In this document: positions 1 through 64,000 of the stretch, in pieces
Numbering within the stretch: the first letter of the stretch is position 1
Layout: each line of letters starts with the position of its first letter
Source: Azospirillum sp.
GTDB taxonomy: Bacteria > Pseudomonadota > Alphaproteobacteria > Azospirillales > Azospirillaceae
Assembly (NCBI GenBank): GCA_035629155.1
Contig: DASPIO010000028.1
Coordinates: 23,762-87,761, forward strand
Length of the DNA stretch: 64,000 nt
Direction of reading: 5' to 3'
The notes under the pieces: model-generated
The model's database searches: none
Told to the model about the DNA's origin: nothing
What the model saw: the letters and a program-made list of their open reading frames with translations, nothing else
Translations under genes and position numbers: made by a program

Positions 1-304
1 GCATGGCCCCGGCGTGCTGGCCCAGGTCGGCGGCGGCGTTGCGGTGGGCCGCCGCGCCGGCGAGGACCGCATCGTGCAACACCTGGGCGCGCGACGAGGC
101 GAAGCCCATGTCCTCCCCCAGCCCTCGCGCGGCGCCGCGCTTGGCAGCAAGGGTGGTGACGTTTTCGGTTACGCCGGACAGCGAGCGGCCGGCGTCGTTG
201 GCGGTCTCCTTCAGCCGTTCCAGCGTCTCGCGCGTGCGGCCGACCTCGCCCACAAGGCCCGAGGCGTCCGCCGTCAAGAGAAGGGCTAGCTTTTGGTCCG
301 CCAC
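1..304 (-). CDS. Tape measure protein, N-terminus (partial, runs off the window)
   Basis: Not in the ORF track. Hand translation from GTG at 304 gives MADQKLALLLTADASGLVGEVGRTRETLERLKETANDAGRSLS..., open to position 1, with GGAAGG upstream. It follows the G/GT chaperone and resembles the N-terminus of the TMP at 33142-34530. Confidence 0.85.
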   Translation of the reverse strand, partial: MADQKLALLLTADASGLVGEVGRTRETLERLKETANDAGRSLSGVTENVTTLAAKRGAARGLGEDMGFASSRAQVLHDAVLAGAAAHRNAAADLGQHAGAM

Positions 305-329
305 GTTCCGCCTTCCGTCAAACCATTCG

Positions 330-725
330 TCACGTCTTCGGGCGGCGGCGCTCGTACTCCGCCTCCCACACCGCCAGCGCCGCCTCTTCCATCGCTTGCA
401 GGCTGGTCACCGTCTCCGCGTCCCAGGGAACCCCGTGGGCGTCGGCGAGCTGGCGGACCTGGAGGAGATCGAGGCCGAGCGGAACGCCCCCCATCGGCGG
501 CTTGCGCCACATGCGCCGGGCGGCGTCGAACAGGGCGAAGATCGGCCAGACGGCGGCGTGCACGACGAAGACGGGCGGCTCCGGCTCATCCTCCGGGTCG
601 GCGGCTGGCGGGTCCTGTCCTGTCAGGGCCGCCAGCTCGTCGGCGTCGGGCTTGGCCGAGAAGCGGCGGCGCGCGGTGGAGGCGTCACCGCCGGCCCACC
701 GCCGCGCCGCCGCTACGAGTTTCCC
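330..725 (-). CDS. Tail assembly chaperone GT extension (-1 frameshift product; DUF1799-like)
   Basis: The -1 frame from the slippery site reads GKLVAAARRW...WPIFALFDAARRMWRKPPMGGVPLGLDLLQV...LQAMEEAAL, the typical 'GLD' motif of T-domain chaperones. It has no good start of its own. Confidence 0.8.
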   Translation of the reverse strand, partial: GKLVAAARRWAGGDASTARRRFSAKPDADELAALTGQDPPAADPEDEPEPPVFVVHAAVWPIFALFDAARRMWRKPPMGGVPLGLDLLQVRQLADAHGVPWDAETVTSLQAMEEAALAVWEAEYERRRPKT

Positions 726-1207
726 GTCTTGCCACCGTTGACCAGCTTCCAGAACGCCTGCTCCAGACCGACGCCGATGGGGCGGAAATCGGCCATGGCC
801 TCCACCAGGTCGGACGAGAACTCCGGCAGATCCTGGAAGATGCTGCCCCAGTTGTGGTTGTCCGGCAGGCCGACGACGACGCGGCGCAGCAGCGAGAGCC
901 GCCAGCCCTTGTAATCGGCCTCCGCTTGCTCGGCCTCGCGCTTCGCCTCGGCCTTGGCCTCGTCGTCGGTGGCGTCGCGGACCTTCTTGGCGGCCGTGTT
1001 GATGCGGTCGATGTACTCCTGCAGCTCCTTCTGGAGGTCGTCCAGTTCGCTGTCCGGGACCAGCTCGAAGGTGACGAAGCAGGTCTTGGTGGTATGGCGG
1101 CCGGTGGTCGTGCGGCCGGGCTTGGCGGACTCCGGCCACTTGATCTCGACCGGCCAGTCGAAAGTGAGGCGGTCGCCCTGGACGAACTGAAGTTGCGGCT
1201 TGCTCAT
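713..1207 (-). CDS. Tail assembly chaperone G
   Basis: MSKPQLQFVQGDRLTFDWPVEIKWP...; lies between tail tube and tape measure and ends at a slippery site. Confidence 0.85.
   Translation of the reverse strand: MSKPQLQFVQGDRLTFDWPVEIKWPESAKPGRTTTGRHTTKTCFVTFELVPDSELDDLQKELQEYIDRINTAAKKVRDATDDEAKAEAKREAEQAEADYKGWRLSLLRRVVVGLPDNHNWGSIFQDLPEFSSDLVEAMADFRPIGVGLEQAFWKLVNGGKTGNS
719..725 (-). other. Programmed -1 ribosomal frameshift slippery heptamer G GGA AAC
   Basis: Minus strand reads ACG GGA AAC TCG TAG. The X XXY YYZ heptamer lies one codon before the G stop, and the -1 frame is open to 330, as in lambda G/GT. Confidence 0.85.
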
Positions 1208-1239
1208 GGTAGCGGGCTCTCGAAAAGGGGATGGGATGA

Positions 1240-2523
1240 TCAGCGGGCGGAGATGAGCCACTCGTCGTCGCCGGTCACCGGCAGCAGCGCGGCCTGGACC
1301 TCGACGAGCGTGTCTTTCTTCGACTCCACCAGCTTGGGGGCCTTCAGCTGGGCGGCGGGAGCGGAGATGCGCACCACCTCGCCGGCGTTCCTGCCGTGCT
1401 GGAACAGCAGCGCGCCCCCGGTGCGGGCTTCAGCCGTGGCCCAGATGTTCCACTCGCCCAGGCTGGGGTATTCGAACTTGATGTTGGCCGTGCTCTTGCG
1501 GTCGTTGATGCGCACCGCCGTCCGGCCGACGCGCTCGACCAGTTCGACTTGGTTGCCCGCGTCCCAGCCGAACGTCTCGACAACCAAGTCGTTGCCATGC
1601 ATCCGGAAGATCGGCGTGTTGGTTGTCGACACCTCGATCGGGTCGGGCCACACGGTGAAGTCCGGGGCCACACTCGCGGCCAGCGCCGGCGCCGTCCACA
1701 GCGAGGTGAGTTCCACCTCCAGGTACGGGAAGCCGTTGATCTCGCCCATCCCCTTGATGGCCCCACGCGTTCCGAGCATGGCGAACTTCTGCTGCTGGCC
1801 ACCGGGATCGTTCATCAGGAAGTGGATGGCGCCGGACTTGTGGTTGTTGCGGTCGGAGCTGGGAGCGTAGTCGCTGCGCGCGGCCGACAGGGTGATGGTG
1901 AAGACGTCGCCGGCGGTGAAGGGTGTGCCGATAGCGTCAATGGTGATGACCGCCCCGCCCGGCAGCGCGAAGGGACTGCCGGTGGTCATCGTGACGGCGG
2001 TTTGGTTGTAGGCCGGCAGGTACTCGGTCCCCGGCGCGGCGACGGTGAACTGCGCCACGCCGGAGCCGCCGCCGGTGGTGCAGGTGAGCGTCGCCGTGCG
2101 GTCCAGCGTCCCGGCGCAGGCGGTTGTGCGGGTGTAGGTGAAGGCGCCGTCGCCGCTCGTCTTCACGGCGGCGGCGGCGATCGTCGCGCTGGCCGTCTTC
2201 GCCACCTGGGTGCGAGCGGTGCCACAGATGCGCATCACCGTGTCCCAGCACGGCGTGCCGGAGGCGCCGGCGCCGACCAGCGGCAGTTTGCCCGACAGCT
2301 TGTTGCGCTTGGCCACGAAGATGGAGCTGTTGGCGCCCATGTAGGGCTTCAGGTACGGCAGCTCCTTCTCCTCCACCTCCATCGGAGTGAAGGTCACGTC
2401 GTACAGGCGAATGGCGGTGGCGCCGTCCAGGGTCAGTCCGGCGTCGCTGCCGTAAGTGGCCTCCAGCGCCAACAGGATCGTCTTATGATCCCAATGGACC
2501 GGATGCGAGGGGATCTGCGGCAT
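1240..2523 (-). CDS. Major tail tube protein with an inserted T/G/A-rich accessory domain
   Basis: 427 aa, between tail terminator and chaperone. Tube-like N- and C-terminal parts flank an insertion of about 110 aa ending GTPFTAGDVFTITLS. Confidence 0.75.
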   Translation of the reverse strand: MPQIPSHPVHWDHKTILLALEATYGSDAGLTLDGATAIRLYDVTFTPMEVEEKELPYLKPYMGANSSIFVAKRNKLSGKLPLVGAGASGTPCWDTVMRICGTARTQVAKTASATIAAAAVKTSGDGAFTYTRTTACAGTLDRTATLTCTTGGGSGVAQFTVAAPGTEYLPAYNQTAVTMTTGSPFALPGGAVITIDAIGTPFTAGDVFTITLSAARSDYAPSSDRNNHKSGAIHFLMNDPGGQQQKFAMLGTRGAIKGMGEINGFPYLEVELTSLWTAPALAASVAPDFTVWPDPIEVSTTNTPIFRMHGNDLVVETFGWDAGNQVELVERVGRTAVRINDRKSTANIKFEYPSLGEWNIWATAEARTGGALLFQHGRNAGEVVRISAPAAQLKAPKLVESKKDTLVEVQAALLPVTGDDEWLISAR

Positions 2524-2529
2524 GGGGCG

Positions 2530-2682
2530 TTACTCCTTGAGCTTGCCGCGACGGCGCGGGGCGGCGTCCTCGGCCTTGTCGGCGTCCTCGGCCTTCTCGG
2601 CCGGCGCCGGGGGCTTCTCGTGCTCGTCGGGCTCCGGCTCGGCGCCGTGCTCCTTGATGACGGTGTCGATGCAGGGCCGCAT
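2530..2682 (-). CDS. Small acidic phage protein (50 aa)
   Basis: MRPCIDTVIKEHGAEPEP...; start overlaps the stop of the upstream gene, and its own stop is just before the tail tube start. Confidence 0.5.
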   Translation of the reverse strand: MRPCIDTVIKEHGAEPEPDEHEKPPAPAEKAEDADKAEDAAPRRRGKLKE

Positions 2683-3161
2683 CAGGCTCCTCCTGTCGTG
2701 CGCTTGTGGAGTTTCCACTCGGTGGTGAAGGTCAGGGTGGCGGCGACGGCGCCGGTGCGGCCCTCGCCGCCCAGGCCGCGCAGGGCGTCCTCTTCGAAGA
2801 GCAGCTCGGCGTAACCTTCGGCCGGGGCCCAGCCGGTGAGGCAGTCGATGACGGCCCATTCCAGCGGCCAGCAGGCGGCGCGGGCCGCCTCGCCGGTGGC
2901 GTCCTTGGCGCTGCCCTGCACCAGGATCACGGTGACCGCCTGGGCGACCTCGATGGACACGGCGCCGACGCGGCGGACGCCGTCGCCAACCAAGGCGCCG
3001 GCAACGACGAACGCGGCCGGCAGACGGGCCGGCAACAGCTTCTTGGACACCAGCTCGGCGAACTCGACCGCGCCGGCGGTGGTGTGCTTCAGGTCCGCGA
3101 CGCTGCCGCTGATGCGGGTCTGGACGGCGGCGGCCAAGTCGATGGGGGTGAAGCCGCTCAT
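2682..3161 (-). CDS. Tail terminator / Mu gp37-like protein
   Basis: Position directly before the tail tube. 159 aa with the LPAAFVV...W.P..GY..L.F pattern typical of tail completion proteins. Confidence 0.65.
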   Translation of the reverse strand: MSGFTPIDLAAAVQTRISGSVADLKHTTAGAVEFAELVSKKLLPARLPAAFVVAGALVGDGVRRVGAVSIEVAQAVTVILVQGSAKDATGEAARAACWPLEWAVIDCLTGWAPAEGYAELLFEEDALRGLGGEGRTGAVAATLTFTTEWKLHKRTTGGA

Positions 3162-3721
3162 GCGCGTGCCACCCCGCCGGTGTTCCGGCGCAACCAGTCG
3201 CGGGTGACCTCGCGCAGTATGCTGCTGAGGCGCGGCCCCACGCCCAGGAAGGGACGCTTGGGCATCGTGACTGTGTAGGCCCCGCGGACGTGTTCAGTCG
3301 CGAAGTTGGACTTGGACTTGCGGCGGAAGCGCGGGTCGAACGTGTCGCTCTTCGCGTCGTAGTGGCGGTACAGCGTGACGGTGCCAGCCTCGTGCTTCAC
3401 CTCACCGCCGAACTGGTGGATGGCGGCATAGACGACGGGGGTGCCCACCTCAACCGCATGCGCTGAGACGCGGCGGGTGATCGACTGGCGCAGGCGCGCC
3501 GTCAATGTGAGTGTCTGGCCGCCCTTGGCCAGGGCGCGGAGCGACTTCGGCCAGGGGTTACCGTCCGGGTCCTGCTCGGTTTCGAAGCTTCGCTGGGTGG
3601 CTAGCTCCACTTGCGCGCCCAGCTCGTCCAGCAGCCCGGTCAGATCGCGGCCGGCGGCTGCGGCGTTGTCCAGCATCGCCAGGAGGGCCGCGTCCTCGAT
3701 CTTGATGGAGGCGCCGGTCAT
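3158..3721 (-). CDS. Phage virion morphogenesis protein (Mu gpG / tail completion S family)
   Basis: Motifs FETEQDPDGNPWPK, TLTLTARLRQSI, VGTPVVYAAIHQFGG and MPKRPFLG. Confidence 0.92.
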   Translation of the reverse strand: MTGASIKIEDAALLAMLDNAAAAGRDLTGLLDELGAQVELATQRSFETEQDPDGNPWPKSLRALAKGGQTLTLTARLRQSITRRVSAHAVEVGTPVVYAAIHQFGGEVKHEAGTVTLYRHYDAKSDTFDPRFRRKSKSNFATEHVRGAYTVTMPKRPFLGVGPRLSSILREVTRDWLRRNTGGVARA

Positions 3722-4149
3722 CAGAACCCCGCCATGTTGTCGCGGCCGAACAGGCGCTCGCCGGCTACGACCTCGATGGAGCCGGCCTGCGCTGCGGCCG
3801 GCTCCACCCCGGCGACGTCGAGCGCCAGGGAGCCGTCGCGGATGTCGCGCAGCATCTTCATGGCCTGCTGGTAGTCGGCGGTGACCTTGGCCGGTGCGTC
3901 GTCGATGTACAGGCCGGCGATGGAGAGCGTGCCGGCGATCTGCGCCACCACCGCCGGAACGGAGGCGAGCGGCAGGGCGTAGCGGCCCGCCAGATGGGCG
4001 TCGATCACCGCGGCGGCCGACGCGATGGCTTGGTCAAGGACGGCGTCGACGATGGTTTCCGTGTAGGGCTGCTCGCGGTCGGTCAGGTCGACCAGCTTCT
4101 TCGTGCCGTAACGGGCGACCAGCGCGGCCTTGTCGGTGTAGGCGGGCAT
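3721..4149 (-). CDS. Mu gp36-like head-tail connector (DUF1320)
   Basis: MPAYTDKAALVARYG...IDAHLAGRYALPL...YQQAMKMLRDIRDGSLAL. Confidence 0.92.
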   Translation of the reverse strand: MPAYTDKAALVARYGTKKLVDLTDREQPYTETIVDAVLDQAIASAAAVIDAHLAGRYALPLASVPAVVAQIAGTLSIAGLYIDDAPAKVTADYQQAMKMLRDIRDGSLALDVAGVEPAAAQAGSIEVVAGERLFGRDNMAGF

Positions 4150-4358
4150 CAGGCGCGGCCCTCCACGGCGGCGACCAGCGCGCGCTCCTCGGCCGTCAGG
4201 TGGGGCGAGGTCGCGCCGGTCTCGCGGATCAGCGCCGCCACCTCGCCGGCGGCGCCGACGATGCGCTCGATGCGGGTGAGGGCCGCCGCGTGCTGCCCCT
4301 TGGTGCAGCCGCGGGCGCCGATGCGCCGGATGGTTTGACGGAGCTGGTCGGTGTTCAT
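4149..4358 (-). CDS. Hypothetical phage protein (69 aa)
   Basis: ATG with an upstream RBS-like sequence; its stop overlaps the gp36 start. Confidence 0.55.
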   Translation of the reverse strand: MNTDQLRQTIRRIGARGCTKGQHAAALTRIERIVGAAGEVAALIRETGATSPHLTAEERALVAAVEGRA

Positions 4359-4477
4359 GGAACCGCTGCTGCTGGAGGTCGCAGGAGGGGGAAGGCCGCG
4401 CCCCCTCCGCGCTTCGTGGGTTCCCAGGGGAGCCGCGCGCGGTCGCCGCTCCCCGGATCATCCCCGCTGGTATCCCG

Positions 4478-4735
4478 TCAGTCGGCCGGCGCCTTCGCCG
4501 CCGGGCCTTTGGCCTTGCCGCCGGGCTTCTCCTCGCCGCCTTCGGCCGGCTGCGGGTCGACCGCCACGACCAGCAGGTTGGGCTCGGCCATGAGCTGCTC
4601 GATCTGCTCCGGGGTGAAGGTGCCAGCCGGATGGCGCTTCTGCTCAGGCGTATGGTGCACGCCGCAGCGGCGGAAGCCGCCGGCCGGGCGGGCGGCGATG
4701 ACGAGGTCCGGCTGAAACATGTTGAACTTGTCCAT
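4478..4735 (-). CDS. HI1506-like / Mu gp35-like head protein
   Basis: GFRRCGVHH...FTPEQIEQLMAEPNLLV motif, immediately after the capsid gene. Confidence 0.85.
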   Translation of the reverse strand: MDKFNMFQPDLVIAARPAGGFRRCGVHHTPEQKRHPAGTFTPEQIEQLMAEPNLLVVAVDPQPAEGGEEKPGGKAKGPAAKAPAD

Positions 4736-4749
4736 GCGCGGTCCTCCGA

Positions 4750-5643
4750 TCAGGCGAGCCAGGGAACGACGACGAGCTGGGCGGTGCCCTTCCACTCGTT
4801 GTCCTCGCCGTTGGCCTTGCGCTGGTTCTCCAGGATCTGGCGGCCCTTGCCCTCCAGCGACGGCGGCACCACCAGGTGCGTGGGGTTGACGCCCAGCGGC
4901 TCGCCATGGTCGCGCTTGAGGTTCTGCATGGCGGTGCGGGCGGCCTCGTAGTTCGCGTGCGTCAGGTCGGCCTTGGACCCGTGGGCGAGCTGCCAGAAGC
5001 CGAAGCCGACATTGGCGCGGCCATCGACGCCGTAGCGGTACTGCTTGCGATCGAACACGATCTCGCCGGTCGGAGCGTCCATGCGCACGAAATCGAAGCT
5101 GCGGCGCTTCTGGTAGACGATCGGCTTGATGGCCCGGCTGAGGTCCATCAGGAACCACGGCGTGCCGGCACCGGCCTGATAGTTGGAGACGGAGACCGTG
5201 CTGCCGTCCTCCGCGATCACCGGGTGATCGGTGTCGAAGAAGTACTGGCCGTCGTAGCAGGGCTTGGCAAAGCCGGACTTCAGCAGCGGGAACACCAGCG
5301 TGTTGGGGAAGTTCGCCGTCTGGCGCCCCATCTCGGTGAACATCGGCGCGTAGAGGCCGAACTTGTCGTCCTCGATGTTGTTGCGGTCGACGCCGATGGT
5401 GAGTTCCCAATCCTTGTTGCGGATCAGGTAGGACGCGGTTTCCAGGTTGTGGACGACGCGCGGGCCGATCCACTCCCGGAAGCCGGGGATGTCCTTCATC
5501 CAGCCGTAGTTCTCTTCCGAGGTGGTCGACGGCGTCTCCATGGCGACCATGTCCCACTGGGACTTGACGCTGCCGAAGCCGTTCTGGAAGGACGTCTGGA
5601 AGCCGGTGTACAGCGCGAGCAGGCTGGACGCGGTGATGAGCAT
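4750..5643 (-). CDS. Mu-like major capsid protein gpT (helper)
   Basis: MLITASSLLALYTGFQTSF, REWIGPRVVHNL, CYDGQYFFDTDHPV, GFGFWQLA motifs. Confidence 0.96.
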   Translation of the reverse strand: MLITASSLLALYTGFQTSFQNGFGSVKSQWDMVAMETPSTTSEENYGWMKDIPGFREWIGPRVVHNLETASYLIRNKDWELTIGVDRNNIEDDKFGLYAPMFTEMGRQTANFPNTLVFPLLKSGFAKPCYDGQYFFDTDHPVIAEDGSTVSVSNYQAGAGTPWFLMDLSRAIKPIVYQKRRSFDFVRMDAPTGEIVFDRKQYRYGVDGRANVGFGFWQLAHGSKADLTHANYEAARTAMQNLKRDHGEPLGVNPTHLVVPPSLEGKGRQILENQRKANGEDNEWKGTAQLVVVPWLA

Positions 5644-5656
5644 GCGGGCGGCTCCT

Positions 5657-6070
5657 TCAGATCTCGACCCAGACGCCCTGGGCGTCCACGTCGCGGATGA
5701 TGCCGGCCTGCGGACGCGCCCCGGTGTCGTCGGTCTTGGCGACCGTCTGGTCGTCGACCGCGTAGCAGGGCTTGCCGTAGTCGGCGATGGTGATGGCGTC
5801 GCCGGCGGCAGAGTTGGCGAAGCGGAAGACGCCACGCTCGATCACCACCTTCGACGGCAGCGTCGAGCCCGCCACGGTGGAGGCGCGGTGCTGGGCGCGG
5901 CCGAGCACGGTCAGCGTGTTGGTGGCCGAGGCCGGGACGGCGGCGCCGGCGGCGTTCTGCGCCACCATGGAGCCGGCGAAGACGGAGGTGTTGGCGGCGA
6001 GGTCACGCTCCATGTGTGTGAAGCCGCCGTTGCGGGCCAGGGTGTTGCGGTCGGTCGTGAGGGCGGCCAT
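5657..6070 (-). CDS. Putative capsid cement/decoration protein (DUF2190-like)
   Basis: Small A/G/T-rich protein between I and T, with CYAVDDQTV...GVWV motifs common at this position in Mu-like phages. Confidence 0.7.
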   Translation of the reverse strand: MAALTTDRNTLARNGGFTHMERDLAANTSVFAGSMVAQNAAGAAVPASATNTLTVLGRAQHRASTVAGSTLPSKVVIERGVFRFANSAAGDAITIADYGKPCYAVDDQTVAKTDDTGARPQAGIIRDVDAQGVWVEI

Positions 6071-6073
6071 CGG

Positions 6074-7213
6074 TTACGCCCCCGTCTTCTGCGCGGCGAG
6101 CGACTTCTTGAAGGCGTCCTCGGACAGGCCCATCGCGGCGCACACCGCCTTCTGCTCCGCCGTCAGCTCGCCTTCGGCCGCTTGGCGGGTGCCGAGGTCG
6201 GTGGAGCCGGGCGAGAGGATGACCGGCGCCGACGCGATCATGCGGTCGAGCAGGTCGGGGTTGGCCGAAGCCAGCGCCAGCAGGTCGCCGCGCTGGGCGG
6301 GGGTGAACTTGCCGGCCTTGATGGCGTCGTCGACCTTGGCCGTGTGCTTGTCGCCCACCAGCGAGTTGACCTGGGCGGCCAGCGTGGCGACCTGCTGCTC
6401 CAGCAGCGAGGCGCCACCCTTCAGGCCCTTGACGGCGGTGATGACCTGTTCGGCCGGCGTGGCCTCCGGCAGGCCGGCGGCGGCGGCGATGGCCTTGACC
6501 TGACCGGCCGCCGTCTTCAGACCCGTGATGGTGGCGGCCAGCTGGTCGATGGTGGCCGACGCCTCCAGCCCGGCCGCCGAACACAGGGCGGTGAGCTGGC
6601 CGGTGCCGGCCTTCAGGGTGGAGACGGCAGCAAGCGCCGTCGTCTGGTCGGCGGTCTCGGGCAGGCCGAGTGCCTCCAGGAGCTTTCGCAGAAGCTCGTT
6701 CATGGGCTCTCCGTGATGGGCCGCCAGAGCTGGCAGCTGGGGTAGCGCCGGCCGGTTCACGAGCGCGGCGCCGAGGATCCGTGTGACCGTGCCGTCCTTG
6801 GCGTGCAGGAAGGCGGGTGAAAGGAAGCGGTACTCCCTGGAGGCGACGGCTCGCGCACCGGCGTCGGTCCACTCGACCTTCGCCCAGATGCCGTCCGCGC
6901 GGGCTTCCAGCGCGGTCATCCATCCGGCGGCGGGAGCGCGCCCACCCTGGGGAGCGGCGAGGTCGAGCGCGTGGTCGTAGTCCATCGGGAGCATCCCGCC
7001 GGCAGCGGCGGCGAGCGACGCGCCGATGACCGCCTGGGCGTCCGGCAGGGTCCAGCCCGGCCGGCCGTCCGCCGGCTTGAAGGCGCCGGCCGGCATCAGC
7101 TGGACCCACTCCGGCGGCTTGCCGGAGGAGACGTCCAGGGCGCCGGTCAGGACGGCGCTGGCGAGCGCAACGTCGGACGCAGCGGTTCCGGTGGTGGGAA
7201 CGCGGGTGGGCAC
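6074..7213 (-). CDS. Mu-like prohead protease/scaffold gpI; probable internal in-frame scaffold (gpZ) start at 6703
   Basis: EWVQLMPAG, PMDYDHA, GIWAKVEWT, EYRFLSPAF, ALVNRPAL motifs. GGAGAG precedes the internal ATG (MNELLRKLLEALGL). Confidence 0.95.
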   Translation of the reverse strand: MPTRVPTTGTAASDVALASAVLTGALDVSSGKPPEWVQLMPAGAFKPADGRPGWTLPDAQAVIGASLAAAAGGMLPMDYDHALDLAAPQGGRAPAAGWMTALEARADGIWAKVEWTDAGARAVASREYRFLSPAFLHAKDGTVTRILGAALVNRPALPQLPALAAHHGEPMNELLRKLLEALGLPETADQTTALAAVSTLKAGTGQLTALCSAAGLEASATIDQLAATITGLKTAAGQVKAIAAAAGLPEATPAEQVITAVKGLKGGASLLEQQVATLAAQVNSLVGDKHTAKVDDAIKAGKFTPAQRGDLLALASANPDLLDRMIASAPVILSPGSTDLGTRQAAEGELTAEQKAVCAAMGLSEDAFKKSLAAQKTGA

Positions 7214-7253
7214 GGGTGGCCTCGGCTCGAAAAGGCGGGATGCGATGGAGCCG

Positions 7254-7299
7254 AGATTAGGGGGATGGGCGCGCGGAACCGACGCGGAACGGGTTCCGC
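7254..7299 (-). promoter_or_regulatory. Putative late promoter of the head operon: activator dyad GCGGAAC-GG-GTTCCGC (7284-7299) plus -10 TAATCT (7254-7259)
   Basis: The same dyad with a TAnnnT box 24-25 nt downstream occurs before the lysis operon and in the 8.5-kb element. Position matches Mu PI. Confidence 0.7.
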
Positions 7300-7415
7300 G
7301 TCTCCCCCGTCCGGGCGGTTGGTGCCAGACGGGGTATCACCCTTGCGCGCGCGATACCGATTGCGGGGCGTTTGAACGGGGTTTTGAACGCCTGCGGGTG
7401 GCGGAGGGTCCCGGA

Positions 7416-7613
7416 CTACCCGGCGGCACGGACAGGGCCACCAGCGGCGATCCTATCGCGTTCCAGTTCGGCGATGGTCGCGCGGGCCTCGTCGAGCAAC
7501 CCGGCACGCACCGGATCGTCAACCGGCAGTGCCTCCACAAAGGCGAGATGGGCACGCCAAGCGTCGATGCCGTCCCACAGGGCGGGCGGGTCGATGAAGC
7601 CGGGATGCGTCAT
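7416..7613 (-). CDS. Small protein (65 aa) translationally coupled to MuF; candidate immunity protein
   Basis: 4-bp ATGA overlap with the MuF stop; function is inferred only. Confidence 0.55.
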   Translation of the reverse strand: MTHPGFIDPPALWDGIDAWRAHLAFVEALPVDDPVRAGLLDEARATIAELERDRIAAGGPVRAAG

Positions 7614-9031
7614 GCCGTCCTCCCGATCGCCAGTCGCGCCGCGTCCATCGCGGCCTTCAGGAACGCCGCGCGATCGGCCAGCAACTGGTCGAAGGACGGC
7701 GATGCTTGGACAGTGTAGACCAGATGCCCGGCATCGGCCAGTGCCTGCACGGCGGCGTGCGCGACCACGCGGTTGGCCTCGACCGCCGGCAGCGCGCCCG
7801 TGACGACGGCGTCCAACAACGCCTGCTCGGCCGCGCGCCGGGCAGCACGGGCCATGGTGGCGAGGGATTCCGCGGGAAGCGTGCGGTCCACGCTGGCCGC
7901 GTACCGCGTGCCGTCGTGGCCGATGGCGCGGATCTCGGCGATGCCCGGATAGTGGGCCGTGGCCGACAGGTCGGCCGGGCTGAGCGACGAGCCGCCGGGG
8001 TGGTTGTGCACGACGACGAGCCGGCGGGCCGGGTCCGCCAGCTGCGCGGCGGCCTCCGTCGATGGGTTGACGGTGTTGGTCCGGCCGTCGGTGCGCGCCT
8101 CGATGACGGTGCCGGAGGTGGCGTCGACGATGACCAGGTGCTCATGGCCGGTGTCCCGGCCGCGCTCCAGCACCTGCGATTCCGCTTGCGCCACGGCACG
8201 GGCGGCGGGCGGGACGGACGGCTCTCCGCCGGGGCCGTCCACCGCGCCGCGCAGCGCCGGCGGTAGGGCGTCGCGCTTCTGCGCCAGCAGGCGCGCCGCC
8301 TGCGCGTCGCGGGCCGCCTTGCCCTTGTGGTAGGCGAAGCCGGGATCGACGCCGGCGGGCACCATGACCTCTTCGCCGGTGCGCTTGTTGGTCCAGGGGC
8401 GCGGGTCGGACGGCGGCGGGTTCTCGGTGACCGTCCAGCCCTGCCGCTCCAGGTCGCGCGCCGAGAGCTGCTGGAGCGTGCAGCGGCAGCGCCACCCGCA
8501 AGGCGGTGAACGCTCGTCCCACCAGGCATGGTCGACCGGCAGGATGGTGCCGTGCCACGCCGCGTGATCCGGCCGCGTCTTGGTGTCCTTCACCGCGACG
8601 TAGCGCAGGTACGGCCGGGCCGCCTTGACGCGCTCGATGCGTTCCCACTGCCCGGCCGCCTGCGCCATGCGGACGTTGGTGTCGAAGATGATGCGCAGCC
8701 GGCGGGGACTGCCAAGCTGCACCACCTTGGCCCGCCCATCGGCCGGATCGACCATGGGCTTGCGCCCCCACCAGCCCGCGGCCTGGAGGCGCGGCTCGAT
8801 GTCCGCAGCCCACTGCTCGTAGCTCTGCCCGTCGGCGATGGCTTTGACCAGCGAGCCGTGCACCTCGGCCAGCAGGTCGGCCTTCATCATCTTGGCCACC
8901 GTGAAGGCGTGCGCGTGCTCGGCCTGCCACATGTCCTGCCAAGCGAAGGAGACGCGATAGCCCTTGGCCTTCAAGAAGCCGATCGCCTCCTCCGGCGGCA
9001 GCGGCGTGAGCGTGGGGGTGGGATCAGCCAT
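7610..9031 (-). CDS. Mu gpF head morphogenesis protein with a C-terminal JAB/MPN-like extension
   Basis: MuF motifs (HAHAFTVAK, RRLRIIFDTN, PPCGWRCRC, GVDPGFAY), then about 190 extra aa containing E...HNHPGGSSLSPAD. Confidence 0.9.
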   Translation of the reverse strand: MADPTPTLTPLPPEEAIGFLKAKGYRVSFAWQDMWQAEHAHAFTVAKMMKADLLAEVHGSLVKAIADGQSYEQWAADIEPRLQAAGWWGRKPMVDPADGRAKVVQLGSPRRLRIIFDTNVRMAQAAGQWERIERVKAARPYLRYVAVKDTKTRPDHAAWHGTILPVDHAWWDERSPPCGWRCRCTLQQLSARDLERQGWTVTENPPPSDPRPWTNKRTGEEVMVPAGVDPGFAYHKGKAARDAQAARLLAQKRDALPPALRGAVDGPGGEPSVPPAARAVAQAESQVLERGRDTGHEHLVIVDATSGTVIEARTDGRTNTVNPSTEAAAQLADPARRLVVVHNHPGGSSLSPADLSATAHYPGIAEIRAIGHDGTRYAASVDRTLPAESLATMARAARRAAEQALLDAVVTGALPAVEANRVVAHAAVQALADAGHLVYTVQASPSFDQLLADRAAFLKAAMDAARLAIGRTA

Positions 9032-9731
9032 GGGCAGTCTCGAACAGCGCCAGCCCGTCCACCGGCTGGTGGTCGATGTAATCCTCGTCGCGCTCGAACC
9101 GGGCGCGGGTGCCAGGGCGCAGGCGGACCAGCCCTTCGGCGGTGGCACCGAGCCGGAACACGAACCAAGCATAGGCCGAGGCGGAACGCGCGCGACGGTC
9201 CAGGCGGCCTTTCAGGAGCGAGATGCGCTCGATGAAGGGGCAGTAGGTCACCGGGTGCCGGGTGAACAGCGCGTCGCGCGTGTCGGTCTCCAGCCACTGC
9301 ACGCGGCAGAACAGCGCAACGCCCATGCGCGCGACGGACAGCGCTCGCCAAGCGAAGTCTTCCGCCGCATTGAAGGGTGGATTGGTGATGACCCAGTCGA
9401 CCGGGCCCGGCGGCATCCAGTGGGCGCCCAGCGTCGTGTCGAGGAAATCGCCCACCTCGCCGAAGCCGTAGCGGAAAACGTCGCTGGCGTAGACTTGGCC
9501 GAAATATTCGGCCAGCGGCGTGGCCATGTGCCCTCCGCCGCAGGCCGGCTCCCAAACTGACAGCGGCGCCAGCGCCTCGCGCCCGCCCAGCACCAACTCG
9601 CACAAGGCGCGCGTCCCCCAGGGCGGAGTGGGGAAGTAGTCGAGCGAGTCCGGCGGCTCGACCCGGCGGGCCATGACGGCGGTAGAGCGGTTCTGCCCGG
9701 CCATCACGCGCGCCATTTCCGATGGCGCCAA
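9024..9731 (-). CDS. Phage SAM-dependent (amino-) DNA methyltransferase
   Basis: WEPACGGGHM (motif I) and VITNPPF (motif IV); DYFPTPPW N-terminus. Confidence 0.85.
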   Translation of the reverse strand: MAPSEMARVMAGQNRSTAVMARRVEPPDSLDYFPTPPWGTRALCELVLGGREALAPLSVWEPACGGGHMATPLAEYFGQVYASDVFRYGFGEVGDFLDTTLGAHWMPPGPVDWVITNPPFNAAEDFAWRALSVARMGVALFCRVQWLETDTRDALFTRHPVTYCPFIERISLLKGRLDRRARSASAYAWFVFRLGATAEGLVRLRPGTRARFERDEDYIDHQPVDGLALFETAHG

Positions 9732-9958
9732 GCGGCGCGACGGGCACGGAACGCATGAAGGACGAGTAAGAGGCCCATGAGGAACGCCTCGCGCGGCGTC
9801 ATATCGATCCGGGCCCGGTTGTCCTCGTCCGGCTTCATGACAATGTGCACGGTGCCGTAGCGGCTCGTAATGACCTTTAGCCTGGGAGAAGGCGCGACCT
9901 GTGCGACAATGGCAGCGCCGGTGGTGCTGGCCCGCAGCTTCGCCAATTGGTCAGACAT
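9704..9958 (-). CDS. Hypothetical phage protein with a hydrophobic C-terminus
   Basis: Overlaps the portal stop and the MTase start; operon-like packing. Confidence 0.5.
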   Translation of the reverse strand: MSDQLAKLRASTTGAAIVAQVAPSPRLKVITSRYGTVHIVMKPDEDNRARIDMTPREAFLMGLLLVLHAFRARRAAWRHRKWRA

Positions 9959-11564
9959 TGCCACCCCCCATCACGCCGGCCCGCGCGGCGACGCGGGCCA
10001 CGAACTGGCCGCGGGCCAGCATGTCCTGGAGCGGCGCCAGGTCGGCGGCGCCGGCGAGGTCGGCGAGGCGGCGCAGGAACTCCTCCGGTCCCGCCGCCTC
10101 GCGGGCGGCCTGGATCACCGCCTCCACCAGCGGGGCGGCCAGCGGTTCCCAGTCGCCCAGCATCTCGTCGACCAGCCGATCGACGGCGTCGCCGTCGTCG
10201 GCGCCAGGGATCTGGGCGGCGGCCAGCGCCTTGTCGGCGGGGCCCCTCGCCGGCGGGGGTGGCGCGGCGGGGCTCCCAGCGGGATCGGCCGCCGGGTCCG
10301 GCGCCGACGCCGACGGGGCGGCCAGCAGCTCGTCCCCCTCGTCCGGGTCGCTGAAGTTGTAGCGGTCGCGGACCTCCGACATGGACACCTTCATGCCCAT
10401 GGGCACCAGCGTCTTCAGCGCTTCCAGCTGCAGCTTCAAGTCCTGCTGGTCCGGCCGGCCGATGCGCAGCAGCGGGGGCTTGGCCTTCGGGATGTTGAGG
10501 GCGACGGCGGGCGCCGCGAGGTCGCGCATCAGCGTGGCGGCGAGCTGGCGGGCGTCGGCGCGCTCGATGTCCTCCTGCACCTGGCGGTGCTCCTGCGACA
10601 CGGCATGCCCGCCGGAGATGGCGTCGGTGGTCGTCGTCTGGCCCAGCACCAGCTTGCTGGTCTGGCGCTCGAAGAACTCGACCAGCCCCTTGAAGATGTC
10701 CGCGTTGGCCGAGGCGCCCTCGGCGCGGATGAACTCCAGCATCATCGACTGGGGAATGATGGCGGCGGCGTCGGCGGCGATGTTCCGCACGGCGCGCAGG
10801 AGGGCGTCCATATCCGACTTGCTGGCGCCGGGGCCGTACCGGCCGACGCGGATGGGCTGGCCGTAGGTCTCGACGAAGGAAAGCCAGTCCTTCGTGCCGA
10901 ACGATGTGAACAGCCATGCCCAGCAGGCCGGCCGGGCCAAGCCGCCACGGATGGGGATGCCGGACTTGGTGCGCGGGCGGTGCACGATGAACTTGAAGAG
11001 ATCGAGGTCCCGGCCATCCGGGTAGCCGGACTCGCGCATGCGCAAGGTGGTATGGTCGACGCGGTCGAACTGGAACCAGCTCGGCTCGCGCCAGATCAGC
11101 TTGCGCGGCATCCACTGCCGCTCGGAGGTTTCCCAGACGATCTCAGAGACGGCGTAGCCCTTGGCGAGGCCGTCCAGCAGGTCGTACAGCGCGTCCGGGA
11201 ACTCCGGATCGGCGACGATCTCGCGCACCAGGTCGGCGGCGGCCACGTCCTCCAGCTTGTCGGACGCCGCCTCGACGGTGACCTCCAGCCCGGAGACGGC
11301 CAAGCGGCGGGTGGCGAGGACGGAGCGGAAGTGGATGAACTTCTCCTCGATGTCCTCGCACAGCGCCAGATAGGCGGCGGTGTCGCCGCCCTCGGCCGCG
11401 CGCAGAATGGTGCCCAGGCGCGCCGGCGTCAGGCCGTAGGAGGGATGATCGGCCAGCACCTGCCGCACGCCGGTCACGCTTGGGCCGGCAATCTCTTCCG
11501 TCAGCACCTCGCGCCGAATGGGCTGGCCCTCGGGGCCCAGGATCGGGGATAGGACGGTCGGCAT
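9951..11564 (-). CDS. Portal protein, Mu gp29 (DUF935)
   Basis: GLARPACWAWLF, FVETYGQPIRVGRY, SKLVLGQTTTT motifs; follows the terminase. Confidence 0.95.
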   Translation of the reverse strand: MPTVLSPILGPEGQPIRREVLTEEIAGPSVTGVRQVLADHPSYGLTPARLGTILRAAEGGDTAAYLALCEDIEEKFIHFRSVLATRRLAVSGLEVTVEAASDKLEDVAAADLVREIVADPEFPDALYDLLDGLAKGYAVSEIVWETSERQWMPRKLIWREPSWFQFDRVDHTTLRMRESGYPDGRDLDLFKFIVHRPRTKSGIPIRGGLARPACWAWLFTSFGTKDWLSFVETYGQPIRVGRYGPGASKSDMDALLRAVRNIAADAAAIIPQSMMLEFIRAEGASANADIFKGLVEFFERQTSKLVLGQTTTTDAISGGHAVSQEHRQVQEDIERADARQLAATLMRDLAAPAVALNIPKAKPPLLRIGRPDQQDLKLQLEALKTLVPMGMKVSMSEVRDRYNFSDPDEGDELLAAPSASAPDPAADPAGSPAAPPPPARGPADKALAAAQIPGADDGDAVDRLVDEMLGDWEPLAAPLVEAVIQAAREAAGPEEFLRRLADLAGAADLAPLQDMLARGQFVARVAARAGVMGGGNV

Positions 11565-13174
11565 CACCAAGCTCCATTGCGAAATAGCCAGACCTGCTGG
11601 TCATCATCCCAGACGGGCTCGTCACCGGGCCTCGGTTCGTAGTCGAGCACCGGATCCCGCTGGAGCGCAGGCGTGTAGGCGTACTCCGCCGGGTCCTGGC
11701 GGCTGGCGAAGTGGCACAGGGCGGCGGCGATGCCGGCGTCGCCGTGGCGCATGTTGCCGTCCGCGCCCATGGTGCGTGCCTGGGTGCGCTTCAGCTGGGC
11801 GACGCCGTCGCGCACCTCGAACTGGCCGAAGTCGACCAGCCAGTCGGCGTCCCTGGGCAGCAGGATCGAGGCGCCCTCGAACGCCGCCTTGAACGGCGGC
11901 ATGTTCACGCGATACCACTCGGTGCTGAACTTCACCTCGATCACCGTCTGGGGCCCGAAGTGCTGGCGCATGCGTTCGGCCAAGCTGGCGCCGTTGCCGC
12001 CCGCGTCGATCGCCGCGCGCGTCAGGCGCGGCAGACGGTCGAGCACGTACTTGACGACGAACTTCTGCTCTTCGTCGGGGACCTGCCGCATCTCCAACGC
12101 GCACGCCGCGCGCAACGTCAGGTCGGACAGGAGCTGGGCCGGCATGCCGATCGAGGCATCGCGCAGGCGGGCATAATCATGGCCGTAGAAGGACTGCCGC
12201 TCGCGGTCGCAGCGATCCAGAACGGGGCGCAGGTTCTCCTCGCACCATGCCAGGGCCACCGCTTGGCGGGCGTAGTCCGGCAGGTCGACGAAGCCGGGCT
12301 CGACCTGCCAGCGCAGCACGGGGATCTCGTCCGACATGCGGGCCAGCACCAGAGGGCGCGGGAGCCATGTGCCGCCCTTGTGCTTGGGGATGACGTGCAG
12401 TTCCTCGTCGGCCGCGTCGCCGTAGCTGGCCACGATCTCCGCGCGCCACGCCGCCTCCTTCTCGGCCGTCCACTCCTCGCCCTTGACCATGCAGATACGT
12501 CGGTACAGCCCATCCGCGATGGCCTCGTCGAAGGTGACGCGCAGCACGGCATAGGGCTTCTTGCCGGCGCGGATGGACTCGATCAGCTGGTTGAACGGGT
12601 TGTCGGTGCCGTCGTGGGTGGAGATGATCGCGACCTTGCCGCCCCAGATCAGCAGCGCCATGGCCGCCTTGATCAGCTCGTCCAGATCATCGTGGAAGGC
12701 CGCCTCGTCGACGATGACGTACCCCTGCCGGCCGCGCAGGGAGCGCGGGCGGCTGGCCAACGCCAGGATCTCGAACCCGCTGGCGAAGGTGATGCGGAAC
12801 GCCTTGATGCCGTCGTCGCTGCCGTCGTCGAACAGGATCTCGTCGCTGGCCGAGCACGCCTTGTCGAACAGCCGGGACCAGGAACCGGCGGTGTCCACAA
12901 ATTCTCTGGCCATGTCGAGGTTGTAGCCGATGTACAGCACGTCCATGCCGCCGGCCTTCTTCTCGGCGGCGGCGGTGAGGACGGCGTCGGCGGCGACGGC
13001 CCAGGTGAAGCCGATGCGGCGGGACTTCTCGCACACGATGACGGTGTGCATTCCCGTCGTGGCGAGGAACTTCTGCTGATAGCCGAGCAGCAGGTCAAGG
13101 CCGTCTCCGGCGTCGCCCAGCAGCGCGGCCGGCAGGTCGGCCGGCCTGCTCTTATCGGGCCAGGGGGCGCTCAT
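11564..13174 (-). CDS. Terminase large subunit (Mu gp28-like)
   Basis: KSRRIGFTW Walker A, VIVDEAAFH Walker B, GHDYAR and IDAGGNG nuclease motifs, HGDAGIA. Confidence 0.95.
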   Translation of the reverse strand: MSAPWPDKSRPADLPAALLGDAGDGLDLLLGYQQKFLATTGMHTVIVCEKSRRIGFTWAVAADAVLTAAAEKKAGGMDVLYIGYNLDMAREFVDTAGSWSRLFDKACSASDEILFDDGSDDGIKAFRITFASGFEILALASRPRSLRGRQGYVIVDEAAFHDDLDELIKAAMALLIWGGKVAIISTHDGTDNPFNQLIESIRAGKKPYAVLRVTFDEAIADGLYRRICMVKGEEWTAEKEAAWRAEIVASYGDAADEELHVIPKHKGGTWLPRPLVLARMSDEIPVLRWQVEPGFVDLPDYARQAVALAWCEENLRPVLDRCDRERQSFYGHDYARLRDASIGMPAQLLSDLTLRAACALEMRQVPDEEQKFVVKYVLDRLPRLTRAAIDAGGNGASLAERMRQHFGPQTVIEVKFSTEWYRVNMPPFKAAFEGASILLPRDADWLVDFGQFEVRDGVAQLKRTQARTMGADGNMRHGDAGIAAALCHFASRQDPAEYAYTPALQRDPVLDYEPRPGDEPVWDDDQQVWLFRNGAW

Positions 13175-13710
13175 GCGGCGGCCTTGCGGATACCGAGGAA
13201 GTCTTCCTTGATGGCCTTGACCATGTCGGCCGACAGGCCCTTCTTCTTGCCCACCGCCTCAAGCGTGGCGAGTGCCTTCTTGTCGGCCTCGGCCTGGAGC
13301 TTCAGCACCAGGTCGGCGTCCGTCTTCCGGGCCGATGTCAGCTTCTGGATGGCGCCGGCCGCGAAATTGGCTTCCTGGGCGTCGAGTTGGACCGGCTCGC
13401 CGTCCTTGCCGGCCAGCAGGCGCATCAGCATGGCGTGACCAAGCTCGATGTTCAGCCGCGCCACCTTGCTGTCGGGTTCGTCGCCCAGCTCCCTCACCAG
13501 CGCTTCAGCGGCCTCGCGCGTCTCGCGCAGCTGCGCGCCGATCTTCTCGATCTTCTGGACGTGGCGGCCAACCGCACTGCGCGAGACGTCGACCTGCATG
13601 CCGCGCAGGTGGGCGAGGATCTCGTCGATCGTCGCGCCGTCCTGCCGCAACTGGCCGATGGCCTCGCGGATTTCCTTGGGCAGACGGTCGATGCTGGAGC
13701 GGGCGGCCAT
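13171..13710 (-). CDS. Terminase small subunit (Mu gp27, DUF3486)
   Basis: RSSIDRLPKEIR...VSRSAVGRH HTH-type N-terminus, directly upstream of TerL. Confidence 0.9.
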   Translation of the reverse strand: MAARSSIDRLPKEIREAIGQLRQDGATIDEILAHLRGMQVDVSRSAVGRHVQKIEKIGAQLRETREAAEALVRELGDEPDSKVARLNIELGHAMLMRLLAGKDGEPVQLDAQEANFAAGAIQKLTSARKTDADLVLKLQAEADKKALATLEAVGKKKGLSADMVKAIKEDFLGIRKAAA

Positions 13711-13714
13711 GGCG

Positions 13715-14011
13715 TCAGCCCAGGCTGGGCAGCTTGACGCCCGGCAACGGAGCGCCCAGGCGCTTGAGGTGGTTGTCGCCGGCGGCGCGCAGCTCGGCGA
13801 CCAGGACGGTTCCCACCTGCTCGGTGGCCACGGCCTGGAGCGTGCCGAGGTATCCAAGCTGCTGCACGACCTGTTCGCGCGTCACGTGGTGGCCCAGCCG
13901 GTTGGCCAGATCCTGGAGGATGGAGGCGTTGGCCCTCGCCCCCGGCGCCTCGGCAAGGAGGCGCAGGAGCACCAGGCGCAGATCCTCGATCAGATGATCC
14001 TGGAAGCTCAT
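13715..14011 (-). CDS. Mu gp26-like winged-helix protein
   Basis: RLVLLRLLAEAPG.RAN.SIL...PGVKLPS motif in its conserved position. Confidence 0.85.
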   Translation of the reverse strand: MSFQDHLIEDLRLVLLRLLAEAPGARANASILQDLANRLGHHVTREQVVQQLGYLGTLQAVATEQVGTVLVAELRAAGDNHLKRLGAPLPGVKLPSLG

Positions 14012-14313
14012 GCCTTGGCCTTCGTGTTGAGGAGGTAGTCCTCGATCCGCCGGACGCTGGCGCTGATGCCGGCGAGCAGCTGCTGCTGCGCGTCGACCTT
14101 GCCCTCCAGCTGGGCGACGTCGTCGCGCAGGACGGCGAAGTCCTTGTGCGTCGGCAGGTGGCGCAGCTCCTGCTCGATCAGCGCGACGCGCGTGGCCAGC
14201 TTGTCGAAGTCGGCGCGCGGCACGAAGGCGGCGCGCATCGACCACAGGAGCCAGCCGAGGAACAGGTTGATGAGCAGGACGATGGCCCAGCCCCATTTGA
14301 CCAGCTCGTCCAT
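14008..14313 (-). CDS. Mu gp25-like membrane-anchored coiled-coil protein (DUF2730)
   Basis: N-terminal TM segment, EQELRHLPT motif, coiled coil. Confidence 0.85.
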   Translation of the reverse strand: MDELVKWGWAIVLLINLFLGWLLWSMRAAFVPRADFDKLATRVALIEQELRHLPTHKDFAVLRDDVAQLEGKVDAQQQLLAGISASVRRIEDYLLNTKAKA

Positions 14314-14358
14314 CAGCGCATCTCCCGGCCGGCGGTCAGTCGTAACGGCGTGTCCACG

Positions 14359-14964
14359 TCACACCCCCTGGGCGGGGGCGGTCGCGTCCAGAACTGCGGA
14401 CTCCGCCGGCGGCATGACGTTCTTGTCCACCAGCATCAGCAGGCGGGCCTCGACCATGTTGTGCAGGCTGATGTCGTCGATACCGAAATGCTTCAGCGCG
14501 CCGGGCACGCGATCCAGGGCGTATTGCGCGGCCAGCGCCACGGTGGTGTTGTGCAGGTCGATCGGCTCGGCCTGCTTCGCGACGAAGGCTTCGGCCTTGG
14601 CGGTGCCGTAGCTGATGGCACGGTCCAGCGCCTTTTCCAGGTAGTCGCGGGTGTGCGCATCGACCTCCAGGCCGGTGCGGCGTTCGATGGAGCGGACCAG
14701 CGCCCGCGCCAGGATGCCGACGATCGCCGTGATGGCGGTGCCCACCGTGCCGACGACGGTGACCAGGAGGGGCGAGAGATCAACGGTGGTGCCGTCGCCG
14801 GCCAGGGCGGTGAAGGGCATCAGGACGAAGCCCACGGCGAAGGCCGCCGCCATGGCCGCGCGATCGTCGCGGGTGAAGCAGAGGTGGATGACGACGGCGA
14901 CGAAGCCGATCATGGCCACCGTCAGGGCGGCGATCAGCAGGAAGGGCGCGGCGGAGACGGGCAC
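14359..14964 (-). CDS. Putative holin / lysis membrane protein
   Basis: Three hydrophobic segments; directly downstream of the endolysin. Confidence 0.6.
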   Translation of the reverse strand: MPVSAAPFLLIAALTVAMIGFVAVVIHLCFTRDDRAAMAAAFAVGFVLMPFTALAGDGTTVDLSPLLVTVVGTVGTAITAIVGILARALVRSIERRTGLEVDAHTRDYLEKALDRAISYGTAKAEAFVAKQAEPIDLHNTTVALAAQYALDRVPGALKHFGIDDISLHNMVEARLLMLVDKNVMPPAESAVLDATAPAQGV

Positions 14965-14979
14965 GGGGAACCTCCAGGA

Positions 14980-15567
14980 TCAGGTGGGCTGGGCGTAGGC
15001 GCGGTTGAGCCAGCCCTTCTCGAACGTGCCGAGGGGCGGACGGGCGAGGACGAGGCCGCGGTAGAAGCCGGCCGCCTCGCTCTTCAGCGCGGCGATCAGC
15101 GACCGCGCGTCGGCGGCGTTGACGGCAGAGATGGACTTGGGACCCAGGACGCCGTCGTCGGAGACGGGGAACCAGCAGGCACGCACCGCGCGCTGGAGGC
15201 AGCGGTGGGCGGGGCCGGGGCCCATGTTGACCGCGAGGTCGAAGGTCTTGATGGCGATGGCCGGGTCGATGATGCGCGCGTAGCCGTGGCGGTCCCACCA
15301 GCGCGAGCGGTAGAGCTGGGCGGCGCGCTCACGCGGCATCGTGCGGATATCGTCGGCATCGACGTCGCCGTCGCCGTCCACGTCGCCATCGGCCAAGCCG
15401 TCGTGGTCGAGGTCGAGCAGCCCTTCGGCGCGCAGGAAGCGCAGGCTGATGCCGAAGTTGGTGATGCCGCCGGGATCGGCGGGATCGTTGGACAGGCCGC
15501 CCTCGTGCTTCAACACGAAGACGAGCGCGCGCTCGAACAGGTCGTCGGCGGGGGACAAAGGCGGCAC
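14980..15567 (-). CDS. Endolysin, glycoside hydrolase family 108 with PG_binding_3 domain
   Basis: HEGGLSNDPADPGGITNFGI catalytic motif; DGVLGPKS; FEKGWLNRA. Confidence 0.93.
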   Translation of the reverse strand: MPPLSPADDLFERALVFVLKHEGGLSNDPADPGGITNFGISLRFLRAEGLLDLDHDGLADGDVDGDGDVDADDIRTMPRERAAQLYRSRWWDRHGYARIIDPAIAIKTFDLAVNMGPGPAHRCLQRAVRACWFPVSDDGVLGPKSISAVNAADARSLIAALKSEAAGFYRGLVLARPPLGTFEKGWLNRAYAQPT

Positions 15568-15621
15568 TCCCGTGGGTGGTGGGATGCCGCGAGTTTCGCG
15601 CGCATGCGTCTTCAGGCGGGC

Positions 15622-15700
15622 ACGGAACTGGTTCCGCCCCCGCGTCGCGGGTCAGGGTAGTCCGTAATGGGGAGGATGCGACCGCCGGAACCGGTTCCGC
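15622..15700 (-). promoter_or_regulatory. Putative lysis late promoter: dyads CCGGAAC-CG-GTTCCGC (15685-15700) and ACGGAAC-TG-GTTCCGC (15622-15637), -10 TACCCT (15654-15659)
   Basis: Same dyad and spacing as the promoter before gpI; position matches Mu Plys. Confidence 0.65.
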
Positions 15701-15701
15701 G

Positions 15702-16076
15702 TCAGTCGAACAGGCTGGGTGCCTTGGGGTCGACGGCGCGGACCTCAGCATTGACCTTGCGGACGTGCCGCTCGGTGCAGCCGAGTTCCATGGCAATCTG
15801 ACGCGTTGTGCCAGTGGCGCGCAAGATGTGTTGCTTCAGGGCTTTGGTGGACTTGGCGTTCGGCACGTCCACCTGTTCGCCAGGGTAGATGGCGGCGAGC
15901 ACCTGCGCCGCCTCAAGCCCGATCAATTCCACCAGCGGCTGGCCGAGGCGCGGGTTGGCCGGAACCTTCCGCTTTGTGCCGCCCCACGCCTGCACGAGCT
16001 TCCACGCCGCGTCGACGTGGCCGGCGCGGGCGAGGTCGCCCAGGATGCCGGGCAAGTGGACGCGCTCCTCCGTCAT
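15702..16076 (-). CDS. Mor/C-family late transcription activator (helper)
   Basis: LIGLEAAQVLAAIYPGEQVDVP plus C-terminal HTH (TRQIAMELGCTERHVRKV); lies between gemA and lysis as in Mu. Confidence 0.88.
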   Translation of the reverse strand: MTEERVHLPGILGDLARAGHVDAAWKLVQAWGGTKRKVPANPRLGQPLVELIGLEAAQVLAAIYPGEQVDVPNAKSTKALKQHILRATGTTRQIAMELGCTERHVRKVNAEVRAVDPKAPSLFD

Positions 16077-16549
16077 CCTTTGGCCTCGGCCTTCTGGGCG
16101 CGGGCGTGCATGGCCTTCAGCGCCTCGATCACCTTGGCCGCCTGGGCGATCGGCAGGCGGCCCATCTGCTGACCGGTCACCTTCGCGATGAAGGCGTCCA
16201 TGGCCGGAACGCCCCGGCTCTTGACGGTACCGGCCTGGTGCAGGTCGATCCACAGCGCGCGGATCTTCCCGAGCTGCGGCGTATCGGCGTAGCGCGACGT
16301 CGGCCGGCCGGCGGCCTTGCCCTTCGGTTGGCCGGCGCCGAGGGCGCGGAAGCCGTCGAGCAGCGCCCGGCGCTCCGCCGTGGTCAGTTCGGCGGAGCTG
16401 TCCGTCCGCCCGTTCGAAGCCTGAAGGACGCGCGCCCGGTAGCAATCATCGGCGAGCGCCAGTTCCTTCTTCATGGCGTGGATGGCCGCCAGCTCCCTCT
16501 TGCGCTGCTGGTCACGATCCGCGCCGGATGGTTTGACGGGAGTTCGCAT
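16073..16549 (-). CDS. gemA: GemA / Mu gp16 (DUF1018)
   Basis: LAAIHAMKKELAL.DD.YR...GR.DSSAELT, QLGKIRALW motifs. Confidence 0.92.
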   Translation of the reverse strand: MRTPVKPSGADRDQQRKRELAAIHAMKKELALADDCYRARVLQASNGRTDSSAELTTAERRALLDGFRALGAGQPKGKAAGRPTSRYADTPQLGKIRALWIDLHQAGTVKSRGVPAMDAFIAKVTGQQMGRLPIAQAAKVIEALKAMHARAQKAEAKG

Positions 16550-16674
16550 TTCAATACCCTCGTTTGGTGGCGTACCGCAGTTGCGGTGCAGCGCGGATAG
16601 GCCGGCGCTCCTACGGAGCCTTGGCGCTATCTCGCGGGTGCGGTAGTGGCGGCCCGAAGGCCGCCACCGCACGA

Positions 16675-17337
16675 TCAGCCGGCCGGCGTGAAGTCGAGGA
16701 AGTATTCCTTGCCCTGCTCGAACGCGCCCCAAGCATCGGGGTTGCTGATGTACATGTGAAGCTGGCCGCCCGGCGTTGCCGCCGACCACTTCGCATTCTC
16801 GCTGTTGGGGTCGGCGGAGTACACCGGGGCGAAATAAACTTCTTCGGCGACCTTGGTCCCGGCGGTATCGTTTCGCTCGGCGAGGTTGTTGCAGCAGAAC
16901 TTGGCTCGGATGTTCATAGTGTGCTCTCCATGTGGTGCCGGGAAACCGCCCGGCGCGGGTTCGGTTGATCGCGAAGAAGGCTCGCCGTGCCCGACCGGGC
17001 AGAGCGGTATGTCCAGCAGATTGCCGTCCCATCCGCACTCCGGGCAGGGATGCGCCGCCGACACCGGCCGGGCCTGGAACTGCTGCACCAACTCATTCAG
17101 CCGCGCGACGGCAGCGGCTGGATCCATGCGGCGCCATGGCCGGTCTTCCAGCACCGCCACCAATTCGGTGGGCGACAAGCCGCCACGCTCGGCGAGGCGG
17201 CGAAGCGACTGGCCGTGATTGCGCTGCGCCTGGGCTTCGTGCGGTTGGACGAGAGACAACGGGACCGTCTTCGGCTGGCCGGGCAGCGGCTTGTTGCCAA
17301 GTCCTGTCAGGACGGGAAAGGTGCTGGTGGTGCTCAT
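16675..17337 (-). CDS. Hypothetical phage ORF; the C-terminal 80 aa (start 16917) is a conserved small phage protein
   Basis: Internal GGAGAG-ATG gives MNIRAKF...ATPGGQLHMYISNPDAWGAFEQGKEYFLDFTPAG. The N-terminal half (HEAQAQRNHGQSLRRLAERGGLS) looks like a second module. Confidence 0.65.
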   Translation of the reverse strand: MSTTSTFPVLTGLGNKPLPGQPKTVPLSLVQPHEAQAQRNHGQSLRRLAERGGLSPTELVAVLEDRPWRRMDPAAAVARLNELVQQFQARPVSAAHPCPECGWDGNLLDIPLCPVGHGEPSSRSTEPAPGGFPAPHGEHTMNIRAKFCCNNLAERNDTAGTKVAEEVYFAPVYSADPNSENAKWSAATPGGQLHMYISNPDAWGAFEQGKEYFLDFTPAG

Positions 17338-17403
17338 GACGGCCTCTCTTTGGGATTGGGGACCACAGTCCCATTGCTGCGCTGCACGCGTTTTGACGCG
17401 CGT

Positions 17404-18144
17404 TCAAACGGTGGGTTTGCCGGGCTTGCGGCCACCCATGCGGAGCTTGAAAAGACGCTCGGAACCAGCGTGCAAGAGTTGGCAGAAGTCGGGATCTTCG
17501 GTGGCGCACAGGCCCTTTTCGGCCAGATGGATGATGGCGCGGCCCAGATCGGGAATGCCGGGAAGGCTGTCCTGCTCAACCTGGAAGCCCCGCATCCCGC
17601 TGTGGGAGTGCTCGTCCATCCACTCCAGGACGCAGAGTTCCTGTGCTTCCGTCAGGCGGAAGACGGTCCGCTTGGTCGCCCTGGCTCCCGCCTTGCCGCC
17701 CCGTCGCTTCGGCTTGGCGGCCTGCCAGTCAGCCAGGCGCGTACCTTGGCGGCGGAGCTGCACCAGCCCCTCCCAAGTGGATAGCTCTGCGTGCAGCCGC
17801 TCGTAGTCCTTTGTGAAGCGGTCACGAACTTCGGCAGTGACGGGGGCCAGCCCGAAGGTGAGGAACACCTCATGGACCAGCACCAGCGCCAGTGCGTCCT
17901 TGCTGTAGCGCTTCGTCAGCTCCTGGGCGGTGGCCTGCAACACCGCGTGTCCGCCGGTGCGGGTGGCGTCGTTGCTGGTGGCGTCGAACAGGGCGAGGTG
18001 GGCGTTCATGCCTCCCTTCACTTCTTCGCCCAGCGCCAGCAAGCGGTTGAGCCAGTAATCGGCAATGCCGTGGTCGACAACGTTGCGCACGCCGTCCGGC
18101 GTTCGCGCCAAGTCGAGGATGGAGGTAGCGGTGCGGCGCTTCAT
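17404..18144 (-). CDS. Hypothetical phage early protein
   Basis: 246-aa ORF overlapping the upstream stop (ATGA); no recognised family. Confidence 0.55.
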   Translation of the reverse strand: MKRRTATSILDLARTPDGVRNVVDHGIADYWLNRLLALGEEVKGGMNAHLALFDATSNDATRTGGHAVLQATAQELTKRYSKDALALVLVHEVFLTFGLAPVTAEVRDRFTKDYERLHAELSTWEGLVQLRRQGTRLADWQAAKPKRRGGKAGARATKRTVFRLTEAQELCVLEWMDEHSHSGMRGFQVEQDSLPGIPDLGRAIIHLAEKGLCATEDPDFCQLLHAGSERLFKLRMGGRKPGKPTV

Positions 18145-18584
18145 CGGAGGGGTTCCTGTGCAGGCTGCCAGCGGACGAGCACCCCGGCGAACTCCGTCAC
18201 GCCGGGGTGGTTGTCGCGCCAGAAGGCGGCCATGTCGTCGAAGTCGTGGAAGCCATCCCAGCGGGCGAAGATGTCCAGCTCGGTCGCATCGGCCATTTCG
18301 ATCCAAGTGGGGGCGGTGGCGCTGTACAGGATCAGGCGGGCCGCTTGTGATGGCGACGGCAGCAACAGCCGGACGCGCTGCACGGCCGTGCAGGTGGGCG
18401 AGCCGATCCGGCGGCAGTGCTTGGTCCGCATGGCCGCGTAGAGCTGGATGACCTCGCCCGGCCGGGCATGGCGCTTGCGCGGGGCGCGGATGGTTTGGCG
18501 CTTCATCCCCGGCACCAGCGGCCCCGGCTCCAGGCCGGCGACAACGGGGTCGATGAAACGCTTCTGAAACGAGTAGGCGACCAT
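18141..18584 (-). CDS. ASCH/PUA-like domain protein
   Basis: YSFQKRF...KRQTIR...PGEVIQLY...FARWDGF pattern. Confidence 0.75.
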   Translation of the reverse strand: MVAYSFQKRFIDPVVAGLEPGPLVPGMKRQTIRAPRKRHARPGEVIQLYAAMRTKHCRRIGSPTCTAVQRVRLLLPSPSQAARLILYSATAPTWIEMADATELDIFARWDGFHDFDDMAAFWRDNHPGVTEFAGVLVRWQPAQEPLR

Positions 18585-18591
18585 GGAGACC

Positions 18592-18885
18592 TCACTGCGG
18601 AGCGACCGCGCTTTCCAGCGCGTCGTTGACGGTGGCGACGATGTCGATGTTCGACTCCCCCGCGGCGCGGGCGGCGGCGATCGCCGCCTCGACCATCACC
18701 AGCGGGTTGGTCGGCGTCGGCGCCGGGGTCGGCACGGGCGGGGCGGCGTTGGTTGCCATCAGCTCGCCGCTCGCTTCGCACAGCATGGCGCGCAGCCGGC
18801 GCCGGCCGCGCTCGCCGATGGGGCGCCGCAGCTCCACCGCGGCGTGGGCCAGGCGCAACGCAAGTTCGAGGTGCGGCGTCGTCAT
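18592..18885 (-). CDS. Hypothetical phage protein
   Basis: Operon packing in the early region. Confidence 0.5.
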   Translation of the reverse strand: MTTPHLELALRLAHAAVELRRPIGERGRRRLRAMLCEASGELMATNAAPPVPTPAPTPTNPLVMVEAAIAAARAAGESNIDIVATVNDALESAVAPQ

Positions 18886-19610
18886 GCGGCAGCCCTTGAC
18901 AACGGCGGACGGTTCATGAGCTGCAGCGTGCGGTTCGCCATGCTCACCAGCTCGTCGGCGGTCCGGATCCGGCCGTCGACCTTGAAGAGGGCGGGTCCGG
19001 CGGAGAGCACTTCGTAATCGCGGCTCATCAGCAGCCGGCGGGCCTGGTCAACGACCGAGTGGTCGAAGCCGGGCGGCGTGATGGCCATGCCGCCTCCGCG
19101 CGAGCGTGGATGCGGCGACCAGTCGGTCGTGCATCCGGCGTTGACGATCGAGATGCGCCGCTGCGGCCCCTTCCGGGCGATCCGGATCAAGCCGTGCTCG
19201 GCCAGCACTTGCACCGCCCGACAGACGCTCGACTGGCCGAGCGCGAGGATGCCGGCCATGGCGCTGTTGGCGGGGCACCGCAGACCGGCCTGTGCCGCCG
19301 CCGTCAGCAGTTCCAGCACCCGGCCCTCTATCGGATCGAGGGTGTATGGCGCAGGCGCGGCCGAAGGTTCGGCCGCTTCCGGCTCGGCCTGGGGAATGAT
19401 GGTGACGGGAGCGGCGGTAGCGACCTTGGCGGGCGGCGAATCCGCCTGGACCGGCGGCTCTTCCGGCGCGGCGGGCGCGGGCTGCACCGCCGGGCCCAGC
19501 ACGCGGGCGACGCGCTGCCACGACAGGCAGAGGCGGACGCAGATCTCCTCGGGCGGCAGCGACCGTGCCGCGAGCTGGCGGATGCGGGCGTCGATCTGGC
19601 GGTCGCTCAC
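18882..19610 (-). CDS. Phage winged-HTH (LexA-DBD-like) protein
   Basis: CPANSAMAGILALGQSSVCRAVQVLAEHGLIRI winged-HTH pattern. Confidence 0.6.
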   Translation of the reverse strand: MSDRQIDARIRQLAARSLPPEEICVRLCLSWQRVARVLGPAVQPAPAAPEEPPVQADSPPAKVATAAPVTIIPQAEPEAAEPSAAPAPYTLDPIEGRVLELLTAAAQAGLRCPANSAMAGILALGQSSVCRAVQVLAEHGLIRIARKGPQRRISIVNAGCTTDWSPHPRSRGGGMAITPPGFDHSVVDQARRLLMSRDYEVLSAGPALFKVDGRIRTADELVSMANRTLQLMNRPPLSRAAA

Positions 19611-19858
19611 GATGCGTCCTCCTGGGGCTGGACGGCGCCGCGCAAGATGGCGGCGATGCTGGGAAGGCCGGGGGCGAGCGGGCGCTCAAGGCGGGGCACG
19701 GACAGGCCGCGCGCCGCATTCAGCGTCCGCACGCGGCCGGCGTCGATGAGGAAGGCGACCTCCGCCTCCTGGTGGCCGGGCAGGCCGGCCACCAGGATGA
19801 CGAGAATGCCGGAACCGCCGATCGGCTCGACGGTGAGGGTCGGCGCGGCGGCGGTCAT
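19607..19858 (-). CDS. Hypothetical phage protein
   Basis: 4-bp overlaps with both neighbours. Confidence 0.5.
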   Translation of the reverse strand: MTAAAPTLTVEPIGGSGILVILVAGLPGHQEAEVAFLIDAGRVRTLNAARGLSVPRLERPLAPGLPSIAAILRGAVQPQEDAS

Positions 19859-20196
19859 GCGTTGCCCACCGTGCGGCGGGTGACCATGCTCGTCCGGCCA
19901 CCGGCCATGCCCTTGGGCAGCGGCGTGCCGTTCTCGACCGCGAGGCGCGTCGACGCCACCAGTTGCTGGGCCTTCGCCAGCATCGCCTCGATGTTGTCGA
20001 ACGCCATGGAGCGGTTGGCCGCCGCCGTGGTGGCCGCGCCCACAAAGGCCGCCAGGATGGCGCCCAGGGCGTCGGCGCTGCCGACCTTCGTCTCGGCCTC
20101 GCCCAGGGCGTTCACGAAGAAGGTGATGGCCGGACCGAGGTCCAGCTCGCGCGACATTTCGGCGTAGCGCTTGAGTATTCCGAAGTCTTCGGCCAT
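19855..20196 (-). CDS. Hypothetical phage protein
   Basis: MAEDFGILKRY...; start overlaps the upstream stop. Confidence 0.55.
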   Translation of the reverse strand: MAEDFGILKRYAEMSRELDLGPAITFFVNALGEAETKVGSADALGAILAAFVGAATTAAANRSMAFDNIEAMLAKAQQLVASTRLAVENGTPLPKGMAGGRTSMVTRRTVGNA

Positions 20197-20474
20197 CACG
20201 CGATCTCCATCTGCTGGCGGGGGACGAGGGCGAGGATGGCGGCGGCGAGGTCCGCGACCGTCACGTCGGCGTATTGGGCACTGCCGTTGGTGAGCAGCAG
20301 GGCGGCGCGAACGCCGAAGGCGTCCTCGATGTCGGTGAGCAGCTGCGCGAACTCGATCGCCTTGCCGCCCAGGTCGCCGCGCAGGGTGGCGGTGGAGACG
20401 ACGCGCGCCTCCTCGACCTGGAAGGCGTCGGCGATCAGCGGGCGCAGGCCGTGCAGGATCTCGCCCAGGGTCAT
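20196..20474 (-). CDS. Acyl-carrier-protein-like protein lacking the phosphopantetheine Ser
   Basis: IADAFQVEEARVVSTATLRGDLGGKAIEFAQLLTDIEDAFGV...TVADL matches the ACP pattern, but DSL is replaced by KAI. Confidence 0.65.
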   Translation of the reverse strand: MTLGEILHGLRPLIADAFQVEEARVVSTATLRGDLGGKAIEFAQLLTDIEDAFGVRAALLLTNGSAQYADVTVADLAAAILALVPRQQMEIA

Positions 20475-20956
20475 GCGGCGGACCTTTCCTGGCTGGGGGT
20501 GGCGTGGTGCCGGGCAAGCCATTCGGCGTGCAGGGCGGCGTTGGTGGCTGGCTCGCCCTTCCAGTGGAGCCAGACGCCGGGCCGCCAGAGGCCGGGGTGG
20601 TCGATGTCCAGCCGGCCGGCGCCGTCCAGCGCGTAGTCGGCGTCGATCGGCACGTCGGCCGCGTCCGTCTCCACGTAGGGCCAGCCGAGCCGGGCGGCGG
20701 GAACCGGGGTTCCCGGCGGGATCCGCCGGGCGACCCGTTCGGCCAGCGAGAACGCGCTGTCATCCCGGAAGACGATCAGGTCGACGTCCCACACGGCGTG
20801 CAGCGCGTCCTCCAGCGCGTCGAGGTCCGCCTTCTCCAACTCCAGGGCATGCAAGGTGGCGGTGACCGGGATGGACCGGCCGCCGAACTGGCGGTGCAGG
20901 CGCTGGGCGACGGCGCGGCGGATATGCGCTTCGATGATGGGCAAGAGGTCAGCCAT
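20471..20956 (-). CDS. Hypothetical phage protein; N-terminus weakly ACP-like
   Basis: TATLHALELEKADLDALEDALHAVWDVDL pattern; overlaps neighbours. Confidence 0.5.
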   Translation of the reverse strand: MADLLPIIEAHIRRAVAQRLHRQFGGRSIPVTATLHALELEKADLDALEDALHAVWDVDLIVFRDDSAFSLAERVARRIPPGTPVPAARLGWPYVETDAADVPIDADYALDGAGRLDIDHPGLWRPGVWLHWKGEPATNAALHAEWLARHHATPSQERSAA

Positions 20957-21296
20957 GGGCCGCCTCCTCGGGATGGGCGGTGGGCGCATGCCGCCGGTCC
21001 CACGCCTGTGCGGCGGCGACGGCGAGCGCGGCGATGTTGATCAGGCGGTGGCGGAAATCGGGCTGGGCGTTGGCGGTGCAGTCGACGAGCCGATCGACCT
21101 GGGCGTAGAGGAAGCTGTACCAGTCCGCCGGGATGTGGGCGTCGTCGTGGGAGGTGCCCCCCCACTGGAGGTCCTGGCGCCAGCGTTCGCTGCCGACCTC
21201 CGACAGGACGTCGGCCAGCGCGTCGCCGTGCGGCCCGTCGTAGGCGTCCGGGTAGTGGACCAGCTCGGCGATCACCGGGAGAGCGGAGACGTCCAT
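20949..21296 (-). CDS. All-alpha NTP pyrophosphohydrolase (MazG-superfamily)-like protein
   Basis: ERWRQDLQWGG..HDD.H...W...RHRLINIAALAVAA pattern. Confidence 0.6.
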   Translation of the reverse strand: MDVSALPVIAELVHYPDAYDGPHGDALADVLSEVGSERWRQDLQWGGTSHDDAHIPADWYSFLYAQVDRLVDCTANAQPDFRHRLINIAALAVAAAQAWDRRHAPTAHPEEAAHG

Positions 21297-21299
21297 CGC

Positions 21300-21563
21300 T
21301 CAGCCCTCCATCCCGAGGGCGACCTTGTACAGGTCGAGCAGCGACTCCTGCTCCTGCCGGTCGCTCTGGTCCATCTTCCGCAGCTTGATGATCTGCCGGA
21401 TGATCTTGACGTCGAAGCCCTGGCCCTTGGCCTCGGCCATGATGTCCCGGATGTCGTCGGCGAGGCCCTTCTTCTCCTCCTCCAGGCGCTCCACGCGCTC
21501 GATGATGCTGCGGAGCTGGGCGCCGGCGATGCCCTGGACGTCGTTGACGGTGGTGTCAGCCAT
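21300..21563 (-). CDS. GapR-like nucleoid-associated protein (DUF2312)
   Basis: QLRSIIERVERLEEEKKGLADDIRDIMAEAKGQGFDVKIIRQIIKLRK...LLDLYKVALGM, close to the alphaproteobacterial DUF2312 consensus. Confidence 0.93.
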   Translation of the reverse strand: MADTTVNDVQGIAGAQLRSIIERVERLEEEKKGLADDIRDIMAEAKGQGFDVKIIRQIIKLRKMDQSDRQEQESLLDLYKVALGMEG

Positions 21564-21571
21564 CTCGTACC

Positions 21572-22192
21572 TCACAGCTTCGCGAGGTCGAGGGAGATGG
21601 CCCGTTCCTGGCCCTCCGGGGTGTCGCGCTCGTAGAAGCGGACGTAGCTCTTGGAGCCGGTGGAGACGATGCCGTCGGCGATGGCCTTCATGGCCCGGTG
21701 CCAGCGTTCGTCGTCGATGGCGATGCGGCGCAACGCCAGGACGGCGCCGGTGCTGACGTTGCCCTCCTTGTCCGTCTTGAAGGCGCTTTGAACGAGAAGC
21801 TTCAGCTCCGGGCGGGCCTCGGCCGACCAGTCGGCGACGCACTCGCCCACCAGCTTCTCGGCGACCTGGAGGCGCTCGTCGAAGGCCAGACGGTCGGCGA
21901 CTTGCACCCGGACTTCGCGGAGGCCGTCGAAGCTGCGCAGGGTCAGGTTGCCCTTCTTGCCGCCCATGGCGGTGTCGTACTCGGCCGCCGACAGCTCCAC
22001 GAAGGCGGCGATCTCCGCCATGGTATCGGCCTTGAACGTCGCCATGGTCTCGCGCAGGCCCTTGGCGCGCTGGATGGCGCGGTTGACCAGGTCGGTGCGC
22101 AGCTTGTCGATGGGTTTGACCAAGCTGGAGGGCCAGCGGGCGCCCTTGGCGTCCGTCCAATCCTGCTCGGCCGTTTGGGTGTCGGTTTCCAT
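21572..22192 (-). CDS. DUF3164 family Mu-like early protein
   Basis: GGKKGNLTLRSFDG, FDERLQVA, AF.TDKEG.VSTG.VL.LRR, W..AM.AIAD motifs. Confidence 0.9.
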   Translation of the reverse strand: METDTQTAEQDWTDAKGARWPSSLVKPIDKLRTDLVNRAIQRAKGLRETMATFKADTMAEIAAFVELSAAEYDTAMGGKKGNLTLRSFDGLREVRVQVADRLAFDERLQVAEKLVGECVADWSAEARPELKLLVQSAFKTDKEGNVSTGAVLALRRIAIDDERWHRAMKAIADGIVSTGSKSYVRFYERDTPEGQERAISLDLAKL

Positions 22193-22218
22193 GGGGTGCT
22201 TACCTCCTGGGGGATGGA

Positions 22219-22566
22219 TTACGGGGCGCGTCTGGACGCCAGCGACAGGACGGCGCCGGCGAGCATGGACAGTTGCAGGGTGACCGGGATGCGCGGCTGC
22301 GCGCCGCCGACGATCTGGCCGGCGAGGCTGATGGCGTCGGACAGCGACACCGGCGGCGTGACGATGCACAGGCCAAGCGCGGTGTCGGGCAGCACCTTCA
22401 GCCGGTGGCGATGGCCGGTGTCGTCGATCAGGGTCAGGACGATGCCGTCGCTGGCGTTGACCAGCGTCTGCACCTCGCCGCGCAGGCTCAGGCCGTCGCC
22501 CAGCGGCACCTCGACGCGCGAGCCGGGGCGGATCTCCGGGCGGACGGCTGCGGCGGGAACGCTCAT
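22219..22566 (-). CDS. Hypothetical phage protein
   Basis: MSVPAAAVRPEIRPGSRVEV...; operon packing. Confidence 0.55.
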   Translation of the reverse strand: MSVPAAAVRPEIRPGSRVEVPLGDGLSLRGEVQTLVNASDGIVLTLIDDTGHRHRLKVLPDTALGLCIVTPPVSLSDAISLAGQIVGGAQPRIPVTLQLSMLAGAVLSLASRRAP

Positions 22567-23075
22567 GCCGCGTCTCCCCCGTCGCCGTCCTGGCGCGGCC
22601 ACCAGCCCAGCCGATCGAGCAGGCGGGAGACGCGCCCCTTGGCGTCCTGCCGGCGCATCTCCTTCCGACGCGCGTGGTAGGCGGCGAAGTCGGACACGCC
22701 GGGCGGCAGTGCCCGCGGCACCTGGGGCACCTGGGGCTCCGCCGGGAAGCGGATGGCCATGGCGGCCTGCATGTGCTCCACCTGCGCCACCTCGCCGGCG
22801 ATGCGGACCAGATCCTCGGCCAGGATCATCAGCTCGCTCACGTACAGGGGGCGGTAGGGGTCGGCGTCGGCGCGGCTGCGCAGCATGCGGGCCTTGGCTT
22901 CGATCCGGACGGCATAGGTCAGGTCGGCGGCTTCGGCCTGGGCGGCGACGGTGTCCAGCCGGTCGGCCAGGGTGCGCGTCTGGTCGGGCGCCTGCTGCGC
23001 GGGGCGGACGGTCAGGCCGTTGATCAGCTGCGCCACCACCGTGATGGCGTCGGCGATGGGGGTTGCGATGTTCAC
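22563..23075 (-). CDS. Hypothetical phage protein
   Basis: GTG start overlapping the upstream stop; helical composition. Confidence 0.55.
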   Translation of the reverse strand: MNIATPIADAITVVAQLINGLTVRPAQQAPDQTRTLADRLDTVAAQAEAADLTYAVRIEAKARMLRSRADADPYRPLYVSELMILAEDLVRIAGEVAQVEHMQAAMAIRFPAEPQVPQVPRALPPGVSDFAAYHARRKEMRRQDAKGRVSRLLDRLGWWPRQDGDGGDAA

Positions 23076-23443
23076 GGGGCACCTCGTTCGGCGGGAGGGG
23101 CGGTGCGGTGGGGACAGGACGGGCAGGACGAGCGCAGCAGGCGGGCCAGCGGCGCGTGGGGGCGGAACGGTTGATCCTGTTCGGCGCGGCAGCGGTTGGC
23201 GTCGATCTCGCCCAGCACCGGGCAGGACAGCGGCGCGCCGAGGGTCTGGATGACGGCGGCCTCGATCTTGGCGGTGCCGGCGGCGTAGCTGGCCGACAGC
23301 ACCGCCGACACGGCGGGCTTGCCGTAGCCGATCCGGGCGGCGGCCTGGGCCAGCGACGTGGCGTCGGCCTCGGCGGCGAGGCGCAGGACCCAGGGCGGCG
23401 GATCGCCCCAGGCGGCGGCGGCCTTGGCGACGAAGGGCGTCAT
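23072..23443 (-). CDS. Mu-like early HTH protein with C-terminal Cys cluster
   Basis: SLAQAAARIGYGKPAVSAVL HTH followed by CPVLGEI...C...CPSCP. Confidence 0.8.
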   Translation of the reverse strand: MTPFVAKAAAAWGDPPPWVLRLAAEADATSLAQAAARIGYGKPAVSAVLSASYAAGTAKIEAAVIQTLGAPLSCPVLGEIDANRCRAEQDQPFRPHAPLARLLRSSCPSCPHRTAPPAERGAP

Positions 23444-24036
23444 GCGGCCTCCATCGCGGCGGCAACCGCGTCGCTCGGGCGCCAGACCACGTCCCACAGG
23501 TTGGGGTCGTACAGGGCCCCGTCGCGCAGCGGCATCGGCGGTTCCGGCCCGGTGTTCTTGCCCCGCGCGATGCGGTAGCGGTAGAGGCGGGCGCCGGGGT
23601 CGGCCGCTTCCAGATAGCCGGCGCGCGCCAGGGCGGCGATGTAGGTCTTGGTCGTGTTGATGTTGACTCGCGCCAGGCCGGCCAGCTCCTCCGACGTGAA
23701 GCCTCCGCGCAACGGGCGCATGGCCGACCACAGCCGTTCGGTGGTCGTCGGGTGTGGATCGAGCTTGCCGCCACGGAAGCGAGGGGCGCGGCGGCCGAGA
23801 TCACGCGCCAGCGTGTACACCGACGGCAGCAGTTTTCCCCGATGGCGTGGCCGCTCGGATGTGATGATGCCGTTGCCCATCAACAGCTTGAGGAACGCCT
23901 TGACCTGCCGCTCCGGCACGGCGGCGCCGGCGCGCAGCTCGTCGAAGCCGAAGGTGCGCAGCCGCCGCGCCTCGCGCCACAGCAGGGCGTGATCGACGAA
24001 GCGCATCCGCCGTTGACGCTCGTCGGGGCGGATCAT
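23440..24036 (-). CDS. Mu-like early tandem winged-HTH protein
   Basis: Two wHTH repeats (LW...RRLRTF / LWSAMRPLRGGFTSEELA); conserved position after MuB. Confidence 0.75.
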   Translation of the reverse strand: MIRPDERQRRMRFVDHALLWREARRLRTFGFDELRAGAAVPERQVKAFLKLLMGNGIITSERPRHRGKLLPSVYTLARDLGRRAPRFRGGKLDPHPTTTERLWSAMRPLRGGFTSEELAGLARVNINTTKTYIAALARAGYLEAADPGARLYRYRIARGKNTGPEPPMPLRDGALYDPNLWDVVWRPSDAVAAAMEAA

Positions 24037-24800
24037 GCGAAGCGCCTCACCGCAGGAGCCGCGCCGGTGTTGATCCGCTGGCCGGCGTAGTCGGCCAGCG
24101 ACACGCTGCGCAGCCCCTCGCCCTTGGCGAAGGTGGCGACGTTGACCAGGTTCATCGATACGCGGCGCGTCGACCCGTAGGTCTGGCCGATGAGATGTTC
24201 CAGCAGATCGTCGGCGACGGTGATGTCCGGGCAGTACAGCTTGGCCAGCTCGCGCGCGTCGTCGCCGTCGCAGGGCTGGGCGGCGACGAAGTCGAACACG
24301 CGGCTGTGGAAGCGCTCGTACCGCTGGAGCTTCTGCGGCAGCCCCTCCTCGCCGATCAGGATGATGGAGGCGGTGCCGGGCGCGGCCATGTCGTGGAAGG
24401 CGCGGACCTTGTCGATCATCTCCTTCTTGGCCAGGAAGTCGCCCTCGTCGATGACCAGGGGGCGGCGCGAGGTCTCCAGTTCCTCGGCGATCTTCTCCGC
24501 CATCTCGTTGTTCGTGGCGTGCGTGGGGAGCGCCAGACCCATGGCGTCGACGATGGCGCGCAGCATGGCGCGCGGGGTCCAGTAGTCGTTGGCCTCGACG
24601 TAGTAGGCCATGTGCTCGCTGGCGGCGATCCAGGCGGCGGCGCGGCTCTTGCCGTCGCCGCTGCGGCCATGGAAGACACCGAAGCCGGAGACGTCGGAGG
24701 AGCGCGTCTTGAGCCCGATGACCAGCTCTTCCAGCAGGGTCAGGTTGCGCAGCGGGGCCCAACGGCTGGCGGTCTTGCGGGGGGCGGCCGATTTCTGCAT
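24033..24800 (-). CDS. MuB-type AAA+ transposition ATPase
   Basis: Walker A GRSGDGKS, Walker B LVIDEGD, ILIGEE...RFHSRV; directly after the transposase. Confidence 0.93.
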   Translation of the reverse strand: MQKSAAPRKTASRWAPLRNLTLLEELVIGLKTRSSDVSGFGVFHGRSGDGKSRAAAWIAASEHMAYYVEANDYWTPRAMLRAIVDAMGLALPTHATNNEMAEKIAEELETSRRPLVIDEGDFLAKKEMIDKVRAFHDMAAPGTASIILIGEEGLPQKLQRYERFHSRVFDFVAAQPCDGDDARELAKLYCPDITVADDLLEHLIGQTYGSTRRVSMNLVNVATFAKGEGLRSVSLADYAGQRINTGAAPAVRRFA

Positions 24801-24879
24801 GGTGGGGGTCCTTCGATCAGTGCTGTTTTCCGTGCGGTCCGCGGCGTCCCATCTGGCCATGGGCGCCGCTGGCCGGATC

Positions 24880-27054
24880 TCATTCGACGGGACGGGCGAA
24901 GCGGGCCTTGCGCTCCTGGTCGCGGCGGCGGGCCTGGTACCAGGCCGACGTGCGGTTCGACGCCAGCCAGTCCAGATCGTCCTCCGACACCTCCTCGCCG
25001 GCCTCGATGCGCGCCTCGATCGCCTGGGCGCGGCGCCACCAGCGGTCCTCCGGCTTCTCGGCGGCCTGGGCCGGGGCGGCGAGGCGGCGGGCGACGTCGG
25101 CCTGCCGGACCGTGTCCGCCTCGGTGCGCGGCGCCGCGACGGCGGGCTTCGACGCGGTGATCGCGCGCTGGGCGGCCTCCAGGCCGGCGGAGGGCGGCGG
25201 CAGGGACGAGCGCGGCAGCGCGGAAACCGTGGCCGCGGGCCTGCCGATCAGCGCGTCGGCGAGCTGGTGCGGCTTGAACCCCTTGCCGGCGGCGCGGATG
25301 GCCGCCTTCTGATCGGCGATCAACTGCTGTTGCAGCGCCTTGGCCTGGGCCGACAGCTCGGCCCGCGACAGGCCGGCGCGTTCCGGGTTCTGGGCGATGC
25401 AGAGGAATTGGAACGGATCGGGGCGGTACACGAAGACCCGGTCCATCCGCTCCGGATCCAGTCGGACCTCCAGGCGGTCGCCGGTGCCGACGTAGGGGAT
25501 CAGCTCCGGCGCCCAGAAGTCGGCGTTCTCGACCCGGATTCCCTTTTTGCCCACGGTGCGGGTGCCGTCGCCGTCCGCGCAGGGCATCAGCAGCAGGTCG
25601 AGTTGGCGTTCGTCGACGACGCGCCACTCGGATCCTGCGTGCTCCTCCGCCACGGCGGCCGGGGTGCGGTCGCCCAGGCCGGCGTGCGGGCTGGTGTGAT
25701 AGCGGTTCTCGACCCACGCATCGGCCAGCATCTGCAGCTCGGCCGCCGGCAAGGCCGCCTCGAACACCTCTTCGTCCTTCTGGCCCAGGCGGGCGGCGAA
25801 GGTCTGGCGCGAGCGGATCTCCTGACGCTTGGCCACGTTGTGGCCGGTGTAGCCGGGCAGCAGCGGCATCAGCCCGTGCTGAACCGTGCCGATCGCGCGC
25901 TCGACGTGCGGCTTCTGCTCGGGCGAGTACGGTGTGCAGACGGGGTGCCGTATGGCGTCGCCAACCAGCGCGAAGAAGCGTTGCGTCTCGCGGGCCAGGA
26001 AGTCGGAGCCGTTGTCCGTCTTGATCGCCTCGGGCATGCCCCAGGCGAGGATGGCCCGGCGGATCAGCAGCAGCACGGCCGAGGCGCGCGGCACCTTGGT
26101 GACCAGGATCAGCATGCGGCGCGTGAAGACGTCGACCACGACGTAAATCGTGTGCCGCCCATCGGTCAGCATCAGGTCGGTCGGGCTGGCGTCGATCTCC
26201 CACAGCTCGTTGGGCTTGGTGATCGCCTCCGAATAGGAGCCGACGGCAACGAGGCTGCGGTTCTTCCAGGCGTCGGGGTTGGTCAGCCGCAAGTGGAGCT
26301 GCTTGTACTCCTCGCGCCATTGGTTGAGGCGGCGGCGGATCCAGCCGGCGGTGGGCATCTTCGCCTGACCGCCGCGCAGCAGCTCGAACCCCTCGCCGAA
26401 GCGCTTGACCAGGGCCGCCCGGTAGGCGTCGGCGTTCCAGTCGGGCTTGGCCAGCGCCACGGCGACCAGATAGCCCATGATGTCCTCGCGCGCCTGATCC
26501 AGCGACCCGGCACCCTTGCGGTTGCCGTAGGCGCCGGCCAGCCGGGCGGCCTCGCCGGACTCCACGGCCTCGACCCAGCGGCGAAGGGACGATGGGGACA
26601 CCGTGGGCTTGGCGGCACGGGCCCAATCCGGCACGTCCACCTCGCGGGCGTTGTAGAAGCCGGTGAACTTGTGCACCAGCCGGTCGCGGGACAGGCCGCC
26701 GGCCTGCCGCTCGAAGGCGAGGAAGGCGTTGGCGATGGTGGCCTTGGCGTCCAGCCGGGCCTTGCCGGCCTTGGTCAGCACCACCGGGGCGGCGGCGGTG
26801 CCTTTCAGCGTGGCCGCGAGCTTGGGCGGCGCCGGCGGGGTGGCCTGCTCGGCGGCGCGGCGGCCCAGTTCGATGCGGGCTTCCGGCGGAAGGGCTGTGA
26901 CGTGGTACTCGGTGCCGCCGCCGCGGCCCTGGCGGGGGCGAGCGGGCGACCAGCGTTCCTGCTGGGCCCGCATGTTGATGCCGCGCTTGGTGGACGGCAG
27001 GCCGGGGAGCGCGAAAAAGGCCAGTTCAGAAGCCGTGTACCAGCTTTCATCCAT
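24880..27054 (-). CDS. MuA-type DDE transposase
   Basis: N-terminal Mu DNA-binding domain (WYTASELA..ALPGLPST.RG), DDE motifs WEIDAS / KTDNGSDF / KPHVER, Mu C-terminal domain. Confidence 0.97.
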   Translation of the reverse strand: MDESWYTASELAFFALPGLPSTKRGINMRAQQERWSPARPRQGRGGGTEYHVTALPPEARIELGRRAAEQATPPAPPKLAATLKGTAAAPVVLTKAGKARLDAKATIANAFLAFERQAGGLSRDRLVHKFTGFYNAREVDVPDWARAAKPTVSPSSLRRWVEAVESGEAARLAGAYGNRKGAGSLDQAREDIMGYLVAVALAKPDWNADAYRAALVKRFGEGFELLRGGQAKMPTAGWIRRRLNQWREEYKQLHLRLTNPDAWKNRSLVAVGSYSEAITKPNELWEIDASPTDLMLTDGRHTIYVVVDVFTRRMLILVTKVPRASAVLLLIRRAILAWGMPEAIKTDNGSDFLARETQRFFALVGDAIRHPVCTPYSPEQKPHVERAIGTVQHGLMPLLPGYTGHNVAKRQEIRSRQTFAARLGQKDEEVFEAALPAAELQMLADAWVENRYHTSPHAGLGDRTPAAVAEEHAGSEWRVVDERQLDLLLMPCADGDGTRTVGKKGIRVENADFWAPELIPYVGTGDRLEVRLDPERMDRVFVYRPDPFQFLCIAQNPERAGLSRAELSAQAKALQQQLIADQKAAIRAAGKGFKPHQLADALIGRPAATVSALPRSSLPPPSAGLEAAQRAITASKPAVAAPRTEADTVRQADVARRLAAPAQAAEKPEDRWWRRAQAIEARIEAGEEVSEDDLDWLASNRTSAWYQARRRDQERKARFARPVE

Positions 27055-27541
27055 GATCGGCCTCCCGGATGCGGGCCTTCAGCTGGCTCCGGGCGGCCAT
27101 GTAGCGGGCGACCATCCCATCGCCGGCGTCGAGCATGCGGGCGGCTTCCCTGGCGTCGACGCGGCCGTCATTGCCCATGGCGGCGGCGAACTCCGCGAAA
27201 AGCCGACCTACCTGCTCACCAACGGCGGCCAGATCCTGGGGCAGGTTGCCAGCGTCGGCGTCGGTGAGGGGGCGGAACAGCAGGTAGCCCTGCTCGGCGG
27301 CCAGGAACTCGGTCACCACCATGCAGCCGGAGGCCGCCTGTAGGGCCCGCACGTCCGGGACCTTGAAATGCGCATTGCGGTTCGCGGAGTCCGGATCCGT
27401 GATGCGCTGGATCGTGGATTGCGACAGGCCAGTTAGTTCGGCCGCGCGATCCTGGCCCCGGCACCTCTCGACCAGTTCGGCGTAGGACGCTTTGAGGGTG
27501 CCGGGTTGCCGGGGCTTATACGCGCCTGGGTATTGGGCCAT
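27047..27541 (-). CDS. Phage regulatory protein (CII-like)
   Basis: Sits between ner and A; V..LQAASG..VVTEFLA...GY pattern of CII-like regulators. Confidence 0.65.
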   Translation of the reverse strand: MAQYPGAYKPRQPGTLKASYAELVERCRGQDRAAELTGLSQSTIQRITDPDSANRNAHFKVPDVRALQAASGCMVVTEFLAAEQGYLLFRPLTDADAGNLPQDLAAVGEQVGRLFAEFAAAMGNDGRVDAREAARMLDAGDGMVARYMAARSQLKARIREADHG

Positions 27542-27802
27542 GGTTTTACCCGTTGTGCGAGTAGCGGTTGCGATGCGACGGTCAAGGCGCGAGGAAATGG
27601 AGGATTAAATGCGGCTTGATCGAGCAAACTTCGGGCGGGAGGCGGTCAAGCACCTACTGGTGGGACTCGCCGCGCTGGGCGCGGCGATGTCCTCCGGAGG
27701 ATCGGCGCGGGTGGCGCTGGTTGATGAGGCGGGCCGCCGGTTCGGCTATGCCGCGGCAGTGTGGAAGGTGCGGGGTCTGTACCCGGCGCGGGACGGCGAG
27801 GG

Positions 27803-28090
27803 TCATGCCGCAGCTCTTTCCTCGGCGCCGCCGCGGGTGCGGCAAAGCCGGACACCGTCTGGCCGGTAACGCTCCGGAAACAGGTCGTGCACGGCGACTT
27901 CCAGCCGGTCGGCCAGCGCCCGCTCGATCCTTTCTGACGGTAGGAACAGGGCCTGCGACACGGCCTGGGCGCACACTTCCAGCTCGGCCGCGATCTGGCG
28001 CAGGCTGGAGCCCTTCCGCTTCAGGGAGGCGACCACCCAATCTCTGCGGTCCTGTGGGTCCGAGGGTACTCCGGATCTACGCATCGTCAT
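27803..28090 (-). CDS. ner: Ner-like early regulator
   Basis: WVVASLKRKGSSLRQIA...ERIERALADRL......LFPERY, the Ner/Nlp HTH pattern; divergent from the repressor. Confidence 0.9.
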   Translation of the reverse strand: MTMRRSGVPSDPQDRRDWVVASLKRKGSSLRQIAAELEVCAQAVSQALFLPSERIERALADRLEVAVHDLFPERYRPDGVRLCRTRGGAEERAAA

Positions 28091-28226
28091 CCCTACGACT
28101 ATCGATATGTCTACCGTCGTATCACGAGCATGCTTCGCATGCAACGAGCATTTTCGATGTGGGAATCCTTCCCGGTTCGGCCCACGCTTGAAGGGCGCGC
28201 GCATGTGCAAAGGCGACGGGATAACA

Positions 28227-28787
28227 ATGACTTACGACAACCGGGAAGGGCCGGACGAAGTGGGAAGGGCTCTTCCCACTTACGAGGCGGAACTGGGAAC
28301 ACGGATTTCCCTCGTCATCGACCTGTACGATCTTAAGGCCGACGCGGCACGGGTCGCGGATGTTACGCCCGAGATGTTGAACCGGTACGTGCGCGGACAG
28401 CACAAAATACCCTTCACCAACGCCGCTCGGCTGGCTTCAGCCAAAGGTGTCAGTCTTGACTGGCTGTGGAGCGGAGAAGGACCAATGCTTCTGCGTGATC
28501 GCGTGCACGACTCGCCGCCAGCGGCGGTCGAGTCATTCGACCTTGCGTTGATGGGCAATCTCGTGTCCGGCCTGATGGCATTCCTGCAAAGGGAGAGCCT
28601 GGATCTAGATCCGGAATACATTGGTCGGGCGGTGACCCTGCTTTACATGCTGATGGAGCGCGAGCGCCGCGACACCACCCCGGAGGATCGGCCGGATCTG
28701 TGGGTGGAGGGGCACCCCGTGGACATCGCAAACGATAAAATCCTGGCGGAAACCGTACGCCTCGCACTCGGGCGGTTGCGTAGGTAG
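28227..28787 (+). CDS. Prophage repressor (XRE HTH; no S24 peptidase domain)
   Basis: AARVADVTPEMLNRYVRG...LASAKGVSLDWLWSGEGPM; divergent from ner at the left end, as for Mu c. Confidence 0.85.
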   Translation: MTYDNREGPDEVGRALPTYEAELGTRISLVIDLYDLKADAARVADVTPEMLNRYVRGQHKIPFTNAARLASAKGVSLDWLWSGEGPMLLRDRVHDSPPAAVESFDLALMGNLVSGLMAFLQRESLDLDPEYIGRAVTLLYMLMERERRDTTPEDRPDLWVEGHPVDIANDKILAETVRLALGRLRR

Positions 28788-29277
28788 GACTATCAGGTGT
28801 AGCTTCATGGCTCGCCGCAACCCTGAGTACGTGAGTATGCAGGCCGCGGTGGGGGCCAGGGCTACCAACCCCGGTCGCCCAGGGTGCGCACACACCCCGG
28901 AACGAGAGAACGCAACGACACGCGCTAGTCGCGTCTCGCCCCCCAGCCGCCACGCGGCAAGGGGAAGTGTAAGGCCGGGAGTGTGCATGAAAAGCTTAGA
29001 TGTCGAAGCGTGCTTCCCTTCAAAAACCGTGATCCTCGCCGAATTTGAGGCGATACTCATCCACGCTCGCCCACGGCGTGTGGTCGCATGCCCCTTGTGG
29101 AATGGAGAGTTGAGAGCGTGTCAAAAAGACGATATTTCAACTCGGCCAGAACAGAGGGGCAGCCTTGCTCCTCATCATGATCAATGTGGTCGGTGAGCGC
29201 TGAATTTTCCGTGCGTGTGTAGACGATTGTAGACGGTAAAGCGACAACGCAAAGAGACACATCGGAGGAACGCAGCA

Positions 29278-29514
29278 ATGAAGCCGGAAGACCGTCCGAC
29301 ATCCATGGTTTCTTTTCCGCTAACAATAGTTGGCGTGCTATTTCTTGCCGGAGGCGGGATGATGCTAACCGGCACTCCGCCGAACTTCATCGGCTCGATC
29401 GGCGCGGTGGGGATCGGGCTAGCCCTGATCGGCTTGGCCGGCATCAACACGCGCTTGGCCGAGGTGATCCACGAGTTGCGCCTCATCCGCGCCGCCGCAG
29501 AGAGGGTGCCATGA
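29278..29514 (+). CDS. Small two-TM membrane protein (left-end moron)
   Basis: Two hydrophobic segments; coupled to the next gene. Confidence 0.6.
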   Translation: MKPEDRPTSMVSFPLTIVGVLFLAGGGMMLTGTPPNFIGSIGAVGIGLALIGLAGINTRLAEVIHELRLIRAAAERVP

Positions 29515-30035
29515 AAGCCGGTCACCTCGCCCTGTCTGCTTTCTTCCTTCTCGGATCAGCCGGGCCTTGCGCGGCCGATTGGCAGTTCACCCGATGGGGA
29601 ATGACGGTCGAGGAAGCTGTTCGTGCAGCTGGGGCCGCAGGGGTGAATGTGGATGCGGGCGGCACTGTGCCTTCCGGCGACGGCAAGCTTACGAAGCTCC
29701 CCATTCCATACTACAAGGTGGGCAGTATATTTTTTGATATATCTCTGGTGTTCGAGTCGCCGGATAATAGGCTTGTCATGGTGCTGATGACGGTGAGTCA
29801 GCGCGGCGATTTTGACAGGCAGAAGCTCGACGCCCTGCGTATGGATTTGCTTCAGGCGTTCGGCTCTCCTTTTGCTGTGAATCAGCAAGACGGGTTTGAC
29901 CTCGCGATGTGGCGCGACGTGACCCGCAACAACCGGATATTCGCGAAAATCCGCGTCGATCCGCCGGGCAGAACGGGCGGCCTGCGCGACACCTCCATCA
30001 TGTACACGCCGCTCGTTCCCGTCAGCGCCTTCTGA
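29511..30035 (+). CDS. Exported protein (left-end moron)
   Basis: Signal-peptide-like N-terminus followed by WQFTRWGMTVEE. Confidence 0.7.
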   Translation: MKAGHLALSAFFLLGSAGPCAADWQFTRWGMTVEEAVRAAGAAGVNVDAGGTVPSGDGKLTKLPIPYYKVGSIFFDISLVFESPDNRLVMVLMTVSQRGDFDRQKLDALRMDLLQAFGSPFAVNQQDGFDLAMWRDVTRNNRIFAKIRVDPPGRTGGLRDTSIMYTPLVPVSAF

Positions 30036-30044
30036 CCGGCCACC

Positions 30045-30217
30045 GTCAAACCATCCGTCCGTCAGCGTACAATGCGGCGATGTCCGTATGGTTTGACAGA
30101 ACGGAGTGGACGCGTCTCGAAAACCTAGGCATCACAACGCCTGCACGTCCCACTCGATCCCCCAAAATCCCACCGTATCCCGGCCCCCTATCCCGTCAAA
30201 CCATTGGTCTCTCTACA
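30045..30217 (-). repeat. Helper left end (attL): three transposase-binding motifs (30045-30054, 30088-30097, 30195-30204) and terminal CA
   Basis: GTCAAACCAT / ATGGTTTGAC / GTCAAACCAT; read inward, the end is TGTAGAGAGACCAATGGTTTGAC. Confidence 0.9.
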
Positions 30218-30955
30218 CCGGTGCGTCGATCGCCTCGGGCGTCAGGCGGAAGGTGCCGAAATGCATGGCTACGCTGGTGCGGGCACCCAGGTCCTCGTGC
30301 GCCGCCACCGCCTCCTCCGGGTTCATGTGCTGCGGCGCCATGAACCAGCGCGGCTCGTAGGCGCCGATGGGCAGCAGCGCCACGTCGATGCGCGGGAAGC
30401 GGGCGCCGATCTCCTTGAAATGCGGGCCGTAGCCGGTGTCGCCCGCGAAGTACAGCGTGCCGGCATCCGTCTCCACCACGAAGCCGCCCCACAGCGTCGT
30501 GTTGCGCCGGAAGGGCGCGCGCGCCGACCAGTGCTGCGCCGGCACGAAGGTGACGCGGCAGCCGGCCGGTCCCCGCGTGCTCTGCCACCAGTCCAGTTCC
30601 TCGACGTGCGCGAAGCCGTCGCCGTTCAGCAGCGGCCCGTTGCCCAGCCCCACCACCGCCCGCGGCCCGAAGCGCCGGGCCAGCGCCGCCAGCGACGGCC
30701 GGTCCAGGTGGTCGAAGTGCCCGTGGCTGACCAGCACGAGGTTCGGGTCCGGCAGCCGTTCCAGCGGCACGCCCGGCGGGCGGGCCCGCTTCGGCCCCAG
30801 CCGGCCGAACGGACCGGCCCGTTCGGAGAACACCGGGTCGGTGAGCAGGCGAAGGCCCGCCGCCTGCACCAGGAAGGTGGCGTGGCCGACATGGGTGACC
30901 GCCAGCGCGCCCGGTGCCGGGGGTGCCGGGACCGGCTGCGGCGGGTCCTCGACGC
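30218..30955 (-). pseudogene. Middle fragment of a host MBL-fold metallo-hydrolase (NAPE-PLD/RomA-like), cut by both elements
   Basis: VTHVGHATFLVQ, LLTDPVFSERA, SHGHFDHLD, FAGDTGY, LPIGAYEP, MHFGTF motifs. The reading frame is broken at 30217 (helper end) and at 30956 (satellite end). Confidence 0.95.
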
Positions 30956-31000
30956 TGTAGCGCGCCGAATGGTTTGAATTGGCGCGCTGGATGGTTTGAC
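30956..31000 (+). repeat. Satellite right-type end: terminal TG and two tandem ATGGTTTGA sites (30969, 30991) 22 bp apart
   Basis: Read directly from the sequence; the 22-bp period matches Mu R1/R2 spacing. Confidence 0.88.
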
Positions 31001-31053
31001 AGCGCTGACACCCCGTTTCAGGCTTACCGGGAATTGAAGAAGCCTTGGCGCTT

Positions 31054-31467
31054 CTAGGCTAGCGCCGGCAGTGTCGCATCGTCGCCCAGGTGCGCAATTT
31101 GAACATTCCTTCCCGGCGGCTTCCCCCCTGGAGGCTCGATGATAACAACGCCGTCTTTCGTATGATAATGGATAATCAGGACTGTGCGCGCACATCTGGC
31201 GGGATTGGAAAGACGGGACAGGGCTTGCCGATTGTACTTTTTCAAAAAGCGAAAGCATTCACGCATATAGATCCTGTATTCTTCCTGAATATCTTTGCGG
31301 AGCTGTTCCAATGCCGTTGGGCATGGCGGGTTGCCGCACAGATCGCTTTCCCACTTGGCAAATACATTATTCAAACGCGATGAAAGGTCGGCCGCCACTT
31401 CCCCTGACAGCAGGCGCGCGGTTACCTTCTGTGGGCGCTCCCCTGTGCCGTCATACGCGTGCTGCAT
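31054..31467 (-). CDS. Satellite cargo, hypothetical protein (137 aa)
   Basis: AGGAG upstream of TTG ATG; lower GC. The ORF track labels it '+', but the listed translation (MQHAYDG...) reads on the minus strand. Confidence 0.6.
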   Translation of the reverse strand: MQHAYDGTGERPQKVTARLLSGEVAADLSSRLNNVFAKWESDLCGNPPCPTALEQLRKDIQEEYRIYMRECFRFLKKYNRQALSRLSNPARCARTVLIIHYHTKDGVVIIEPPGGKPPGRNVQIAHLGDDATLPALA

Positions 31468-31518
31468 CAACGTCCACTCCTGATTGGTTCGTTATGCCCT
31501 CCCGCTCGACAAGAGGGC

Positions 31519-31546
31519 CGCTCGGCCGGATCTGGCCGGCCGAGCG
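31519..31546. repeat. Perfect 11-bp inverted repeat just downstream of the satellite chaperone stop
   Basis: CGCTCGGCCGG-ATCTGG-CCGGCCGAGCG; no U-tract, so a terminator role is uncertain. Confidence 0.6.
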
Positions 31547-31554
31547 CGCCGGAA

Positions 31555-32079
31555 TCACTTCGGCTGCTCGCCGTTGACGAGCTGCCAATAGGCGTCCTCC
31601 ATCGCCTTGCCGATCACGCGATAGCCGGCCATGGCTTCCACGAGGTCGGGCGAGAAGTCCGGCAGCGTCGAGAAGAAGGCATTCCAGCCGTGGTTGTCGG
31701 GCAGCCCCACCACCACCTTCCGCAGCAGCTCCGTGCGAAAGCCCTTGTGCTGGCTTTCCAGCTTCTCGACTTTGGCGTTGAGTTCCTTCAGATCCTTTTT
31801 CGCCTTGGCGGCGTTGCCGTCCGACGCTTCCAGGGCGAGTTTCGCGGCCTCCTGCTTGGCCTCCGCGATCTCGCTGACGCGCTGGCCCAGCTCGGCGATG
31901 AGCTGATCGTGCTCGCTGTCCGGCAGCAGCATGAACGACAGATAACAGGTCTTTTTGACCTGTTTCCCACCCACCCAGCCGCCGCTGGCACGCTTGGCCG
32001 TTTCCGGCCAGTTGAACATGACCGGCCACACAAACGTCATTTCGGTGGGGGCTGCAAGAGTAATCTTAACCTGTTCCAT
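31555..32079 (-). CDS. Satellite tail assembly chaperone G (paralogue of 713-1207), no frameshift site
   Basis: Shared motifs TF.WPV...WPE.AK, KTC...F.L.PDSE.D.L, LLR.VVVGLPDNH.W, LP.FS.DLVEAMA, W.LVNG. Ends GAG CAG CCG AAG TGA. Confidence 0.9.
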   Translation of the reverse strand: MEQVKITLAAPTEMTFVWPVMFNWPETAKRASGGWVGGKQVKKTCYLSFMLLPDSEHDQLIAELGQRVSEIAEAKQEAAKLALEASDGNAAKAKKDLKELNAKVEKLESQHKGFRTELLRKVVVGLPDNHGWNAFFSTLPDFSPDLVEAMAGYRVIGKAMEDAYWQLVNGEQPK

Positions 32080-32102
32080 TTCCGCTCTCACTCGTTCTTT
32101 AG

Positions 32103-32540
32103 TTAATCCATCAACGAATTGAAGTATTCTGCAATGTCTCTCCATTCGCCTGTCAAAGACTGCTTTGCTGATGCGATCAGGTCATTGATGTACACCTCAA
32201 CTTCGAACCTGACATTCTTTCTTTTGTTTTGGTACAGCGCGCTCAGTCGGCGCCTCTGCCAGCGCTTTGTTAACATGGACCCGAGAAGGCGTTCGGTGTC
32301 GTCAATGTGCGCCACCAGTATTCTCTCAATGCTTGCTCGCAGATCGGAAAACAGAGGATGTCTGGCATCAAAATGTTCTGATGATCCAACCAGTTCAGAA
32401 AACGCATTGCGATTGCTGATATCCCAGCGTTCCAGCACGCTGCGGATTGCGTCAGCTCCGTTTGTCGGCATAGCGGGGCGCATTATCCGAAACTCGACGC
32501 TGTTGCGGTTCTGGATCGGTATTCGGCCGCGTGCGGGCAC
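32103..32540 (-). CDS. Satellite cargo, hypothetical protein (start uncertain)
   Basis: AT-richer ORF between the Ntn-like gene and the chaperone; no recognised family. Confidence 0.55.
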   Translation of the reverse strand: MPARGRIPIQNRNSVEFRIMRPAMPTNGADAIRSVLERWDISNRNAFSELVGSSEHFDARHPLFSDLRASIERILVAHIDDTERLLGSMLTKRWQRRRLSALYQNKRKNVRFEVEVYINDLIASAKQSLTGEWRDIAEYFNSLMD

Positions 32541-33145
32541 CCAAAGCGGTCGTAATACTCGCTATAATCAGGGTAAAATCCTGCTATTTTTTGATCGGCG
32601 CCATGCTCATTTACTTCGGTAAGATGCATGACGCCACCAATGCACATTGGTTGACTAAATTTCTCCTGTACCTTGTGCTGCCCAAGCGCCATCTTTACCA
32701 TCATGGCCTCATCGGCATGCGCGGGAAGGCGCACACCCGGCGCCATTCTGGGCGCAAGATGAATGCCCGGCTCCATCGTGGTCGCCTGGACAGGCACACC
32801 ACCGGCGCGAAGCTTGTACCTCGTGCTCTGCGGCGCCTGCTTGTTGGCGGACCAGCACATCAACGTGATTTCACCACCGGACGCTTCGAAGAATTCATCA
32901 CCGATACGCTCGGGGACGCCGCGAATAACGATATCCACATGCTCTATGCTTTCGACGCGCGCCAGTACAGGCCCAAGGACTTGAAGAAGCGCATGTGTTC
33001 CGCGCATGGAGAATGCAAATCGGCCGCTCTCAGAGACGAAACACTTTCGTTCGCAAAGGCCAACCGGCATGTTGCCCCGGTATATCATCGTGTCCGTCAG
33101 GCACAAAATGCGGTCGCTTCCCACGAATACGTTGCTGACGCTCAT
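32483..33145 (-). CDS. Proteasome-beta/HslV-like Ntn-hydrolase-fold protein
   Basis: After Met removal: Ser1, Asp17, Lys33, Gly48 and C-terminal IGGVMHLTEVNEHG, matching beta-subunit catalytic spacing. ATGA overlap with the TMP stop. Confidence 0.65.
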   Translation of the reverse strand: MSVSNVFVGSDRILCLTDTMIYRGNMPVGLCERKCFVSESGRFAFSMRGTHALLQVLGPVLARVESIEHVDIVIRGVPERIGDEFFEASGGEITLMCWSANKQAPQSTRYKLRAGGVPVQATTMEPGIHLAPRMAPGVRLPAHADEAMMVKMALGQHKVQEKFSQPMCIGGVMHLTEVNEHGADQKIAGFYPDYSEYYDRFGCPHAAEYRSRTATASSFG

Positions 33146-34530
33146 TTAATTGCCTCTTCGAACGCGGAGACGACTTCGGGGCAGGTCAAGAATTCGTCCG
33201 AGAACTCACACTCGGCCATAACCTTCTCAAGCTCGTTGGACAGATCCTTCAGATTGTCCGTCTGGGTCACGACACCGCCACTGCCGTTGGCGGGCGGGGC
33301 GTTGTCCTGCTTCGTCAGGTCGTTGAGTTCGCGTTGCAGCTCGATCCGGCGCTTGACCAGCGCCTCATGCATGGCGGGAACGCCGCTCGTTTTCTCGGGA
33401 AGGCGCCCGTACTCCCGGTCTATCCGCTCGATCTCCGCCCGCAACAGCGACGCCCTGTCCGACTCGATGCCGGCGCGAAGCGCCTTGGCCGCGTCACTGA
33501 CCTTGCCCGCAACCAGCTTGGCAATGTCGCTCCGGGCGAGGCGGTCAACGTAGGCGTCCCAGGCCACGCCAGCGTCATGCAGCGCGGCGCCCCACTCGCT
33601 GCGCATGGTCTGGGCCGCGCCACCGTACCGCTGGCGCAACGCCTCGATGGCGACGTTCAGCGCGCCGGCCTTGTTGCCGTGGTCAGCCAGCATGCGCACC
33701 TGGCGCTCTTGCTCGACCGACAGGAAGTTCAATTCCGCATCGAGTCGCTTGACGCCCTCGCCCCCCTTGCCGAGAGCGTCCCCCATCTTGGCGGCGGCGG
33801 CCGGGATCGTGTAGCCCAGCACCGCCGCAACATCCGGCGCGAGTTCCAGGATGCTGCGGAACAGCTCCGGGTCACGGAGGTCGGGGTTGCGCACCAGCTC
33901 CAAGGTGGACTGGTATGCTTCGCTGCGGGACGCCCCTGCATGGATCGCGACGTTCGCCATGTCGCGGAGCTGGCCGGCCGTGATGCCGGCCTCATTGCCC
34001 ATCGCCTTCAGGATGGACGCGAGTTCCCGCCCCTCGGCACCGATGCTCGCCATGCGCGCGGCGACGATGCCGATCGGCGCGGCGATCACGGCGGCGGCGG
34101 CGCCGATGCCCAGGATGCGGCCCGTGATGCCGGGGAACGCTTGGAGCAACTGCCCGCCCTGTTGCATCAGGACGGTGAACGGGCTGGCGCCGGACGACAG
34201 CGATGCCGCAACGTCGCTGGCCGTGTAGCTCAGCGCCTGGATCTGCTGCGTGCTGAACCTCGTCTTGGTCGCCAAGTTGTCGTTGGCGCTGGCCGCACCG
34301 CCGAACGCCGCACCGGCCCTGTCGGCGGCGCCGGCCGCAGCGCCCAGCGATTGCTTCGCCTCGTCCGCCAGTGTGTCCAGGCGGCCAAGCGCCTGTGAAA
34401 GTTGCTGGCCAGCTTCCCGGCCAGTATCACCAAGCTTGGACACCTCGCCCGTTGCCTTGCGAAGCTCCACTACGAAGTCTTCGGCTTCCGCAGTCAGCTT
34501 GAGGACGACGTGTTCTGCAACCTTGGTCAT
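33142..34530 (-). CDS. Satellite short tape measure protein (462 aa)
   Basis: QQIQALSYTASDVAASLSSGASPFTVLMQQGGQLLQAF lambda-family TMP motif; N-terminus similar to the helper TMP start at 304. Confidence 0.88.
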   Translation of the reverse strand: MTKVAEHVVLKLTAEAEDFVVELRKATGEVSKLGDTGREAGQQLSQALGRLDTLADEAKQSLGAAAGAADRAGAAFGGAASANDNLATKTRFSTQQIQALSYTASDVAASLSSGASPFTVLMQQGGQLLQAFPGITGRILGIGAAAAVIAAPIGIVAARMASIGAEGRELASILKAMGNEAGITAGQLRDMANVAIHAGASRSEAYQSTLELVRNPDLRDPELFRSILELAPDVAAVLGYTIPAAAAKMGDALGKGGEGVKRLDAELNFLSVEQERQVRMLADHGNKAGALNVAIEALRQRYGGAAQTMRSEWGAALHDAGVAWDAYVDRLARSDIAKLVAGKVSDAAKALRAGIESDRASLLRAEIERIDREYGRLPEKTSGVPAMHEALVKRRIELQRELNDLTKQDNAPPANGSGGVVTQTDNLKDLSNELEKVMAECEFSDEFLTCPEVVSAFEEAIK

Positions 34531-34647
34531 GACGATACTCGCTCGCGATTGGGCCGGCGCTGGACTGCTAGACCAGCCCAGCGCCGGCCGCACTCCGATG
34601 CGGTAAGGAGAGCCGGCCCCCGCACCGGATGCCGCTGGGATGCCCGG

Positions 34648-35568
34648 TTACAGGTACGGGGACACCACCAGTTCGGCGGTGCCGGCCCACTCGTTGGGCG
34701 CCGCGACCGTCTGTTCGTTCGGCGCCGTGCCCACCGTGACCAGCTTCATGTTGTTCTTGATGAGACGCAGCCCGTCGCCTTCCAACTCGTCCGGCACCAC
34801 GAGGATGTTGGGGGTAAGGCCCAGCTTCTTGCCGTTCTCGCCCCGGATGCTCTTGATCGCCACGCGGGCCGCCTCGTAGTTGTCGTGCGTCAGCGGCGCC
34901 TTGCTCGCATAGGCGAGCTGCCAGAGCCCGAAGCCGGCGTTGGCGCGCGCGCGGACGCCGTAGAAATACTCGTCTTTCCAGAAGACGTTGTCGTCCGTGG
35001 CGGCGTCCTGCCTCTGGAACTCGTACGGCAGCCGCTCCTGAAACACGAGGGGTTTGACCGGCTGGCCGGCGTCCATCAGGAACCACGCCGGCCCGGCCCC
35101 ATCCTGATAGTTGCTGTAGGACGTAGGCTGACAGTCGATATCCACGACATGATCAGTGGAGAAGAACGGCTTGCCGTCGTAGCACAGCTCGGTAAACCCG
35201 GCTGCCAGAAGCTCGTACACCAACTGGTCGGGGTGCTTCGCCGCGTCGGCGCCCATCTTCTCGTACAGCGGGCCGAAGACGCCGTACTGGTCATCTTCGA
35301 TGGCCGTACGGGGAACGCCAATGGTCACCTCAAACGTGCGGTTCTTGATGGTGTAGCCCGCGACTTCAAGGTTATGGATGATACGCGAGCCGATCCATTC
35401 CCGAAGCTGCGGAAGTTCCTTCAACCAACCATAAGCTTCTTCGCCCGTCGCGCTGTTTGTCTTCATGGCGATTTTCAGGTACGTGCTTTCGACGCCCTTG
35501 AAGCCCTTGTTGAAGGAGGTCTTGAACCCGGCGAACATGCCGGCGAGGTTGGGGGCGGTGATGAGCAT
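34648..35568 (-). CDS. Satellite Mu-like major capsid protein gpT (306 aa)
   Basis: MLITA...F.GF.TSF, REWIG.R..HNLE, CYDG..FF.TDH, GFG.WQLA..SKA.LT..NYEAAR; divergent paralogue of 4750-5643. Confidence 0.95.
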   Translation of the reverse strand: MLITAPNLAGMFAGFKTSFNKGFKGVESTYLKIAMKTNSATGEEAYGWLKELPQLREWIGSRIIHNLEVAGYTIKNRTFEVTIGVPRTAIEDDQYGVFGPLYEKMGADAAKHPDQLVYELLAAGFTELCYDGKPFFSTDHVVDIDCQPTSYSNYQDGAGPAWFLMDAGQPVKPLVFQERLPYEFQRQDAATDDNVFWKDEYFYGVRARANAGFGLWQLAYASKAPLTHDNYEAARVAIKSIRGENGKKLGLTPNILVVPDELEGDGLRLIKNNMKLVTVGTAPNEQTVAAPNEWAGTAELVVSPYL

Positions 35569-35577
35569 GGCTGTCCC

Positions 35578-36543
35578 TTACAGGTTCTTGGCGTATTCGG
35601 CCGGATCGTGTCCGAGGGCCGCGCAGATGGCCTTCTGTTCGGCGGTAAGGCGCCCATCGGCGCCCGAGTTCGGATCGGGCGGCCGGCCCCCCGGCACCAC
35701 CTCACGGGCGAGGTTGCCGAACACGGGCGGAGCGCTGGCGGCGAACTGGTCGAAGCTGGCCGGGTTGGATCGGCAGAGGACGAGCCCCCACTCCCGCTGG
35801 GCCGGTGTCATCTTGCCGGCGCGGATCGCGGCGTCGACCTTGGCCGTCGCCTGCTCCTCCGAAAGGTTGGTGCGCATGCTGGCGAGCTGCGTCGCGGCTT
35901 CATCATAGAGATGGCGCGGCACGTAGAGGGACGGGTCGGGCACGGCGGCGGCCGTCGCCTTCTCGCTGGCGTCCTTGACCAGCTTCGTGACGGCCTCGAT
36001 CACGGCCGCTTCGTCGCTGGTGTCGGGCAGGTTCAACAGCGCGCACAAGCGCTTGATGGTTTCGGGCGACATGGGCGCTCCCATACTGGCAAGGGCCTTG
36101 AGTTCGAAGGCCGGGTTGTTGACCAGGGCGGCCCGAAGAATGCAGGTGACCGCGCCTTCCTTGGTGTGCCGGAAGACGGGGGACACGTAGCGGTACTCCC
36201 TGGCCGCGATCTTGGCAGCGGCGCGCTGCGTCCACTCCACGCGGCCCCAGATGCCATCAGGGCGGGCCTCAAAGGCCGCGATCCAGCCTGCGGCGGGCGC
36301 CTGTCCACCGTGCGGGGCGGCGAGGTCAACGGCGTGGTCGTAGTCGATCACCGGCTTGACCGGACCGGCCATCGTCAGGGACGCGGCGATCACCTGTTGC
36401 GCGGCGGCCATGCCGGGAAGGGACCAGGGGCCGCGACCGTCGCGGCCCTTGATGGTGCCGTAGGGCAGAAGCTGCACCCAATCCGGCGGTGCGGCGGGGA
36501 GTTCGGAAGAGAAGGAGGCGAGAGCGATCAGGGGATCAGTCAT
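35578..36543 (-). CDS. Satellite prohead protease/scaffold gpI; internal scaffold start at 36072
   Basis: DWVQLLPYG, PVIDYDHA, GIWGRVEWT, EYRYVSPVF, ALVNNPA. GGGAG precedes the internal ATG (MSPETIKRLCALLNL). Confidence 0.93.
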   Translation of the reverse strand: MTDPLIALASFSSELPAAPPDWVQLLPYGTIKGRDGRGPWSLPGMAAAQQVIAASLTMAGPVKPVIDYDHAVDLAAPHGGQAPAAGWIAAFEARPDGIWGRVEWTQRAAAKIAAREYRYVSPVFRHTKEGAVTCILRAALVNNPAFELKALASMGAPMSPETIKRLCALLNLPDTSDEAAVIEAVTKLVKDASEKATAAAVPDPSLYVPRHLYDEAATQLASMRTNLSEEQATAKVDAAIRAGKMTPAQREWGLVLCRSNPASFDQFAASAPPVFGNLAREVVPGGRPPDPNSGADGRLTAEQKAICAALGHDPAEYAKNL

Positions 36544-36910
36544 TGCTAATATCCCCATAGATCTCGCGGCGCACTTTCCTTACGTGGCGTTCAGTACATC
36601 CCACGGCCTGTGCGACGACACGCGTTTTCGCGCCTTCCATCGCCAATATCAGTTCCTTCTTGGAACCAGCCGGCGGCGGCAACACCGGGATGTCAATCTG
36701 TTCTCCAGGATACATATTTCCTATTATTTTGGCGTGCTCCAGTCCGACAATCTTTGCGATCTTGGATCGTTCCGAAGGGCTCGCGGCAAATTTCCTCTTA
36801 GTGCCGCCCCAAGAAAGGCCAAGTTTTATTGCCGTTTCGTATGATGTCGCCCGCGCAATACCCGCCAAGAAGGGAGGAAGCCTCTTGATCCTGTCATCAG
36901 TGATCGCCAT
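36536..36910 (-). CDS. Satellite Mor/C-family activator (paralogue of 15702-16076)
   Basis: WGGTKRK, YPGEQIDIP and GCTERHVRKV shared with the helper activator. Start placed at ATG 36910 by alignment; the track's GTG at 36952 overlaps the predicted -10 box. Confidence 0.88.
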   Translation of the reverse strand: MAITDDRIKRLPPFLAGIARATSYETAIKLGLSWGGTKRKFAASPSERSKIAKIVGLEHAKIIGNMYPGEQIDIPVLPPPAGSKKELILAMEGAKTRVVAQAVGCTERHVRKVRREIYGDISND

Positions 36911-36948
36911 AGCCTTGACGTAGCCCCCCGGCATCGGAATTGGTTCCG

Positions 36949-36995
36949 ACACTAGGGGGACGGAGAAGCGTCTATCGACGCGGAACTAGTTCCCC
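36949..36995 (-). promoter_or_regulatory. Satellite late promoter: dyad GCGGAAC-TA-GTTCCCC (36980-36995) plus -10 TAGTGT (36949-36954)
   Basis: Same dyad and 25-nt spacing as the helper late promoters. Confidence 0.7.
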
Positions 36996-37067
36996 TTTGT
37001 CGGGGGAGCTGAGAGATATCCAGCTTTGATGAAGAGGAGCGGCCGATACGCCCGGCCGATTGCCGCC

Positions 37068-37092
37068 CGTTTGAACGGGGCTTTGAACGCCT
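37068..37092. repeat. Tandem TTTGAACG repeat shared with helper 7369-7393
   Basis: CGTTTGAACGGGGCTTTGAACGCCT vs CGTTTGAACGGGGTTTTGAACGCCT, 24/25 identical. Confidence 0.85.
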
Positions 37093-37251
37093 CTGGGGCG
37101 TAGGGCGCACCCACGCTACCGGAAAACGCCAGAACGCACCAGCGGGCTTCCTGTGGGCTTCCAGGGCGGGGCACCCGGCAGCCACCTCCAATGCGAAACG
37201 CCCCGCCGGTAGACCCGGCGGGGCGTTGGTGTCGGCAGCGCGGCGAGGCGT

Positions 37252-37584
37252 CTACGCCTCGCGGGCGTGCCCGCCAGCGCCAACCGCGCGCTCCATGATC
37301 GTATCGACCTTCTCCGTGACTAGCTCCAGCATGGCGATCCACTGGCCCCGCTCGGTGGTGCCCATGATCATCGCTTCAATGGCGCGCAGTCCGGCCTTCA
37401 CCTGCATCAGGTCGTCGCCCAGGCTGTGTTCTGCCTCGCCAGCGACGTAGCCGGCCATGCCCCTCCTACGCGCCTTCCCCATGATGGACGTGAGTTCTTC
37501 GATCACCGCTTCTCTGACCGCGCTCCCCCGCTCCGCGCTGTTCTTGAGGAAGATCACGTTGTTTCCGGTGTTGTCGTGGGCCAT
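37252..37584 (-). CDS. Satellite early hypothetical protein (110 aa)
   Basis: AGGAGG upstream of ATG; helical ORF downstream of the Bro-like gene. Confidence 0.6.
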   Translation of the reverse strand: MAHDNTGNNVIFLKNSAERGSAVREAVIEELTSIMGKARRRGMAGYVAGEAEHSLGDDLMQVKAGLRAIEAMIMGTTERGQWIAMLELVTEKVDTIMERAVGAGGHAREA

Positions 37585-37691
37585 ATTCGAAGAGCCTCCT
37601 ATGGGTTCGCCCGGTGGCACGGTGGCGGGGCACGGTTTTCCAGGCCAAGCGCCCCGCCACCACCCGTCGCGGGCGGTGGGGTGGTAGGGAA

Positions 37692-38216
37692 TCACGATCC
37701 GGCGATGTCGAGGATGCGACGCGCCTTCTCGATGGTGACCGTCAGTTCCATGCGCACGAGGTTGGTTGTGGGGATGCCAGCCCCCGCCTCGCCCATGTCC
37801 AGGCCCGGCGGGATCGGCGGGGCCTCACCCTCCGGCCCGAAGGTCGTGTAGAGCCACCGCAGCACCCCAACGGCGTGGGCGGAGCGACTACGGGCCACCA
37901 TCACCTTCGCGGCAGGGATGGAAAGAAGGCGGGTTGCGGCGCCTCTCCCGTCGTCGATCTGGCGCAGTAGGACGGCGCCCGGCTCTCGCAGTTCCGGGAA
38001 GGTTGACGCGGCATGGTCCACCGACTGCCTTGCCCAACTGGCGCCGGCCGCCCGCATCAGGTCGTTGCCGAGGACGTAGGTTGTGCCGTCCACCGAGAAG
38101 ACGCGGACGGGGGCCGCACCACAGTAGAGGGTGCAGACAGGCGGCAGGCGGGCGTTGTCGGCTGGCACCTCGGGCCGTCCTTCGGCGGGGGCCGCTGGTG
38201 TGCGGGGATCGTCCAT
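37692..38216 (-). CDS. Bro-N / antirepressor-like protein
   Basis: VRVFSVDGTTYVLGNDLMRAAG...LLSIPAAKVMVARSRS.HAVGVLRWL pattern. Confidence 0.7.
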   Translation of the reverse strand: MDDPRTPAAPAEGRPEVPADNARLPPVCTLYCGAAPVRVFSVDGTTYVLGNDLMRAAGASWARQSVDHAASTFPELREPGAVLLRQIDDGRGAATRLLSIPAAKVMVARSRSAHAVGVLRWLYTTFGPEGEAPPIPPGLDMGEAGAGIPTTNLVRMELTVTIEKARRILDIAGS

Positions 38217-38244
38217 CTACTGCTCCAAACTGCGGTTGCGTTGG

Positions 38245-38315
38245 CCCCATGCATGGGGTAATTTGCCCCAGATTGGGCGCCGTTGCAATGGCAAAATGCG
38301 CCAACGTTGGGGTAA
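38245..38315. promoter_or_regulatory. Three operator-like dyads between divergent regulators
   Basis: CCCCATGCATGGGG (38245-38258, perfect), CCCCAGATTGGGCG (38266-38279), CGCCAACGTTGGGG (38299-38312). Confidence 0.65.
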
Positions 38316-38323
38316 ATCGCACC

Positions 38324-38560
38324 ATGATTACGGGTGACCAAATCCGGGCCGGCCGGGAACTGCTCAACTGGTCTGCCCGCGTCTTGTCTGAGCGGGCAGG
38401 CGTGGGGCCGAACACGGTGCAGCGCATGGAAAGCGCCGGAGCGGCGGTGCCATCAGGTCTTGCCGCCAACCTGGACAAGGTGCAGAAGGCATTAGAGGCG
38501 GGTGGGATTGAGTTCCGGGACGGCGGGTGGGTGCGTAGGTCACCGCAGAACGGCGCGTAA
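38324..38560 (+). CDS. XRE-family HTH regulator (satellite repressor candidate)
   Basis: MITGDQIRAGRELLNWSARVLSERAGVGPNTVQRME...LEAGGIEF, a common alphaproteobacterial XRE pattern. Confidence 0.88.
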   Translation: MITGDQIRAGRELLNWSARVLSERAGVGPNTVQRMESAGAAVPSGLAANLDKVQKALEAGGIEFRDGGWVRRSPQNGA

Positions 38561-38645
38561 GACGTGCTACCGATCACCAATGCGAGGGTGTCAACGCCAA
38601 AGTGATGCACCTTAACCACCGGCATCACTGTGGTAAGGTGCGCAC

Positions 38646-38843
38646 ATGGCTGTGAACCCGGATACCACCGTACGCAAGGTCGTCTCGCTTCCCAAAGAGT
38701 TGTGGGAAGAGGTGAGCGACTATCGCTTTGATAACAGATTGGGCACGGAAGCGGACGCGCTTCGGCGTCTGATCCAACTTGGATTGGATGCCGCCAAGGC
38801 CAGTCCCCGCGATCCTGGCCGCGCACCGTCGCGGAAGCGCTAG
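38646..38843 (+). CDS. Ribbon-helix-helix (CopG/Arc-like) protein
   Basis: RKVVSLPKELWEEVSDYRF...TEADALRRLIQLGL. Confidence 0.8.
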   Translation: MAVNPDTTVRKVVSLPKELWEEVSDYRFDNRLGTEADALRRLIQLGLDAAKASPRDPGRAPSRKR

Positions 38844-39291
38844 TCGCTCCCCAAAGCAAGCGAGGCGGGACCGCGCCAGCGGCCCCGCCTCGTAGTGTCT
38901 GGCACCCATGCGGAGGGTTGGGAGACTGGCGTCAACGGACGCCACGCCCCACCACGTTGCCACACCAGCGCCCGCCCGATGCCTCGGAACGAGTTCCGCT
39001 TGGTGGGAGCCGGCGGCAGGCTCCATCTACAACCGGCGCGCGATCCCGAGACGGCGGGCCGGAACCGGAACCCCTTCCCACTTCCGGACGGATCTTTCAT
39101 CGCGCGATGGTTGTGACGGAAACGCAAGCCACTGCAATAACAAGCTTTTTTGAACTGTAGCCTTCCCAGTTTGACTGGAAACGCTAGCTTCCACTTCCGT
39201 CCCACTTCCGTAGCCGAACCGGGACCCGGCCTACGCGCCACATCCCTTGCAAATCTTGGCTTTAGCTGCGTTTTAGTGCCGCCTCCGTTCA

Positions 39292-39462
39292 GTCAATCCA
39301 TACGTCTCCCGGACACTTTCGCGCGTTGCGCCGCATGGTTTGGCGGAAAATTCCGGTTGTGCCCCTAACCCTATGATCCAATGCGCCGTTCATCCCATCT
39401 GATCCCCGAAAATCCCACGGTATCCCGGCCCCCTATCCTGTCAAACCATTGGTCTCTCCACA
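39292..39462 (-). repeat. Satellite left-type end: three transposase-type sites (39292, 39335, 39440) and terminal CA
   Basis: GTCAATCCAT / ATGGTTTGGC / GTCAAACCAT in the same orientations as the helper, spacings 43 and 105 bp vs 43 and 107 bp. Last 62 bp are 58/62 identical to 30156-30217. Confidence 0.92.
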
Positions 39463-39612
39463 GACGCGCTCCGGCCAAGGCGCCCAGCCGCGGTGCGACC
39501 AGAAACGCAGCAGGTCGCCCGGGCCCTTGTCGGTCGACTGGAAATGCGGCGGGTTGAAGAACCGCCGTCCGTCGCAATGGTCGGAAACCGGGAAGCGCGC
39601 GATGCGGGCCAT
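39463..39612 (-). pseudogene. N-terminal fragment of the interrupted MBL-fold hydrolase
   Basis: MARIARFPVSDHCDGRRFFNP...DLLRFW...WPERV, the usual N-terminus of this family; joins in frame to 30950. Confidence 0.92.
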
Positions 39613-39648
39613 AGCGTTCCTACCGAGGCGTTCCTGCCGAAAAACGGA

Positions 39649-39681
39649 AAAAGCCCCTCGCCACGGGGGAGAGGGGCTTTT
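39649..39681 (-). terminator. Intrinsic terminator after clpP
   Basis: AAAAGCCCCTC...GAGGGGCTTTT inverted repeat with A/T tracts on both sides. Confidence 0.7.
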
Positions 39682-39705
39682 CACCGTGTCCCGTGCCGGG
39701 CCGGA

Positions 39706-40329
39706 TCAGGCGAGCTGGTCCATGCCCTCGATGATGTGGGTGACGATGCCGTATTCCTTGGCCTCGTCCGCCATCATCCAGTAGTTCCGGTCGGTGTCCT
39801 TCGACACCCGTTCCACCGACTGGCCGGTCTCGCGGGCGATGATCTTGTTCAGGCGCTCGCGCATCCGGATGATCTCCTTCGCCTCGATGGCGATGTCGGT
39901 CGCCCGGCCACCGGTGCCGCCCAGCGGCTGGTGGATCAGGAAGCGGGTGTTCGGCAGGCAGAAGCGGTTTTCCTTCTTCGCCGCCAGGAAGATGTGGCAG
40001 CCCGCCGAGGCCACCCAGCCGGTGCCCAGCATCTTCACGGGCGCCTTCACGAAGCGGATCATGTCGTGGATCGTGTCGCCGGCCTCCACATGGCCGCCCG
40101 GCGAGTTGACCACCACGGTGATCGGGTCGTCGCTCTCGTGCGCGAGCGCCAGCAACTGGGCGGTGACGACCTGCGCCAGCTTCATGTCGATCTGGCCGAA
40201 GATCAGGACCGTGCGCGCCTTGAACAGGGCCTGCTGGACCGCGGCGAAGGGAGGCTGACCGTTTTCCTTCTTCTCGTCCGGCTCTTTGGGTTCTTCGTCG
40301 TCGAACCGGGTGTATCCGGCGTGCGCCAT
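39706..40329 (-). CDS. clpP: ATP-dependent Clp protease proteolytic subunit
   Basis: INSPGG-like VNSPGG, GWVASAG (catalytic Ser), RFLIHQP (His), DTDRNYWM. Confidence 0.95.
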   Translation of the reverse strand: MAHAGYTRFDDEEPKEPDEKKENGQPPFAAVQQALFKARTVLIFGQIDMKLAQVVTAQLLALAHESDDPITVVVNSPGGHVEAGDTIHDMIRFVKAPVKMLGTGWVASAGCHIFLAAKKENRFCLPNTRFLIHQPLGGTGGRATDIAIEAKEIIRMRERLNKIIARETGQSVERVSKDTDRNYWMMADEAKEYGIVTHIIEGMDQLA

Positions 40330-40536
40330 CGGTGTGGGTCTCCCTGGTAACGGCATCGTGCGGCGAAGCACACGTCGTACCTCCACATAGCCCGTAACCG
40401 GCCGAGGTTCAACGCCCCGCGCGTTCAGAATCGCGTCCAATCCGACATAGGCCGGCGCGCCGCGATGCCGCCGCGTTGACAAAGCGCACCGCCCCGGCGG
40501 CTAATGCCAACGCCATGGGCAGAGAGAGGCCGTCGC

Positions 40537-41373
40537 ATGCAGGGGGTTTCGGTCATCATTCCCGCCTACCGGGCGCAGCCCACCATCGGCCGCGCCGTGC
40601 ACAGCCTGCTGGCGCAGACGCACGCCGCGTGGGAAGCGGTGATCGTCAGCGACGACGGCGCCGACTACGCCGCCGTGCTGGCAGCGGAGGGCATCCGCGA
40701 CCCGCGCCTGCGCTTCGTCTCCACCGGCCGCGTCGGCGGCGGCGCGCCCGCCGCGCGCAACGCCGGCCTGCGGGCCTCCACCCTGCCCCTGATCGCCCCC
40801 CTCGACGCCGACGACCGGTACGAGCCGGACCGCCTCGCCACCCTGGCCCCGCTCGCCAGCGCGCACGGGGCGGCGGCCGACAACGTGGCGGTGGTGCGCG
40901 ACGAGGACGGCGCCCCCCTCTCCACCCTCTTCGCGCCCGAATCCGCCCCCGCCGCGCTGGACGCCGACGGCTTCCTCGCCACCTCCGTGCCGATGTTCTT
41001 CGTGGTCCGCCGCGATCTCACGCCCGGCTGGGCGGAGGACGTGACCTTCTGCGACGATGTGGTCTTCAACGTGCAGGTGCTCGACCGCGTGCCACGCCTG
41101 CCGCTGGCTGCCCGGCCGCTCTACGAATACCGCCAGCGCGAGGGCTCCATCACCTTCGCCGCCGACGCCGGCGAACGGGCGGAGCGCTGCTATCGCCACG
41201 TTCTGGCCCGGCTGGAGGGCGACGGGCTGGGCATCGCCGACCGGGCGCTGCGCGCCCGCTTCGCCGCCGCGATCTCCACCAAGCGGGCGCTGAACGCCGC
41301 CTACGAGGACGCCTTCCGCGCCGGCCGCGTCGCCAATTTCCAGGAGTTCATCGCGACGGAAGGTGCGCCGTAG
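40537..41373 (+). CDS. Glycosyltransferase family 2
   Basis: VSVIIPAY, ARNAGL, PLDADD motifs. Confidence 0.9.
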   Translation: MQGVSVIIPAYRAQPTIGRAVHSLLAQTHAAWEAVIVSDDGADYAAVLAAEGIRDPRLRFVSTGRVGGGAPAARNAGLRASTLPLIAPLDADDRYEPDRLATLAPLASAHGAAADNVAVVRDEDGAPLSTLFAPESAPAALDADGFLATSVPMFFVVRRDLTPGWAEDVTFCDDVVFNVQVLDRVPRLPLAARPLYEYRQREGSITFAADAGERAERCYRHVLARLEGDGLGIADRALRARFAAAISTKRALNAAYEDAFRAGRVANFQEFIATEGAP

Positions 41374-41405
41374 GTTGGGTTGAGGCCAAAGCCGAAAACC
41401 CAACG
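41370..41405 (+). repeat. REP-like extragenic palindrome (single unit)
   Basis: GTAGGTTGGGTTGAGGCCAAAGCCGAAAACCCAACG, nearly identical to the units at 47124-47210; lies between convergent genes. Confidence 0.8.
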
Positions 41406-41416
41406 TCACGCACGCC

Positions 41417-42205
41417 TCACCCGTATTCCCGCGGCGCATAGCCCGCGCCCACATAGCTCAGGTGCGACGCCAGCGTCCCGCCCGGCTGCCACGCGTGCAG
41501 GGCCACCGCCGGCGGCTCTGGCGTCCAGCGGAACGGCGCGTCGGGGGCCAGGGTCAGCGCGAACTGGTGCGCCGTCGACGGGGCCGAGGAGGCCACCGTG
41601 CCGGCCCAGCGCGTGGTGATCGGCCGGTGCACGTGCCCGCACACCACGGCCAGCACGTTGCCGTGCCCCGCCAGCAGTTCCGCCAGCCCATCCGCCCCGC
41701 GGCAGCCGATGCGGTCCAGCCCGGCCATGCCGCTGGTGAAGGGGTGGTGGTGCATGGCGATCAGCGTCGGCCGCTCCGGCGCCTCGGCCAGCCGTGCCGC
41801 CAGCCAGTCCAGACGCTCGGCGCACAGCTCGCCGTGCACCGCGCCCGGCACCTGCGTGTCCAGCAGGATCACGCGCACGGCCCCCTCCTCCACCGTGTGG
41901 TGCAGGAACTCGCCCGCGCGCGGCAGCGCGGGGAACAGGGCGCGCAGCGACTCGCGGTCGTCGTGGTTGCCGGGGATGACGCGCAGCGGCATCTCCAGCG
42001 GCGCCAGCAGTTCCATCAGCATCTCGTACTCGCCCGGCTTCGGCCCGTTGACGAGGTCACCGGTGGCGAGCACGAGGTCCGGCCGCGGGTCGAGCGCGTT
42101 CAGGTGCGCCACCGCGGCGGTGAGGTGTGCGTTGGTGTCCACCGTGCCGAAGACGCGCGTGCCGCGGGCGGTGACGTGCAGGTCGGTGATCTGGGCGATC
42201 AGCAT
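41417..42205 (-). CDS. Calcineurin-like metallophosphoesterase (CpdA/Icc-type cAMP phosphodiesterase)
   Basis: QITDLH, TGDL, PGNHD, MHHHP, CGHVH motifs. Confidence 0.9.
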   Translation of the reverse strand: MLIAQITDLHVTARGTRVFGTVDTNAHLTAAVAHLNALDPRPDLVLATGDLVNGPKPGEYEMLMELLAPLEMPLRVIPGNHDDRESLRALFPALPRAGEFLHHTVEEGAVRVILLDTQVPGAVHGELCAERLDWLAARLAEAPERPTLIAMHHHPFTSGMAGLDRIGCRGADGLAELLAGHGNVLAVVCGHVHRPITTRWAGTVASSAPSTAHQFALTLAPDAPFRWTPEPPAVALHAWQPGGTLASHLSYVGAGYAPREYG

Positions 42206-42325
42206 ATGAAGGACACCGTCGAAAGGGTTCCGCACCCAGCATCCGGCGAAAGCGGCCGCCCCGGCAAGCCTTCGTTTACCAATATGACGCTAGGGTGACG
42301 CATCGATTGCGAACGCGTTGCAGCG

Positions 42326-42694
42326 ATGACCGACGCCCGCCCCTTCTCCGCTGAAAAATACTGGCTCAAGCGCGCCCGCGTGCCCCTGCACGCTGTGGAC
42401 GCCGACGGCTTGGCCGCCGATGCCGACGGCACGGCGCTGGCCGACGTGCGAATCGAGGACGGCCGCATCCGCGCCGTGCTGCCGGCCGGCGAGGCGCCGT
42501 GCTGCGCCCGCGGCGTCGACCTTGCCGGCGGCGCCGTGCGCCCGTTGGCGGCGAACCGGCTGGCTCCCGGCGAGCCCGCCGACCTCGTGGTCGACTGCGG
42601 GCCGGGCGGGCGCGTCGTGCTGCGCGGCGGCGCCCCGGACGACCGCGGGTGCAGCCTGGGCATTGCCTGCGTCTGCACGCCGCCCGGCGGCTGA
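42326..42694 (+). CDS. Amidohydrolase (cytosine-deaminase-like) beta-sandwich fragment without catalytic barrel
   Basis: N-terminal ADVRIEDGRIRAV...DLAGGAV joined directly to C-terminal LAPGEPADLVV...VVLRGG; no HxH motif. Confidence 0.6.
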   Translation: MTDARPFSAEKYWLKRARVPLHAVDADGLAADADGTALADVRIEDGRIRAVLPAGEAPCCARGVDLAGGAVRPLAANRLAPGEPADLVVDCGPGGRVVLRGGAPDDRGCSLGIACVCTPPGG

Positions 42695-42818
42695 CGGCGC
42701 CATCGGCGGCAATGTTTCTTCGCACCTGCCGCAATATACGTACGCAAGCGTCTCGACAAGCTCACTGGACTGAACGATATAGTTCAGCCTCCGTGCTTCC
42801 GCCCAGAGACGCCGAACC

Positions 42819-43976
42819 ATGCGCCACACGCTCCGCTTCGTCGCCATCCTGATCCTGCTGGTCCTGGCCGGCGGCGCCTACTGGTACTTCGTCGTCCAGG
42901 GGGGCACCCTCAATGGCCTGAAAGCCGGTCTCTCGATCGGTGGCGCCAAACCGGCCGCCGCCCCCGCCGGGCCGCCCGGCGGCATGCCGCCGATGCCGGT
43001 GGAGGCGGTGCCGGTCCGCGTCGGCGCGATCGCCCGCACGGTCACGTCGGTGGGTTCGCTGCTGTCCAACGAATCGGTGGTGATCCGGCCGGAGGTCGCC
43101 GGCCGCATCGCCGAGATCGCCTTCCAGGAGGGGCAGAGCGTCAGGAAGGGCACGGTGCTGGTCCGCCTGGACGACTCGGTGGCGCGCGCCACCCTGGCTC
43201 AGGCGCAAGCCAGCATCGCCTTCGACCGCGCCGATCTCGCCCGCGCGGAGGAGCTGTTGAGCCGCAACGTCGGCACCGCCCGCACCCGCGACCAGGCGCA
43301 CGCCAAGCTGCTGGCCGATCAGGCCGCCGTGCAACTGGCGCAGGCGCAGCTTGAGAAGCTTACGATCACCGCGCCGTTCGACGGCGTTCTAGGCCTGCGC
43401 AAGGTCTCGGTCGGCGACGTCGTGCAGCCGGGCAAGGACATCGTGAACCTGGAAGAGGTCGATACGCTGAAGCTCGACTTCCGGGTGCCGGAGGCCTACC
43501 TGCCGGCGGTCAAGGTCGGGCAGACGCTGGCCCTGTCCGTGGACGCCTTCGGCGGGCGCACGTTCGCGGGCGAGGTCTACGCCATCGACCCGCTGATCGA
43601 CGTGAACGGCCGCGCGCTGGCCGTGCGCGCCCGCGTGCCCAACCCCGACCACGCGCTGCGCCCCGGCCTGTTCGCGCGGGTGACGCTGACGCTGACGGTG
43701 CAGAACGACGCCATCATCGTGCCGGAACAGTCGATCGTCGCCTTCGGCAACGACCAGTTCGTCTTTAAGGTCGTCGACGGCAAGGCCAAGCAGTCCAAGG
43801 TGCGCCTGGGCGAGCGCCGCAACGCCGAGGTGGAGATCGTCGACGGGCTGAAGCCCGGCGACGTGGTGGTCACCGCCGGCCAATTGAAGATCCGCGACGG
43901 CGCCCCGGTGATGGTGATCGACCTCAGCAAGCCGCCCGGCCCGCAGGCGGGCGGCGCCAAGCCGGCCGGGGGCTGA
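42819..43976 (+). CDS. RND efflux periplasmic adaptor (MFP)
   Basis: TM anchor, IRPEVAGRI, ITAPFDG, LRPGLFARV motifs. Confidence 0.95.
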   Translation: MRHTLRFVAILILLVLAGGAYWYFVVQGGTLNGLKAGLSIGGAKPAAAPAGPPGGMPPMPVEAVPVRVGAIARTVTSVGSLLSNESVVIRPEVAGRIAEIAFQEGQSVRKGTVLVRLDDSVARATLAQAQASIAFDRADLARAEELLSRNVGTARTRDQAHAKLLADQAAVQLAQAQLEKLTITAPFDGVLGLRKVSVGDVVQPGKDIVNLEEVDTLKLDFRVPEAYLPAVKVGQTLALSVDAFGGRTFAGEVYAIDPLIDVNGRALAVRARVPNPDHALRPGLFARVTLTLTVQNDAIIVPEQSIVAFGNDQFVFKVVDGKAKQSKVRLGERRNAEVEIVDGLKPGDVVVTAGQLKIRDGAPVMVIDLSKPPGPQAGGAKPAGG

Positions 43977-43980
43977 CGCC

Positions 43981-46900
43981 ATGGTCCTCTCCGACATCTC
44001 CATCCGCCGTCCCGTCCTGGCGACGGTGATGAGCTTGGCCCTCATGCTGATCGGCGTGGTCTCCTACCAGCGCCTGTCGGTGCGCGAGTACCCCAAGATC
44101 GACGAGCCGGTGGTCACCGTCGAGACCACCTACAAGGGGGCCTCGGCCGAGATCATCGAAAGCCAGGTGACGCAGCCGCTGGAGGATTCGCTGGCCGGCA
44201 TCGAGGGCATCGACGTGATGTCCTCCATCAGCCGCCAGGAGAAGAGCCAGATCACCGTGCGCTTCCGCCTGGACCGCAACGTCGACGTGGCGGCCAGCGA
44301 CGTGCGCGACCGGGTGGGCCGCGTGCGCGCCATGCTGCCGGGCGAGATCGACGAGCCGGTCATCGCCAAGGTCGAGGCCGACGCCCAGCCGATCATCTAC
44401 CTCGCCTTCTCCTCCGACGAGCGGCATTCGCCGCTGGATGTCACCGACTTCGCCGACCGCTACGTCAAGGACCGGCTGCAGAACCTGCCCGGCGTGGCGC
44501 AGGTGCGCATCTTCGGCGAGCGGCGCTTCTCCATGCGCATCTGGCTCGACCCGCAGCGCATGGCCGCCTACAGGATCACGCCGCAGGACGTGGAAGGGGC
44601 GCTGCGCAAGCAGAACGTCGAGATCCCCGCCGGCCGCGTGGAGAGCAAGGCGCGCGAGTTCACCGTGGTGTCGGAGACCGACCTGCGCACGCCCGCGCAG
44701 TTCGAGAACCTGATCCTGCGTGACGTCGACGGCTATCTGGTGCGCCTGAAGGACGTCGGCCGCGCCGAGCTGGGCCCCCTGGACGAACGCGTCTCCGCCC
44801 GCTTCAACGGCCGCCCCGCCGTCGCCATCGGCGTGGTCAAGCAGTCCACCGCCAACCCGCTGGACGTGTCGAAGGCCGTGCAGGGCGCCTTCCCGGCCAT
44901 CCGCGCCGCCCTGCCCGACGGCATGGCGGTGGACGTCGGCTACGACAGCTCGGTCTTCATCGCCAAGTCCATCGACGCGGTGTTCAGCACCATCTTCGAG
45001 GCCATCGTCCTGGTGGTGCTGGTCATCTTCTTCTTCCTGCGCTCGTTCCGCGCCACGCTGGTGCCGCTGGTGACCATCCCGGTGTCGCTGGTCGGCGGCT
45101 TCGCGCTGATGTACCTGTTCGGCTTCTCCATCAACACGCTGACGCTGCTCTCCATGGTGCTGGCCATCGGCCTCGTCGTGGACGACGCCATCGTCATGCT
45201 GGAGAACATCTTCCGCCACGTCGAGGAAGGGATGCCCCCCTTCCAGGCGGCGCTGAAGGGCTCGAAGGAGATCGGCTTCGCGGTGGTCGCCATGACCATC
45301 ACGCTGGCCGCGGTGTACGCGCCCATCGGCTTCATGACCGGCCGCACCGGGCGCCTGTTCACCGAATTCGCGCTGACGCTGGCGGGTGCTGTGATCGTGT
45401 CCGGCTTCGTGGCGCTGACGCTGTCGCCGATGATGTGCTCCAAGTTGCTGCGGCACGAGACCAAGCACAACTGGTTCTACAACGTCATCGAGCGCTTCCT
45501 GGAGGGGATGACCAACGGCTACCGCTGGCTGCTGCGCCTGTCGCTGAAGGCGCGGCCGCTGGTTCTGCTGATCGGCGTGCTGGTCGCCGGGGCGAGCTGG
45601 ACGCTGTTCACCAGCCTGCGCTCCGAACTGGCCCCCATCGAGGACCGCGGCACCATTGTCGGCATCGCCATCGCGCCCGAGGGCTCGACGCTCGACTACA
45701 CGCAGCGCTACGCGACCATGATGGAGGGGATTTTCCGGCAGGTCCCGGTGGTCGAGAAGTTCTTCGTGGTGGTCGGCTTCCCCGTGGTGAACCAGGGCAT
45801 AGGCTTCGTGCGCCTCACCGACTGGGACGAGCGCGACGTGAAGCAGCAGACCATCGTCGGCCAGCTCTTCCCGAAGATGTTCGGCATCCCCGGCATCCTC
45901 GCCTTCGTCACCAACCCGCCGTCGCTGGGCCAGAGCCCCATCGACAAGCCGGTCAACTTCGTCATCCAGACCTCGCTGCCGCATTCCGAGCTGCAGAAGC
46001 TGGTCGACGCCATGATGGCCGAGGCGCGCAAGAACCCCGGCATCACCAACCTCGACACCGACCTGAAGCTGAACAAGCCGGAGCTGCGCATCTCCATCGA
46101 CCGCGACAAGGCGGCCGACCTGGGCATCGACGTGGACGCGGTGGGCCGCACGCTGGAAACCTTCCTGGGCGGCCGGCAGGTCACCCGCTTCAAGAAGGAA
46201 GGCAAGCAGTACGACGTGATGGTGCAGGTCGCCGGCGTCGACCGCCGCAACCCGGACGACATCGCCTCCATCTACGTGCGCGGCGCCCCCAGCGCCGCGG
46301 CGCTGGCCGCCGGGCAGACCATGGGGCCGATGGTGTCGCTCGCCAATCTCGTGAAGATCGAGGAGCGGGTGGCGCCCAAGGAGCTGAACCACTTCAACAA
46401 GCTGCGCTCGGCCACCATCACCGCCACGCTGGCGCCGGGCTACGCGCTGGGCGAGGCGCTGGCTTACCTGCAGGACGCCGCCAACCGCGTGCTGCCCGCC
46501 GCCGCGCAGACCGACTACGCCGGCCAGAGCCGCGAGTTCCGCGAATCGGCGACCGGGCTGTACTTCGTCTTCGTGCTGGCGCTGGCCTTCATCTATCTGG
46601 TGCTGGCGGCACAGTTCGAGAGCTTCATCGACCCGTTCGTCATCATGCTGACGGTGCCGTTGTCGATGACGGGAGCGCTCGCCGCCCTGCTCTACACCGG
46701 CGCCACCATGAACGTGTACAGCCAGATCGGCCTCGTCACGCTGGTGGGCCTGATCACCAAGCACGGCATCCTGATCGTGGAGTTCGCCAACCAGCTCCAG
46801 CGCAAGGGCGTCGACATCCGCAAGGCGGTGGAGGACGCGGCGGTCTTGCGCCTGCGCCCGATCCTGATGACGACGGGCGCCATGGTGCTGGGCGCCGTGC

Positions 46901-47103
46901 CGCTCGCCATGGCGCACGGTGCGGGTGCGGAGAGCCGGCAGGCAATCGGCGCGGTGATCGTCGGCGGCATGATGCTGGGCACGCTCTTGACGCTGTTCGT
47001 GGTGCCGACCGTTTACAGCTACATCGCGAAGAAGGCCCCTTTCCCCGCCGAGTCCGACGCGCACGATCACGTCCCGCACAGCGCCGCGCATCCGGCGGAG
47101 TGA
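43981..47103 (+). CDS. RND efflux permease (AcrB/HAE1 family)
   Basis: 1040 aa; IRRPVLATV, GLVVDDAIVMLEN, KHGILIVEFA, LRLRPILMT. Confidence 0.97.
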   Translation: MVLSDISIRRPVLATVMSLALMLIGVVSYQRLSVREYPKIDEPVVTVETTYKGASAEIIESQVTQPLEDSLAGIEGIDVMSSISRQEKSQITVRFRLDRNVDVAASDVRDRVGRVRAMLPGEIDEPVIAKVEADAQPIIYLAFSSDERHSPLDVTDFADRYVKDRLQNLPGVAQVRIFGERRFSMRIWLDPQRMAAYRITPQDVEGALRKQNVEIPAGRVESKAREFTVVSETDLRTPAQFENLILRDVDGYLVRLKDVGRAELGPLDERVSARFNGRPAVAIGVVKQSTANPLDVSKAVQGAFPAIRAALPDGMAVDVGYDSSVFIAKSIDAVFSTIFEAIVLVVLVIFFFLRSFRATLVPLVTIPVSLVGGFALMYLFGFSINTLTLLSMVLAIGLVVDDAIVMLENIFRHVEEGMPPFQAALKGSKEIGFAVVAMTITLAAVYAPIGFMTGRTGRLFTEFALTLAGAVIVSGFVALTLSPMMCSKLLRHETKHNWFYNVIERFLEGMTNGYRWLLRLSLKARPLVLLIGVLVAGASWTLFTSLRSELAPIEDRGTIVGIAIAPEGSTLDYTQRYATMMEGIFRQVPVVEKFFVVVGFPVVNQGIGFVRLTDWDERDVKQQTIVGQLFPKMFGIPGILAFVTNPPSLGQSPIDKPVNFVIQTSLPHSELQKLVDAMMAEARKNPGITNLDTDLKLNKPELRISIDRDKAADLGIDVDAVGRTLETFLGGRQVTRFKKEGKQYDVMVQVAGVDRRNPDDIASIYVRGAPSAAALAAGQTMGPMVSLANLVKIEERVAPKELNHFNKLRSATITATLAPGYALGEALAYLQDAANRVLPAAAQTDYAGQSREFRESATGLYFVFVLALAFIYLVLAAQFESFIDPFVIMLTVPLSMTGALAALLYTGATMNVYSQIGLVTLVGLITKHGILIVEFANQLQRKGVDIRKAVEDAAVLRLRPILMTTGAMVLGAVPLAMAHGAGAESRQAIGAVIVGGMMLGTLLTLFVVPTVYSYIAKKAPFPAESDAHDHVPHSAAHPAE

Positions 47104-47123
47104 AGAACAAAGGGGATCGGAGT

Positions 47124-47210
47124 GTAGGTTGGGTTGAGGCAAAGCCGAAAACCCAACGCGGCCGGCATCGCGAAGGCGTTGGGTTTTCGCTGGCGCTCAA
47201 CCCAACCTAC
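47124..47210. repeat. REP doublet (REPIN/BIME-like inverted pair)
   Basis: GTAGGTTGGGTTGAG...AAAACCCAACGC ... GCGTTGGGTTTT...CTCAACCCAACCTAC between convergent genes. Confidence 0.85.
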
Positions 47211-47221
47211 GACTTGCTTGC

Positions 47222-47629
47222 CTACCCCGCCGCCACATACGGCTTGTACTGCATGTCGGTGAACTGGATGTGTTCGATGAGCCAGTCCTTCAGCAGCAGG
47301 ATCAGGTCGATGCGCAGCATCGTCTCGTTGCCGTCGTCGAAGTCGCGGCACAGCTTCTCCACCTCGTCCACGAAGAACCGGTGGGCCGCCCTGTGCGCCT
47401 CCAGCTCGGGGTAGGCGTTGCGCTCCAGATACTCTTCCTCGCGGGCGAAGTGCACGTCGGTGTAGTCGCGCAGGTCGGCCAGCAGCGCGCTCAGCGCCTC
47501 ACGGTTGCGCTTCGCCACGCCGTATTCCAGCAGGCCGTTGAACATGTCCAACAGGCGCCTGTGGTCCTCGTCCAGGACGTCGACGCCCACGCTCATCTTG
47601 TCATCCCAGGCGACGAGTTCCATGGTCAT
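47222..47629 (-). CDS. Bacteriohemerythrin
   Basis: W...MSVGVDVLDEDH, HFAREE, HRAAH, WLIEHI...D iron-ligand pattern. Confidence 0.93.
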   Translation of the reverse strand: MTMELVAWDDKMSVGVDVLDEDHRRLLDMFNGLLEYGVAKRNREALSALLADLRDYTDVHFAREEEYLERNAYPELEAHRAAHRFFVDEVEKLCRDFDDGNETMLRIDLILLLKDWLIEHIQFTDMQYKPYVAAG

Positions 47630-47818
47630 GGTGCTCCCCACGGGCGCTTCTTCGGATGCAGTGTTTGCCGGGCGAACAGTAAAAACCTTCCCTCCCGCGC
47701 GGGCAAGGCGGCGCTGAGCGGCAAATTCCCGCAGGGTAGCCGCGCATCGTTACCAGAACGCTTCCGGTCGGGGGGCGGAATTCGATAAAATTGCGAAAAC
47801 CTGAGGTGGGACCCGGAT

Positions 47819-48589
47819 ATGGCGCTGCTCGACGAGATCTCTGCCAAGAAGCGCGCGCTGGACGCGGCGCGGCCCCTGCCGCCGGAAGTGGTGCACGGCC
47901 TCGCCGACTGGTTCGAGCTGGAGCTGACCGTCGCCTGCAACGCCGTCGAGAACGGCGAGTTGACACGCGACGAGATCGTCCGGGTGCTCGACAAGGGGCC
48001 GGTGCTGCGCAACCGCCCGCCCGTCGCCCAGCGGCTGGTCGCCAACCACGTGAACGCGCTGCACCTGATGGCGCGGTTGTCGTTCCAGCCGAACGGCGTG
48101 GTCACCGAACGCACCATGGCCGCCTTCCACAACGTGCTCTACCAGGGCATCGACCACACGGCCGGCAAGTACCGCGAGGGGCCGCTCAAGGAAGGGGTGG
48201 CGGCCGGCTCGCCCGATCCGGCCAAGGTGCGCGTGTCCATGTCGGCGCTCAGCGGCTGGCTGCGCCGCACCGAGCCGGGCGTGGAAACGGCGCTGGAGAC
48301 GCACCACCGCTTCATGTCCGTCCGCCCCTTCTACGAGGGCAACGCGGCGGTGGCGCTGCTCACCACCAACCTGATCCTGAACCGCGCCGGCTACCCGCCC
48401 ATCGTTGTCCGCACCGACGACCGCGATCTCTATTTCGACCTGGTGGAGCGCGCCCGCACGGTGGGCGACCGCGGCCCCTACCGCGACCTGATGCTGCGTT
48501 TCCTCGACGAAAGCCTGGACGTCTGCCTCGTGGCGTCGGCCCGGGCCATGGCCGGCCATGCGGACGCCGACGCGGGCACAGACGCCTGA
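47819..48589 (+). CDS. Fic-domain protein with degenerate catalytic loop
   Basis: SNAVEN-like CNAVENGELT; loop VRPFYEGNAAVALL in place of HPFxDGNGRxxR. Confidence 0.85.
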   Translation: MALLDEISAKKRALDAARPLPPEVVHGLADWFELELTVACNAVENGELTRDEIVRVLDKGPVLRNRPPVAQRLVANHVNALHLMARLSFQPNGVVTERTMAAFHNVLYQGIDHTAGKYREGPLKEGVAAGSPDPAKVRVSMSALSGWLRRTEPGVETALETHHRFMSVRPFYEGNAAVALLTTNLILNRAGYPPIVVRTDDRDLYFDLVERARTVGDRGPYRDLMLRFLDESLDVCLVASARAMAGHADADAGTDA

Positions 48590-48590
48590 C

Positions 48591-49562
48591 CTACAGCCAC
48601 CCCGTGCGCCGGAAGCGCACGTAGAGCGTCACGCACACCGCGACGATCAACGCCAGAACCAGGGGGTAGCCGAAGGCCCACTTCAACTCCGGCATGTGTT
48701 CGAAGTTCATGCCGTAGATGCCGGCGACGGCCGTCGGCACGGCCAGGATGGCGGCCCAGGCGGCCAGCTTGCGCGTCACGTCGTTCTGCCGCGCCGAGGC
48801 CAGCATCATGCTGGCCTCGAAGGCGAAGGACAGCTCCTCGCGCAGCGCGTTTATCGCCTCGTTCACGCGGATCACGTGGTCCTGCACGTCGCGGAAGTAC
48901 GGCAGGATCTCCGGGTCGATCATCGGCAGGTCGAAGCGCTCCAGCCGCGAGCACACGTCCAGGAGCGGCGAGGCGGTGCGGCGCAGCTCCTCCAGGTCGT
49001 GGCGCAGGTCGTGGATGCGCTGCACGTCGCGCTGCTCGGGCGGGCGCATCAGCAGCTCCTGCGCCAGATCCTCGGTGCAGGTCTCCAGCGAATCCAGCAC
49101 CGGGAAATAGCAGTCCACGACGAAGTCCATGATGGCGTAGAGCACGAAGTCCACGCCGTGGCGCAGCATCTTGGGCGAGCTTTCGGCGCGCGCCCGGACC
49201 GGCGAATAGGTCGAGGACGCGCCGTGCCGCACCGACACCACATAGTCCTTGCCGGCGAACACGTGCGTCTCGCCGAAGGCGATGCGGTCGCCGTCCAGCC
49301 GCGCGGTGCGCAGGACGAGGAAGACGCTGTCGCCGTACACCTCGATCTTCGGGCGCTGGTGGGCGTGCAGCGCGTCCTCGACGGCCAGTTCGTGCAGGCC
49401 GAACTGCCGCTGGACTTGGCGCAGCAGCGCCTCGTCCGGCTCGTGCAGGCCGATCCACACGAAATGCCCGTCGCGCCCGGCCCAGGCGCCCGCCTCCTCG
49501 ACCGGCACGTCGGCGACGTGCCGTCCGTCGACGTAGGCCCGCGAGGCGATGACGTTTCCCAT
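48591..49562 (-). CDS. corA: Magnesium/cobalt transporter CorA
   Basis: HELAVED...HQRPK, YGMNFEHMPEL signature, two C-terminal TMs. Confidence 0.95.
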   Translation of the reverse strand: MGNVIASRAYVDGRHVADVPVEEAGAWAGRDGHFVWIGLHEPDEALLRQVQRQFGLHELAVEDALHAHQRPKIEVYGDSVFLVLRTARLDGDRIAFGETHVFAGKDYVVSVRHGASSTYSPVRARAESSPKMLRHGVDFVLYAIMDFVVDCYFPVLDSLETCTEDLAQELLMRPPEQRDVQRIHDLRHDLEELRRTASPLLDVCSRLERFDLPMIDPEILPYFRDVQDHVIRVNEAINALREELSFAFEASMMLASARQNDVTRKLAAWAAILAVPTAVAGIYGMNFEHMPELKWAFGYPLVLALIVAVCVTLYVRFRRTGWL

Positions 49563-49677
49563 CCGCCGGATCTCCCGTGTTCGTCCGGTGGCGGACTGTA
49601 GCGACGCGGCGGGCGCAGCGGAAGCCTGCGCACGGCCGCGCCGTTGCGCTAGGATCGTCCTCGAACGGAGACAGGAC

Positions 49678-50142
49678 ATGGCGATGCGGTACAAGCGCGC
49701 TCTGATCGCCGCGGGCGTGGCGCTGGCGGCGGCGACCGCCGTCGTGGCGGTGGTGCGGCCGTTCGGCCCGCCGGCCCCCGATCCGGGCGACGCCGCGCTG
49801 GTGTCCCTGGGGCGCGAGGTCTACGCCGCGCACTGCGCCAGTTGCCACGGCGCCACGCTGGAAGGGCAGCCGAACTGGCGCGAGCGCAAGCCGGACGGGT
49901 TGCTGCCCGCTCCGCCGCACGACGCATCCGGCCACACGTGGCACCATGGGGACGCGCAGTTGCTGGCCATGGTGCGCGACGGCCTCGCCCCCTTCGCCCC
50001 GCCCGGCTACCGCAGCGACATGCCCGCCTTCAAGGACGTCTTGAGCGAACGCGAGATCGCCGCCGTGCTCGCCTACATCAAGAGCACGTGGCCGGCCGAC
50101 GTGCGCGAGCGGCAGGCCCGCACCACCGCCCAGCAGCGTTAG
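49678..50142 (+). CDS. Monoheme c-type cytochrome
   Basis: CASCHG heme motif, PAPPHDASGHTWHH, MPAF. Confidence 0.92.
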   Translation: MAMRYKRALIAAGVALAAATAVVAVVRPFGPPAPDPGDAALVSLGREVYAAHCASCHGATLEGQPNWRERKPDGLLPAPPHDASGHTWHHGDAQLLAMVRDGLAPFAPPGYRSDMPAFKDVLSEREIAAVLAYIKSTWPADVRERQARTTAQQR

Positions 50143-50219
50143 GGATCATCCCGCGCCCGCCCCTGTTGAAGGATGGCGCGCCGGAGGCGCCGGCCGCAGC
50201 AAGAGGGGAAAGGACGACC

Positions 50220-50495
50220 ATGCAACCAACACTCCTGGCCGCGGCGGCGCTCGCCGCGTTGCTGGCGGGCGGCTGCTCGCAGACCGACCGCTACAGCGGC
50301 AGCGCCGGCTATTCGGGGCCTTCCGGGAACGCCTCTTCGGGCGTGTCGGCGGCCGACGATTCCAGCCGCAGCGGCGTGGAAAGCAGTGGCGGCGGCGTGT
50401 CCATCGAGCCGACGCCCATGTACCGCCGAGGCATGGAGCCCGGCACGCTGTCCGGTTCGGGCCGCGGCGCTCCGCTGGGCGAACCCGGCACCTGA
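50220..50495 (+). CDS. Small lipoprotein
   Basis: LLAGGC lipobox after a hydrophobic leader; S/G-rich tail. Confidence 0.65.
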   Translation: MQPTLLAAAALAALLAGGCSQTDRYSGSAGYSGPSGNASSGVSAADDSSRSGVESSGGGVSIEPTPMYRRGMEPGTLSGSGRGAPLGEPGT

Positions 50496-50581
50496 CGGGG
50501 CGCCGAAAAAATTCGGCTCCGTCCCTGGGCGTAGGCGGCGGAGCCGAGACAAGAGGCCAATATCCCCTGTGTGCAGACGGT

Positions 50582-50812
50582 TCAACGCGCGGAGCGGGCC
50601 TGTGGTTCCCGCCCCGCCGCCCCATTTCCCGACCGCCCCAACTCCCGGCCGCGGTGATAGGCGTCCTGCTCGGCCGCCGCGATAGCCTCGGCCAGCAGGC
50701 GTTCGAAGTCCCGCTCGGCGACGATCGAATACAGGTCGATGCGGAAGCTGTCCTGCAGCGCCCGGCGCAGGGCCTGCGCGCGCTCCATCGGCGTCATGGT
50801 GGTCGGCGTCAT
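50582..50812 (-). CDS. Small hypothetical protein
   Basis: Helical 76-aa ORF with GGAGAGGG-like upstream sequence. Confidence 0.5.
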   Translation of the reverse strand: MTPTTMTPMERAQALRRALQDSFRIDLYSIVAERDFERLLAEAIAAAEQDAYHRGRELGRSGNGAAGREPQARSAR

Positions 50813-51057
50813 GGCGGCACCCCTCTCCCGCGTCGTTGCGTGCCGCCGTCAGGTGAGCCTCGGCCGGCCCCGCCGCAATCGCCCATCCGGCGTGGCCTTT
50901 GCCGCCGGGCGGGAAACCCTGCCCTATACAGAGGGAGTACGCCCCCGCGGCGCGGCGGGGCGCGGCGGGGCGCCGTCATGCGCGGTGGTACAGGGGTGGT
51001 TTCCGGCCCCTCCCGCAGCCCCCAGATGTGTCCTATGCACGATTGTGGAGGGCGCAC

Positions 51058-51642
51058 ATGTTCGACTCCGGCGACATCGGCCGCATCACGCCCGACGAGC
51101 AGGCCGACGCCCTGCGCACGCTGATCGCGGTGTTCGCCACCTCGGTCGTGCGGCCCGGCCAGAAGCCGCCACGCAACGCCGTCAGCGCCGAGATCGTCGA
51201 CATCATCGACGAGGTTCCCCCCGATCAGGCGGAGGCGGTCGCCCAGTTATTCACCATGATGGCCATGCGCCTGCGCCGCAAGACGCGGCCGCGCAGCACC
51301 ATCTTCCGCCAGGCGGTGGAAACGGCGCTGCTGGCGCGCGCCTACCATGGGGCCGCCACGCCGGAGAGCGAGGTGTCCTACGTCGCCGCCGACCGCCCCG
51401 CCCTGGTCGACATCGACGCCGCCTGCGGCGAACTGCTGGCCCGCATCGAGCCGGTGCCGGAGGACGACCGCCGCGCCTGGCTGACCGCCGACGTCATCGC
51501 CGCCGCCCTTGTGCACGCCGAGAGCGAGCAGCGCCTGGGCGGCCCCGACCGCGACGTCGGCGACATGGCGGTGGCCGAGTTCCTGCTGCGCGCCGCCGCC
51601 CAGTACCTCGCCGCGACCGGCGAACGGCGGCGGGGGGCGTGA
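51058..51642 (+). CDS. Hypothetical protein
   Basis: GGAGG upstream of ATG; codon usage like host genes. Confidence 0.65.
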   Translation: MFDSGDIGRITPDEQADALRTLIAVFATSVVRPGQKPPRNAVSAEIVDIIDEVPPDQAEAVAQLFTMMAMRLRRKTRPRSTIFRQAVETALLARAYHGAATPESEVSYVAADRPALVDIDAACGELLARIEPVPEDDRRAWLTADVIAAALVHAESEQRLGGPDRDVGDMAVAEFLLRAAAQYLAATGERRRGA

Positions 51643-51854
51643 GGGAACCCAGGCCCGTCGCACCGGCTGCTCCCCCCGCTCCACCCGGTTCCGGCCGCCC
51701 GTCTTCAGGCGGCCGGCGGCGCTCGGCCGAACGCGCATCGGTGGCCAATCGATGTGCGACGGCCAATCCATGTGCGACGGAAAGCATCATGGACGCCCTG
51801 TACCGTTTCGGTGGACGCTTCCCGAACAGCACGCGCGCCAGAAAGGGAAGCGCC

Positions 51855-55421
<3,567 letters not shown>

Positions 55422-55436
55422 GGGGAGCGCCACGCC

Positions 55437-56438
55437 ATGGATCTTTCCACCGACTACCTCGGCCTGCGCCTCAAGCACCCGCTGATGCCCGGCGCCTCGC
55501 CGCTCGTGGATGACCTCGACGTGGTGCGCCGGCTGGAGGACGCCGGCGCGTCCGCCATCGTCATGCACTCCCTGTTCGAGGAGCAGATCACCCACGAGCA
55601 GATGGGCATGCTGGAAACGCGCGAGGCCGCCGCCTTCATCTCCCCCGAGGCGCGCGGCTTCTTCCCCGCGCTCGACGGCTACGCGCTGGGGCCGGAGGCG
55701 TACCTGGAGCAGGTCCACCGCATCAAGGCGGCCGTGGCGGTGCCGGTGATCGCCTCGCTGAACGGCGTCACCGCGTCGGGCTGGACGCGCCATGCCCGCC
55801 TCATCGAGCAGGCCGGGGCCGACGCGCTGGAACTCAACGTCTACAGCCTCGCCACCGACCCCGAGCTGGACGGCGCCGAGGTGGAGGAGCGCGCGGTCGA
55901 GGTGGTGCGGATGGTGCGCCGCGTGGTGGGCATCCCGGTTGCGGTGAAGCTGTCGCCGTTCTACTCCTCGCTCGCCAACCTCGCGCACTGGCTGGACCGC
56001 GAGGGGGTGGACGGGCTGGTGCTGTTCAACCGCTTCTACCAGCCGGACATCGACGTGGAGGCGCTGGAAGCCGCGCCGCGCCTGGAACTCTCCACGCCCT
56101 CGGAGCTGCGGTTGCGGCTGCGCTGGCTGGCCAACCTGTCCGGCCGCATCCGCCCGTCGCTGGCGGCCAGCGGCGGCGTGCACAGCGCCACCGACGCGCT
56201 GAAGGCGGTGATGGCCGGCGCGCACGCCGTGCAGGTGGTCTCCGCCCTGCTCCAGCACGGGCCGGAGCGCCTGGGCGTGCTGGTCAAGGACCTGGAACGC
56301 TGGCTGGAGGAGCACGAGTACGACAGCCTGGCGCAGGCGCAGGGCAGCATGAACCTCCTGCGTTGCCCCGACCCCAGCGCCTTCGAGCGCGGCAACTACC
56401 AGAAGATCCTGCAAAGCTGGAAGCGCGTGGGCTGGTGA
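55437..56438 (+). CDS. Dihydroorotate dehydrogenase-like flavoprotein (nifJ-associated)
   Basis: DLSTDYLGLRLKHPL, PVIASLNG, PVAVKLSP, LAASGGVH. Confidence 0.9.
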   Translation: MDLSTDYLGLRLKHPLMPGASPLVDDLDVVRRLEDAGASAIVMHSLFEEQITHEQMGMLETREAAAFISPEARGFFPALDGYALGPEAYLEQVHRIKAAVAVPVIASLNGVTASGWTRHARLIEQAGADALELNVYSLATDPELDGAEVEERAVEVVRMVRRVVGIPVAVKLSPFYSSLANLAHWLDREGVDGLVLFNRFYQPDIDVEALEAAPRLELSTPSELRLRLRWLANLSGRIRPSLAASGGVHSATDALKAVMAGAHAVQVVSALLQHGPERLGVLVKDLERWLEEHEYDSLAQAQGSMNLLRCPDPSAFERGNYQKILQSWKRVGW

Positions 56439-56569
56439 GCAAAAAGCCCCTCCCCCGCCGGAGGGGGGCGAGGGGCTACGCCCCAAATTAACCCCCCATT
56501 AGGAATGCGTCGCCACGCTCATTCGTGGGAAATTATCCCACACGCAACGCCAGCGCGGGAGGACGCACC

Positions 56570-58381
56570 GTGGCCTTCACCTACACCGTGGTCGACACCG
56601 GCCAGACCAGCTTCTACGGCAACACCAACACCATTACCCGTCCCTCCACGGGTGCCGACTTCCATGGCCAGGACGCCACCTACAGCGGCAACCAGCCCTC
56701 CTACCGCAACAACAGCGACGGCACGGTCAGCGACCTCAACACCGGCCTGACCTGGGCGCAGGCGCCGACGACGTCCAAGCTGACGTGGAGCGCCGCCGTG
56801 TCGAACGGCGAGTCCCTGGTGCTGGGCGGCCACGACGACTGGCGACTGCCCTCCATCAAGGAGCTGTACTCGCTGATCAAATTCAGCGGCAGCACCGGCA
56901 CCAGCGCCGCCACCTCCACCCCCTACATCGACAACAGCGTCTTCGGCTTCCAGTACGAGAGCACCAGCACCGGCTCCCGCTTCATCGACTGCCAGTACTG
57001 GTCCGCCACCCCGTACCTGGGCACCACCATGCAGGGCGACCCGACGGCGTTCGGCGTGAACTTCGCCGACGGGCGCATCAAGGGTTACCCGGTCACCGTG
57101 AACGGCAAGGAGCATACGCTCTACGCCCTTTACGTGCGCGGCAACACCAGCTACGGCGTCAACGACTTCCGCGACAACGGCGACGGCACCGTGACCGACC
57201 TTGCCACCGGGCTGATGTGGGCCAAGGCCGACAGCGGCACCGGTATGGAGTGGAAGCAGGCCCTGTCCTACGCCGAGGGCGCCACCACCGGCGGCTATTC
57301 CGACTGGCGCCTGCCCAACGCCAAGGAGCTGGAGAGCATCGTCGACTACTCCCGCTCCCCCGCCGCCAGCGACCCCGCCCAGCTCGGCCCCGCGATCGAC
57401 CCGGTGTTCTCCATCACCAACATCGGCAGCGCCGCCTCTCCCGATTATCCCTACTACTGGAGCGGCACGACGCACGTGGAGGGCGGCACCGGCGACTACG
57501 CCGTCTACCAGACGGTCGGCAAGGCCTGGGGCTTCATGAACTTCGGCAGCGGCACCCAGCTCACCGACGTGCACGGCGCCGGCTCCCAGCGCAGCGACCC
57601 GAAGACCGGCGACGCGTCGGACTACCCCACCGGCCACGGCCCGCAGGGCGACGTCATCCGCGTCGACAATTACGTCCGCGTGGTGCGCGACGCAGGATCC
57701 TCGGCCACGGCGGGTCAAAGCGTGCCCGGCACCGACGCGGCGCAAACGCTCACCGCCGGCACCGGCAACGACACCGTGTCGGCCGGCGGCGGGGCCGACG
57801 TGGTGTCCGGTCTGGCCGGGCGCGACGTGCTGTACGGCGAGGCCGGCGCCGACACGCTGTGGGGCGGCGACAACGCCGACGTGCTGTACGGCGGCGCCGA
57901 CGCGGACGCGCTGTACGGCAACCTGGGCCTCGACACGCTGTACGGCGGCGAGGCCGGCGACGTCCTGTTCGGCGGCCAGGGCAACGACCTGCTGTATGGC
58001 GAGGCCGGTGCCGACGCCCTCTACGGCAACCTCGCCGCCGACGTGCTGTATGGTGGCGCCGAGGCGGATTCGCTGTTCGGCGGCCAGGGCAACGACGCGC
58101 TCTACGGCGGGGACGACGCCGACGTGCTGTGGGGCAACCTGGGGTCCGACACCATGACCGGCGGCGGCGGCGCCGACCGCTTCGGCGTGGGCAGCGGCGC
58201 CGACACCGTCACCGACTTCAGCTACAGCGAAGGCGACCGCATCGTCCGCTCCTCCGGCATGACTTGGACCGCCAGTGACGGCAGCGGCGGCGCCGTGGTC
58301 TCATTGTCCAACGGCGCCCAGGTGACGCTGACGGGCGTCAAGGCCAGCGCCGTCACCGCCGACTGGTTCGTCACGGGATAG
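56570..58381 (+). CDS. Tandem DUF1566 (Lcl-like) protein with C-terminal RTX Ca-binding repeats
   Basis: Two [16 protein letters not shown] / WRLPxxKEL modules plus many GGxGxDxLxG nonapeptides. Confidence 0.88.
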
Positions 58382-58430
58382 GACGGGAACACGCCTTGCC
58401 CTTTCCCGCCGCCTGCGCCAAGCTCAACCC

Positions 58431-59948
58431 ATGCTGACCCTGCGCCGCCTGGCGATCGACACCTTCCGCGAGAACGTCGCGTTCCTCAACCGCCGCTGCA
58501 CCGTCTACCGTGTGGAGGACTTCCTCGGGCTCGGCCGGGTGGAGGTCACGGGCGGCGGCAAGGCGATGCTCGCCGTCCTCAACCTCGTCGAGGACCCGGC
58601 CATCCTCGGTCCCGACGAGATCGGCCTGTCCACCGCCGCCTTCCGCCACCTGGGCCTGCCCGAGGGCGCCAGGGTGCAGGTGGAGCACCCCACCCCGCCG
58701 CGCAGCTTCGACCTCGTCCGCGCCAAGGCCAGCGGCGCCACGCTGTCGCACGGCGATCTGGCGGCGGTGATCCGCGACGTGGCGGCGCAGCGCTATTCGA
58801 AGATCGAGATCGCCGCCTTCCTCATCGCTTGCGCCGCCTTCATGACCACGGACGAGGTGCTGGGCCTGACCCGCGCCATGATCGACGTGGGCAGCCGGCT
58901 GACGTGGGACGTCGGCCCCATCGCTGACAAGCACTGCATCGGCGGCGTGCCGGGCAACCGCACCTCCATGATCGTCGTGCCCATCGTCGCCGCGCACGGC
59001 CTGCCGATCCCCAAGACCTCGTCGCGCGCCATCACCTCGCCCGCCGGCACGGCCGACACCATGGAGGTGCTGGCCAACGTCGACGTCGGCGTCGAGCACA
59101 TGCAGGAGCTGGTGCGCACCGTGAAGGGCTGTCTCGTCTGGGGCGGCCACGTCAATCTGTCGCCGGCCGACGACGTGCTGATCTCCGTCGAGCGGCCGCT
59201 GGCGGTGGACACGCGCGAACAGCTCGTCGCCTCCATCCTGTCGAAGAAGGCGGCGGCCGGTTCCACCAACCTGCTGGTCGACATCCCTGTCGGCCCCACC
59301 GCCAAGGTGCGCACGCAGGGCGAGGCGGTGCGCCTGCGCAAGCTGTTCGAATACGTGGGCGACCAGCTCGGCCTGACGCTGGACGTGGCGATCACCGACG
59401 GCTCCCAGCCGGTGGGATTCGGCATCGGCCCGGTGCTGGAGGCGCGCGACGTCATGGCCGTGCTGCGCGGCGACCCCGCCGCCCCGGCCGACCTGCGCGA
59501 GAACGCCCTGCATCTCGCCGGCCGCATCCTGGAGTTCGACCCGGCGGTGCGCGGCGGCAGCGGCTATCGCCGCGCACGCGAGCTGTTGGAGGGGGGCGAG
59601 GCGCTGCGAACCATGGAACACATCATGGAACACCAGGGGCCGCCGCCGGCCCGGGCGACGCTCGGCACCCTGGTGCACGAGGTGGTGGCGCCCAAGGACG
59701 GCATGGTGGAGGCCATCGACTGCTACCGCATCGCGCGCATCGCCCGGCTGGCCGGCGCGCCGGTGGACAAGGGGGCGGGCATCGACCTGCTGCACAAGGT
59801 GGGGGCGCGCGTGCGCAAAGGCGAACCGCTGTACCGCATCCACGCCAACACCCGCCCCGACTTCGCCTTCGCCCGCACGATGGCGGAGGAGGACCCCGGC
59901 ATCCACGTGAATGGCATCCTTGTGAACGGCCTGGGAGGTGCCGCATGA
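58431..59948 (+). CDS. Thymidine/AMP phosphorylase family protein
   Basis: [28 protein letters not shown] motifs, plus the N-terminal domain seen in AMP phosphorylases. Confidence 0.93.
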
Positions 59949-60832
59949 CCCGCTACACCGGCGTCTACGCCTTCCCGGAATCGGCGGACGCGGCGGAGCG
60001 GCTGGCCGACCGCCTGGGCCTGCCCTGTTTCACCGCCGAGTTGCACCGCTTCCCCGACGGCGAGAGCCTCGTGCGCTGCCCGGAGCGGGTGGAGCGCGCC
60101 ATCCTCTACCGCTCGCTCGACAACCCGAACGACAAGCTGATCGAGATCGTGCTGGCCGCCTCCGTCCTGCGGCGCGAGGGCGCCAAGGAGCTGTGCCTCG
60201 TGGCGCCGTACATGGCCTACATGCGCCAGGACGCGGTGTTCCGCCCCGGCGAGCCGGTCAGCCAGAAGGTGATCGGCGCGTGGCTGGCCCAGCACTTCGA
60301 CCGCATCGTCTGCGTCGAGCCGCACCTGCACCGCACCGGCCAGTTGGACGAGGTGTTTCCCGGACGCGCCGCCGACGCGCTGTCCGCCGCCCCGGTCCTG
60401 GCCGAACGGCTGGGCGCCTGGGGTGTCACCCCCGACACGGTTCTGGTCGGCCCCGACGAGGAGTCCGCCCCCTTGATCGAGGCGACGGCCGCCGGCCTCG
60501 GCCTGTCCTGGACGGTGGCCGGCAAGGAACGGCGCGGCGACCGCGACGTGACCGTGACCCTGCCCGAAACGGCCGACCTCGCCGGCCGCCCGGTGGTGAT
60601 CCTGGACGACGTGGTGAGTTCCGGCGAGACGATCCTGTCCTCCGCGCGGGCGGTTGTGGCGCGCGGCGGTGGCCCCATGCGCGTCATCGGCGTGCACGCC
60701 CTGCACGCGGGCGACGTGGCCACGCGCTTCGCCGCCGCCGGGATCGAAGCGTTCGAATCCTGCGACGGCGTCCCGCACGCCTCCAACGCCATCCCGCTCG
60801 CCCCGCTTCTGGCGGAAGCGCTGAAGCGATGA
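59945..60832 (+). CDS. Ribose-phosphate pyrophosphokinase family protein
   Basis: [28 protein letters not shown]. Confidence 0.92.
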
Positions 60833-60855
60833 CACCCACACCTCCCGAGGCTCCG

Positions 60856-62433
60856 ATGACGCACACCCTGACCTTCCACGGAGCCGCCGGGACGGTGACC
60901 GGGTCCTGTTTCAGGCTGCACACGCCGGGCGGCGACGTGCTGGTCGACTGCGGGCTGTTCCAGGGCACCAAGACCATCAAGGAGCTGAACTACCGCCCCT
61001 TCCCCTTCGACCCGAAGGCGATCCGGGCGGTGCTGCTCACCCACGCGCACATCGACCATTCCGGTCTGGTGCCGAAGCTGACGCGCCTGGGCTTCAAGGG
61101 GCGCGTGCATGCCACCGACGCCACCACCGACCTGCTGGGCTGCATGCTGCCCGACAGCGGCTACATCCAGGAGACCGAGGTCGAGCGCCTGAACCGCCGC
61201 AACCGCCAGCGCGGCCGGCCGCCGGTGCAGCCGATCTACACGCAGGACGACGCCCGGCAGGCGCTGGAACACCTGCGCGGCCACGACTACGGCGACTGGT
61301 TCGATGTGGTGGCCGGCGTGCGCGCCCGGTTCTGGCCGGCCGGGCACATCCTGGGCTCCGCCTCGCTGGAGGTCGAACTGGAGGCGAAGGGCGGGCCGAT
61401 GCGCCTCGTCTTCTCCGGCGACGTCGGGCCGGGCGGCAAGGTCTTCCACCAGGACGCCGACGCCCCCGTCACCCCCGACTGGCTGGTGATGGAGACCACC
61501 TACGGCGACCGCGAGCGCGCGGAGGCGACCACCGAACAGCGCCAGGCCCTGCTGCGCGACGAGGTGGCGGCGGCGCTGTCGGCCGGCGGCACGCTGCTGA
61601 TCCCCGTCTTCGCCGTGGAGCGCACGCAGGAACTGCTCTACGACCTCGGCCGGCTGTTCGACACCGGGCGGCTGCCGCCCGCCGAGGTGTTCCTCGACTC
61701 CCCCCTGGCCGACGCGGTGACCGAGGTGTTCCGCCGCCATAAGGACGAACTGGGACCGGAACTGCACGGCCGCGACCCGTTCGAGCGGCCCAACGTCCAC
61801 CGCGTCCAGTCGGTGCAGGAGAGCATGCGGCTGAACAGCCTCGCGCGCGGCGGCATCATCATGGCCGCCAGCGGCATGTGCGACGCCGGCCGCATCCGCC
61901 ACCACCTGAAGAGCCATCTGTGGCGGCCGGAAGCCACCGTGCTGCTGGTGGGCTATCAGGCGCCGGGCACGCTGGGCCGCATCCTCCAGCAGGGTGCGGA
62001 GCGGGTGCGCATCCATGGCGAGGAGATCCAGGTCCGCGCGCGTATCCGCACGCTGGACGTCTACTCCGGCCACGCCGACCGCAGTGGGCTGCTCGATTGG
62101 CTGGACGAGCGCCAGGGCGTGAAGCGCGGCCTGTTCCTGGTGCACGGCGAGGGCGGGGCGCGCGAGTCGATCCGCCAGGCGCTGGTCGCCAGGGGCTGGG
62201 ACGCCGCGCGCATCCACCTGCCGGACTTGGACGAGACGGTGGACATCGCCGGCGCGACAGGGGCCGCGGTACGGGAGGCGGAGCCGCGCCTCGCCCCGGC
62301 GGCACTGGGGCCGGACTGGCACAACACCTACGCCGAAACGCTGCTGGACCTGGGCGAGGCGCTGCGCAACGCCCCCGACGACCGGACCCGCGAACGCCTG
62401 CTGGAGCGCGTGCGGGCAGCGCTCGCCCCATGA
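60856..62433 (+). CDS. MBL/beta-CASP RNA-processing-type nuclease
   Basis: GAAGTVTGSC, LTHAHIDHSG, ETTYGDR, AASGMCDAGRI, YSGHAD. Confidence 0.93.
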   Translation: MTHTLTFHGAAGTVTGSCFRLHTPGGDVLVDCGLFQGTKTIKELNYRPFPFDPKAIRAVLLTHAHIDHSGLVPKLTRLGFKGRVHATDATTDLLGCMLPDSGYIQETEVERLNRRNRQRGRPPVQPIYTQDDARQALEHLRGHDYGDWFDVVAGVRARFWPAGHILGSASLEVELEAKGGPMRLVFSGDVGPGGKVFHQDADAPVTPDWLVMETTYGDRERAEATTEQRQALLRDEVAAALSAGGTLLIPVFAVERTQELLYDLGRLFDTGRLPPAEVFLDSPLADAVTEVFRRHKDELGPELHGRDPFERPNVHRVQSVQESMRLNSLARGGIIMAASGMCDAGRIRHHLKSHLWRPEATVLLVGYQAPGTLGRILQQGAERVRIHGEEIQVRARIRTLDVYSGHADRSGLLDWLDERQGVKRGLFLVHGEGGARESIRQALVARGWDAARIHLPDLDETVDIAGATGAAVREAEPRLAPAALGPDWHNTYAETLLDLGEALRNAPDDRTRERLLERVRAALAP

Positions 62434-62543
62434 TTCCTGCGACCGATTGGCGAGCGCGGAGAAACGCTTTGCAATTCCTTAACCGAACGTTGGAGAGTAT
62501 TGCACCAATGTAACGGTGCTATCCGGTAACGGGAGGACGCCCC

Positions 62544-63077
62544 ATGGCAAAGCAGGCGACGGTGGCGAACCCGCGCGTGGCGAACGTCGTCAAACAGATG
62601 GCCCGCAAGCTGCAGGACGACATCGCCGCGCTGGCGCGTCGCCGCGACGCCGGGCCACCCAAGACGTTCCCGCAGTTCCGCGAAATCCGGAACATGAACA
62701 TGGACATCCAGGGCCTGTTCTTCTCGATCGAGGAGCGCATCGCCGAGGCCGGGGAGCTGCTGCCGCCCAACTTCCCCCAATGGCTGGTGCGCCAGAAGCT
62801 GAACACGCTGGCGATCTTCACCGACATCAGCCACGCCTTCATCGGCAACCCGCCGCTGGCGCTGACTTCCTCGCTGGGCGCCTTCGACGTACTGTTGTCG
62901 GAGCAGAAGGCGTTCAAGGAGGTGCTGGAGTACTTCGACATGATGCTCTTCGAGGCGGGCATCGACGACAAGACCGCCGACGAGCTGGACGCCACCCGCA
63001 CCAAGATCGAGGAGGTGCTGGTGATGATCGAAAACCTGCTCGACAAGAGCCCGAAGGTGCTCCAGGAATTCGACTGA
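62544..63077 (+). CDS. Hypothetical protein
   Basis: GGGAGG RBS; host-like codon usage. Confidence 0.7.
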   Translation: MAKQATVANPRVANVVKQMARKLQDDIAALARRRDAGPPKTFPQFREIRNMNMDIQGLFFSIEERIAEAGELLPPNFPQWLVRQKLNTLAIFTDISHAFIGNPPLALTSSLGAFDVLLSEQKAFKEVLEYFDMMLFEAGIDDKTADELDATRTKIEEVLVMIENLLDKSPKVLQEFD

Positions 63078-63112
63078 CCCGGATTCCCCATCACCCTCGA
63101 CGAGTGACGACG

Positions 63113-63511
63113 ATGCCCTCCCCCGCCGATCCGAAGGACGCGTTGCGCGCGCTGCTGGAGACGTACCTGCGTTGCCCGGTACAGCCGGTGTTGACCGACC
63201 TGGAGCAGGGACTGCGCGCCTATCAGACCGAGTGGATCCACGCCCGCGCCGGTGCCGATGCGCCGCCTGCCGCGGCGCCGGGCAAGGCCGGCCTGCCCAA
63301 GGCGAAGTTCAAGGTGGACGGCGCCGACCGCGCGGTGCTGGAGCGCATGGCCGACGGCTGGGTGCCGACCGCCGCCGAGGTGCCGCGCTGGGCGTGGTTC
63401 GAGGACCGCGAGCTGGTGACGCTGGAGCCCAACCCGGCCGGCTCCGGCCCCGACATCCTGCGCCTGCTGCCCGAGGGCTGGCGCAGCATCGGCCGCACCC
63501 CGCCGGGGTAA
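63113..63511 (+). CDS. Hypothetical protein
   Basis: MPSPADPKDALR...; host-like codon usage. Confidence 0.6.
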   Translation: MPSPADPKDALRALLETYLRCPVQPVLTDLEQGLRAYQTEWIHARAGADAPPAAAPGKAGLPKAKFKVDGADRAVLERMADGWVPTAAEVPRWAWFEDRELVTLEPNPAGSGPDILRLLPEGWRSIGRTPPG

Positions 63512-63616
63512 GACGGCCGCTGCGGGCGAGTTGGCTCATGGTTGCGGGGCACGCACCGGAATGCGCGCTTGAATGTTATGCGTTACGCAACATATAACAG
63601 CCTCCGGAGGCTGGGT

Positions 63617-63940
63617 TTGGCGATACGGAACTACGCGGACAAACGCACCGCCTCCTTCGTGTCGGGGGAGCGCGTGCGCGCATTTGAAAGCATCGCACGT
63701 CAGGCGGCGAAGGGGATTGCCAAGCTTCAGAGCGTGACGCGCTTGATCGAACTGCGCAACCCGCCATCGAACCGGTTCGAAGCGCTGGAAGGTGACCGCC
63801 AGGGACAGTACAGCATCCGGATCAACGACCAATGGCGAATCTGCTTCCGTTGAGCCTTCACCGAATCCGCTCCCGAAAGCACCGACGATTTGTTGATCCC
63901 CGGGGAACCCTGGGACGTCGAAATCACCGATTACCATTAG
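63617..63940 (+). pseudogene. higB: HigB (RelE-like) toxin with an internal TGA at 63851-63853
   Basis: GGAGG-TTG start; PPSNRFEALEGDRQGQYSIRINDQWRICFR*; the same frame continues to GEPWDVEITDYH-TAG, the conserved HigB C-terminus. Confidence 0.88.
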
Positions 63941-63950
63941 GAGCCCAGCC

Positions 63951-64000
63951 GTGCCCCACACCGCGACCGACAACCTGCCGGCCATCCATCCTGGTGAGAT
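63951..64000 (+). CDS. higA: HigA antitoxin, N-terminus (partial)
   Basis: AGGAG, then GTG...LPAIHPGE; HPGE is the HigA/VapI signature, directly after higB. Confidence 0.85.
   Translation, partial: MPHTATDNLPAIHPGE

What the first reader, a model, noticed from the sequence alone, without database searches (positions are those of the whole stretch)
36536..36995. Satellite late operon wired to the helper's activator, and led by its own activator with an identical recognition helix
Seen: the dyad CGGAAC-NN-GTTCC with a TAnnnT box 24-25 nt downstream lies before helper lysis (15685), helper gpI (7284) and the satellite operon (36980). The first satellite gene is a Mor/C paralogue whose HTH segment GCTERHVRKV is identical to the helper's, while the rest has diverged. 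In the helper the activator is upstream of, not under, these promoters. Inferred: the helper activator triggers the satellite, then satellite Mor either amplifies its own operon (feedback, reminiscent of P4 Delta/P2 Ogr) or competes at helper late promoters.
Basis: partly seen in the sequence, partly recalled or inferred. Interest (0 to 1): 0.85.

Follow-up and report, generated by a model that had tools for sequence, protein, structure and literature searches.

The report
Mini-Mu satellite sharing helper's activator sites
Next to a Mu-like prophage sits an 8.5-kb transposable passenger that has no transposase, terminase, portal or tail genes, copies the prophage's end sequence and late-promoter activator sites, and carries its own activator and capsid genes, which looks like the first parasite ("satellite") family of transposable phages.

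Summary
GGAACNNGTTCC occurs exactly 5 times (0.04 expected). All five sites are intergenic, and each has a -10-like xAxxxT hexamer 33-34 nt from the dyad centre on the gene strand. That puts the dyad near -45, as at Mu Mor/C promoters.

The first gene after the 36982 dyad is a Mor/C-family activator, 41% identical to the helper's. It shares three motifs with the helper that are rare in the family: WGGTKRK, YPGEQxDxP and GCTERHVRKV.

The "satellite" label is now backed by hard features:
- The element spans 30956-39462 (8,507 bp) with TG...CA ends.
- It has a perfect 5-bp target duplication (GACGC).
- A related strain shows the empty site.
- Its end is 90% identical over 70 nt to the helper's own left end (30148-30217).

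It lacks transposase, terminase, portal, tail and lysis genes. It keeps Mor, protease/scaffold, major capsid, a short tape-measure-like gene and a chaperone-like gene, all under purifying selection.

All eight closest capsid relatives examined sit in similar 7-9-kb mini-Mu elements, most with a dyad-Mor-I-T operon.

Helper-triggered activation followed by self-amplification (P4 delta/P2 Ogr logic) is the best reading. It rests on sequence only, not on binding or expression data.

The parts
30951..30955 (.). Target-site duplication GACGC, left copy
   Evidence: Identical 5-mer at 39463-39467. Chance of identity is about 0.002.
30956..31005 (+). Satellite attR-like end. It starts TGTAG and holds two ATGGTTTGA repeats 22 nt apart (30969, 30991).
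   Evidence: Homology with L080 stops exactly at 30956.
31054..31470 (-). Last late-operon ORF (137-138 aa), no family hit
31555..32145 (-). Protein 41% identical to helper ORF 713-1261, which occupies the tail-assembly-chaperone position
32483..33145 (-). 220-aa protein of unknown function. It is conserved after the tape-measure-like gene in L080 and L082, and has low GC.
   Evidence: The AF2 model was unusable.
33142..34593 (-). Short tape-measure-like protein (462-483 aa)
   Evidence: PF06791 E 3.8e-24, PHROG 24. dN/dS 0.26 against L080.
34648..35568 (-). Major head subunit gpT, 50% identical to the helper's gpT
   Evidence: PF10124 E 4.9e-113
35578..36558 (-). gpI protease/scaffold, 41% identical to the helper's and about 50 aa shorter in the scaffold part. 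The likely start ATG at 36543 overlaps the Mor stop (ATGACTGA).
   Evidence: PF10123 E 2.7e-71
36536..36910 (-). Satellite Mor/C-family activator (124 aa)
36934..36949 (-). Second operator TCGGAACCAATTCCGA, 46 nt downstream of the first. It abuts the -10 box and covers the predicted +1.
   Evidence: L080 has the same arrangement at 47 nt.
36949..36954 (-). -10 hexamer TAGTGT. Predicted start near 36942.
36980..36995 (-). Main operator GGGGAACTAGTTCCGC, centre about -45
37068..37088 (-). Conserved block GTTCAAAGCCCCGTTCAAACG, shared with the helper (7369-7389) and with the satellite relatives
37197..37227 (-). 13-bp GC hairpin between the early genes and the late promoter. The same stem sequence is present in L080.
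37252..38216 (-). Two early genes (174 aa at 37692-38216 and 110 aa at 37252-37584), no family hit
   Evidence: dN/dS 0.28 for the 174-aa gene.
38324..38843 (+). XRE-type HTH (38324-38560) and a small 65-aa gene (38646-38843). The ribbon-helix-helix label for the small gene comes from reading its sequence; no family matched it. Both point towards the attL-like end, as Mu c does.
   Evidence: PF01381 E 7e-6 for the XRE gene. No Pfam hit for the 65-aa gene..
38954..38999 (-). Fifth exact operator GCGGAACTCGTTCCGA (38984-38999) with CAACGT at +33 (38954-38959). It would fire antisense to the HTH genes.
   Evidence: A hairpin lies at 38861-38892.
39290..39462 (+). Satellite attL-like end, ending ...CCACA. 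GTCAAACCAT-type repeats lie at 39292 and 39440. The last 70 nt are 90% identical to the helper's end.
39463..39467 (.). Target-site duplication GACGC, right copy
   Evidence: RNA contigs diverge at 39466/39467.
30148..30217 (+). Helper prophage left-end terminus (...TCTCTACA)
   Evidence: The terminal 23 nt also begin an IMG/VR Mu-like contig.
15702..16076 (-). Helper Mor/C-family activator. Its start overlaps the GemA stop.
15592..15700 (-). Helper lysis promoter region. It holds two operators (15685-15700 and 15622-15637) with TACCCT and GAAACT at +34 and +33.
7254..7299 (-). Helper head (gpI) promoter: operator GCGGAACCCGTTCCGC and TAATCT
24033..27054 (-). Helper transposase A (24880-27054) and B (24033-24860), the functions the satellite lacks
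   Evidence: Precomputed Pfam families on the L001 gene calls: A has HTH_Tnp_Mu_1, rve and Mu-transpos_C; B has AAA_22

Best explanation
Window 30956-39462 is an 8,507-bp non-autonomous Mu-type transposable element, a natural mini-Mu. It lives as a satellite of the adjacent Mu-like prophage, which runs from beyond position 1 to 30217 on the minus strand.

Shown:
- The element's ends and target duplication.
- An empty site in a related strain.
- A helper-like end sequence.
- The absence of transposase, packaging, tail and lysis genes.
- Intact genes under purifying selection for an activator, protease/scaffold, major capsid protein and a short tape-measure-like protein.
- Five copies of one 16-bp operator, each about 45 bp upstream of a -10-like box with no -35. 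Three lie at helper late promoters and two in the satellite.

Inferred mechanism:
1. On induction, the helper expresses its Mor-type activator at the end of its early operon.
2. That protein binds the operators at the helper's lysis and head promoters. It also binds the satellite operator at 36980-36995, which is shielded from upstream transcription by a strong hairpin.
3. The first product of that satellite operon is the satellite's own Mor. Its DNA-contacting segments match the helper's, so it reinforces its own operon, as P4 delta does.
4. Satellite Mor may then damp the operon through the second operator, which sits on the -10/+1 region.
5. The operon supplies a satellite scaffold/protease, capsid protein and short tape measure.
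6. The helper supplies transposase, terminase, portal, tails and lysis. It is presumed to recognise the copied end for transposition and for packaging.
7. A second operator near the attL-like end (38984-38999) may let the activator drive transcription antisense to the satellite's HTH genes.
For: Operator statistics and geometry:
- 5 exact sites against 0.04 expected.
- All are intergenic, with xAxxxT at +33/+34 on the gene strand, p about 2.6e-7.
- The geometry matches published Mor/C promoters. These have two 5-bp inverted repeats in a 16-bp element centred at -43.5, and a -10 without a -35 (abstracts of PMC4390567 and PMC2582627).

Relatives:
- Phages L077 and L079 have the same recognition helix. 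They carry TCGGAAC...TCCGA-type dyads (one arm imperfect in L079), each with a -10-like box at +33: after Mor in both, and before the head gene that follows F in L077.
- L080, the closest satellite relative, has a different helix (GCSERYVCRV) and a different dyad (CTGAAC-N-GTTCAG). It keeps the same two-site layout 47 nt apart, with a -10 at +33.
- L090 and L091 have GGTGAC-N4-GTCACC with a -10 at +33/+32 before Mor-I-T.

Links to the helper:
- The satellite promoter region aligns with the helper gpI promoter over about 200 nt.
- Satellite Mor shares WGGTKRK, YPGEQxDxP and GCTERHVRKV with the helper protein. These occur in 0, 0 and 1 of 149 family representatives. Its N-half is closest to other, satellite-type proteins.
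- The HTH and a beta-strand linker are the DNA-contacting parts in Mor/C-RNAP structures (bioRxiv 10.1101/2025.05.02.651988). Equating YPGEQxDxP with that linker is by position only.

Satellite status:
- Target duplication, ends and empty site.
- attL 90% identical over 70 nt, against 78% for a related phage.
- Gene content.
- dN/dS of 0.17-0.41 against L080.
- All 8 closest gpT relatives examined sit in 7-9-kb mini-elements without portal, terminase or tails.
Against: - There are no binding, reporter or transcription-start data. The only RNA evidence is assembled contigs with low, even cover of both elements, so no start site can be mapped.
- The recognition helix is close to the family consensus.
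- L080's dyads do not match the Mu-like phage found in the same sample (L076: CCGGA-N6-TCCGG). The helper-matching rule is therefore shown for one pair only.
- Relatives with their own transposase have the same dyad-Mor layout. They could start the loop by read-through from their early operon, so a helper trigger is not required by the architecture.
- The helper's right end is outside the window, so mimicry of both ends is untested.
- The 2.9-fold read depth extends 229-264 nt beyond the element's ends. It is therefore not clean evidence of transposed copies.
- Packaging, small capsids and tail-length effects are pure inference.
Confidence: 0.6

Rival explanations
1. The loop is self-contained. 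The operator upstream of satellite Mor is used only by satellite Mor. The first molecules come from leaky read-through of the satellite's early operon. The match to the helper's operators reflects shared ancestry or a recombined promoter segment, not functional cross-talk.
For: Mini-Mu relatives with their own early genes have the same dyad-Mor-I-T layout directly after the early operon. L080's dyads differ from those of the Mu-like phage in its sample. The satellite promoter region looks like a recombined copy of a helper-type gpI promoter.
Against: A 13-bp GC hairpin separates the early genes from the promoter. The 12-bp core is identical to the helper's three sites, while the closest satellite relative has a different core. 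The Mor motifs match the helper specifically. With identical operators and contact motifs, cross-activation would be hard to avoid.
Confidence: 0.2
2. The element is an interference or defence island. It uses the incoming or induced phage's late activator as a sensor. It then floods the cell with a mismatched scaffold/protease, capsid protein and short tape measure, which poison helper assembly. The element itself may or may not be transferred.
For: The module wired to the operator encodes assembly proteins 41-50% identical to the helper's. It also encodes a truncated tape-measure-like protein and a chaperone-like protein. Known satellites interfere with their helpers (own knowledge).
Against: There were no significant hits to known defence families; the only PADLOC match was a 12.9-bit JetA hit at E 0.008 on sat196. 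The element keeps transposon ends, a target duplication and a helper-like end, which suggests ongoing mobility. This reading is compatible with satellite biology rather than an alternative to it.
Confidence: 0.12
3. The element is a decaying remnant of a second Mu-like prophage. The dyad and the Mor gene are leftovers without current function.
For: The gene order resembles a Mu genome with large deletions.
Against: All ORFs are intact and dN/dS is 0.17-0.41 against L080. The Mor-gpI junction is compact and overlapping. The same reduced architecture recurs in at least nine independent loci, with inverted-repeat ends where checked. The target duplication is perfect.
Confidence: 0.03
4. The dyad is bound by a different protein, for example the XRE or small HTH-region protein or a host factor, and acts as a repressor operator rather than an activator site.
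For: The attL-proximal regions of the window and of L080 hold other GGAAC-type palindromes. A second site overlaps the -10/+1.
Against: The fixed distance to a -10-like box, the missing -35, and the position directly after the Mor gene and before lysis and head genes all match Mor/C promoters. This holds in several phages that have no satellite genes.
Confidence: 0.05

Closest known systems
Satellite P4 with helper P2: Ogr/delta trans-activation of the sid-delta-psu operon
   Same: The helper's late activator turns on the satellite's late operon. That operon encodes a homologous activator, and the operon also carries capsid-remodelling functions (PMC7552001). The layout of operator, own activator and morphogenesis genes is the same logic.
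   Different: The activators here are Mor/C-family HTH proteins, not the Ogr/delta family. This satellite brings its own major capsid protein and protease/scaffold rather than an external scaffold. No integrase or primase family was found among its scanned ORFs. It is bounded by transposon ends with a 5-bp duplication.
Phage Mu Mor/C cascade and late promoters Plys, PI, PP, Pmom
   Same: Same protein family (PHROG 836; best solved-structure match 1RR7). A dyad in a 16-bp element lies about 44-45 bp upstream, and there is a -10 without a -35. Promoters sit before the lysis and gpI genes.
   Different: The helper has one activator in the window, at the mor position, apparently acting directly on late promoters. 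In the satellite the activator gene sits under its own operator. The operator sequence, (G/T)CGGAAC-N2-GTTCCG, was derived from this window and its relatives.
Laboratory mini-Mu / Mud elements
   Same: Internally deleted Mu derivatives keep the ends. Those that retain the repressor, A and B replicate on induction (PMC10052514). Derivatives without A/B being mobilised and packaged by a helper Mu is my own knowledge. The window element has ends but no A/B. Relatives L003, L028, L082, L084 and L089-L091 keep c, A and B.
   Different: These elements are natural, recurrent and under selection. They carry a capsid module, their own regulator and in some cases a tape-measure-like gene.
Capsid-forming PICIs
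   Same: These are small chromosomal elements that encode their own capsid proteins and rely on a helper for the rest (own knowledge; the four families searched by SatelliteFinder are listed in PMC10085698).
   Different: cf-PICIs integrate with an integrase and encode portal, head-tail connectors and small terminase. This element has none of those and moves, or moved, by Mu-type transposition.

Membership tests
Mor/C family of phage transcription activators | Profile or sequence similarity to Mor/C proteins | tested here: met
   PHROG 836 'late transcriptional activator': satellite E 1.6e-12, helper E 1.8e-19. Pfam Mor PF08765 matches the helper only weakly (E 0.002, below the cut-off) and does not match the satellite protein. 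A family profile's best PDB match is Mu Mor 1RR7, at E 0.054.
Mor/C family of phage transcription activators | About 120-140 aa, with an N-terminal dimerisation domain, a beta-strand linker and a C-terminal HTH | tested here: inconclusive
   Both proteins are 124 aa. The alignment to 1RR7 places GCTERHVRKV in the HTH. The linker assignment (YPGEQxDxP) is by position only. No reliable structure was made.
Mor/C family of phage transcription activators | Binds a dyad centred near -43.5 of promoters that have a -10 but no -35 | not testable with these tools
   The sequence geometry fits: centre about -45, xAxxxT at +33/+34 for 5 of 5 sites. Binding needs EMSA or footprinting.
Mu-type (DDE, 5-bp duplication) transposable element | 5'-TG...CA-3' termini flanked by a 5-bp target duplication | tested here: met
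   TGTAG at 30956 and CCACA at 39462, with GACGC on both sides. A related strain shows the empty site.
Mu-type (DDE, 5-bp duplication) transposable element | Several transposase-binding repeats at both ends, in inverted orientation | tested here: met
   GTCAAACCAT-type repeats lie at 39292 and 39440. Inverted copies lie at 30969 and 30991. The helper end has the same motif and spacing.
Mu-type (DDE, 5-bp duplication) transposable element | Encodes MuA-type transposase and MuB | tested here: not met
   No such gene was found among the ORFs of 30956-39462 scanned. The helper and most relatives have them. The element is therefore non-autonomous.
Phage satellite | A discrete mobile element that lacks essential virion or replication genes | tested here: met
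   No terminase, portal, F, tail, lysis or transposase genes.
Phage satellite | Cis and regulatory elements matched to a specific helper | tested here: met
   attL terminus 90% identical to the helper's. Identical operator core at helper and satellite promoters. Shared Mor contact motifs.
Phage satellite | Mobilised and packaged by the helper | not testable with these tools
   Only assembled contigs of the runs are available. The 2.9-fold depth is ambiguous.
P4-like satellites | Integrase, alpha primase/helicase, Sid, Psu and a delta (Ogr-type) activator | tested here: not met
   None of these families appeared in the Pfam or PHROG scans of the element's ORFs. The resemblance is in regulatory logic only.
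Known anti-phage defence systems (PADLOC) | A match to a defence-system protein model | tested here: not met
   The only hit was a 12.9-bit JetA match at E 0.008.

The most novel reading that the evidence does not exclude
This may be the first recognised family of satellites of transposable (Mu-like) phages. They are natural mini-Mu elements of 7-9 kb. They replicate by transposition, either with their own A/B or, as here, with the helper's through a copied end. They hook their late operon to the helper's Mor-type activator through matching operators and a specificity-matched activator of their own. They bring their own scaffold/protease, capsid protein and sometimes a short tape measure, to build particles sized for their small genome.
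Probability: 0.45. Interest if true: 0.9.

Novelty: new variant of a known kind. Interest (0 to 1): 0.85.

Why it matters
Phage satellites described so far (P4-like, PICI, cf-PICI, PLE) integrate with integrases or replicate as plasmids. Three searches of the held library found no paper describing a satellite of a transposable phage.

If this reading holds, three things follow:
- Molecular piracy would extend to Mu-type phages. It would work by a distinct route: copying the helper's transposon end, which in Mu also carries the packaging site (own knowledge), and copying its late-promoter operators.
- Mor/C specificity would become testable. There are now several natural pairs of recognition helix and operator: TERHVRK with GGAAC, SERYVCR with TGAAC, and HIRTVYR or TRRTVIR with GTGAC.
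- There would be a natural test bed for capsid-size control, and possibly tail-length control, by a satellite-encoded capsid protein, scaffold and tape measure.

The many mini-Mu relatives found in genomes and metagenomes suggest that such elements are currently filed as 'Mu-like prophage remnants'.

Tried and rejected
- tRNA or integrase-type boundaries. There are no tRNAs. The 70-nt 'direct repeat' that looked like att sites is the helper's own left end paired with the satellite's attL-like end.
- Close homologues of satellite Mor by the word-index search: only itself.
- GGAACNNGTTCC in 73 related loci: none, so each lineage has its own operator.
- Known defence families: no significant hit.
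- Read depth as proof of transposition. The high-depth contig (30727-39726) overruns the element's ends, so it is ambiguous.
- Transcription start from RNA runs. Only contigs are available and cover is even and low.
- Fetching the helper's right end and tape measure. One look-up found no record and one returned only a 984-nt contig.
- The AF2 model of the 220-aa protein had pLDDT 37 and was not used.
- The CCCGTTYRAACGGG palindrome scan alone was not significant.
- The looser CGGA-N6-TCCG pattern is only weakly enriched, 8 against 3.5 expected.
Full report
**What is in the window**

Positions 1 to 30217 hold most of a Mu-like prophage on the minus strand.
- Early and regulatory genes: a c-type repressor (28107-28787, plus strand), Ner (HTH_35), transposase A (24880-27054), B (24033-24860) and GemA.
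- Then a 124-aa Mor/C-family protein (15702-16076), whose start overlaps the GemA stop.
- Lysis and packaging genes: a GH108 endolysin (14980-15567), large terminase, portal and F.
- Head and neck genes: gpI (6074-7213), gpT (4750-5835), a gp36-like adaptor, a tail completion protein and a tail terminator.
- Probable major tail and chaperone genes. The prophage continues beyond position 1.

These assignments rest.

**The observation**

GGAACNNGTTCC occurs exactly five times, against 0.04 expected. The sites are at 7286, 15624, 15687, 36982 and 38986.
- All are intergenic.
- Read on the minus strand, each has an xAxxxT hexamer starting 33 or 34 nt from the dyad centre: TAATCT, GAAACT, TACCCT, TAGTGT and CAACGT.
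- Such a hexamer is found at 4.8% of random positions, so five out of five has a probability of about 2.6e-7.

With the hexamer at -12 to -7, the dyad centre lies near -45. There is no -35-like hexamer. Published work on Mu describes exactly this layout:
- Mor binds two 5-bp inverted repeats in a 16-bp element centred at -43.5 (PMC4390567 abstract).

In the 16-bp frame the sites read GCGGA-N6-TCCGC and near variants. The one-mismatch copy at 36936 becomes a perfect TCGGA-ACCAAT-TCCGA.

Corrections:
- The spacing is off by 1-2 nt.
- Two more exact sites exist.
- The satellite has a second site.

**The activators**

The ORF after the 36982 dyad most likely starts at ATG 36910, which gives 124 aa.
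- Both proteins match PHROG 836, 'late transcriptional activator'. They are 41% identical to each other.
- A profile of 52 family members finds Mu Mor (1RR7) as the best solved structure. The match is weak (E 0.054). It places GCTERHVRKV in the turn and second helix of the HTH.
- Among 149 representatives from a search of 1.8 billion proteins, the segment is close to the consensus G-C-T-E-R-[YH]-V-R-[RKM]-V.

Even so:
- Only one representative has the exact 10-mer.
- None has the two other blocks shared by satellite and helper, WGGTKRK and YPGEQxDxP.

A recent structural preprint reports that Mor/C proteins contact DNA through the HTH, an antiparallel beta-strand linker and a loop before helix 3 (bioRxiv 10.1101/2025.05.02.651988). 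The three shared blocks sit at the corresponding places by position, but this was not tested structurally.

The satellite protein's N-terminal half is closest to other proteins: 60% and 52% to P0005 and P0004, 44% to the L080 orthologue and 39% to the helper. Those relatives carry CSERYV-type helices. The satellite activator therefore combines a satellite-type N-domain with helper-type DNA-contact motifs.

**Comparative support for the operator**

Phages related to the helper have the same GemA-Mor-endolysin order.
- L077 and L079 have the identical recognition helix. Right after the Mor stop they carry TCGGAACCTCCTCCGA and TCGGAACTAAAACCGA, with GACTGT or GACTAT at +33.
- L077 has a further TCGGAACCCCCTCCGA before the head gene that follows F.
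- L076 has the helix GTTERHVRRV and the dyad CCGGA-N6-TCCGG.

In the closest satellite relative, L080, the Mor helix is GCSERYVCRV.
- Its promoter has TCCCTGAAC-T-GTTCAGGGA, CATTGT at +33, and a second dyad (GTGAACAGTTCA) 47 nt downstream.
- The window has the same two-site layout at 46 nt.

L090 and L091 have GGTGAC-N4-GTCACC with TACCGT or TACGCT at +33/+32, directly before Mor-I-T.

Helix and operator thus change together across lineages while the geometry stays fixed.

**The island is a mobile element matched to the helper**

The 70-nt direct repeat found first (30148-30217 and 39393-39462, 90% identical) is not a pair of att sites.
- The left copy ends ...GGTCTCTCTACA at 30217 and is the helper's own left terminus.
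- The right copy ends ...GGTCTCTCCACA at 39462 and is the satellite's corresponding end.

The satellite's other end starts TGTAGCGCGCCGAATGGTTTGA at 30956, which is the inverted form of the same terminal site.

GACGC flanks the element on both sides, at 30951-30955 and 39463-39467. This is the 5-bp duplication typical of Mu transposition.

Further points on the boundaries:
- A contig from metatranscriptome run X3 joins a variant of the left flank directly to 39467 onwards. That is an empty site in a related strain.
- Homology with L080 stops at exactly 30956.
- Repeats of GTCAAACCAT type occur at the same spacing in the helper and satellite ends.
- A related Mu-like phage in IMG/VR shares the terminal 23 nt. 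It is only 78% identical to the helper over 72 nt. The satellite's 90% is therefore closer than phage relatives are to each other.

**Content of the 8,507-bp element (30956-39462)**

In order from the attL-like end:
- an XRE-type HTH gene and a small 65-aa gene that I read as ribbon-helix-helix from its sequence (no family matched it); both point outwards;
- two early genes of unknown function;
- a strong hairpin;
- the operator and promoter;
- Mor, then gpI (its start overlaps the Mor stop) and gpT;
- a 462-483-aa tape-measure-like protein;
- a conserved 220-aa protein;
- a protein 41% identical to the helper ORF at the tail-chaperone position;
- a last small ORF.

These rest.

There is no transposase, B, terminase, portal, F, tail or lysis gene. 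Against L080 the genes show dN/dS of 0.17-0.41.

**A family of such elements**

In a survey of 73 genomic loci that encode gpT relatives, most had portal-F-I-T. A few had I-T with no portal or F.

The closest gpT relatives, at 55-72% identity, all lie in small elements:

| Locus | Gene content |
|---|---|
| L080 | Same layout as the window; no A/B |
| L003, L084, L089, L090, L091 | c, A, B, GemA, I, T; a Mor-type gene recognised in L003, L090, L091 and probably L089 |
| L082 | c, A, B, GemA, T, tape-measure-like, 228-aa protein |

- They are flanked by host genes on both sides where the contig allows (L003, L082, L091). Terminal inverted repeats were found in L003 and L082.
- L028, L010 and L006 are further examples.
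- Full phages start at about 55% identity or lower.

The reduced architecture is therefore a lineage, not random decay.

**Mechanism**

*Shown:* the operators, their geometry, the gene order, the ends and the matches to the helper.

*Inferred:*
1. The helper's Mor, made at the end of its early operon, activates its own late promoters and the satellite promoter at 36980-36995.
2. Satellite Mor, the first product, has matching contact motifs and feeds back on the same operator.
3. The second operator, which abuts the -10 and covers +1, could limit the loop.
4. The operator at 38984-38999 would direct transcription antisense to the satellite's HTH genes and towards its early genes. A hairpin at 38861-38892 lies in between.
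5. The helper would supply transposase and B, acting on the copied end, together with terminase, portal, tails and lysis.

An 8.5-kb genome with its own scaffold/protease (about 50 aa shorter in the scaffold part) and capsid protein suggests smaller heads. That is speculation.

The logic parallels P4. There, P2 Ogr trans-activates P4, and P4 then expresses delta (an Ogr homologue), psu and sid (PMC7552001).

**Weak points**

- There are no functional data.
- One helper-satellite pair carries the whole 'matching' argument. L080's operators do not match the Mu-like phage seen in its sample.
- Relatives with their own early operon could prime the loop themselves.
- The helper's right end is unseen.
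- In DNA run X1 the contig 30727-39726 has depth 469, against 141-186 for the helper and both flanks. Its boundaries lie outside the element, and several alternative junctions exist (31074, 39648, 39682). It may reflect strain mixtures rather than transposed copies.

**Novelty**

Three searches of the held library for satellites of Mu-like or transposable phages found no paper describing such an element. The regulatory logic is known from P4. The vehicle is not: a natural mini-Mu with a copied helper end, matched operators and its own capsid module.

Noticed in passing
window 37068-37088 and 7369-7389; L080 1851-1885; L003 about 8570-8600; L082 9643-9665; L084 5117-5143: A conserved block GTTCAAArCCCCGTTCAAACG (with GCAATCGG in the window copies) lies upstream of the head promoter in the helper and in every satellite relative checked. 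The roughly 100-nt segment that holds it is inverted in the window relative to L080. It sits where Mu's strong gyrase site maps (near genes G and I, PMC10052514). That is a lead by position only.
   Followed up: partly
window 30727-39726: In DNA run X1 this stretch is one contig at depth 469, while the helper and both flanks are at 141-186. The contig overruns the satellite ends by 229 and 264 nt. Alternative junctions exist at 31074 (depth 90, also seen in RNA), 39648 and 39682. This could be strain mixture, extra copies or variants; it was not resolved.
   Followed up: partly
window 30217-30956: The helper's left end and the satellite's attR-like end are only 738 bp apart and point the same way. 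This is unexpected if Mu-type cis-immunity, which covers regions just outside Mu ends (PMC7350765 abstract), applies here.
   Followed up: no
window 30213-30217: The stop codon of the MBL-fold gene (30213-30869, minus strand) is supplied by the helper's terminal TGTAG. The prophage therefore inserted into the 3' end of that gene.
   Followed up: no
window 38984-38999, 38954-38959 and 38861-38892: The fifth exact operator has CAACGT at +33 on the minus strand. It would fire antisense to the satellite's XRE and small (RHH-like) genes. A 14-bp hairpin follows about 60 nt downstream, so the product could be a short RNA or a read-through transcript.
   Followed up: partly
window 31555-32145 versus 713-1261 and 330-1139: A satellite protein is 41% identical to the helper ORF that lies between the probable major tail gene and the start of the tape measure. 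That helper ORF is overlapped by an alternative-frame ORF with a weak DUF1799 match, which resembles a frameshifted tail chaperone. The satellite may therefore carry a tape measure together with its chaperone.
   Followed up: partly
window 32100-33150: GC falls to 0.53 here, against 0.65-0.70 around it. The 220-aa gene is conserved in L080 and L082 but matches no family. Its single-sequence structure model was useless (pLDDT 37).
   Followed up: partly
L080 1-526: The region between the RHH-like gene and the contig start holds an array of long palindromes, GGAACTGGGAC...GTCCCAGTTC. They differ from L080's late-promoter dyad and may be operators for another protein.
   Followed up: no
L003, L028, L082/L083, L084, L089, L090, L091: These are natural mini-Mu elements of about 7-9 kb with c, A, B, GemA and gpT, and mostly gpI and a Mor-type gene. 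None has portal, terminase or tail genes. Host genes flank L003, L082 and L091 on both sides. L003 and L082 have repeated inverted terminal sites.
   Followed up: partly
window 17657-17670 and 29285-29298: Two nearly identical CGGAAGAC(G/C)GTCCG palindromes lie in the helper, one in the early region and one near its left end. They fit CGGA-N6-TCCG but not the GGAAC core, and may be chance (8 found against 3.5 expected).
   Followed up: no
window 33360-36010 in run X4: A 2024 soil metagenome holds a 95-99% variant of the I, T and tape-measure-like genes. It shows no cover of the Mor, promoter or early-gene region at 95% likeness or above. Depth is low, so this is not firm. It could mean the regulatory module is exchanged between relatives.
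   Followed up: no

Follow-up and report, generated by a model that had tools for sequence, protein, structure and literature searches.

The control region of an 8.5-kb element lying within the window (i.e., the whole 64-kb stretch of Azospirillum sp. DNA that was analyzed) is, taken as a whole, probably best explained, even if far from assuredly so, as a core switch of an RHH-like gene and a Bro-N gene that has been rewired by a portable XRE-operator cassette. The element, the ends of which (TG...CA) are found at positions 30956 and 39462, is flanked by a 5 bp GACGC duplication, its excision in silico restores a single continuous host ORF, and a 70-nt stretch of its left end shares 90% identity with the left end of the adjoining helper. 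To all appearances it is a satellite of a Mu-like (transposable) phage, and no description of satellites of such phages was found in the literature searched. The first-pass annotation had read the region as a genetic switch, and this reading held: what lies at the c-proximal end of this transposase-less element with Mu-type ends is a control region with divergent repressor and early genes, in which, just as that annotation had it, two small plus-strand genes (85 bp apart from each other) diverge from a minus-strand Bro-type gene across a gap of 107 bp. The features of the region, by their positions within the window, are the following:

37621-37661, minus strand: GC-rich hairpin or dyad GGTGGCGGGGC-N19-GCCCCGCCACC, immediately 3' of the Bro-N gene
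37692-38216, minus strand: Bro-N-domain gene (ORF, 174 aa), the first early gene
38217-38323: divergent control region of 107 bp between the Bro-N and XRE genes, collinear with the DNA preceding the XRE homologue most similar to that of the window
38236-38241, plus strand: TTGCGT, proposed -35 of a distal XRE promoter, separated by 17 nt from TAATTT
38245-38258: N4 dyad 1, CCCCATGCATGGGG, a perfect palindrome, the right arm of which is common to site A
38254-38270: operator candidate A, TGGGGTAATTTGCCCCA (TGGGG-N7-CCCCA), with an AT-rich center containing both -10-like hexamers
38259-38264, plus strand: TAATTT, -10-like, towards XRE, read from the sequence, inside site A
38265-38260, minus strand: CAAATT, -10-like, towards the Bro-N gene, read from the sequence, inside site A
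38266-38278: dyad 2, CCCCAGATTGGGC (CCCCA-GAT-TGGGC), with a 3-base spacer and one imperfect arm
38299-38312: N4 dyad 3, CGCCAACGTTGGGG, an exact match to the pattern, the right arm of which is common to site B
38308-38324: operator candidate B, TGGGGTAAATCGCACCA, abutting and overlapping the XRE start codon
38324-38560, plus strand: XRE-family HTH gene (ORF with an HTH_3 match, 78 aa)
38589-38594, minus strand: TTGACA, conserved -35 of the presumed ancestral early promoter (window, L001 and L047 compared)
38602-38611, minus strand: GGTGCATCAC, the single surviving repeat, abutting TTAACC at 38612-38617
38612-38645, plus strand: RHH upstream core (TTAACC, 16 nt, TAAGGT, 6 nt, ATG), conserved in its geometry
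38646-38843, plus strand: RHH-like gene (ORF with a phrog_4738 match, 65 aa)

The switch region could be read in two relatives, one of which is an 8.9-kb metagenome contig containing a whole related element (L001) and the other of which comes from Azospirillum agricola (L047). In both, the Bro-N gene and the RHH-like gene diverge directly from each other, the XRE gene is absent, and a conserved TTGACA plus three GGTGCATCAC-type repeats are found between the two genes, so that the core switch of the family is, judging by this comparison, RHH-like opposite Bro-N. The direct repeats of the relatives (type GGTGCATCAC / AGTGTATCAC) are located at 764, 805 and 823 in L001 and at 9807, 9849 and 9867 in L047, i.e., spaced 41-42 and 18 bp; the 64-kb window has one exact copy of GGTGCATCAC, which pairs with 38622-38633 as an inverted repeat. 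The geometry of the adjoining core is retained in L001 (TTGACC-16-TAGGGT-6-ATG) as well as in L047 (TTGACC-16-TATGGT-6-ATG), giving a consensus across the three elements of TT(G/A)ACC, 16 nt, TA(A/G/T)GGT, 6 nt, ATG, and the TAAGGT of the window may represent either a -10 (of a leaderless mRNA) or a Shine-Dalgarno-like AAGG.

The window and L001 are homologous at the DNA level across the RHH-like gene and its upstream core and on to approximately 20 nt past TTGACA, where the homology breaks off, to be taken up again at the Bro-N gene. What stands in place of repeats 2 and 3 is a cassette of about 310 bp made up of the XRE gene and the 107-bp gap, located exactly between the old promoter of the Bro-N gene and its ribosome-binding site, which took out two operator repeats as well as the old promoter's -10 region and left the TTGACA of the window pointing antisense into the XRE gene. 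As a shortened repeat array and a degenerate remnant stay in the window, the comparison (two relatives) favours the cassette having been gained in the window lineage rather than lost elsewhere. The XRE protein is not the master repressor of the family and looks like a lineage-specific second lock. As to L047 itself, its locus may be what is left of a satellite, joined to a Mu-like early region, or else a phage that has undergone rearrangement.

One might still see in the cassette nothing but a passenger brought in by recombination and playing no part in the life cycle of the element, with the RHH-like protein alone controlling the Bro-N gene via read-through from TTGACA, as both L001 and L047 do without the cassette, the -35 at 38589-38594 is still there, and XRE homologues are very common and found paired with unrelated genes (e.g., a LuxR-type gene in the Azospirillum metagenome-assembled genome (MAG) locus L007). 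Such a reading is, nevertheless, very unlikely, given the exact placement of the cassette between the Bro-N promoter and ribosome-binding site, its removal of two operator repeats and the old -10 region, and the finding that the XRE ORF and both of the 17-bp dyads are intact and show no difference in a second sample (L053). The latter represents the same strain at the same site as the window and therefore gives no footprint.

The 65-aa product of the RHH-like gene matches phrog_4738 ("transcriptional repressor") at an E value of 7.9e-8, its orthologues in L001 and L047 are 57% identical, three of its homologues are annotated as CopG/Arc/MetJ by their sources, and the family shares a conserved N-terminal motif and a TEAEAIRRL-type motif. 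The AlphaFold2 model (pLDDT 62.1) has two helices and an unstructured N-terminal stretch; an RHH_1 match was seen for 1 out of 27 homologues (at 0.0085), the family profile yielded only insignificant matches among PDB sequences (e.g., T7 gp5.9 at an E value of 0.23), and Foldseek comparison with the PDB returned no usable matches. The protein is thus referred to here as RHH-like, i.e., a putative RHH (CopG/Arc/MetJ-like) small repressor with a fold unconfirmed by Pfam, PDB and Foldseek.

The claim of the first-pass annotation that the divergent 174-aa protein is of a "Bro type" turned out to be correct at the domain level. While the window protein has no Pfam match at E<=0.1, its relatives score 13.8-22.1 bits on PF02498 over the full domain length (below the gathering score of 25.6), and hhalign comparison of the four-member family with a true Bro-N protein, P0005 (itself matching Pfam Bro-N at 1e-24), resulted in a 96.6% probability and an E value of 5.2e-10 over 90 columns, corresponding to residues 36-127 (37836-38111). 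Because of these full-length scores of the relatives and the profile-level homology spanning the whole domain, the Bro-N domain, as read from the alignments, is remote but real. Past residue 127 there is a 47-residue tail, made up of a linker of low complexity and 22 conserved C-terminal residues (37695-37760), in which no ANT, KilAC or P22_AR_C domain, nor any other Pfam or PHROG domain, was found. The AlphaFold2 model of the family is of low confidence (pLDDT 51.5), and Foldseek against the PDB gave no usable matches for it.

Members of the family of the 174-aa protein are very rare: out of 1.84 billion (1.84e9) representative proteins, a profile search recovered three, the third of which was P0005 (E value 1.4e-4), a word-index search gave two relatives, and a scan of 130 genomes of the bacterial order found the window's own copy plus one weak match. 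Related-locus searches with the Bro-N alignment in metagenome_contigs and with the Ntn-like protein in genome_contigs returned no matches. The gene is conserved in L001, L003 and L047, with 49-57% identity, and is the first one in the early direction in four out of the four relatives.

As for what such a protein might do, Bro-N is regarded as DNA-interactive (PMC10111431, PMC9043618) and AriS-like proteins have separable activities residing in distinct N- and C-terminal domains, of which the N-terminal ones (Bro-N, AntA or Rha) are thought to bind DNA and the separate C-terminal one has another activity (PMC9043618). By analogy with the latter, an element-internal DNA-binding regulator would seem to fit a Bro-N-only protein at least as well as an antirepressor. 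It is possible, although still rather doubtful, that the protein binds DNA as an early regulator of the element itself (Cro/Ner-like or an activator), having as its target the promoters or the RHH-like/XRE repressors of the element and not the repressor of the helper: its gene occupies the position of ner in Mu, where the helper has an HTH_35 Ner and the element has none, and the protein is essentially Bro-N alone with a short conserved tail that might serve for dimerization. There is, however, no DNA motif that could be assigned to the Bro-N protein, and the 22 conserved C-terminal residues could equally be a protein-binding peptide.

Moving to the cassette, the XRE protein scores 26.3 bits on HTH_3 (PF01381) against a Pfam gathering cut-off of 23, which makes it a member of the XRE/HTH_3 regulators, and consists of one HTH domain and a short tail (78 aa in all) with no sensor domain. 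A word-index search for its relatives returned the self-match only; homologues of 50-57% identity are present in 79 out of the 130 genomes of the order, each with its own upstream dyads, and the closest one is that in L007 (the same locus as L052). Among eight homologues whose divergent neighbours were scanned, four face genes of the Bro network, i.e., Bro-N (L014), Rha (L009 and L030) and P22_AR_N (L024), and a homologue of the RHH-like protein in L050 faces an ORF6N gene. As this pairing recurs at homologues of both the XRE and the RHH-like proteins, modules in which a small repressor guards a gene of the Bro network are of an already known kind. A toxin-antitoxin pair was also considered and rejected, since no toxin gene is present.

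Three copies of C(C/G)CCA-N4-TGGGG had been reported for the 107-bp gap, one of them as a perfect palindrome. Two of these are exact (38245 and 38299), and that at 38245-38258 is indeed perfectly palindromic, whereas the third one, at 38266-38278, departs from the pattern in its spacer and one of its arms. The pattern occurs four times in the 64-kb window (both strands considered) against 0.83 expected from shuffles, and four exact CCCCA/TGGGG pentamers per 110 bp are reached in only 6 of 9128 sliding windows of the 64 kb, all of which overlap the gap. A chance origin of the dyads was rejected on account of this confinement of the pentamer cluster.

The very same half-sites, though, also pair in another way, as two 17-bp dyads TGGGG-N7-C(C/A)CCA that are 54 nt apart (sites A and B), and the exact 17-mer pattern TGGGGTAANNNNCNCCA is met at these two sites only across the 7-Mb assembly. 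The 100 nt upstream of the XRE homologue in L007 are collinear with the gap (a TTGCGT box, TGGGGTAAATTACACCA, about 50 nt, and TGAGGTAAAATACCCCA), with TGGGGTAAATTACACCA being the in-register counterpart of site A and TGAGGTAAAATACCCCA being that of site B, abutting the ATG at an equal position, so that the position, arms and spacing (50 nt in L007 versus 54 nt in the window) are conserved in the sole close homologous cassette (L007/L052). No counterparts of the N4 dyads CCCCATGCATGGGG and CGCCAACGTTGGGG were found in the L007 upstream region, and a search for the two-operator DNA pattern matched the L007 MAG only in genome_contigs and gave zero matches in metagenome_contigs. Because of their uniqueness in the 7-Mb genome and their recurrence in register, together with the lack of N4 partners in L007, the N7 dyads are more likely the operators than the N4 ones, with one homologous cassette standing behind this preference; the N4 dyads, one of them perfectly palindromic, could be real sites instead or additionally. 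Either way, the XRE protein and the dyads of the gap form a credible candidate repressor-operator pair.

Promoters in both directions of the gap can be proposed by inference only, as the scan of the gap found none above the threshold and the proposed hexamers match the E. coli consensus at just 3-4 out of 6 positions. Towards the Bro-N gene the candidate would be TTGCAA-17-CAAATT, with a ribosome-binding site GGAG preceding the 174-aa gene, and in the XRE direction a TTGCG(T/C) box located 16-18 nt upstream of a TA-rich hexamer is also seen for the XRE homologues in L007, L008, L010-L012, L014 and L015.

The control region takes the place that c, its operators and ner have in phage Mu. In the explanation preferred here, the small repressor gene of the ancestral switch would be the RHH-like one, read in the direction of the left end and diverging from an early promoter (-35 TTGACA) that would drive the Bro-N gene, and three GGTGCATCAC-type repeats would span both promoters. 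In the lineage of the window, a cassette bringing the XRE gene, its own promoter and two TGGGG-N7-CCCCA operators would have replaced the two promoter-proximal repeats, so that control of the Bro-N gene would have passed, fully or partly, to XRE. An XRE dimer bound to site A would cover the overlapping -10s of the two divergent promoters (Bro-N and XRE), thereby shutting both of them, site B at the XRE start codon might provide further autoregulation, and the RHH-like protein would now be chiefly autoregulatory via its one remaining repeat. On a lapse of repression, the element would express the Bro-N gene together with the early genes downstream of it, and the Bro-N protein would most likely act as a "Bro network" regulator targeting either DNA or a repressor protein.

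As for the helper, its gene content includes an HTH_3 repressor, a Ner-like HTH_35 protein, a CII-like protein and MuA, and the earlier assertion that the satellite's module is unrelated to it was borne out: the XRE, RHH-like and Bro-N proteins bear no similarity to any helper region, including c, ner and cII in tblastn/BLASTP comparisons. The 17-bp dyads and the GGTGCATCAC repeat are absent from the helper control region, and the four 9-mers that the satellite switch has in common with the c/ner region of the helper are scattered, at chance level, and none of them lies in an operator. The helper repressor (28227-28787) has matches to HTH_3 and Phage_CI_repr only and lacks S24, as had also been noted. 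The first-pass annotation had suggested a two-way coupling, where XRE would silence the element until a helper signal arrives and the Bro-N protein would inactivate the S24-less c of the helper in the manner of P4 epsilon acting on P2 C. There is something to be said for this: the evidence for the Bro-N domain holds up, some proteins of the Bro network (e.g., P22 Ant) are proven antirepressors, a repressor with no S24 domain needs another inactivation route, and the Bro-N gene would be under tight repressor control and is conserved in all relatives. Antirepressors acting in trans are also reported to coordinate co-resident prophages (PMC3121763).

Such a coupling seems unlikely all the same, as the Bro-N protein is devoid of the ANT/KilAC/P22_AR_C C-terminal domain of characterized antirepressors, no homologue of the window helper's c is found in the Mu-like early region beside L047, though the Bro-N protein is conserved there, and no operators are common to the helper and the satellite. 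The helper-signal part is further weakened by XRE having no sensor domain and by no candidate for a helper signal lifting XRE repression having been identified. The narrower proposition that the Bro-N-only protein, made upon the opening of the satellite's double lock, antirepresses the S24-less c in trans via its short conserved C-terminal peptide, thereby inducing the helper, would seem quite unlikely.

Among the known systems, the closest classical example of a repressor guarding a Bro-network gene is immI of P22 (mnt/arc-ant), which has small RHH-type repressor gene(s) divergent from a Bro/antirepressor-network gene and operators spanning back-to-back promoters. A layout of this type is met in L001 and L047, and in the window the XRE cassette separates the two genes. 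The element differs from P22 in that its gene product has Bro-N only instead of P22_AR_N/P22_AR_C (the RHH fold being unconfirmed here), in that its module is located at the Mu c/ner position and is apparently the main switch and not an accessory immunity region, and in the XRE layer that the window element adds. The Mu arrangement of c, operators and ner, which the adjoining helper has exactly (HTH_3 repressor, HTH_35 Ner), is resembled in that left-end repressor gene(s) are transcribed towards the end, with the early operon leaving a short operator region in the opposite direction, but the analogy is positional only, as there is no sequence similarity to the helper c or ner, the first early gene of the element encodes a Bro-N protein and not Ner, and no transposase genes follow it. 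P4 epsilon/P2 and SaPI Stl offer analogies for a satellite inducing its helper or being derepressed by it, but the comparisons of the switch with the helper gave no sign of cross-talk; Stl proteins, moreover, are much larger than the 78-aa XRE, which has a single HTH domain and no extra domain to be bound by a helper protein. Gram-negative PICI satellites have Bro-network genes beside immunity determinants in a "dynamic zone" (PMC10111431), and are thus alike in being satellites with a Bro-network protein next to an immunity function, but they have a tyrosine integrase and AlpA, and many have repressor RNAs, whereas the element described here is Mu-ended, integrase-free, and equipped with two small protein repressors.

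The key question about such an element is how it is kept silent and how it is coupled to its helper. The insertion of an XRE-operator cassette into an RHH-like/Bro-N module presents a clear modular rewiring of an immunity region, in a satellite switch that has no operators in common with the helper. The sites mapped here are precise targets for binding and reporter work. Were it true that the Bro-N protein acts on the helper repressor, this would be a new induction route for Mu-type repressors unable to autocleave, and a transposase-less mini-Mu satellite would be triggering the induction of the very transposable phage it depends on.

A further observation concerns the conserved GGTGGCGGGGC-N19-GCCCCGCCACC hairpin or dyad, for which neither covariation nor a U-tract was seen among the window, L001 and L003: its stem is the same in all three except for the last pair (C-A in L003), and has been kept while the coding DNA around it has diverged.

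Outside the window, the same element was found at the identical insertion site in a second sample (locus L053, JGI metagenome 3300029655), where it differs by 2 SNPs in 2 kb, one lying within the Bro-N gene and the other giving the RHH-like protein a V12-to-I substitution, and where both operators (candidate dyads A and B near the XRE gene) are unchanged. A soil metatranscriptome contig (run X2, contig record 5), starting within the element and reaching its left end (window 39462-39466), continues beyond GACG with 26 letters, TCGGCGATGGTGCGCGTCACGCTCTG, unlike the window flank, which suggests that the same element occupies a different insertion site in this soil sample.

As for a related element carried whole by the 8.9-kb metagenome contig L001, the sequence immediately past its right end (L001 7682-8946) holds coding sequence for the C-terminal two thirds of a c repressor of the helper type, starting at approximately residue 53 and sharing 40% identity with window 28227-28787, and then a gene homologous to the membrane-protein cargo gene at the helper's left end. 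The L001 satellite appears to lie within a helper repressor gene. The arrangement at the Azospirillum agricola locus L047 (11036-18263) may represent the fusion of a satellite remnant with a phage, or else a phage that has been rearranged: the RHH-like/Bro-N module is followed by an I protease gene, a gpT gene interrupted by an IS (Transposase_mut), a 245-aa ORF that looks Mor-like by eye and lacks a Pfam match, and then, on the same strand, by Ner, CII-like, MuA and MuB genes; no c homologue intervenes.

Comparison with these relatives, and with a further one, L003, bears on two features of the window:

37252-37584: second early gene, probable ATG start at 37584, with a GGAGG ribosome-binding site
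37621-37661: GC-rich inverted repeat GGTGGCGGGGC-N19-GCCCCGCCACC, directly 3' of the Bro-N gene; also at L001 ~1396-1436 and in L003

The second early gene, more likely a 110-aa frame from ATG 37584 than the 147-aa GTG ORF, had no Pfam or PHROG matches, and as no homologue was found by tblastn in L001, L003 or L047, this slot is variable among the relatives. The stem of the inverted repeat is identical across the window, L001 and L003, except for the last pair in L003, even though coding DNA has diverged among these same three elements, and the 171-bp stretch containing it shows the highest DNA conservation between the window and L001 (83%). Since the repeat has no U-tract, and no covariation was seen among the three elements compared, it could act either as a hairpin in RNA or as a dyad to which a protein binds.

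A GC-rich hairpin (38861-38892, 14 bp) lies 18 nt past the stop codon of the RHH-like gene; the scan scored it as terminator-like on the minus strand only, and it may end RHH/XRE transcription ahead of the left-end transposase-binding region.

Elsewhere in the same genome, a site on contig C75 (31616-31632, equal to 1501-1517 of locus L040), TGCGGTAATTTGCCCCA, agrees with operator site A at 16 of the 17 positions, full spacer included. It is a host intergenic site, flanked on one side by the gene for an ABC-transporter binding protein and on the other by a small ORF, and the match may be due to chance or mark a host site recognised by XRE.

What the first reader, a model, noticed from the sequence alone, without database searches (positions are those of the whole stretch)
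39292..39462. Cis-acting ends conserved almost exactly while proteins diverged: shared three-site end and probable pac signal
Seen: the last 62 bp match helper 30156-30217 at 58/62 positions. The three motif copies have the same orientations and near-identical spacing (43/105 vs 43/107 bp), and the sequence between them is otherwise unrelated. Conservation extends about 40 bp inward of the terminal binding site. Known: Mu pac lies a few tens of bp inside the left end. Inferred: selection keeps the element recognisable to the helper's transposase and small terminase, which argues against simple prophage decay.
Basis: partly seen in the sequence, partly recalled or inferred. Interest (0 to 1): 0.85.

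Follow-up and report, generated by a model that had tools for sequence, protein, structure and literature searches.

The report
Mini-Mu satellite's helper-matched left end
This 171-bp stretch is the left end of an 8.5-kb transposable element descended from a Mu-like phage; the element has no transposase or DNA-packaging genes of its own, yet it keeps transposase-binding sites and a packaging-signal-like repeat array almost identical to those of the complete Mu-like prophage 739 bp away, so it looks like a kind of phage satellite for which my literature searches found no description.

Summary
Window 39401-39462 matches 30156-30217 at 58/62 positions. Three GTCAAACCAT-type sites have the same orientations in both, with spacings of 43/105 and 43/107 bp, and the spacers between them are at background identity (40-43%).

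The stretch is the attL-type end of an 8,507-bp Mu-type element (30956-39462). The element has TG..CA termini and a 5-bp target duplication (GACGC). Removing it restores an MBL-fold hydrolase gene, and a related soil strain carries the empty site.

The element encodes a repressor-like HTH protein, a Mor/C-like activator, the Mu I protease/scaffold, the Mu T capsid protein, a short tape-measure-like protein and a tail-chaperone homologue. It has no transposase, MuB, terminase or portal.

The conserved 48 bp inside L1 is an array of GGGAY motifs at exact 10-bp phase. The same array sits beside the terminal sites of many Mu-like elements whose transposase sites are unrelated. In phage Mu itself it lies where pac was mapped.

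Relatives with the same reduced gene set occur at other chromosomal sites and are under purifying selection (dN/dS 0.17-0.41).

The best reading is a non-autonomous, capsid-encoding satellite that uses the helper's MuA and TerS. Protein binding, packaging and the helper's right end were not tested. I found no literature on Mu-type satellites.

The parts
30956..39462 (-). The whole non-autonomous Mu-type element (8,507 bp). Its genes read on the minus strand, so its left (pac/repressor) end is at 39462 and its right end at 30956.
   Evidence: TG..CA termini, 5-bp duplication, host ORF restored on removal; empty site in run X5.
39440..39462 (+). L1: the terminal transposase-binding-site candidate (core GTCAAACCAT) plus 13 nt to the CA terminus. 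It matches the helper's L1 at 22/23.
   Evidence: The corresponding site at the left end of viral contig L012 is 22/23 identical to this one and 23/23 to the helper's.
39392..39439 (-). Candidate pac. Read inward from the terminus: AGGAT at position 24, then GGGAT at positions 37, 47, 57 and 67, at exact 10-bp phase.
   Evidence: (a GGGAY x3 phased pattern occurs only at the two left ends in the window; expected 0.00). Mu has the same design at 33-67.
39335..39344 (-). L2 core (GCCAAACCAT, extended as ...GCGGCGC), in inverted orientation.
39292..39301 (+). L3 core (GTCAATCCAT).
39463..39467 (.). Target-site duplication GACGC, copy at the left end.
30951..30955 (.). Target-site duplication GACGC, copy at the right end.
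30956..31000 (-). Right end: R1 (TTCAAACCAT, 13 nt from the terminus) and R2 (GTCAAACCAT), 22 bp apart and in the same orientation.
   Evidence: The relative L005 has the same two-site right end.
38288..38560 (+). HTH_3 repressor-like gene of the element, divergent from the other genes, in the position of Mu c.
   Evidence: gene calls in L001/L002.
37692..38216 (-). 174-aa protein with no family match. Conserved in relative L005 (57% identity, dN/dS 0.28).
36536..36952 (-). Mor/C-like late transcriptional activator.
   Evidence: phrog_836, E=2e-12; 40% identity to the helper homologue at 15741-16103.
35578..36558 (-). Mu-like I protein (head protease/scaffold).
   Evidence: PF10123, E=3e-71.
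34648..35568 (-). Mu-like gpT major head subunit.
   Evidence: PF10124, E=5e-113.
33142..34593 (-). Short tape-measure-like protein (TMP_2). The longest ORF is 483 aa; the gene as called on public contigs is 462 aa.
   Evidence: PF06791, E=4e-24; several PHROG tape-measure families; gene call.
31054..33145 (-). Lower-GC cargo region. It holds 220-aa, 145-aa and 138-aa ORFs with no family match, and a 196-aa homologue of the helper's tail-assembly-chaperone-like gene (31555-32145).
37068..37090 (-). 23-bp element GCGTTCAAAGCCCCGTTCAAACG upstream of the Mor-like/I/T genes. Its only other copy is upstream of the helper's gene I (7369-7391). Candidate shared late-promoter or activator site.
30045..30217 (-). 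Left end of the neighbouring complete Mu-like prophage (the helper): L1 at 30195-30217, GGGAY array at 30147-30194, L2 at 30088-30097, L3 at 30045-30054.
24880..27054 (-). Helper MuA-type DDE transposase.
   Evidence: Pfam HTH_Tnp_Mu_1, rve and Mu-transpos_C.
24033..24860 (-). Helper MuB-like AAA+ protein.
   Evidence: Pfam AAA_22.
13171..13857 (-). Helper small terminase, Mu gp27 family.
   Evidence: PF11985, E=1e-41.
11564..13174 (-). Helper large terminase.
   Evidence: Pfam Terminase_6N, weak; same position in relative L178.

Best explanation
Window 39292-39462 is the attL-type left end of an 8.5-kb non-autonomous Mu-type transposable element, a natural 'mini-Mu' that behaves as a phage satellite. 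It contains three candidate transposase-binding sites (L1 terminal, L2 inverted, L3) laid out as in the neighbouring complete Mu-like prophage. Between L1 and L2 lies a 10-bp-phased GGGAY array, which is the likely pac site. The element has no transposase, MuB, terminase or portal. It must therefore be transposed by a MuA supplied in trans, binding L1-L3 and R1-R2, and be packaged by a gp27-type small terminase that recognises the array, with headful packaging running inward from the left end. Its own I (protease/scaffold), T (capsid), short tape-measure-like and chaperone-like genes probably redirect assembly towards small particles sized for about 8-10 kb. Shown here: the end structure, the target duplication, the empty site, the gene content, the conservation pattern, the family of relatives, and purifying selection. 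Inferred: which proteins bind, that the adjacent prophage is the actual helper, and that the capsid is small.
For: The end is real and was created by transposition: a 5-bp GACGC duplication and a restored MBL-fold ORF, and a 654-bp contig in soil run X5 that spans the uninterrupted site with exactly the expected length. A second flank at the left end and a contig starting exactly at base 30956 in run X2 suggest further insertion sites. In run X1 the element's contig has depth 469, against 141-162 for the helper and 135-198 for the host flank. Gene content: I, T, TMP_2, Mor-like, HTH; no A, B, terminase or portal. The neighbour has MuA, a MuB-like protein, gp27 TerS, TerL, portal and F. Conservation is confined to motifs: L1 22/23, array 41/48, L2 and L3 13/17 each, spacers 40-43%, while proteins are 40-50% identical. 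The eight helper/element differences in the first 71 bp lie at positions 4, 24, 44, 55, 63-65 and 71. That is outside the L1 core and outside the GGGA cores of the four repeats at positions 37-67; position 24 degrades the extra helper repeat to AGGAT. The array occurs at positions 37/47/57/67 in the helper, the element and viral contig L012, whose A-gene region (with flanking genes) is only about 68% identical in DNA to the helper's. It occurs at 33/43/53/63 in Mu and next to the terminal sites of elements with unrelated transposase sites (L004, L008, L108, L158). It is present at only one end of each element examined. In L004 and L008 it is not flanked by a further transposase site, which argues for a function separate from transpososome architecture. 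The family: L005 (T 72% identical) has the same A/B-less architecture and the same two-site right end in a different context. L174 and L175 are one 8,309-bp A/B-less I-T-TMP element at two chromosomal sites with 5-bp duplications. dN/dS is 0.17-0.41. Elements of this kind are 7.5-9.1 kb long.
Against: No binding, transposition or packaging experiment exists. The helper's right end lies outside the window and could not be retrieved, so only left ends could be compared. Ends that are more similar than proteins could be inherited from a mosaic ancestor whose transposase was close to the helper's, rather than being maintained by this helper. The position of Mu pac is cited from my memory of the primary papers, not from a text I could read. 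The element sits 739 bp from the helper's left end, where Mu-type cis-immunity would be expected to disfavour insertion (PMC2837660). The threefold depth comes from contig-level k-mer depth and no alternative junction contigs were seen in X1. The X2 alternative flank is only 26 nt long. Small-capsid formation is a guess based on element size and gene content. The TMP_2 protein is unrelated to the helper-type tape-measure protein, and its role is unknown.
Confidence: 0.72

Rival explanations
1. The conserved 48-bp array is not a packaging signal but an architectural element of the transpososome. It would be a phased, bendable or host-factor-bound spacer that brings L1 and L2 together, as HU does in the Mu L1-L2 spacer.
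For: In the helper, the element, L012 and Mu the array lies between L1 and L2. A 10-bp phase is what a bending element would have. It is present at one end only, as is the Mu L1-L2 spacer.
Against: In L004, L008, L108 and L158 the array follows two abutting terminal sites, and no further site lies beyond it. The motif is conserved across elements whose transposase sites are unrelated, so it does not co-vary with the transposase. In Mu the array lies where pac was mapped (plus my recollection of the literature).
Confidence: 0.17
2. The element is an inert deletion remnant of a second Mu-like prophage, and its end resembles the neighbour's only through common descent.
For: It lacks most phage genes. 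Mu-like phages are mosaic, so ends and head genes can have different histories.
Against: All its ORFs are intact. The same reduced architecture is kept in a relative whose T protein is 72% identical, with dN/dS of 0.17-0.41. Analogous A/B-less I-T-TMP elements occupy different chromosomal sites with fresh 5-bp duplications. An empty site exists in a related strain, depth is about threefold in X1, and spacers are at background identity while the motifs are kept.
Confidence: 0.06
3. The 70-bp similarity is a product of recent recombination or gene conversion between two elements lying 9.2 kb apart in direct orientation.
For: The two elements are close together and in the same orientation.
Against: Identity is 90%, not about 100%. 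The longest perfect runs are about 19 bp. The differences lie outside the L1 core and the GGGA cores of the four repeats at positions 37-67. L2 and L3 are conserved only in their cores. L012, from another metagenome, shows the same motif-only conservation pattern.
Confidence: 0.04
4. The element is a genuine satellite, but its working helper is a different Mu-like phage, and the adjacent prophage is a bystander or is itself defective.
For: The helper's right end and distal tail genes are outside the window. Helper depth equals host depth where the element is threefold. Immunity genes differ: the element's HTH protein has no match in the helper.
Against: L1 is 22/23 identical and the array 41/48 identical to the neighbour's. 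The exact L1 19-mer is otherwise found at only one other Mu-like left end: the same 25.5-kb contig in the viral and metagenome collections. It is absent from 185,579 species genomes, and the only other metagenome hit looked like a chance match. A second cis element is shared only between these two. The relative L005 is also found beside, in fact inside, a Mu-like prophage with the same site core.
Confidence: 0.12

Closest known systems
attL (left end) of Escherichia phage Mu: L1, L2, L3 and pac
   Same: TG..CA termini and a 5-bp target duplication. A terminal site is followed at a distance by two more sites, while the right end has two abutting sites. A 10-bp-phased GGGAK/GGGAT array starts about 10 bp inside L1 (Mu positions 33-67; here 37-71).
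   Different: The transposase-site sequence is unrelated to Mu's. L2 is inverted here. The helper's MuA is at most 37% identical to any cultured phage's transposase. The element carrying this end has no A or B gene.
Laboratory mini-Mu / Mud elements complemented by a helper Mu
   Same: Both ends plus the left-end packaging region are enough for transposition and headful packaging when A, B and the morphogenetic functions are supplied in trans (established Mu genetics; mini-Mu with a helper plasmid in PMC5847225, listed).
   Different: This one is natural and belongs to a conserved family. It carries its own capsid, protease/scaffold, tape-measure-like, chaperone-like and regulatory genes.
Capsid-forming PICIs (cf-PICIs)
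   Same: A small chromosomal element that encodes its own capsid and protease/scaffold but depends on a helper phage for the rest of the virion.
   Different: cf-PICIs integrate with a tyrosine or serine integrase, excise, replicate from their own origin, and carry their own portal, connector and small terminase. This element has none of these. It moves by Mu-type transposition and appears to borrow the helper's TerS through a shared pac.
P4 and SaPI-type satellites
   Same: Dependence on a helper for virion proteins. Element size is about a quarter to a third of the helper's, which fits small-capsid redirection.
   Different: P4 and SaPIs remodel helper-encoded capsid protein and use cos, or pac with their own TerS. 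They are site-specific integrators.
Non-autonomous DNA transposons (MITE-like derivatives of DDE transposons)
   Same: The ends are kept, the transposase is lost, and mobilisation happens in trans by a related autonomous copy.
   Different: Here the autonomous partner is a virus, and the derivative also keeps a packaging signal and structural genes, so it can leave the cell.

Membership tests
Mu-type (transposable-phage) element end | 5'-TG...CA-3' termini | tested here: met
   TGTAGCGCG... at 30956 and ...TCTCCACA at 39462.
Mu-type (transposable-phage) element end | 5-bp target-site duplication; the target is restored when the element is removed | tested here: met
   GACGC on both sides. The joined flanks give an uninterrupted MBL-fold ORF. 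An empty-site contig of the exact expected length exists in run X5.
Mu-type (transposable-phage) element end | Several transposase-binding sites per end, spaced at the left end and abutting at the right end | tested here: met
   L1/L2/L3 at 39440/39335/39292; R1/R2 at 30969/30991, 22 bp apart; both L1 and R1 cores lie 13 nt from the terminus. This is sequence evidence only.
Mu-type (transposable-phage) element end | The sites are bound by the MuA-type transposase | not testable with these tools
   Needs EMSA or footprinting.
Autonomous transposable phage (Mu-like) | Encodes a DDE transposase A and the MuB ATPase | tested here: not met
   No such genes lie between 30956 and 39462. They are present in the neighbour.
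Autonomous transposable phage (Mu-like) | Encodes terminase, portal and tail genes | tested here: not met
   Only I, T, a TMP_2 protein and a chaperone-like gene are present.
Mu pac site | Located a few tens of bp inside the left end, at one end only | tested here: met
   The array lies at 24-71 bp from the terminus. The phased GGGAY x3 pattern is found only at the two left ends in the window. The same layout is found in Mu.
Mu pac site | Required for packaging and recognised by the phage's small terminase | not testable with these tools
   Needs TerS binding and packaging assays.
Phage satellite (general) | Cannot make virions alone; a co-resident helper encodes the missing functions | tested here: met
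   Gene content of the element and of the neighbour.
Phage satellite (general) | Mobilised (amplified and packaged) when the helper is active | tested here: inconclusive
   Depth is threefold that of helper and host in X1. There is a second flank and a terminus-exact contig start in X2. These are contig-level data only; there are no virion data.
PICI / cf-PICI / P4-like satellites | Integrase-mediated site-specific integration with att sites | tested here: not met
   No integrase gene. The ends are Mu-type with 5-bp duplications. Relatives are found at unrelated sites.
Decaying prophage remnant | Disrupted genes, relaxed selection, architecture not conserved | tested here: not met
   ORFs are intact. 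dN/dS is 0.17-0.41 against L005. The same architecture is found in L005 and, independently, in L174/L175.

The most novel reading that the evidence does not exclude
Transposable (Mu-like) phages have their own widespread class of satellites, for which I found no description. These are 7.5-9 kb mini-Mu elements that always keep the I protease/scaffold and T capsid genes, often with a short tape-measure protein. Some retain A and B. Others, like this one, have lost them and rely wholly on a helper's transposase acting on matched ends. All share a one-ended, 10-bp-phased GGGAY array that would be the general pac signal of the Mu family, read by gp27-type small terminases. Such elements would spread by being transposed and then headful-packaged into small, self-encoded capsids.
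Probability: 0.5. Interest if true: 0.9.

Novelty: new variant of a known kind. Interest (0 to 1): 0.8.

Why it matters
All well-described satellite families (P4-like, PICI, cf-PICI, PLE, PICMI) integrate site-specifically and parasitise phages that package from concatemers. A satellite of a transposable phage would use a different mechanism: its replication, integration and packaging would all depend on two short cis elements matched to the helper, namely the transposase sites and pac. If the reading is correct, three things follow. First, it gives a natural system in which transposition and packaging signals can be separated genetically. Second, it offers a sequence-level candidate for the pac site of the Mu family, which to my knowledge has been mapped but not dissected. 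Third, it points to many similar small elements in Alphaproteobacteria and beyond that would likely be annotated as Mu-like prophage fragments. Because these elements insert almost at random and carry host DNA in headful particles, they could also be a neglected route of gene disruption and transduction in soil bacteria.

Tried and rejected
**Helper's right end.**
- Exact-protein look-ups for five tail-side genes either failed or returned only a 984-bp contig.
- A relative (L178) showed that the tape-measure gene alone is 5.5 kb, so the right end lies more than 10 kb beyond the window start.
- As a result, right ends of helper and element could not be compared.

**Collection scans.**
- The right-end pattern in IMG/VR gave one match inside a coding region with no second site, which I rejected as chance.
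- The L1 19-mer gave no hit in GTDB species genomes.
- In JGI metagenomes it gave only the contig already found, plus a match in an unrelated contig that I judged to be chance.

**Element proteins without a family.** The proteins of 174, 147, 220, 145, 138 and 65 aa had no Pfam, PHROG or PADLOC match. The 174-aa protein also had no PDB sequence match. The 174-aa protein is not a MuA fragment, and it is not related to the HTH_Tnp_Mu_1-like protein of L174.

**Tape-measure origin.** I tested whether the element's tape-measure-like protein is an internally deleted helper tape-measure protein. It is not: there is no significant similarity.

**Literature.** Five full-text searches for Mu-type or transposable-phage satellites found nothing relevant. 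The review of transposable-phage diversity (PMC10284936) is not held.

**RNA runs.** Runs X2 and X3 cover the element and the helper evenly at low depth, which cannot be told apart from DNA carry-over. I did not use them as evidence of expression.

Full report
**1. The observation**

Window 39401-39462 differs from 30156-30217 at four of 62 positions. The gap-free match extends to 39393-39462 vs 30148-30217, 90% over 70 nt (E=6e-21). The 19-mer GTCAAACCATTGGTCTCTC occurs only at these two places (expected 0.01).

The 10-mer GTCAAACCAT, allowing one mismatch, occurs 14 times against 1.3 expected. Three copies lie at the helper end (30045+, 30088-, 30195+) and three at the element end (39292+, 39335-, 39440+). 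Orientations are the same and spacings are 43/107 and 43/105 bp.

A three-way alignment with an independent relative gives helper/element identities of:
- 22/23 for L1 plus terminus
- 41/48 for the next 48 bp
- 13/17 for each of L2 and L3
- 19/47 and 10/23 for the two spacers

So the similarity is confined to discrete motifs and one 48-bp block.

**2. What the stretch belongs to**

The other end of the element is at 30956. It reads TGTAGCGCGCCGAATGGTTTGAATTGGCGCGCTGGATGGTTTGAC, that is, two sites 22 bp apart. The five bases outside each terminus are GACGC. Deleting 30956-39462 plus one GACGC joins the flanks into one uninterrupted ORF for an MBL-fold hydrolase (Lactamase_B_2, E=5e-43).

A 654-bp contig in a soil metagenome from another study (run X5) lies on 30821-30950. 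It then has 7 nt, then lies on 39470-39600. This is the exact length expected for the unoccupied site in a related strain. The element is therefore 8,507 bp long and was inserted by Mu-type transposition.

The complete Mu-like prophage ends at 30217, so only 739 bp separate the two elements. They lie head to tail in the same orientation, and the host ORF between them has its stop codon inside the prophage's terminal bases.

**3. Gene content**

On the minus strand the element encodes:
- a Mor/C-like late activator (phrog_836)
- the Mu I protease/scaffold (PF10123, E=3e-71)
- the Mu T major head protein (PF10124, E=5e-113)
- a 462-483-aa TMP_2 tape-measure-like protein
- several ORFs without any family match, in a lower-GC segment
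- a homologue (41-48% identity) of the helper-type gene that follows the major tail gene

On the plus strand, near the left end, there is an HTH_3 repressor-like gene. There is no transposase, MuB, terminase, portal, F, tail tube or lysis gene.

The neighbour encodes MuA, a MuB-like AAA+ protein, gp27-type TerS, TerL, portal, F, I and T. Its MuA is at most 37% identical to that of any cultured phage. Shared proteins are only 40-50% identical between the two elements.

**4. The conserved 48 bp is a phased repeat array shared with Mu**

Read inward from the terminus, the motif positions are:
- Helper: GGGAT at 24, 37, 47 and 57, and GGGAC at 67
- Element: AGGAT at 24, and GGGAT at 37, 47, 57 and 67

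The pattern GGGAY-N5-GGGAY-N5-GGGAY occurs nowhere else in the 64-kb window (expected 0.00).

A viral contig from another metagenome (L012) has an identical L1 (23/23). Its A-gene region is only about 68% identical in DNA to the helper's. It has GGGAY at 37, 47, 57, 67 and 80, with different spacers.

I fetched the left end of Escherichia phage Mu (AF083977). It has GGGAG at 33, TGGAT at 43, GGGAT at 53 and GGGAT at 63. From my memory of Groenen & van de Putte 1985 (the reference is listed in PMC5418689) and Harel et al. 1990, pac was mapped to roughly 32-58 bp from the Mu left end. That Mu packages by headful from attL is stated in PMC2837660.

The same array follows the terminal sites of Mu-like elements whose transposase sites are quite different: GGAATTATCCTGCA in L004, L008 and L010; TAATTATYTACC in L108; GTSTGCACTGA in L158. 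It always has the same polarity relative to the terminus and is found at one end only. In L004 and L008 no further transposase site follows it.

The motif therefore tracks something shared by the whole family rather than each transposase's specificity. A multimeric small terminase that contacts successive helical turns is the simplest candidate. It is a comparative argument, not a functional one.

**5. Not a decaying remnant**

The closest relative of the element's T protein (72% identity; contig L005 from a different run) has the same architecture: a 172-aa protein, a Mor-like protein, I, T, a 462-aa TMP_2 protein and a 218-aa protein, with no A or B. It also has the same two-site right end, GTCAAACCAT-N12-GTCGAACCATGCGGCGCGCTACA.

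Between the two, dN/dS is:
- 0.41 for I
- 0.24 for T
- 0.26 for TMP
- 0.17 for the 220-aa protein
- 0.28 for the 174-aa protein

The L005 element is inserted in a different place. It lies inside the c-repressor gene of another Mu-like prophage, 1.28 kb from that prophage's left end, which has the same site core and its own GGGAY array.

An independent lineage (T 55% identical) gives an 8,309-bp element with a Mu-DNA-binding-domain protein, I, T and an 813-818-aa tape-measure protein, and no A or B. It is found 99.99% identical at two chromosomal sites, with TG..CA ends and 5-bp duplications CTGCC and CGGAG.

A further group of 7.5-9.1-kb elements keeps a repressor, an A-like protein, a MuB-like protein, GemA, I (not called in L008/L009) and T, sometimes with TMP_2, between host genes. 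Examples are L004 in Roseomonas genomospecies 6, L008/L009, L010, and L103 in the complete genome of Phyllobacterium sp. 628.

In a rough tblastn survey, 44 of about 167 loci carrying a T gene had A, B or GemA directly upstream of I/T and no portal, TerL or F within 10 kb. That count is preliminary. The narrow size range is compatible with a packaging limit set by a small capsid, but that is inference.

**6. Signs of activity**

In soil run X1 the contig carrying the element has k-mer depth 469. The helper contigs have 141-162 and the host flanks 135-198. The contig nevertheless runs about 230-260 bp into the flanks. That would fit extra copies with heterogeneous, individually rare junctions, but no such junction contigs were seen.

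In run X2 one contig follows the left end to 39466 and then continues with a different 26-nt flank that is absent from the window. Another contig begins exactly at base 30956. These data are suggestive only.

**7. Other shared cis elements**

A 23-bp sequence with two CGTTCAAA repeats occurs only upstream of the helper's gene I (7369-7391) and upstream of the element's Mor-like/I/T genes (37068-37090). A GGAAC-NN-GTTCCGCGTC palindrome recurs at 7280, 15687, 36976 and 38986. These may be activator sites that tie the element's head genes to the helper's late programme. I did not test this.

**8. Mechanism proposed**

- Shown: Mu-type ends; transposition-type insertion; absence of A, B and terminase; motif-restricted conservation with the neighbour; a family of relatives under selection.
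- Inferred: helper MuA binds L1-L3 and R1-R2 and transposes the element. Helper TerS binds the GGGAY array and starts headful packaging inward from 39462. The element's I and T (and perhaps TMP_2 and the chaperone homologue) build smaller particles sized for about 8-10 kb.

The tandem arrangement also means that packaging from the element's pac into a helper-sized head would take in the element, 739 bp of host DNA and most of the helper.

**9. What does not fit or is unknown**

- Mu-type cis-immunity should disfavour insertion 739 bp from a Mu end (PMC2837660). Yet both A/B-less relatives seen here lie within 1.3 kb of a Mu-like left end. Transposase made locally and acting preferentially nearby is one possible explanation. 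I have no evidence for it.
- The helper's right end could not be obtained.
- The helper has internal copies of the end-site consensus (19 bp identical at 4330 and 16528, plus 317) with no explanation.

**10. Novelty**

Five full-text searches found no description of satellites of transposable phages, or of natural capsid-encoding mini-Mu elements. The library does not hold most subscription journals. I rate this a new variant of known kinds (phage satellite; non-autonomous transposon; mini-Mu), of high interest.

Noticed in passing
window 4330-4348(-), 16528-16546(-), 317-326(+): The helper prophage carries internal copies of the end-site consensus. ccGTCAAACCATccggcgc is identical over 19 bp at 4330 and 16528, in different reading frames, and a third core copy lies at 317. 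About 0.02 exact 10-mers are expected by my own base-composition estimate (not a tool result). No function is evident.
   Followed up: partly
window 7369-7391(-) and 37068-37090(-); palindromes at 7280-7303, 15687-15704, 36976-36993, 38986-39003: A 23-bp element with two CGTTCAAA repeats is shared only by the regions upstream of the helper's gene I and of the element's Mor-like/I/T genes. A GGAAC-NN-GTTCCGCGTC palindrome recurs in both elements. These are candidate late-activator sites linking the element to the helper's late programme.
   Followed up: partly
window 30218-30955 and 39463-39684: The helper's left end and the satellite lie in or at the end of the same MBL-fold hydrolase gene. 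They are 739 bp apart, in the same orientation, head to tail. This is unexpected under Mu-type target (cis) immunity.
   Followed up: partly
L005 7682-8946: The closest relative of the satellite is inserted inside the c-repressor gene of another Mu-like prophage, 1.28 kb from that prophage's left end and in the opposite orientation. The contig ends exactly in that prophage's L1 site.
   Followed up: partly
window 30727-39726 in run X1: The contig carrying the satellite has k-mer depth 469. The helper has 141-162 and the host flanks 135-198, so the satellite is about threefold over-represented while the helper is not amplified.
   Followed up: partly
L174 5537-13845 and L175 5537-13845: An 8,309-bp element with no A or B gene (Mu-DNA-binding-domain protein, I, T, 813-818-aa tape-measure protein) sits at two different chromosomal sites, 99.99% identical, with 5-bp duplications CTGCC and CGGAG. 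Its left end has a roughly 10-bp-spaced GNGAA array.
   Followed up: partly
L004 3690-11856; L008 4790-13873; L010 565-8125; L103 3395-12046: Elements of 7.5-9.1 kb sit between host genes with a repressor, an A-like protein, a MuB-like protein, GemA, I (not called in L008) and T (plus TMP_2 in L008) and no terminase or portal. L004, L008 and L010 share GGAATTATYCTGCA end sites, and L004 and L008 have a full GGGAY array at the end next to the head genes (L010 shows at least the first repeat there).
   Followed up: partly
window 31054-33145: A lower-GC (53-60%) segment of the satellite holds three ORFs (220, 145 and 138 aa) with no Pfam, PHROG or PADLOC match. They could be cargo or helper-interference genes.
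   Followed up: partly
L178 12198-17660 vs window 33142-34593: A close relative of the helper has an 1,820-aa TMP_3 tape-measure protein. The satellite's TMP_2 protein is a quarter of that length and unrelated in sequence.
   Followed up: yes
window 57742-58200: There are twelve tandem 27-nt units (9-aa period, glycine/aspartate-rich coding), resembling RTX-type calcium-binding repeats in a large host ORF.
   Followed up: no
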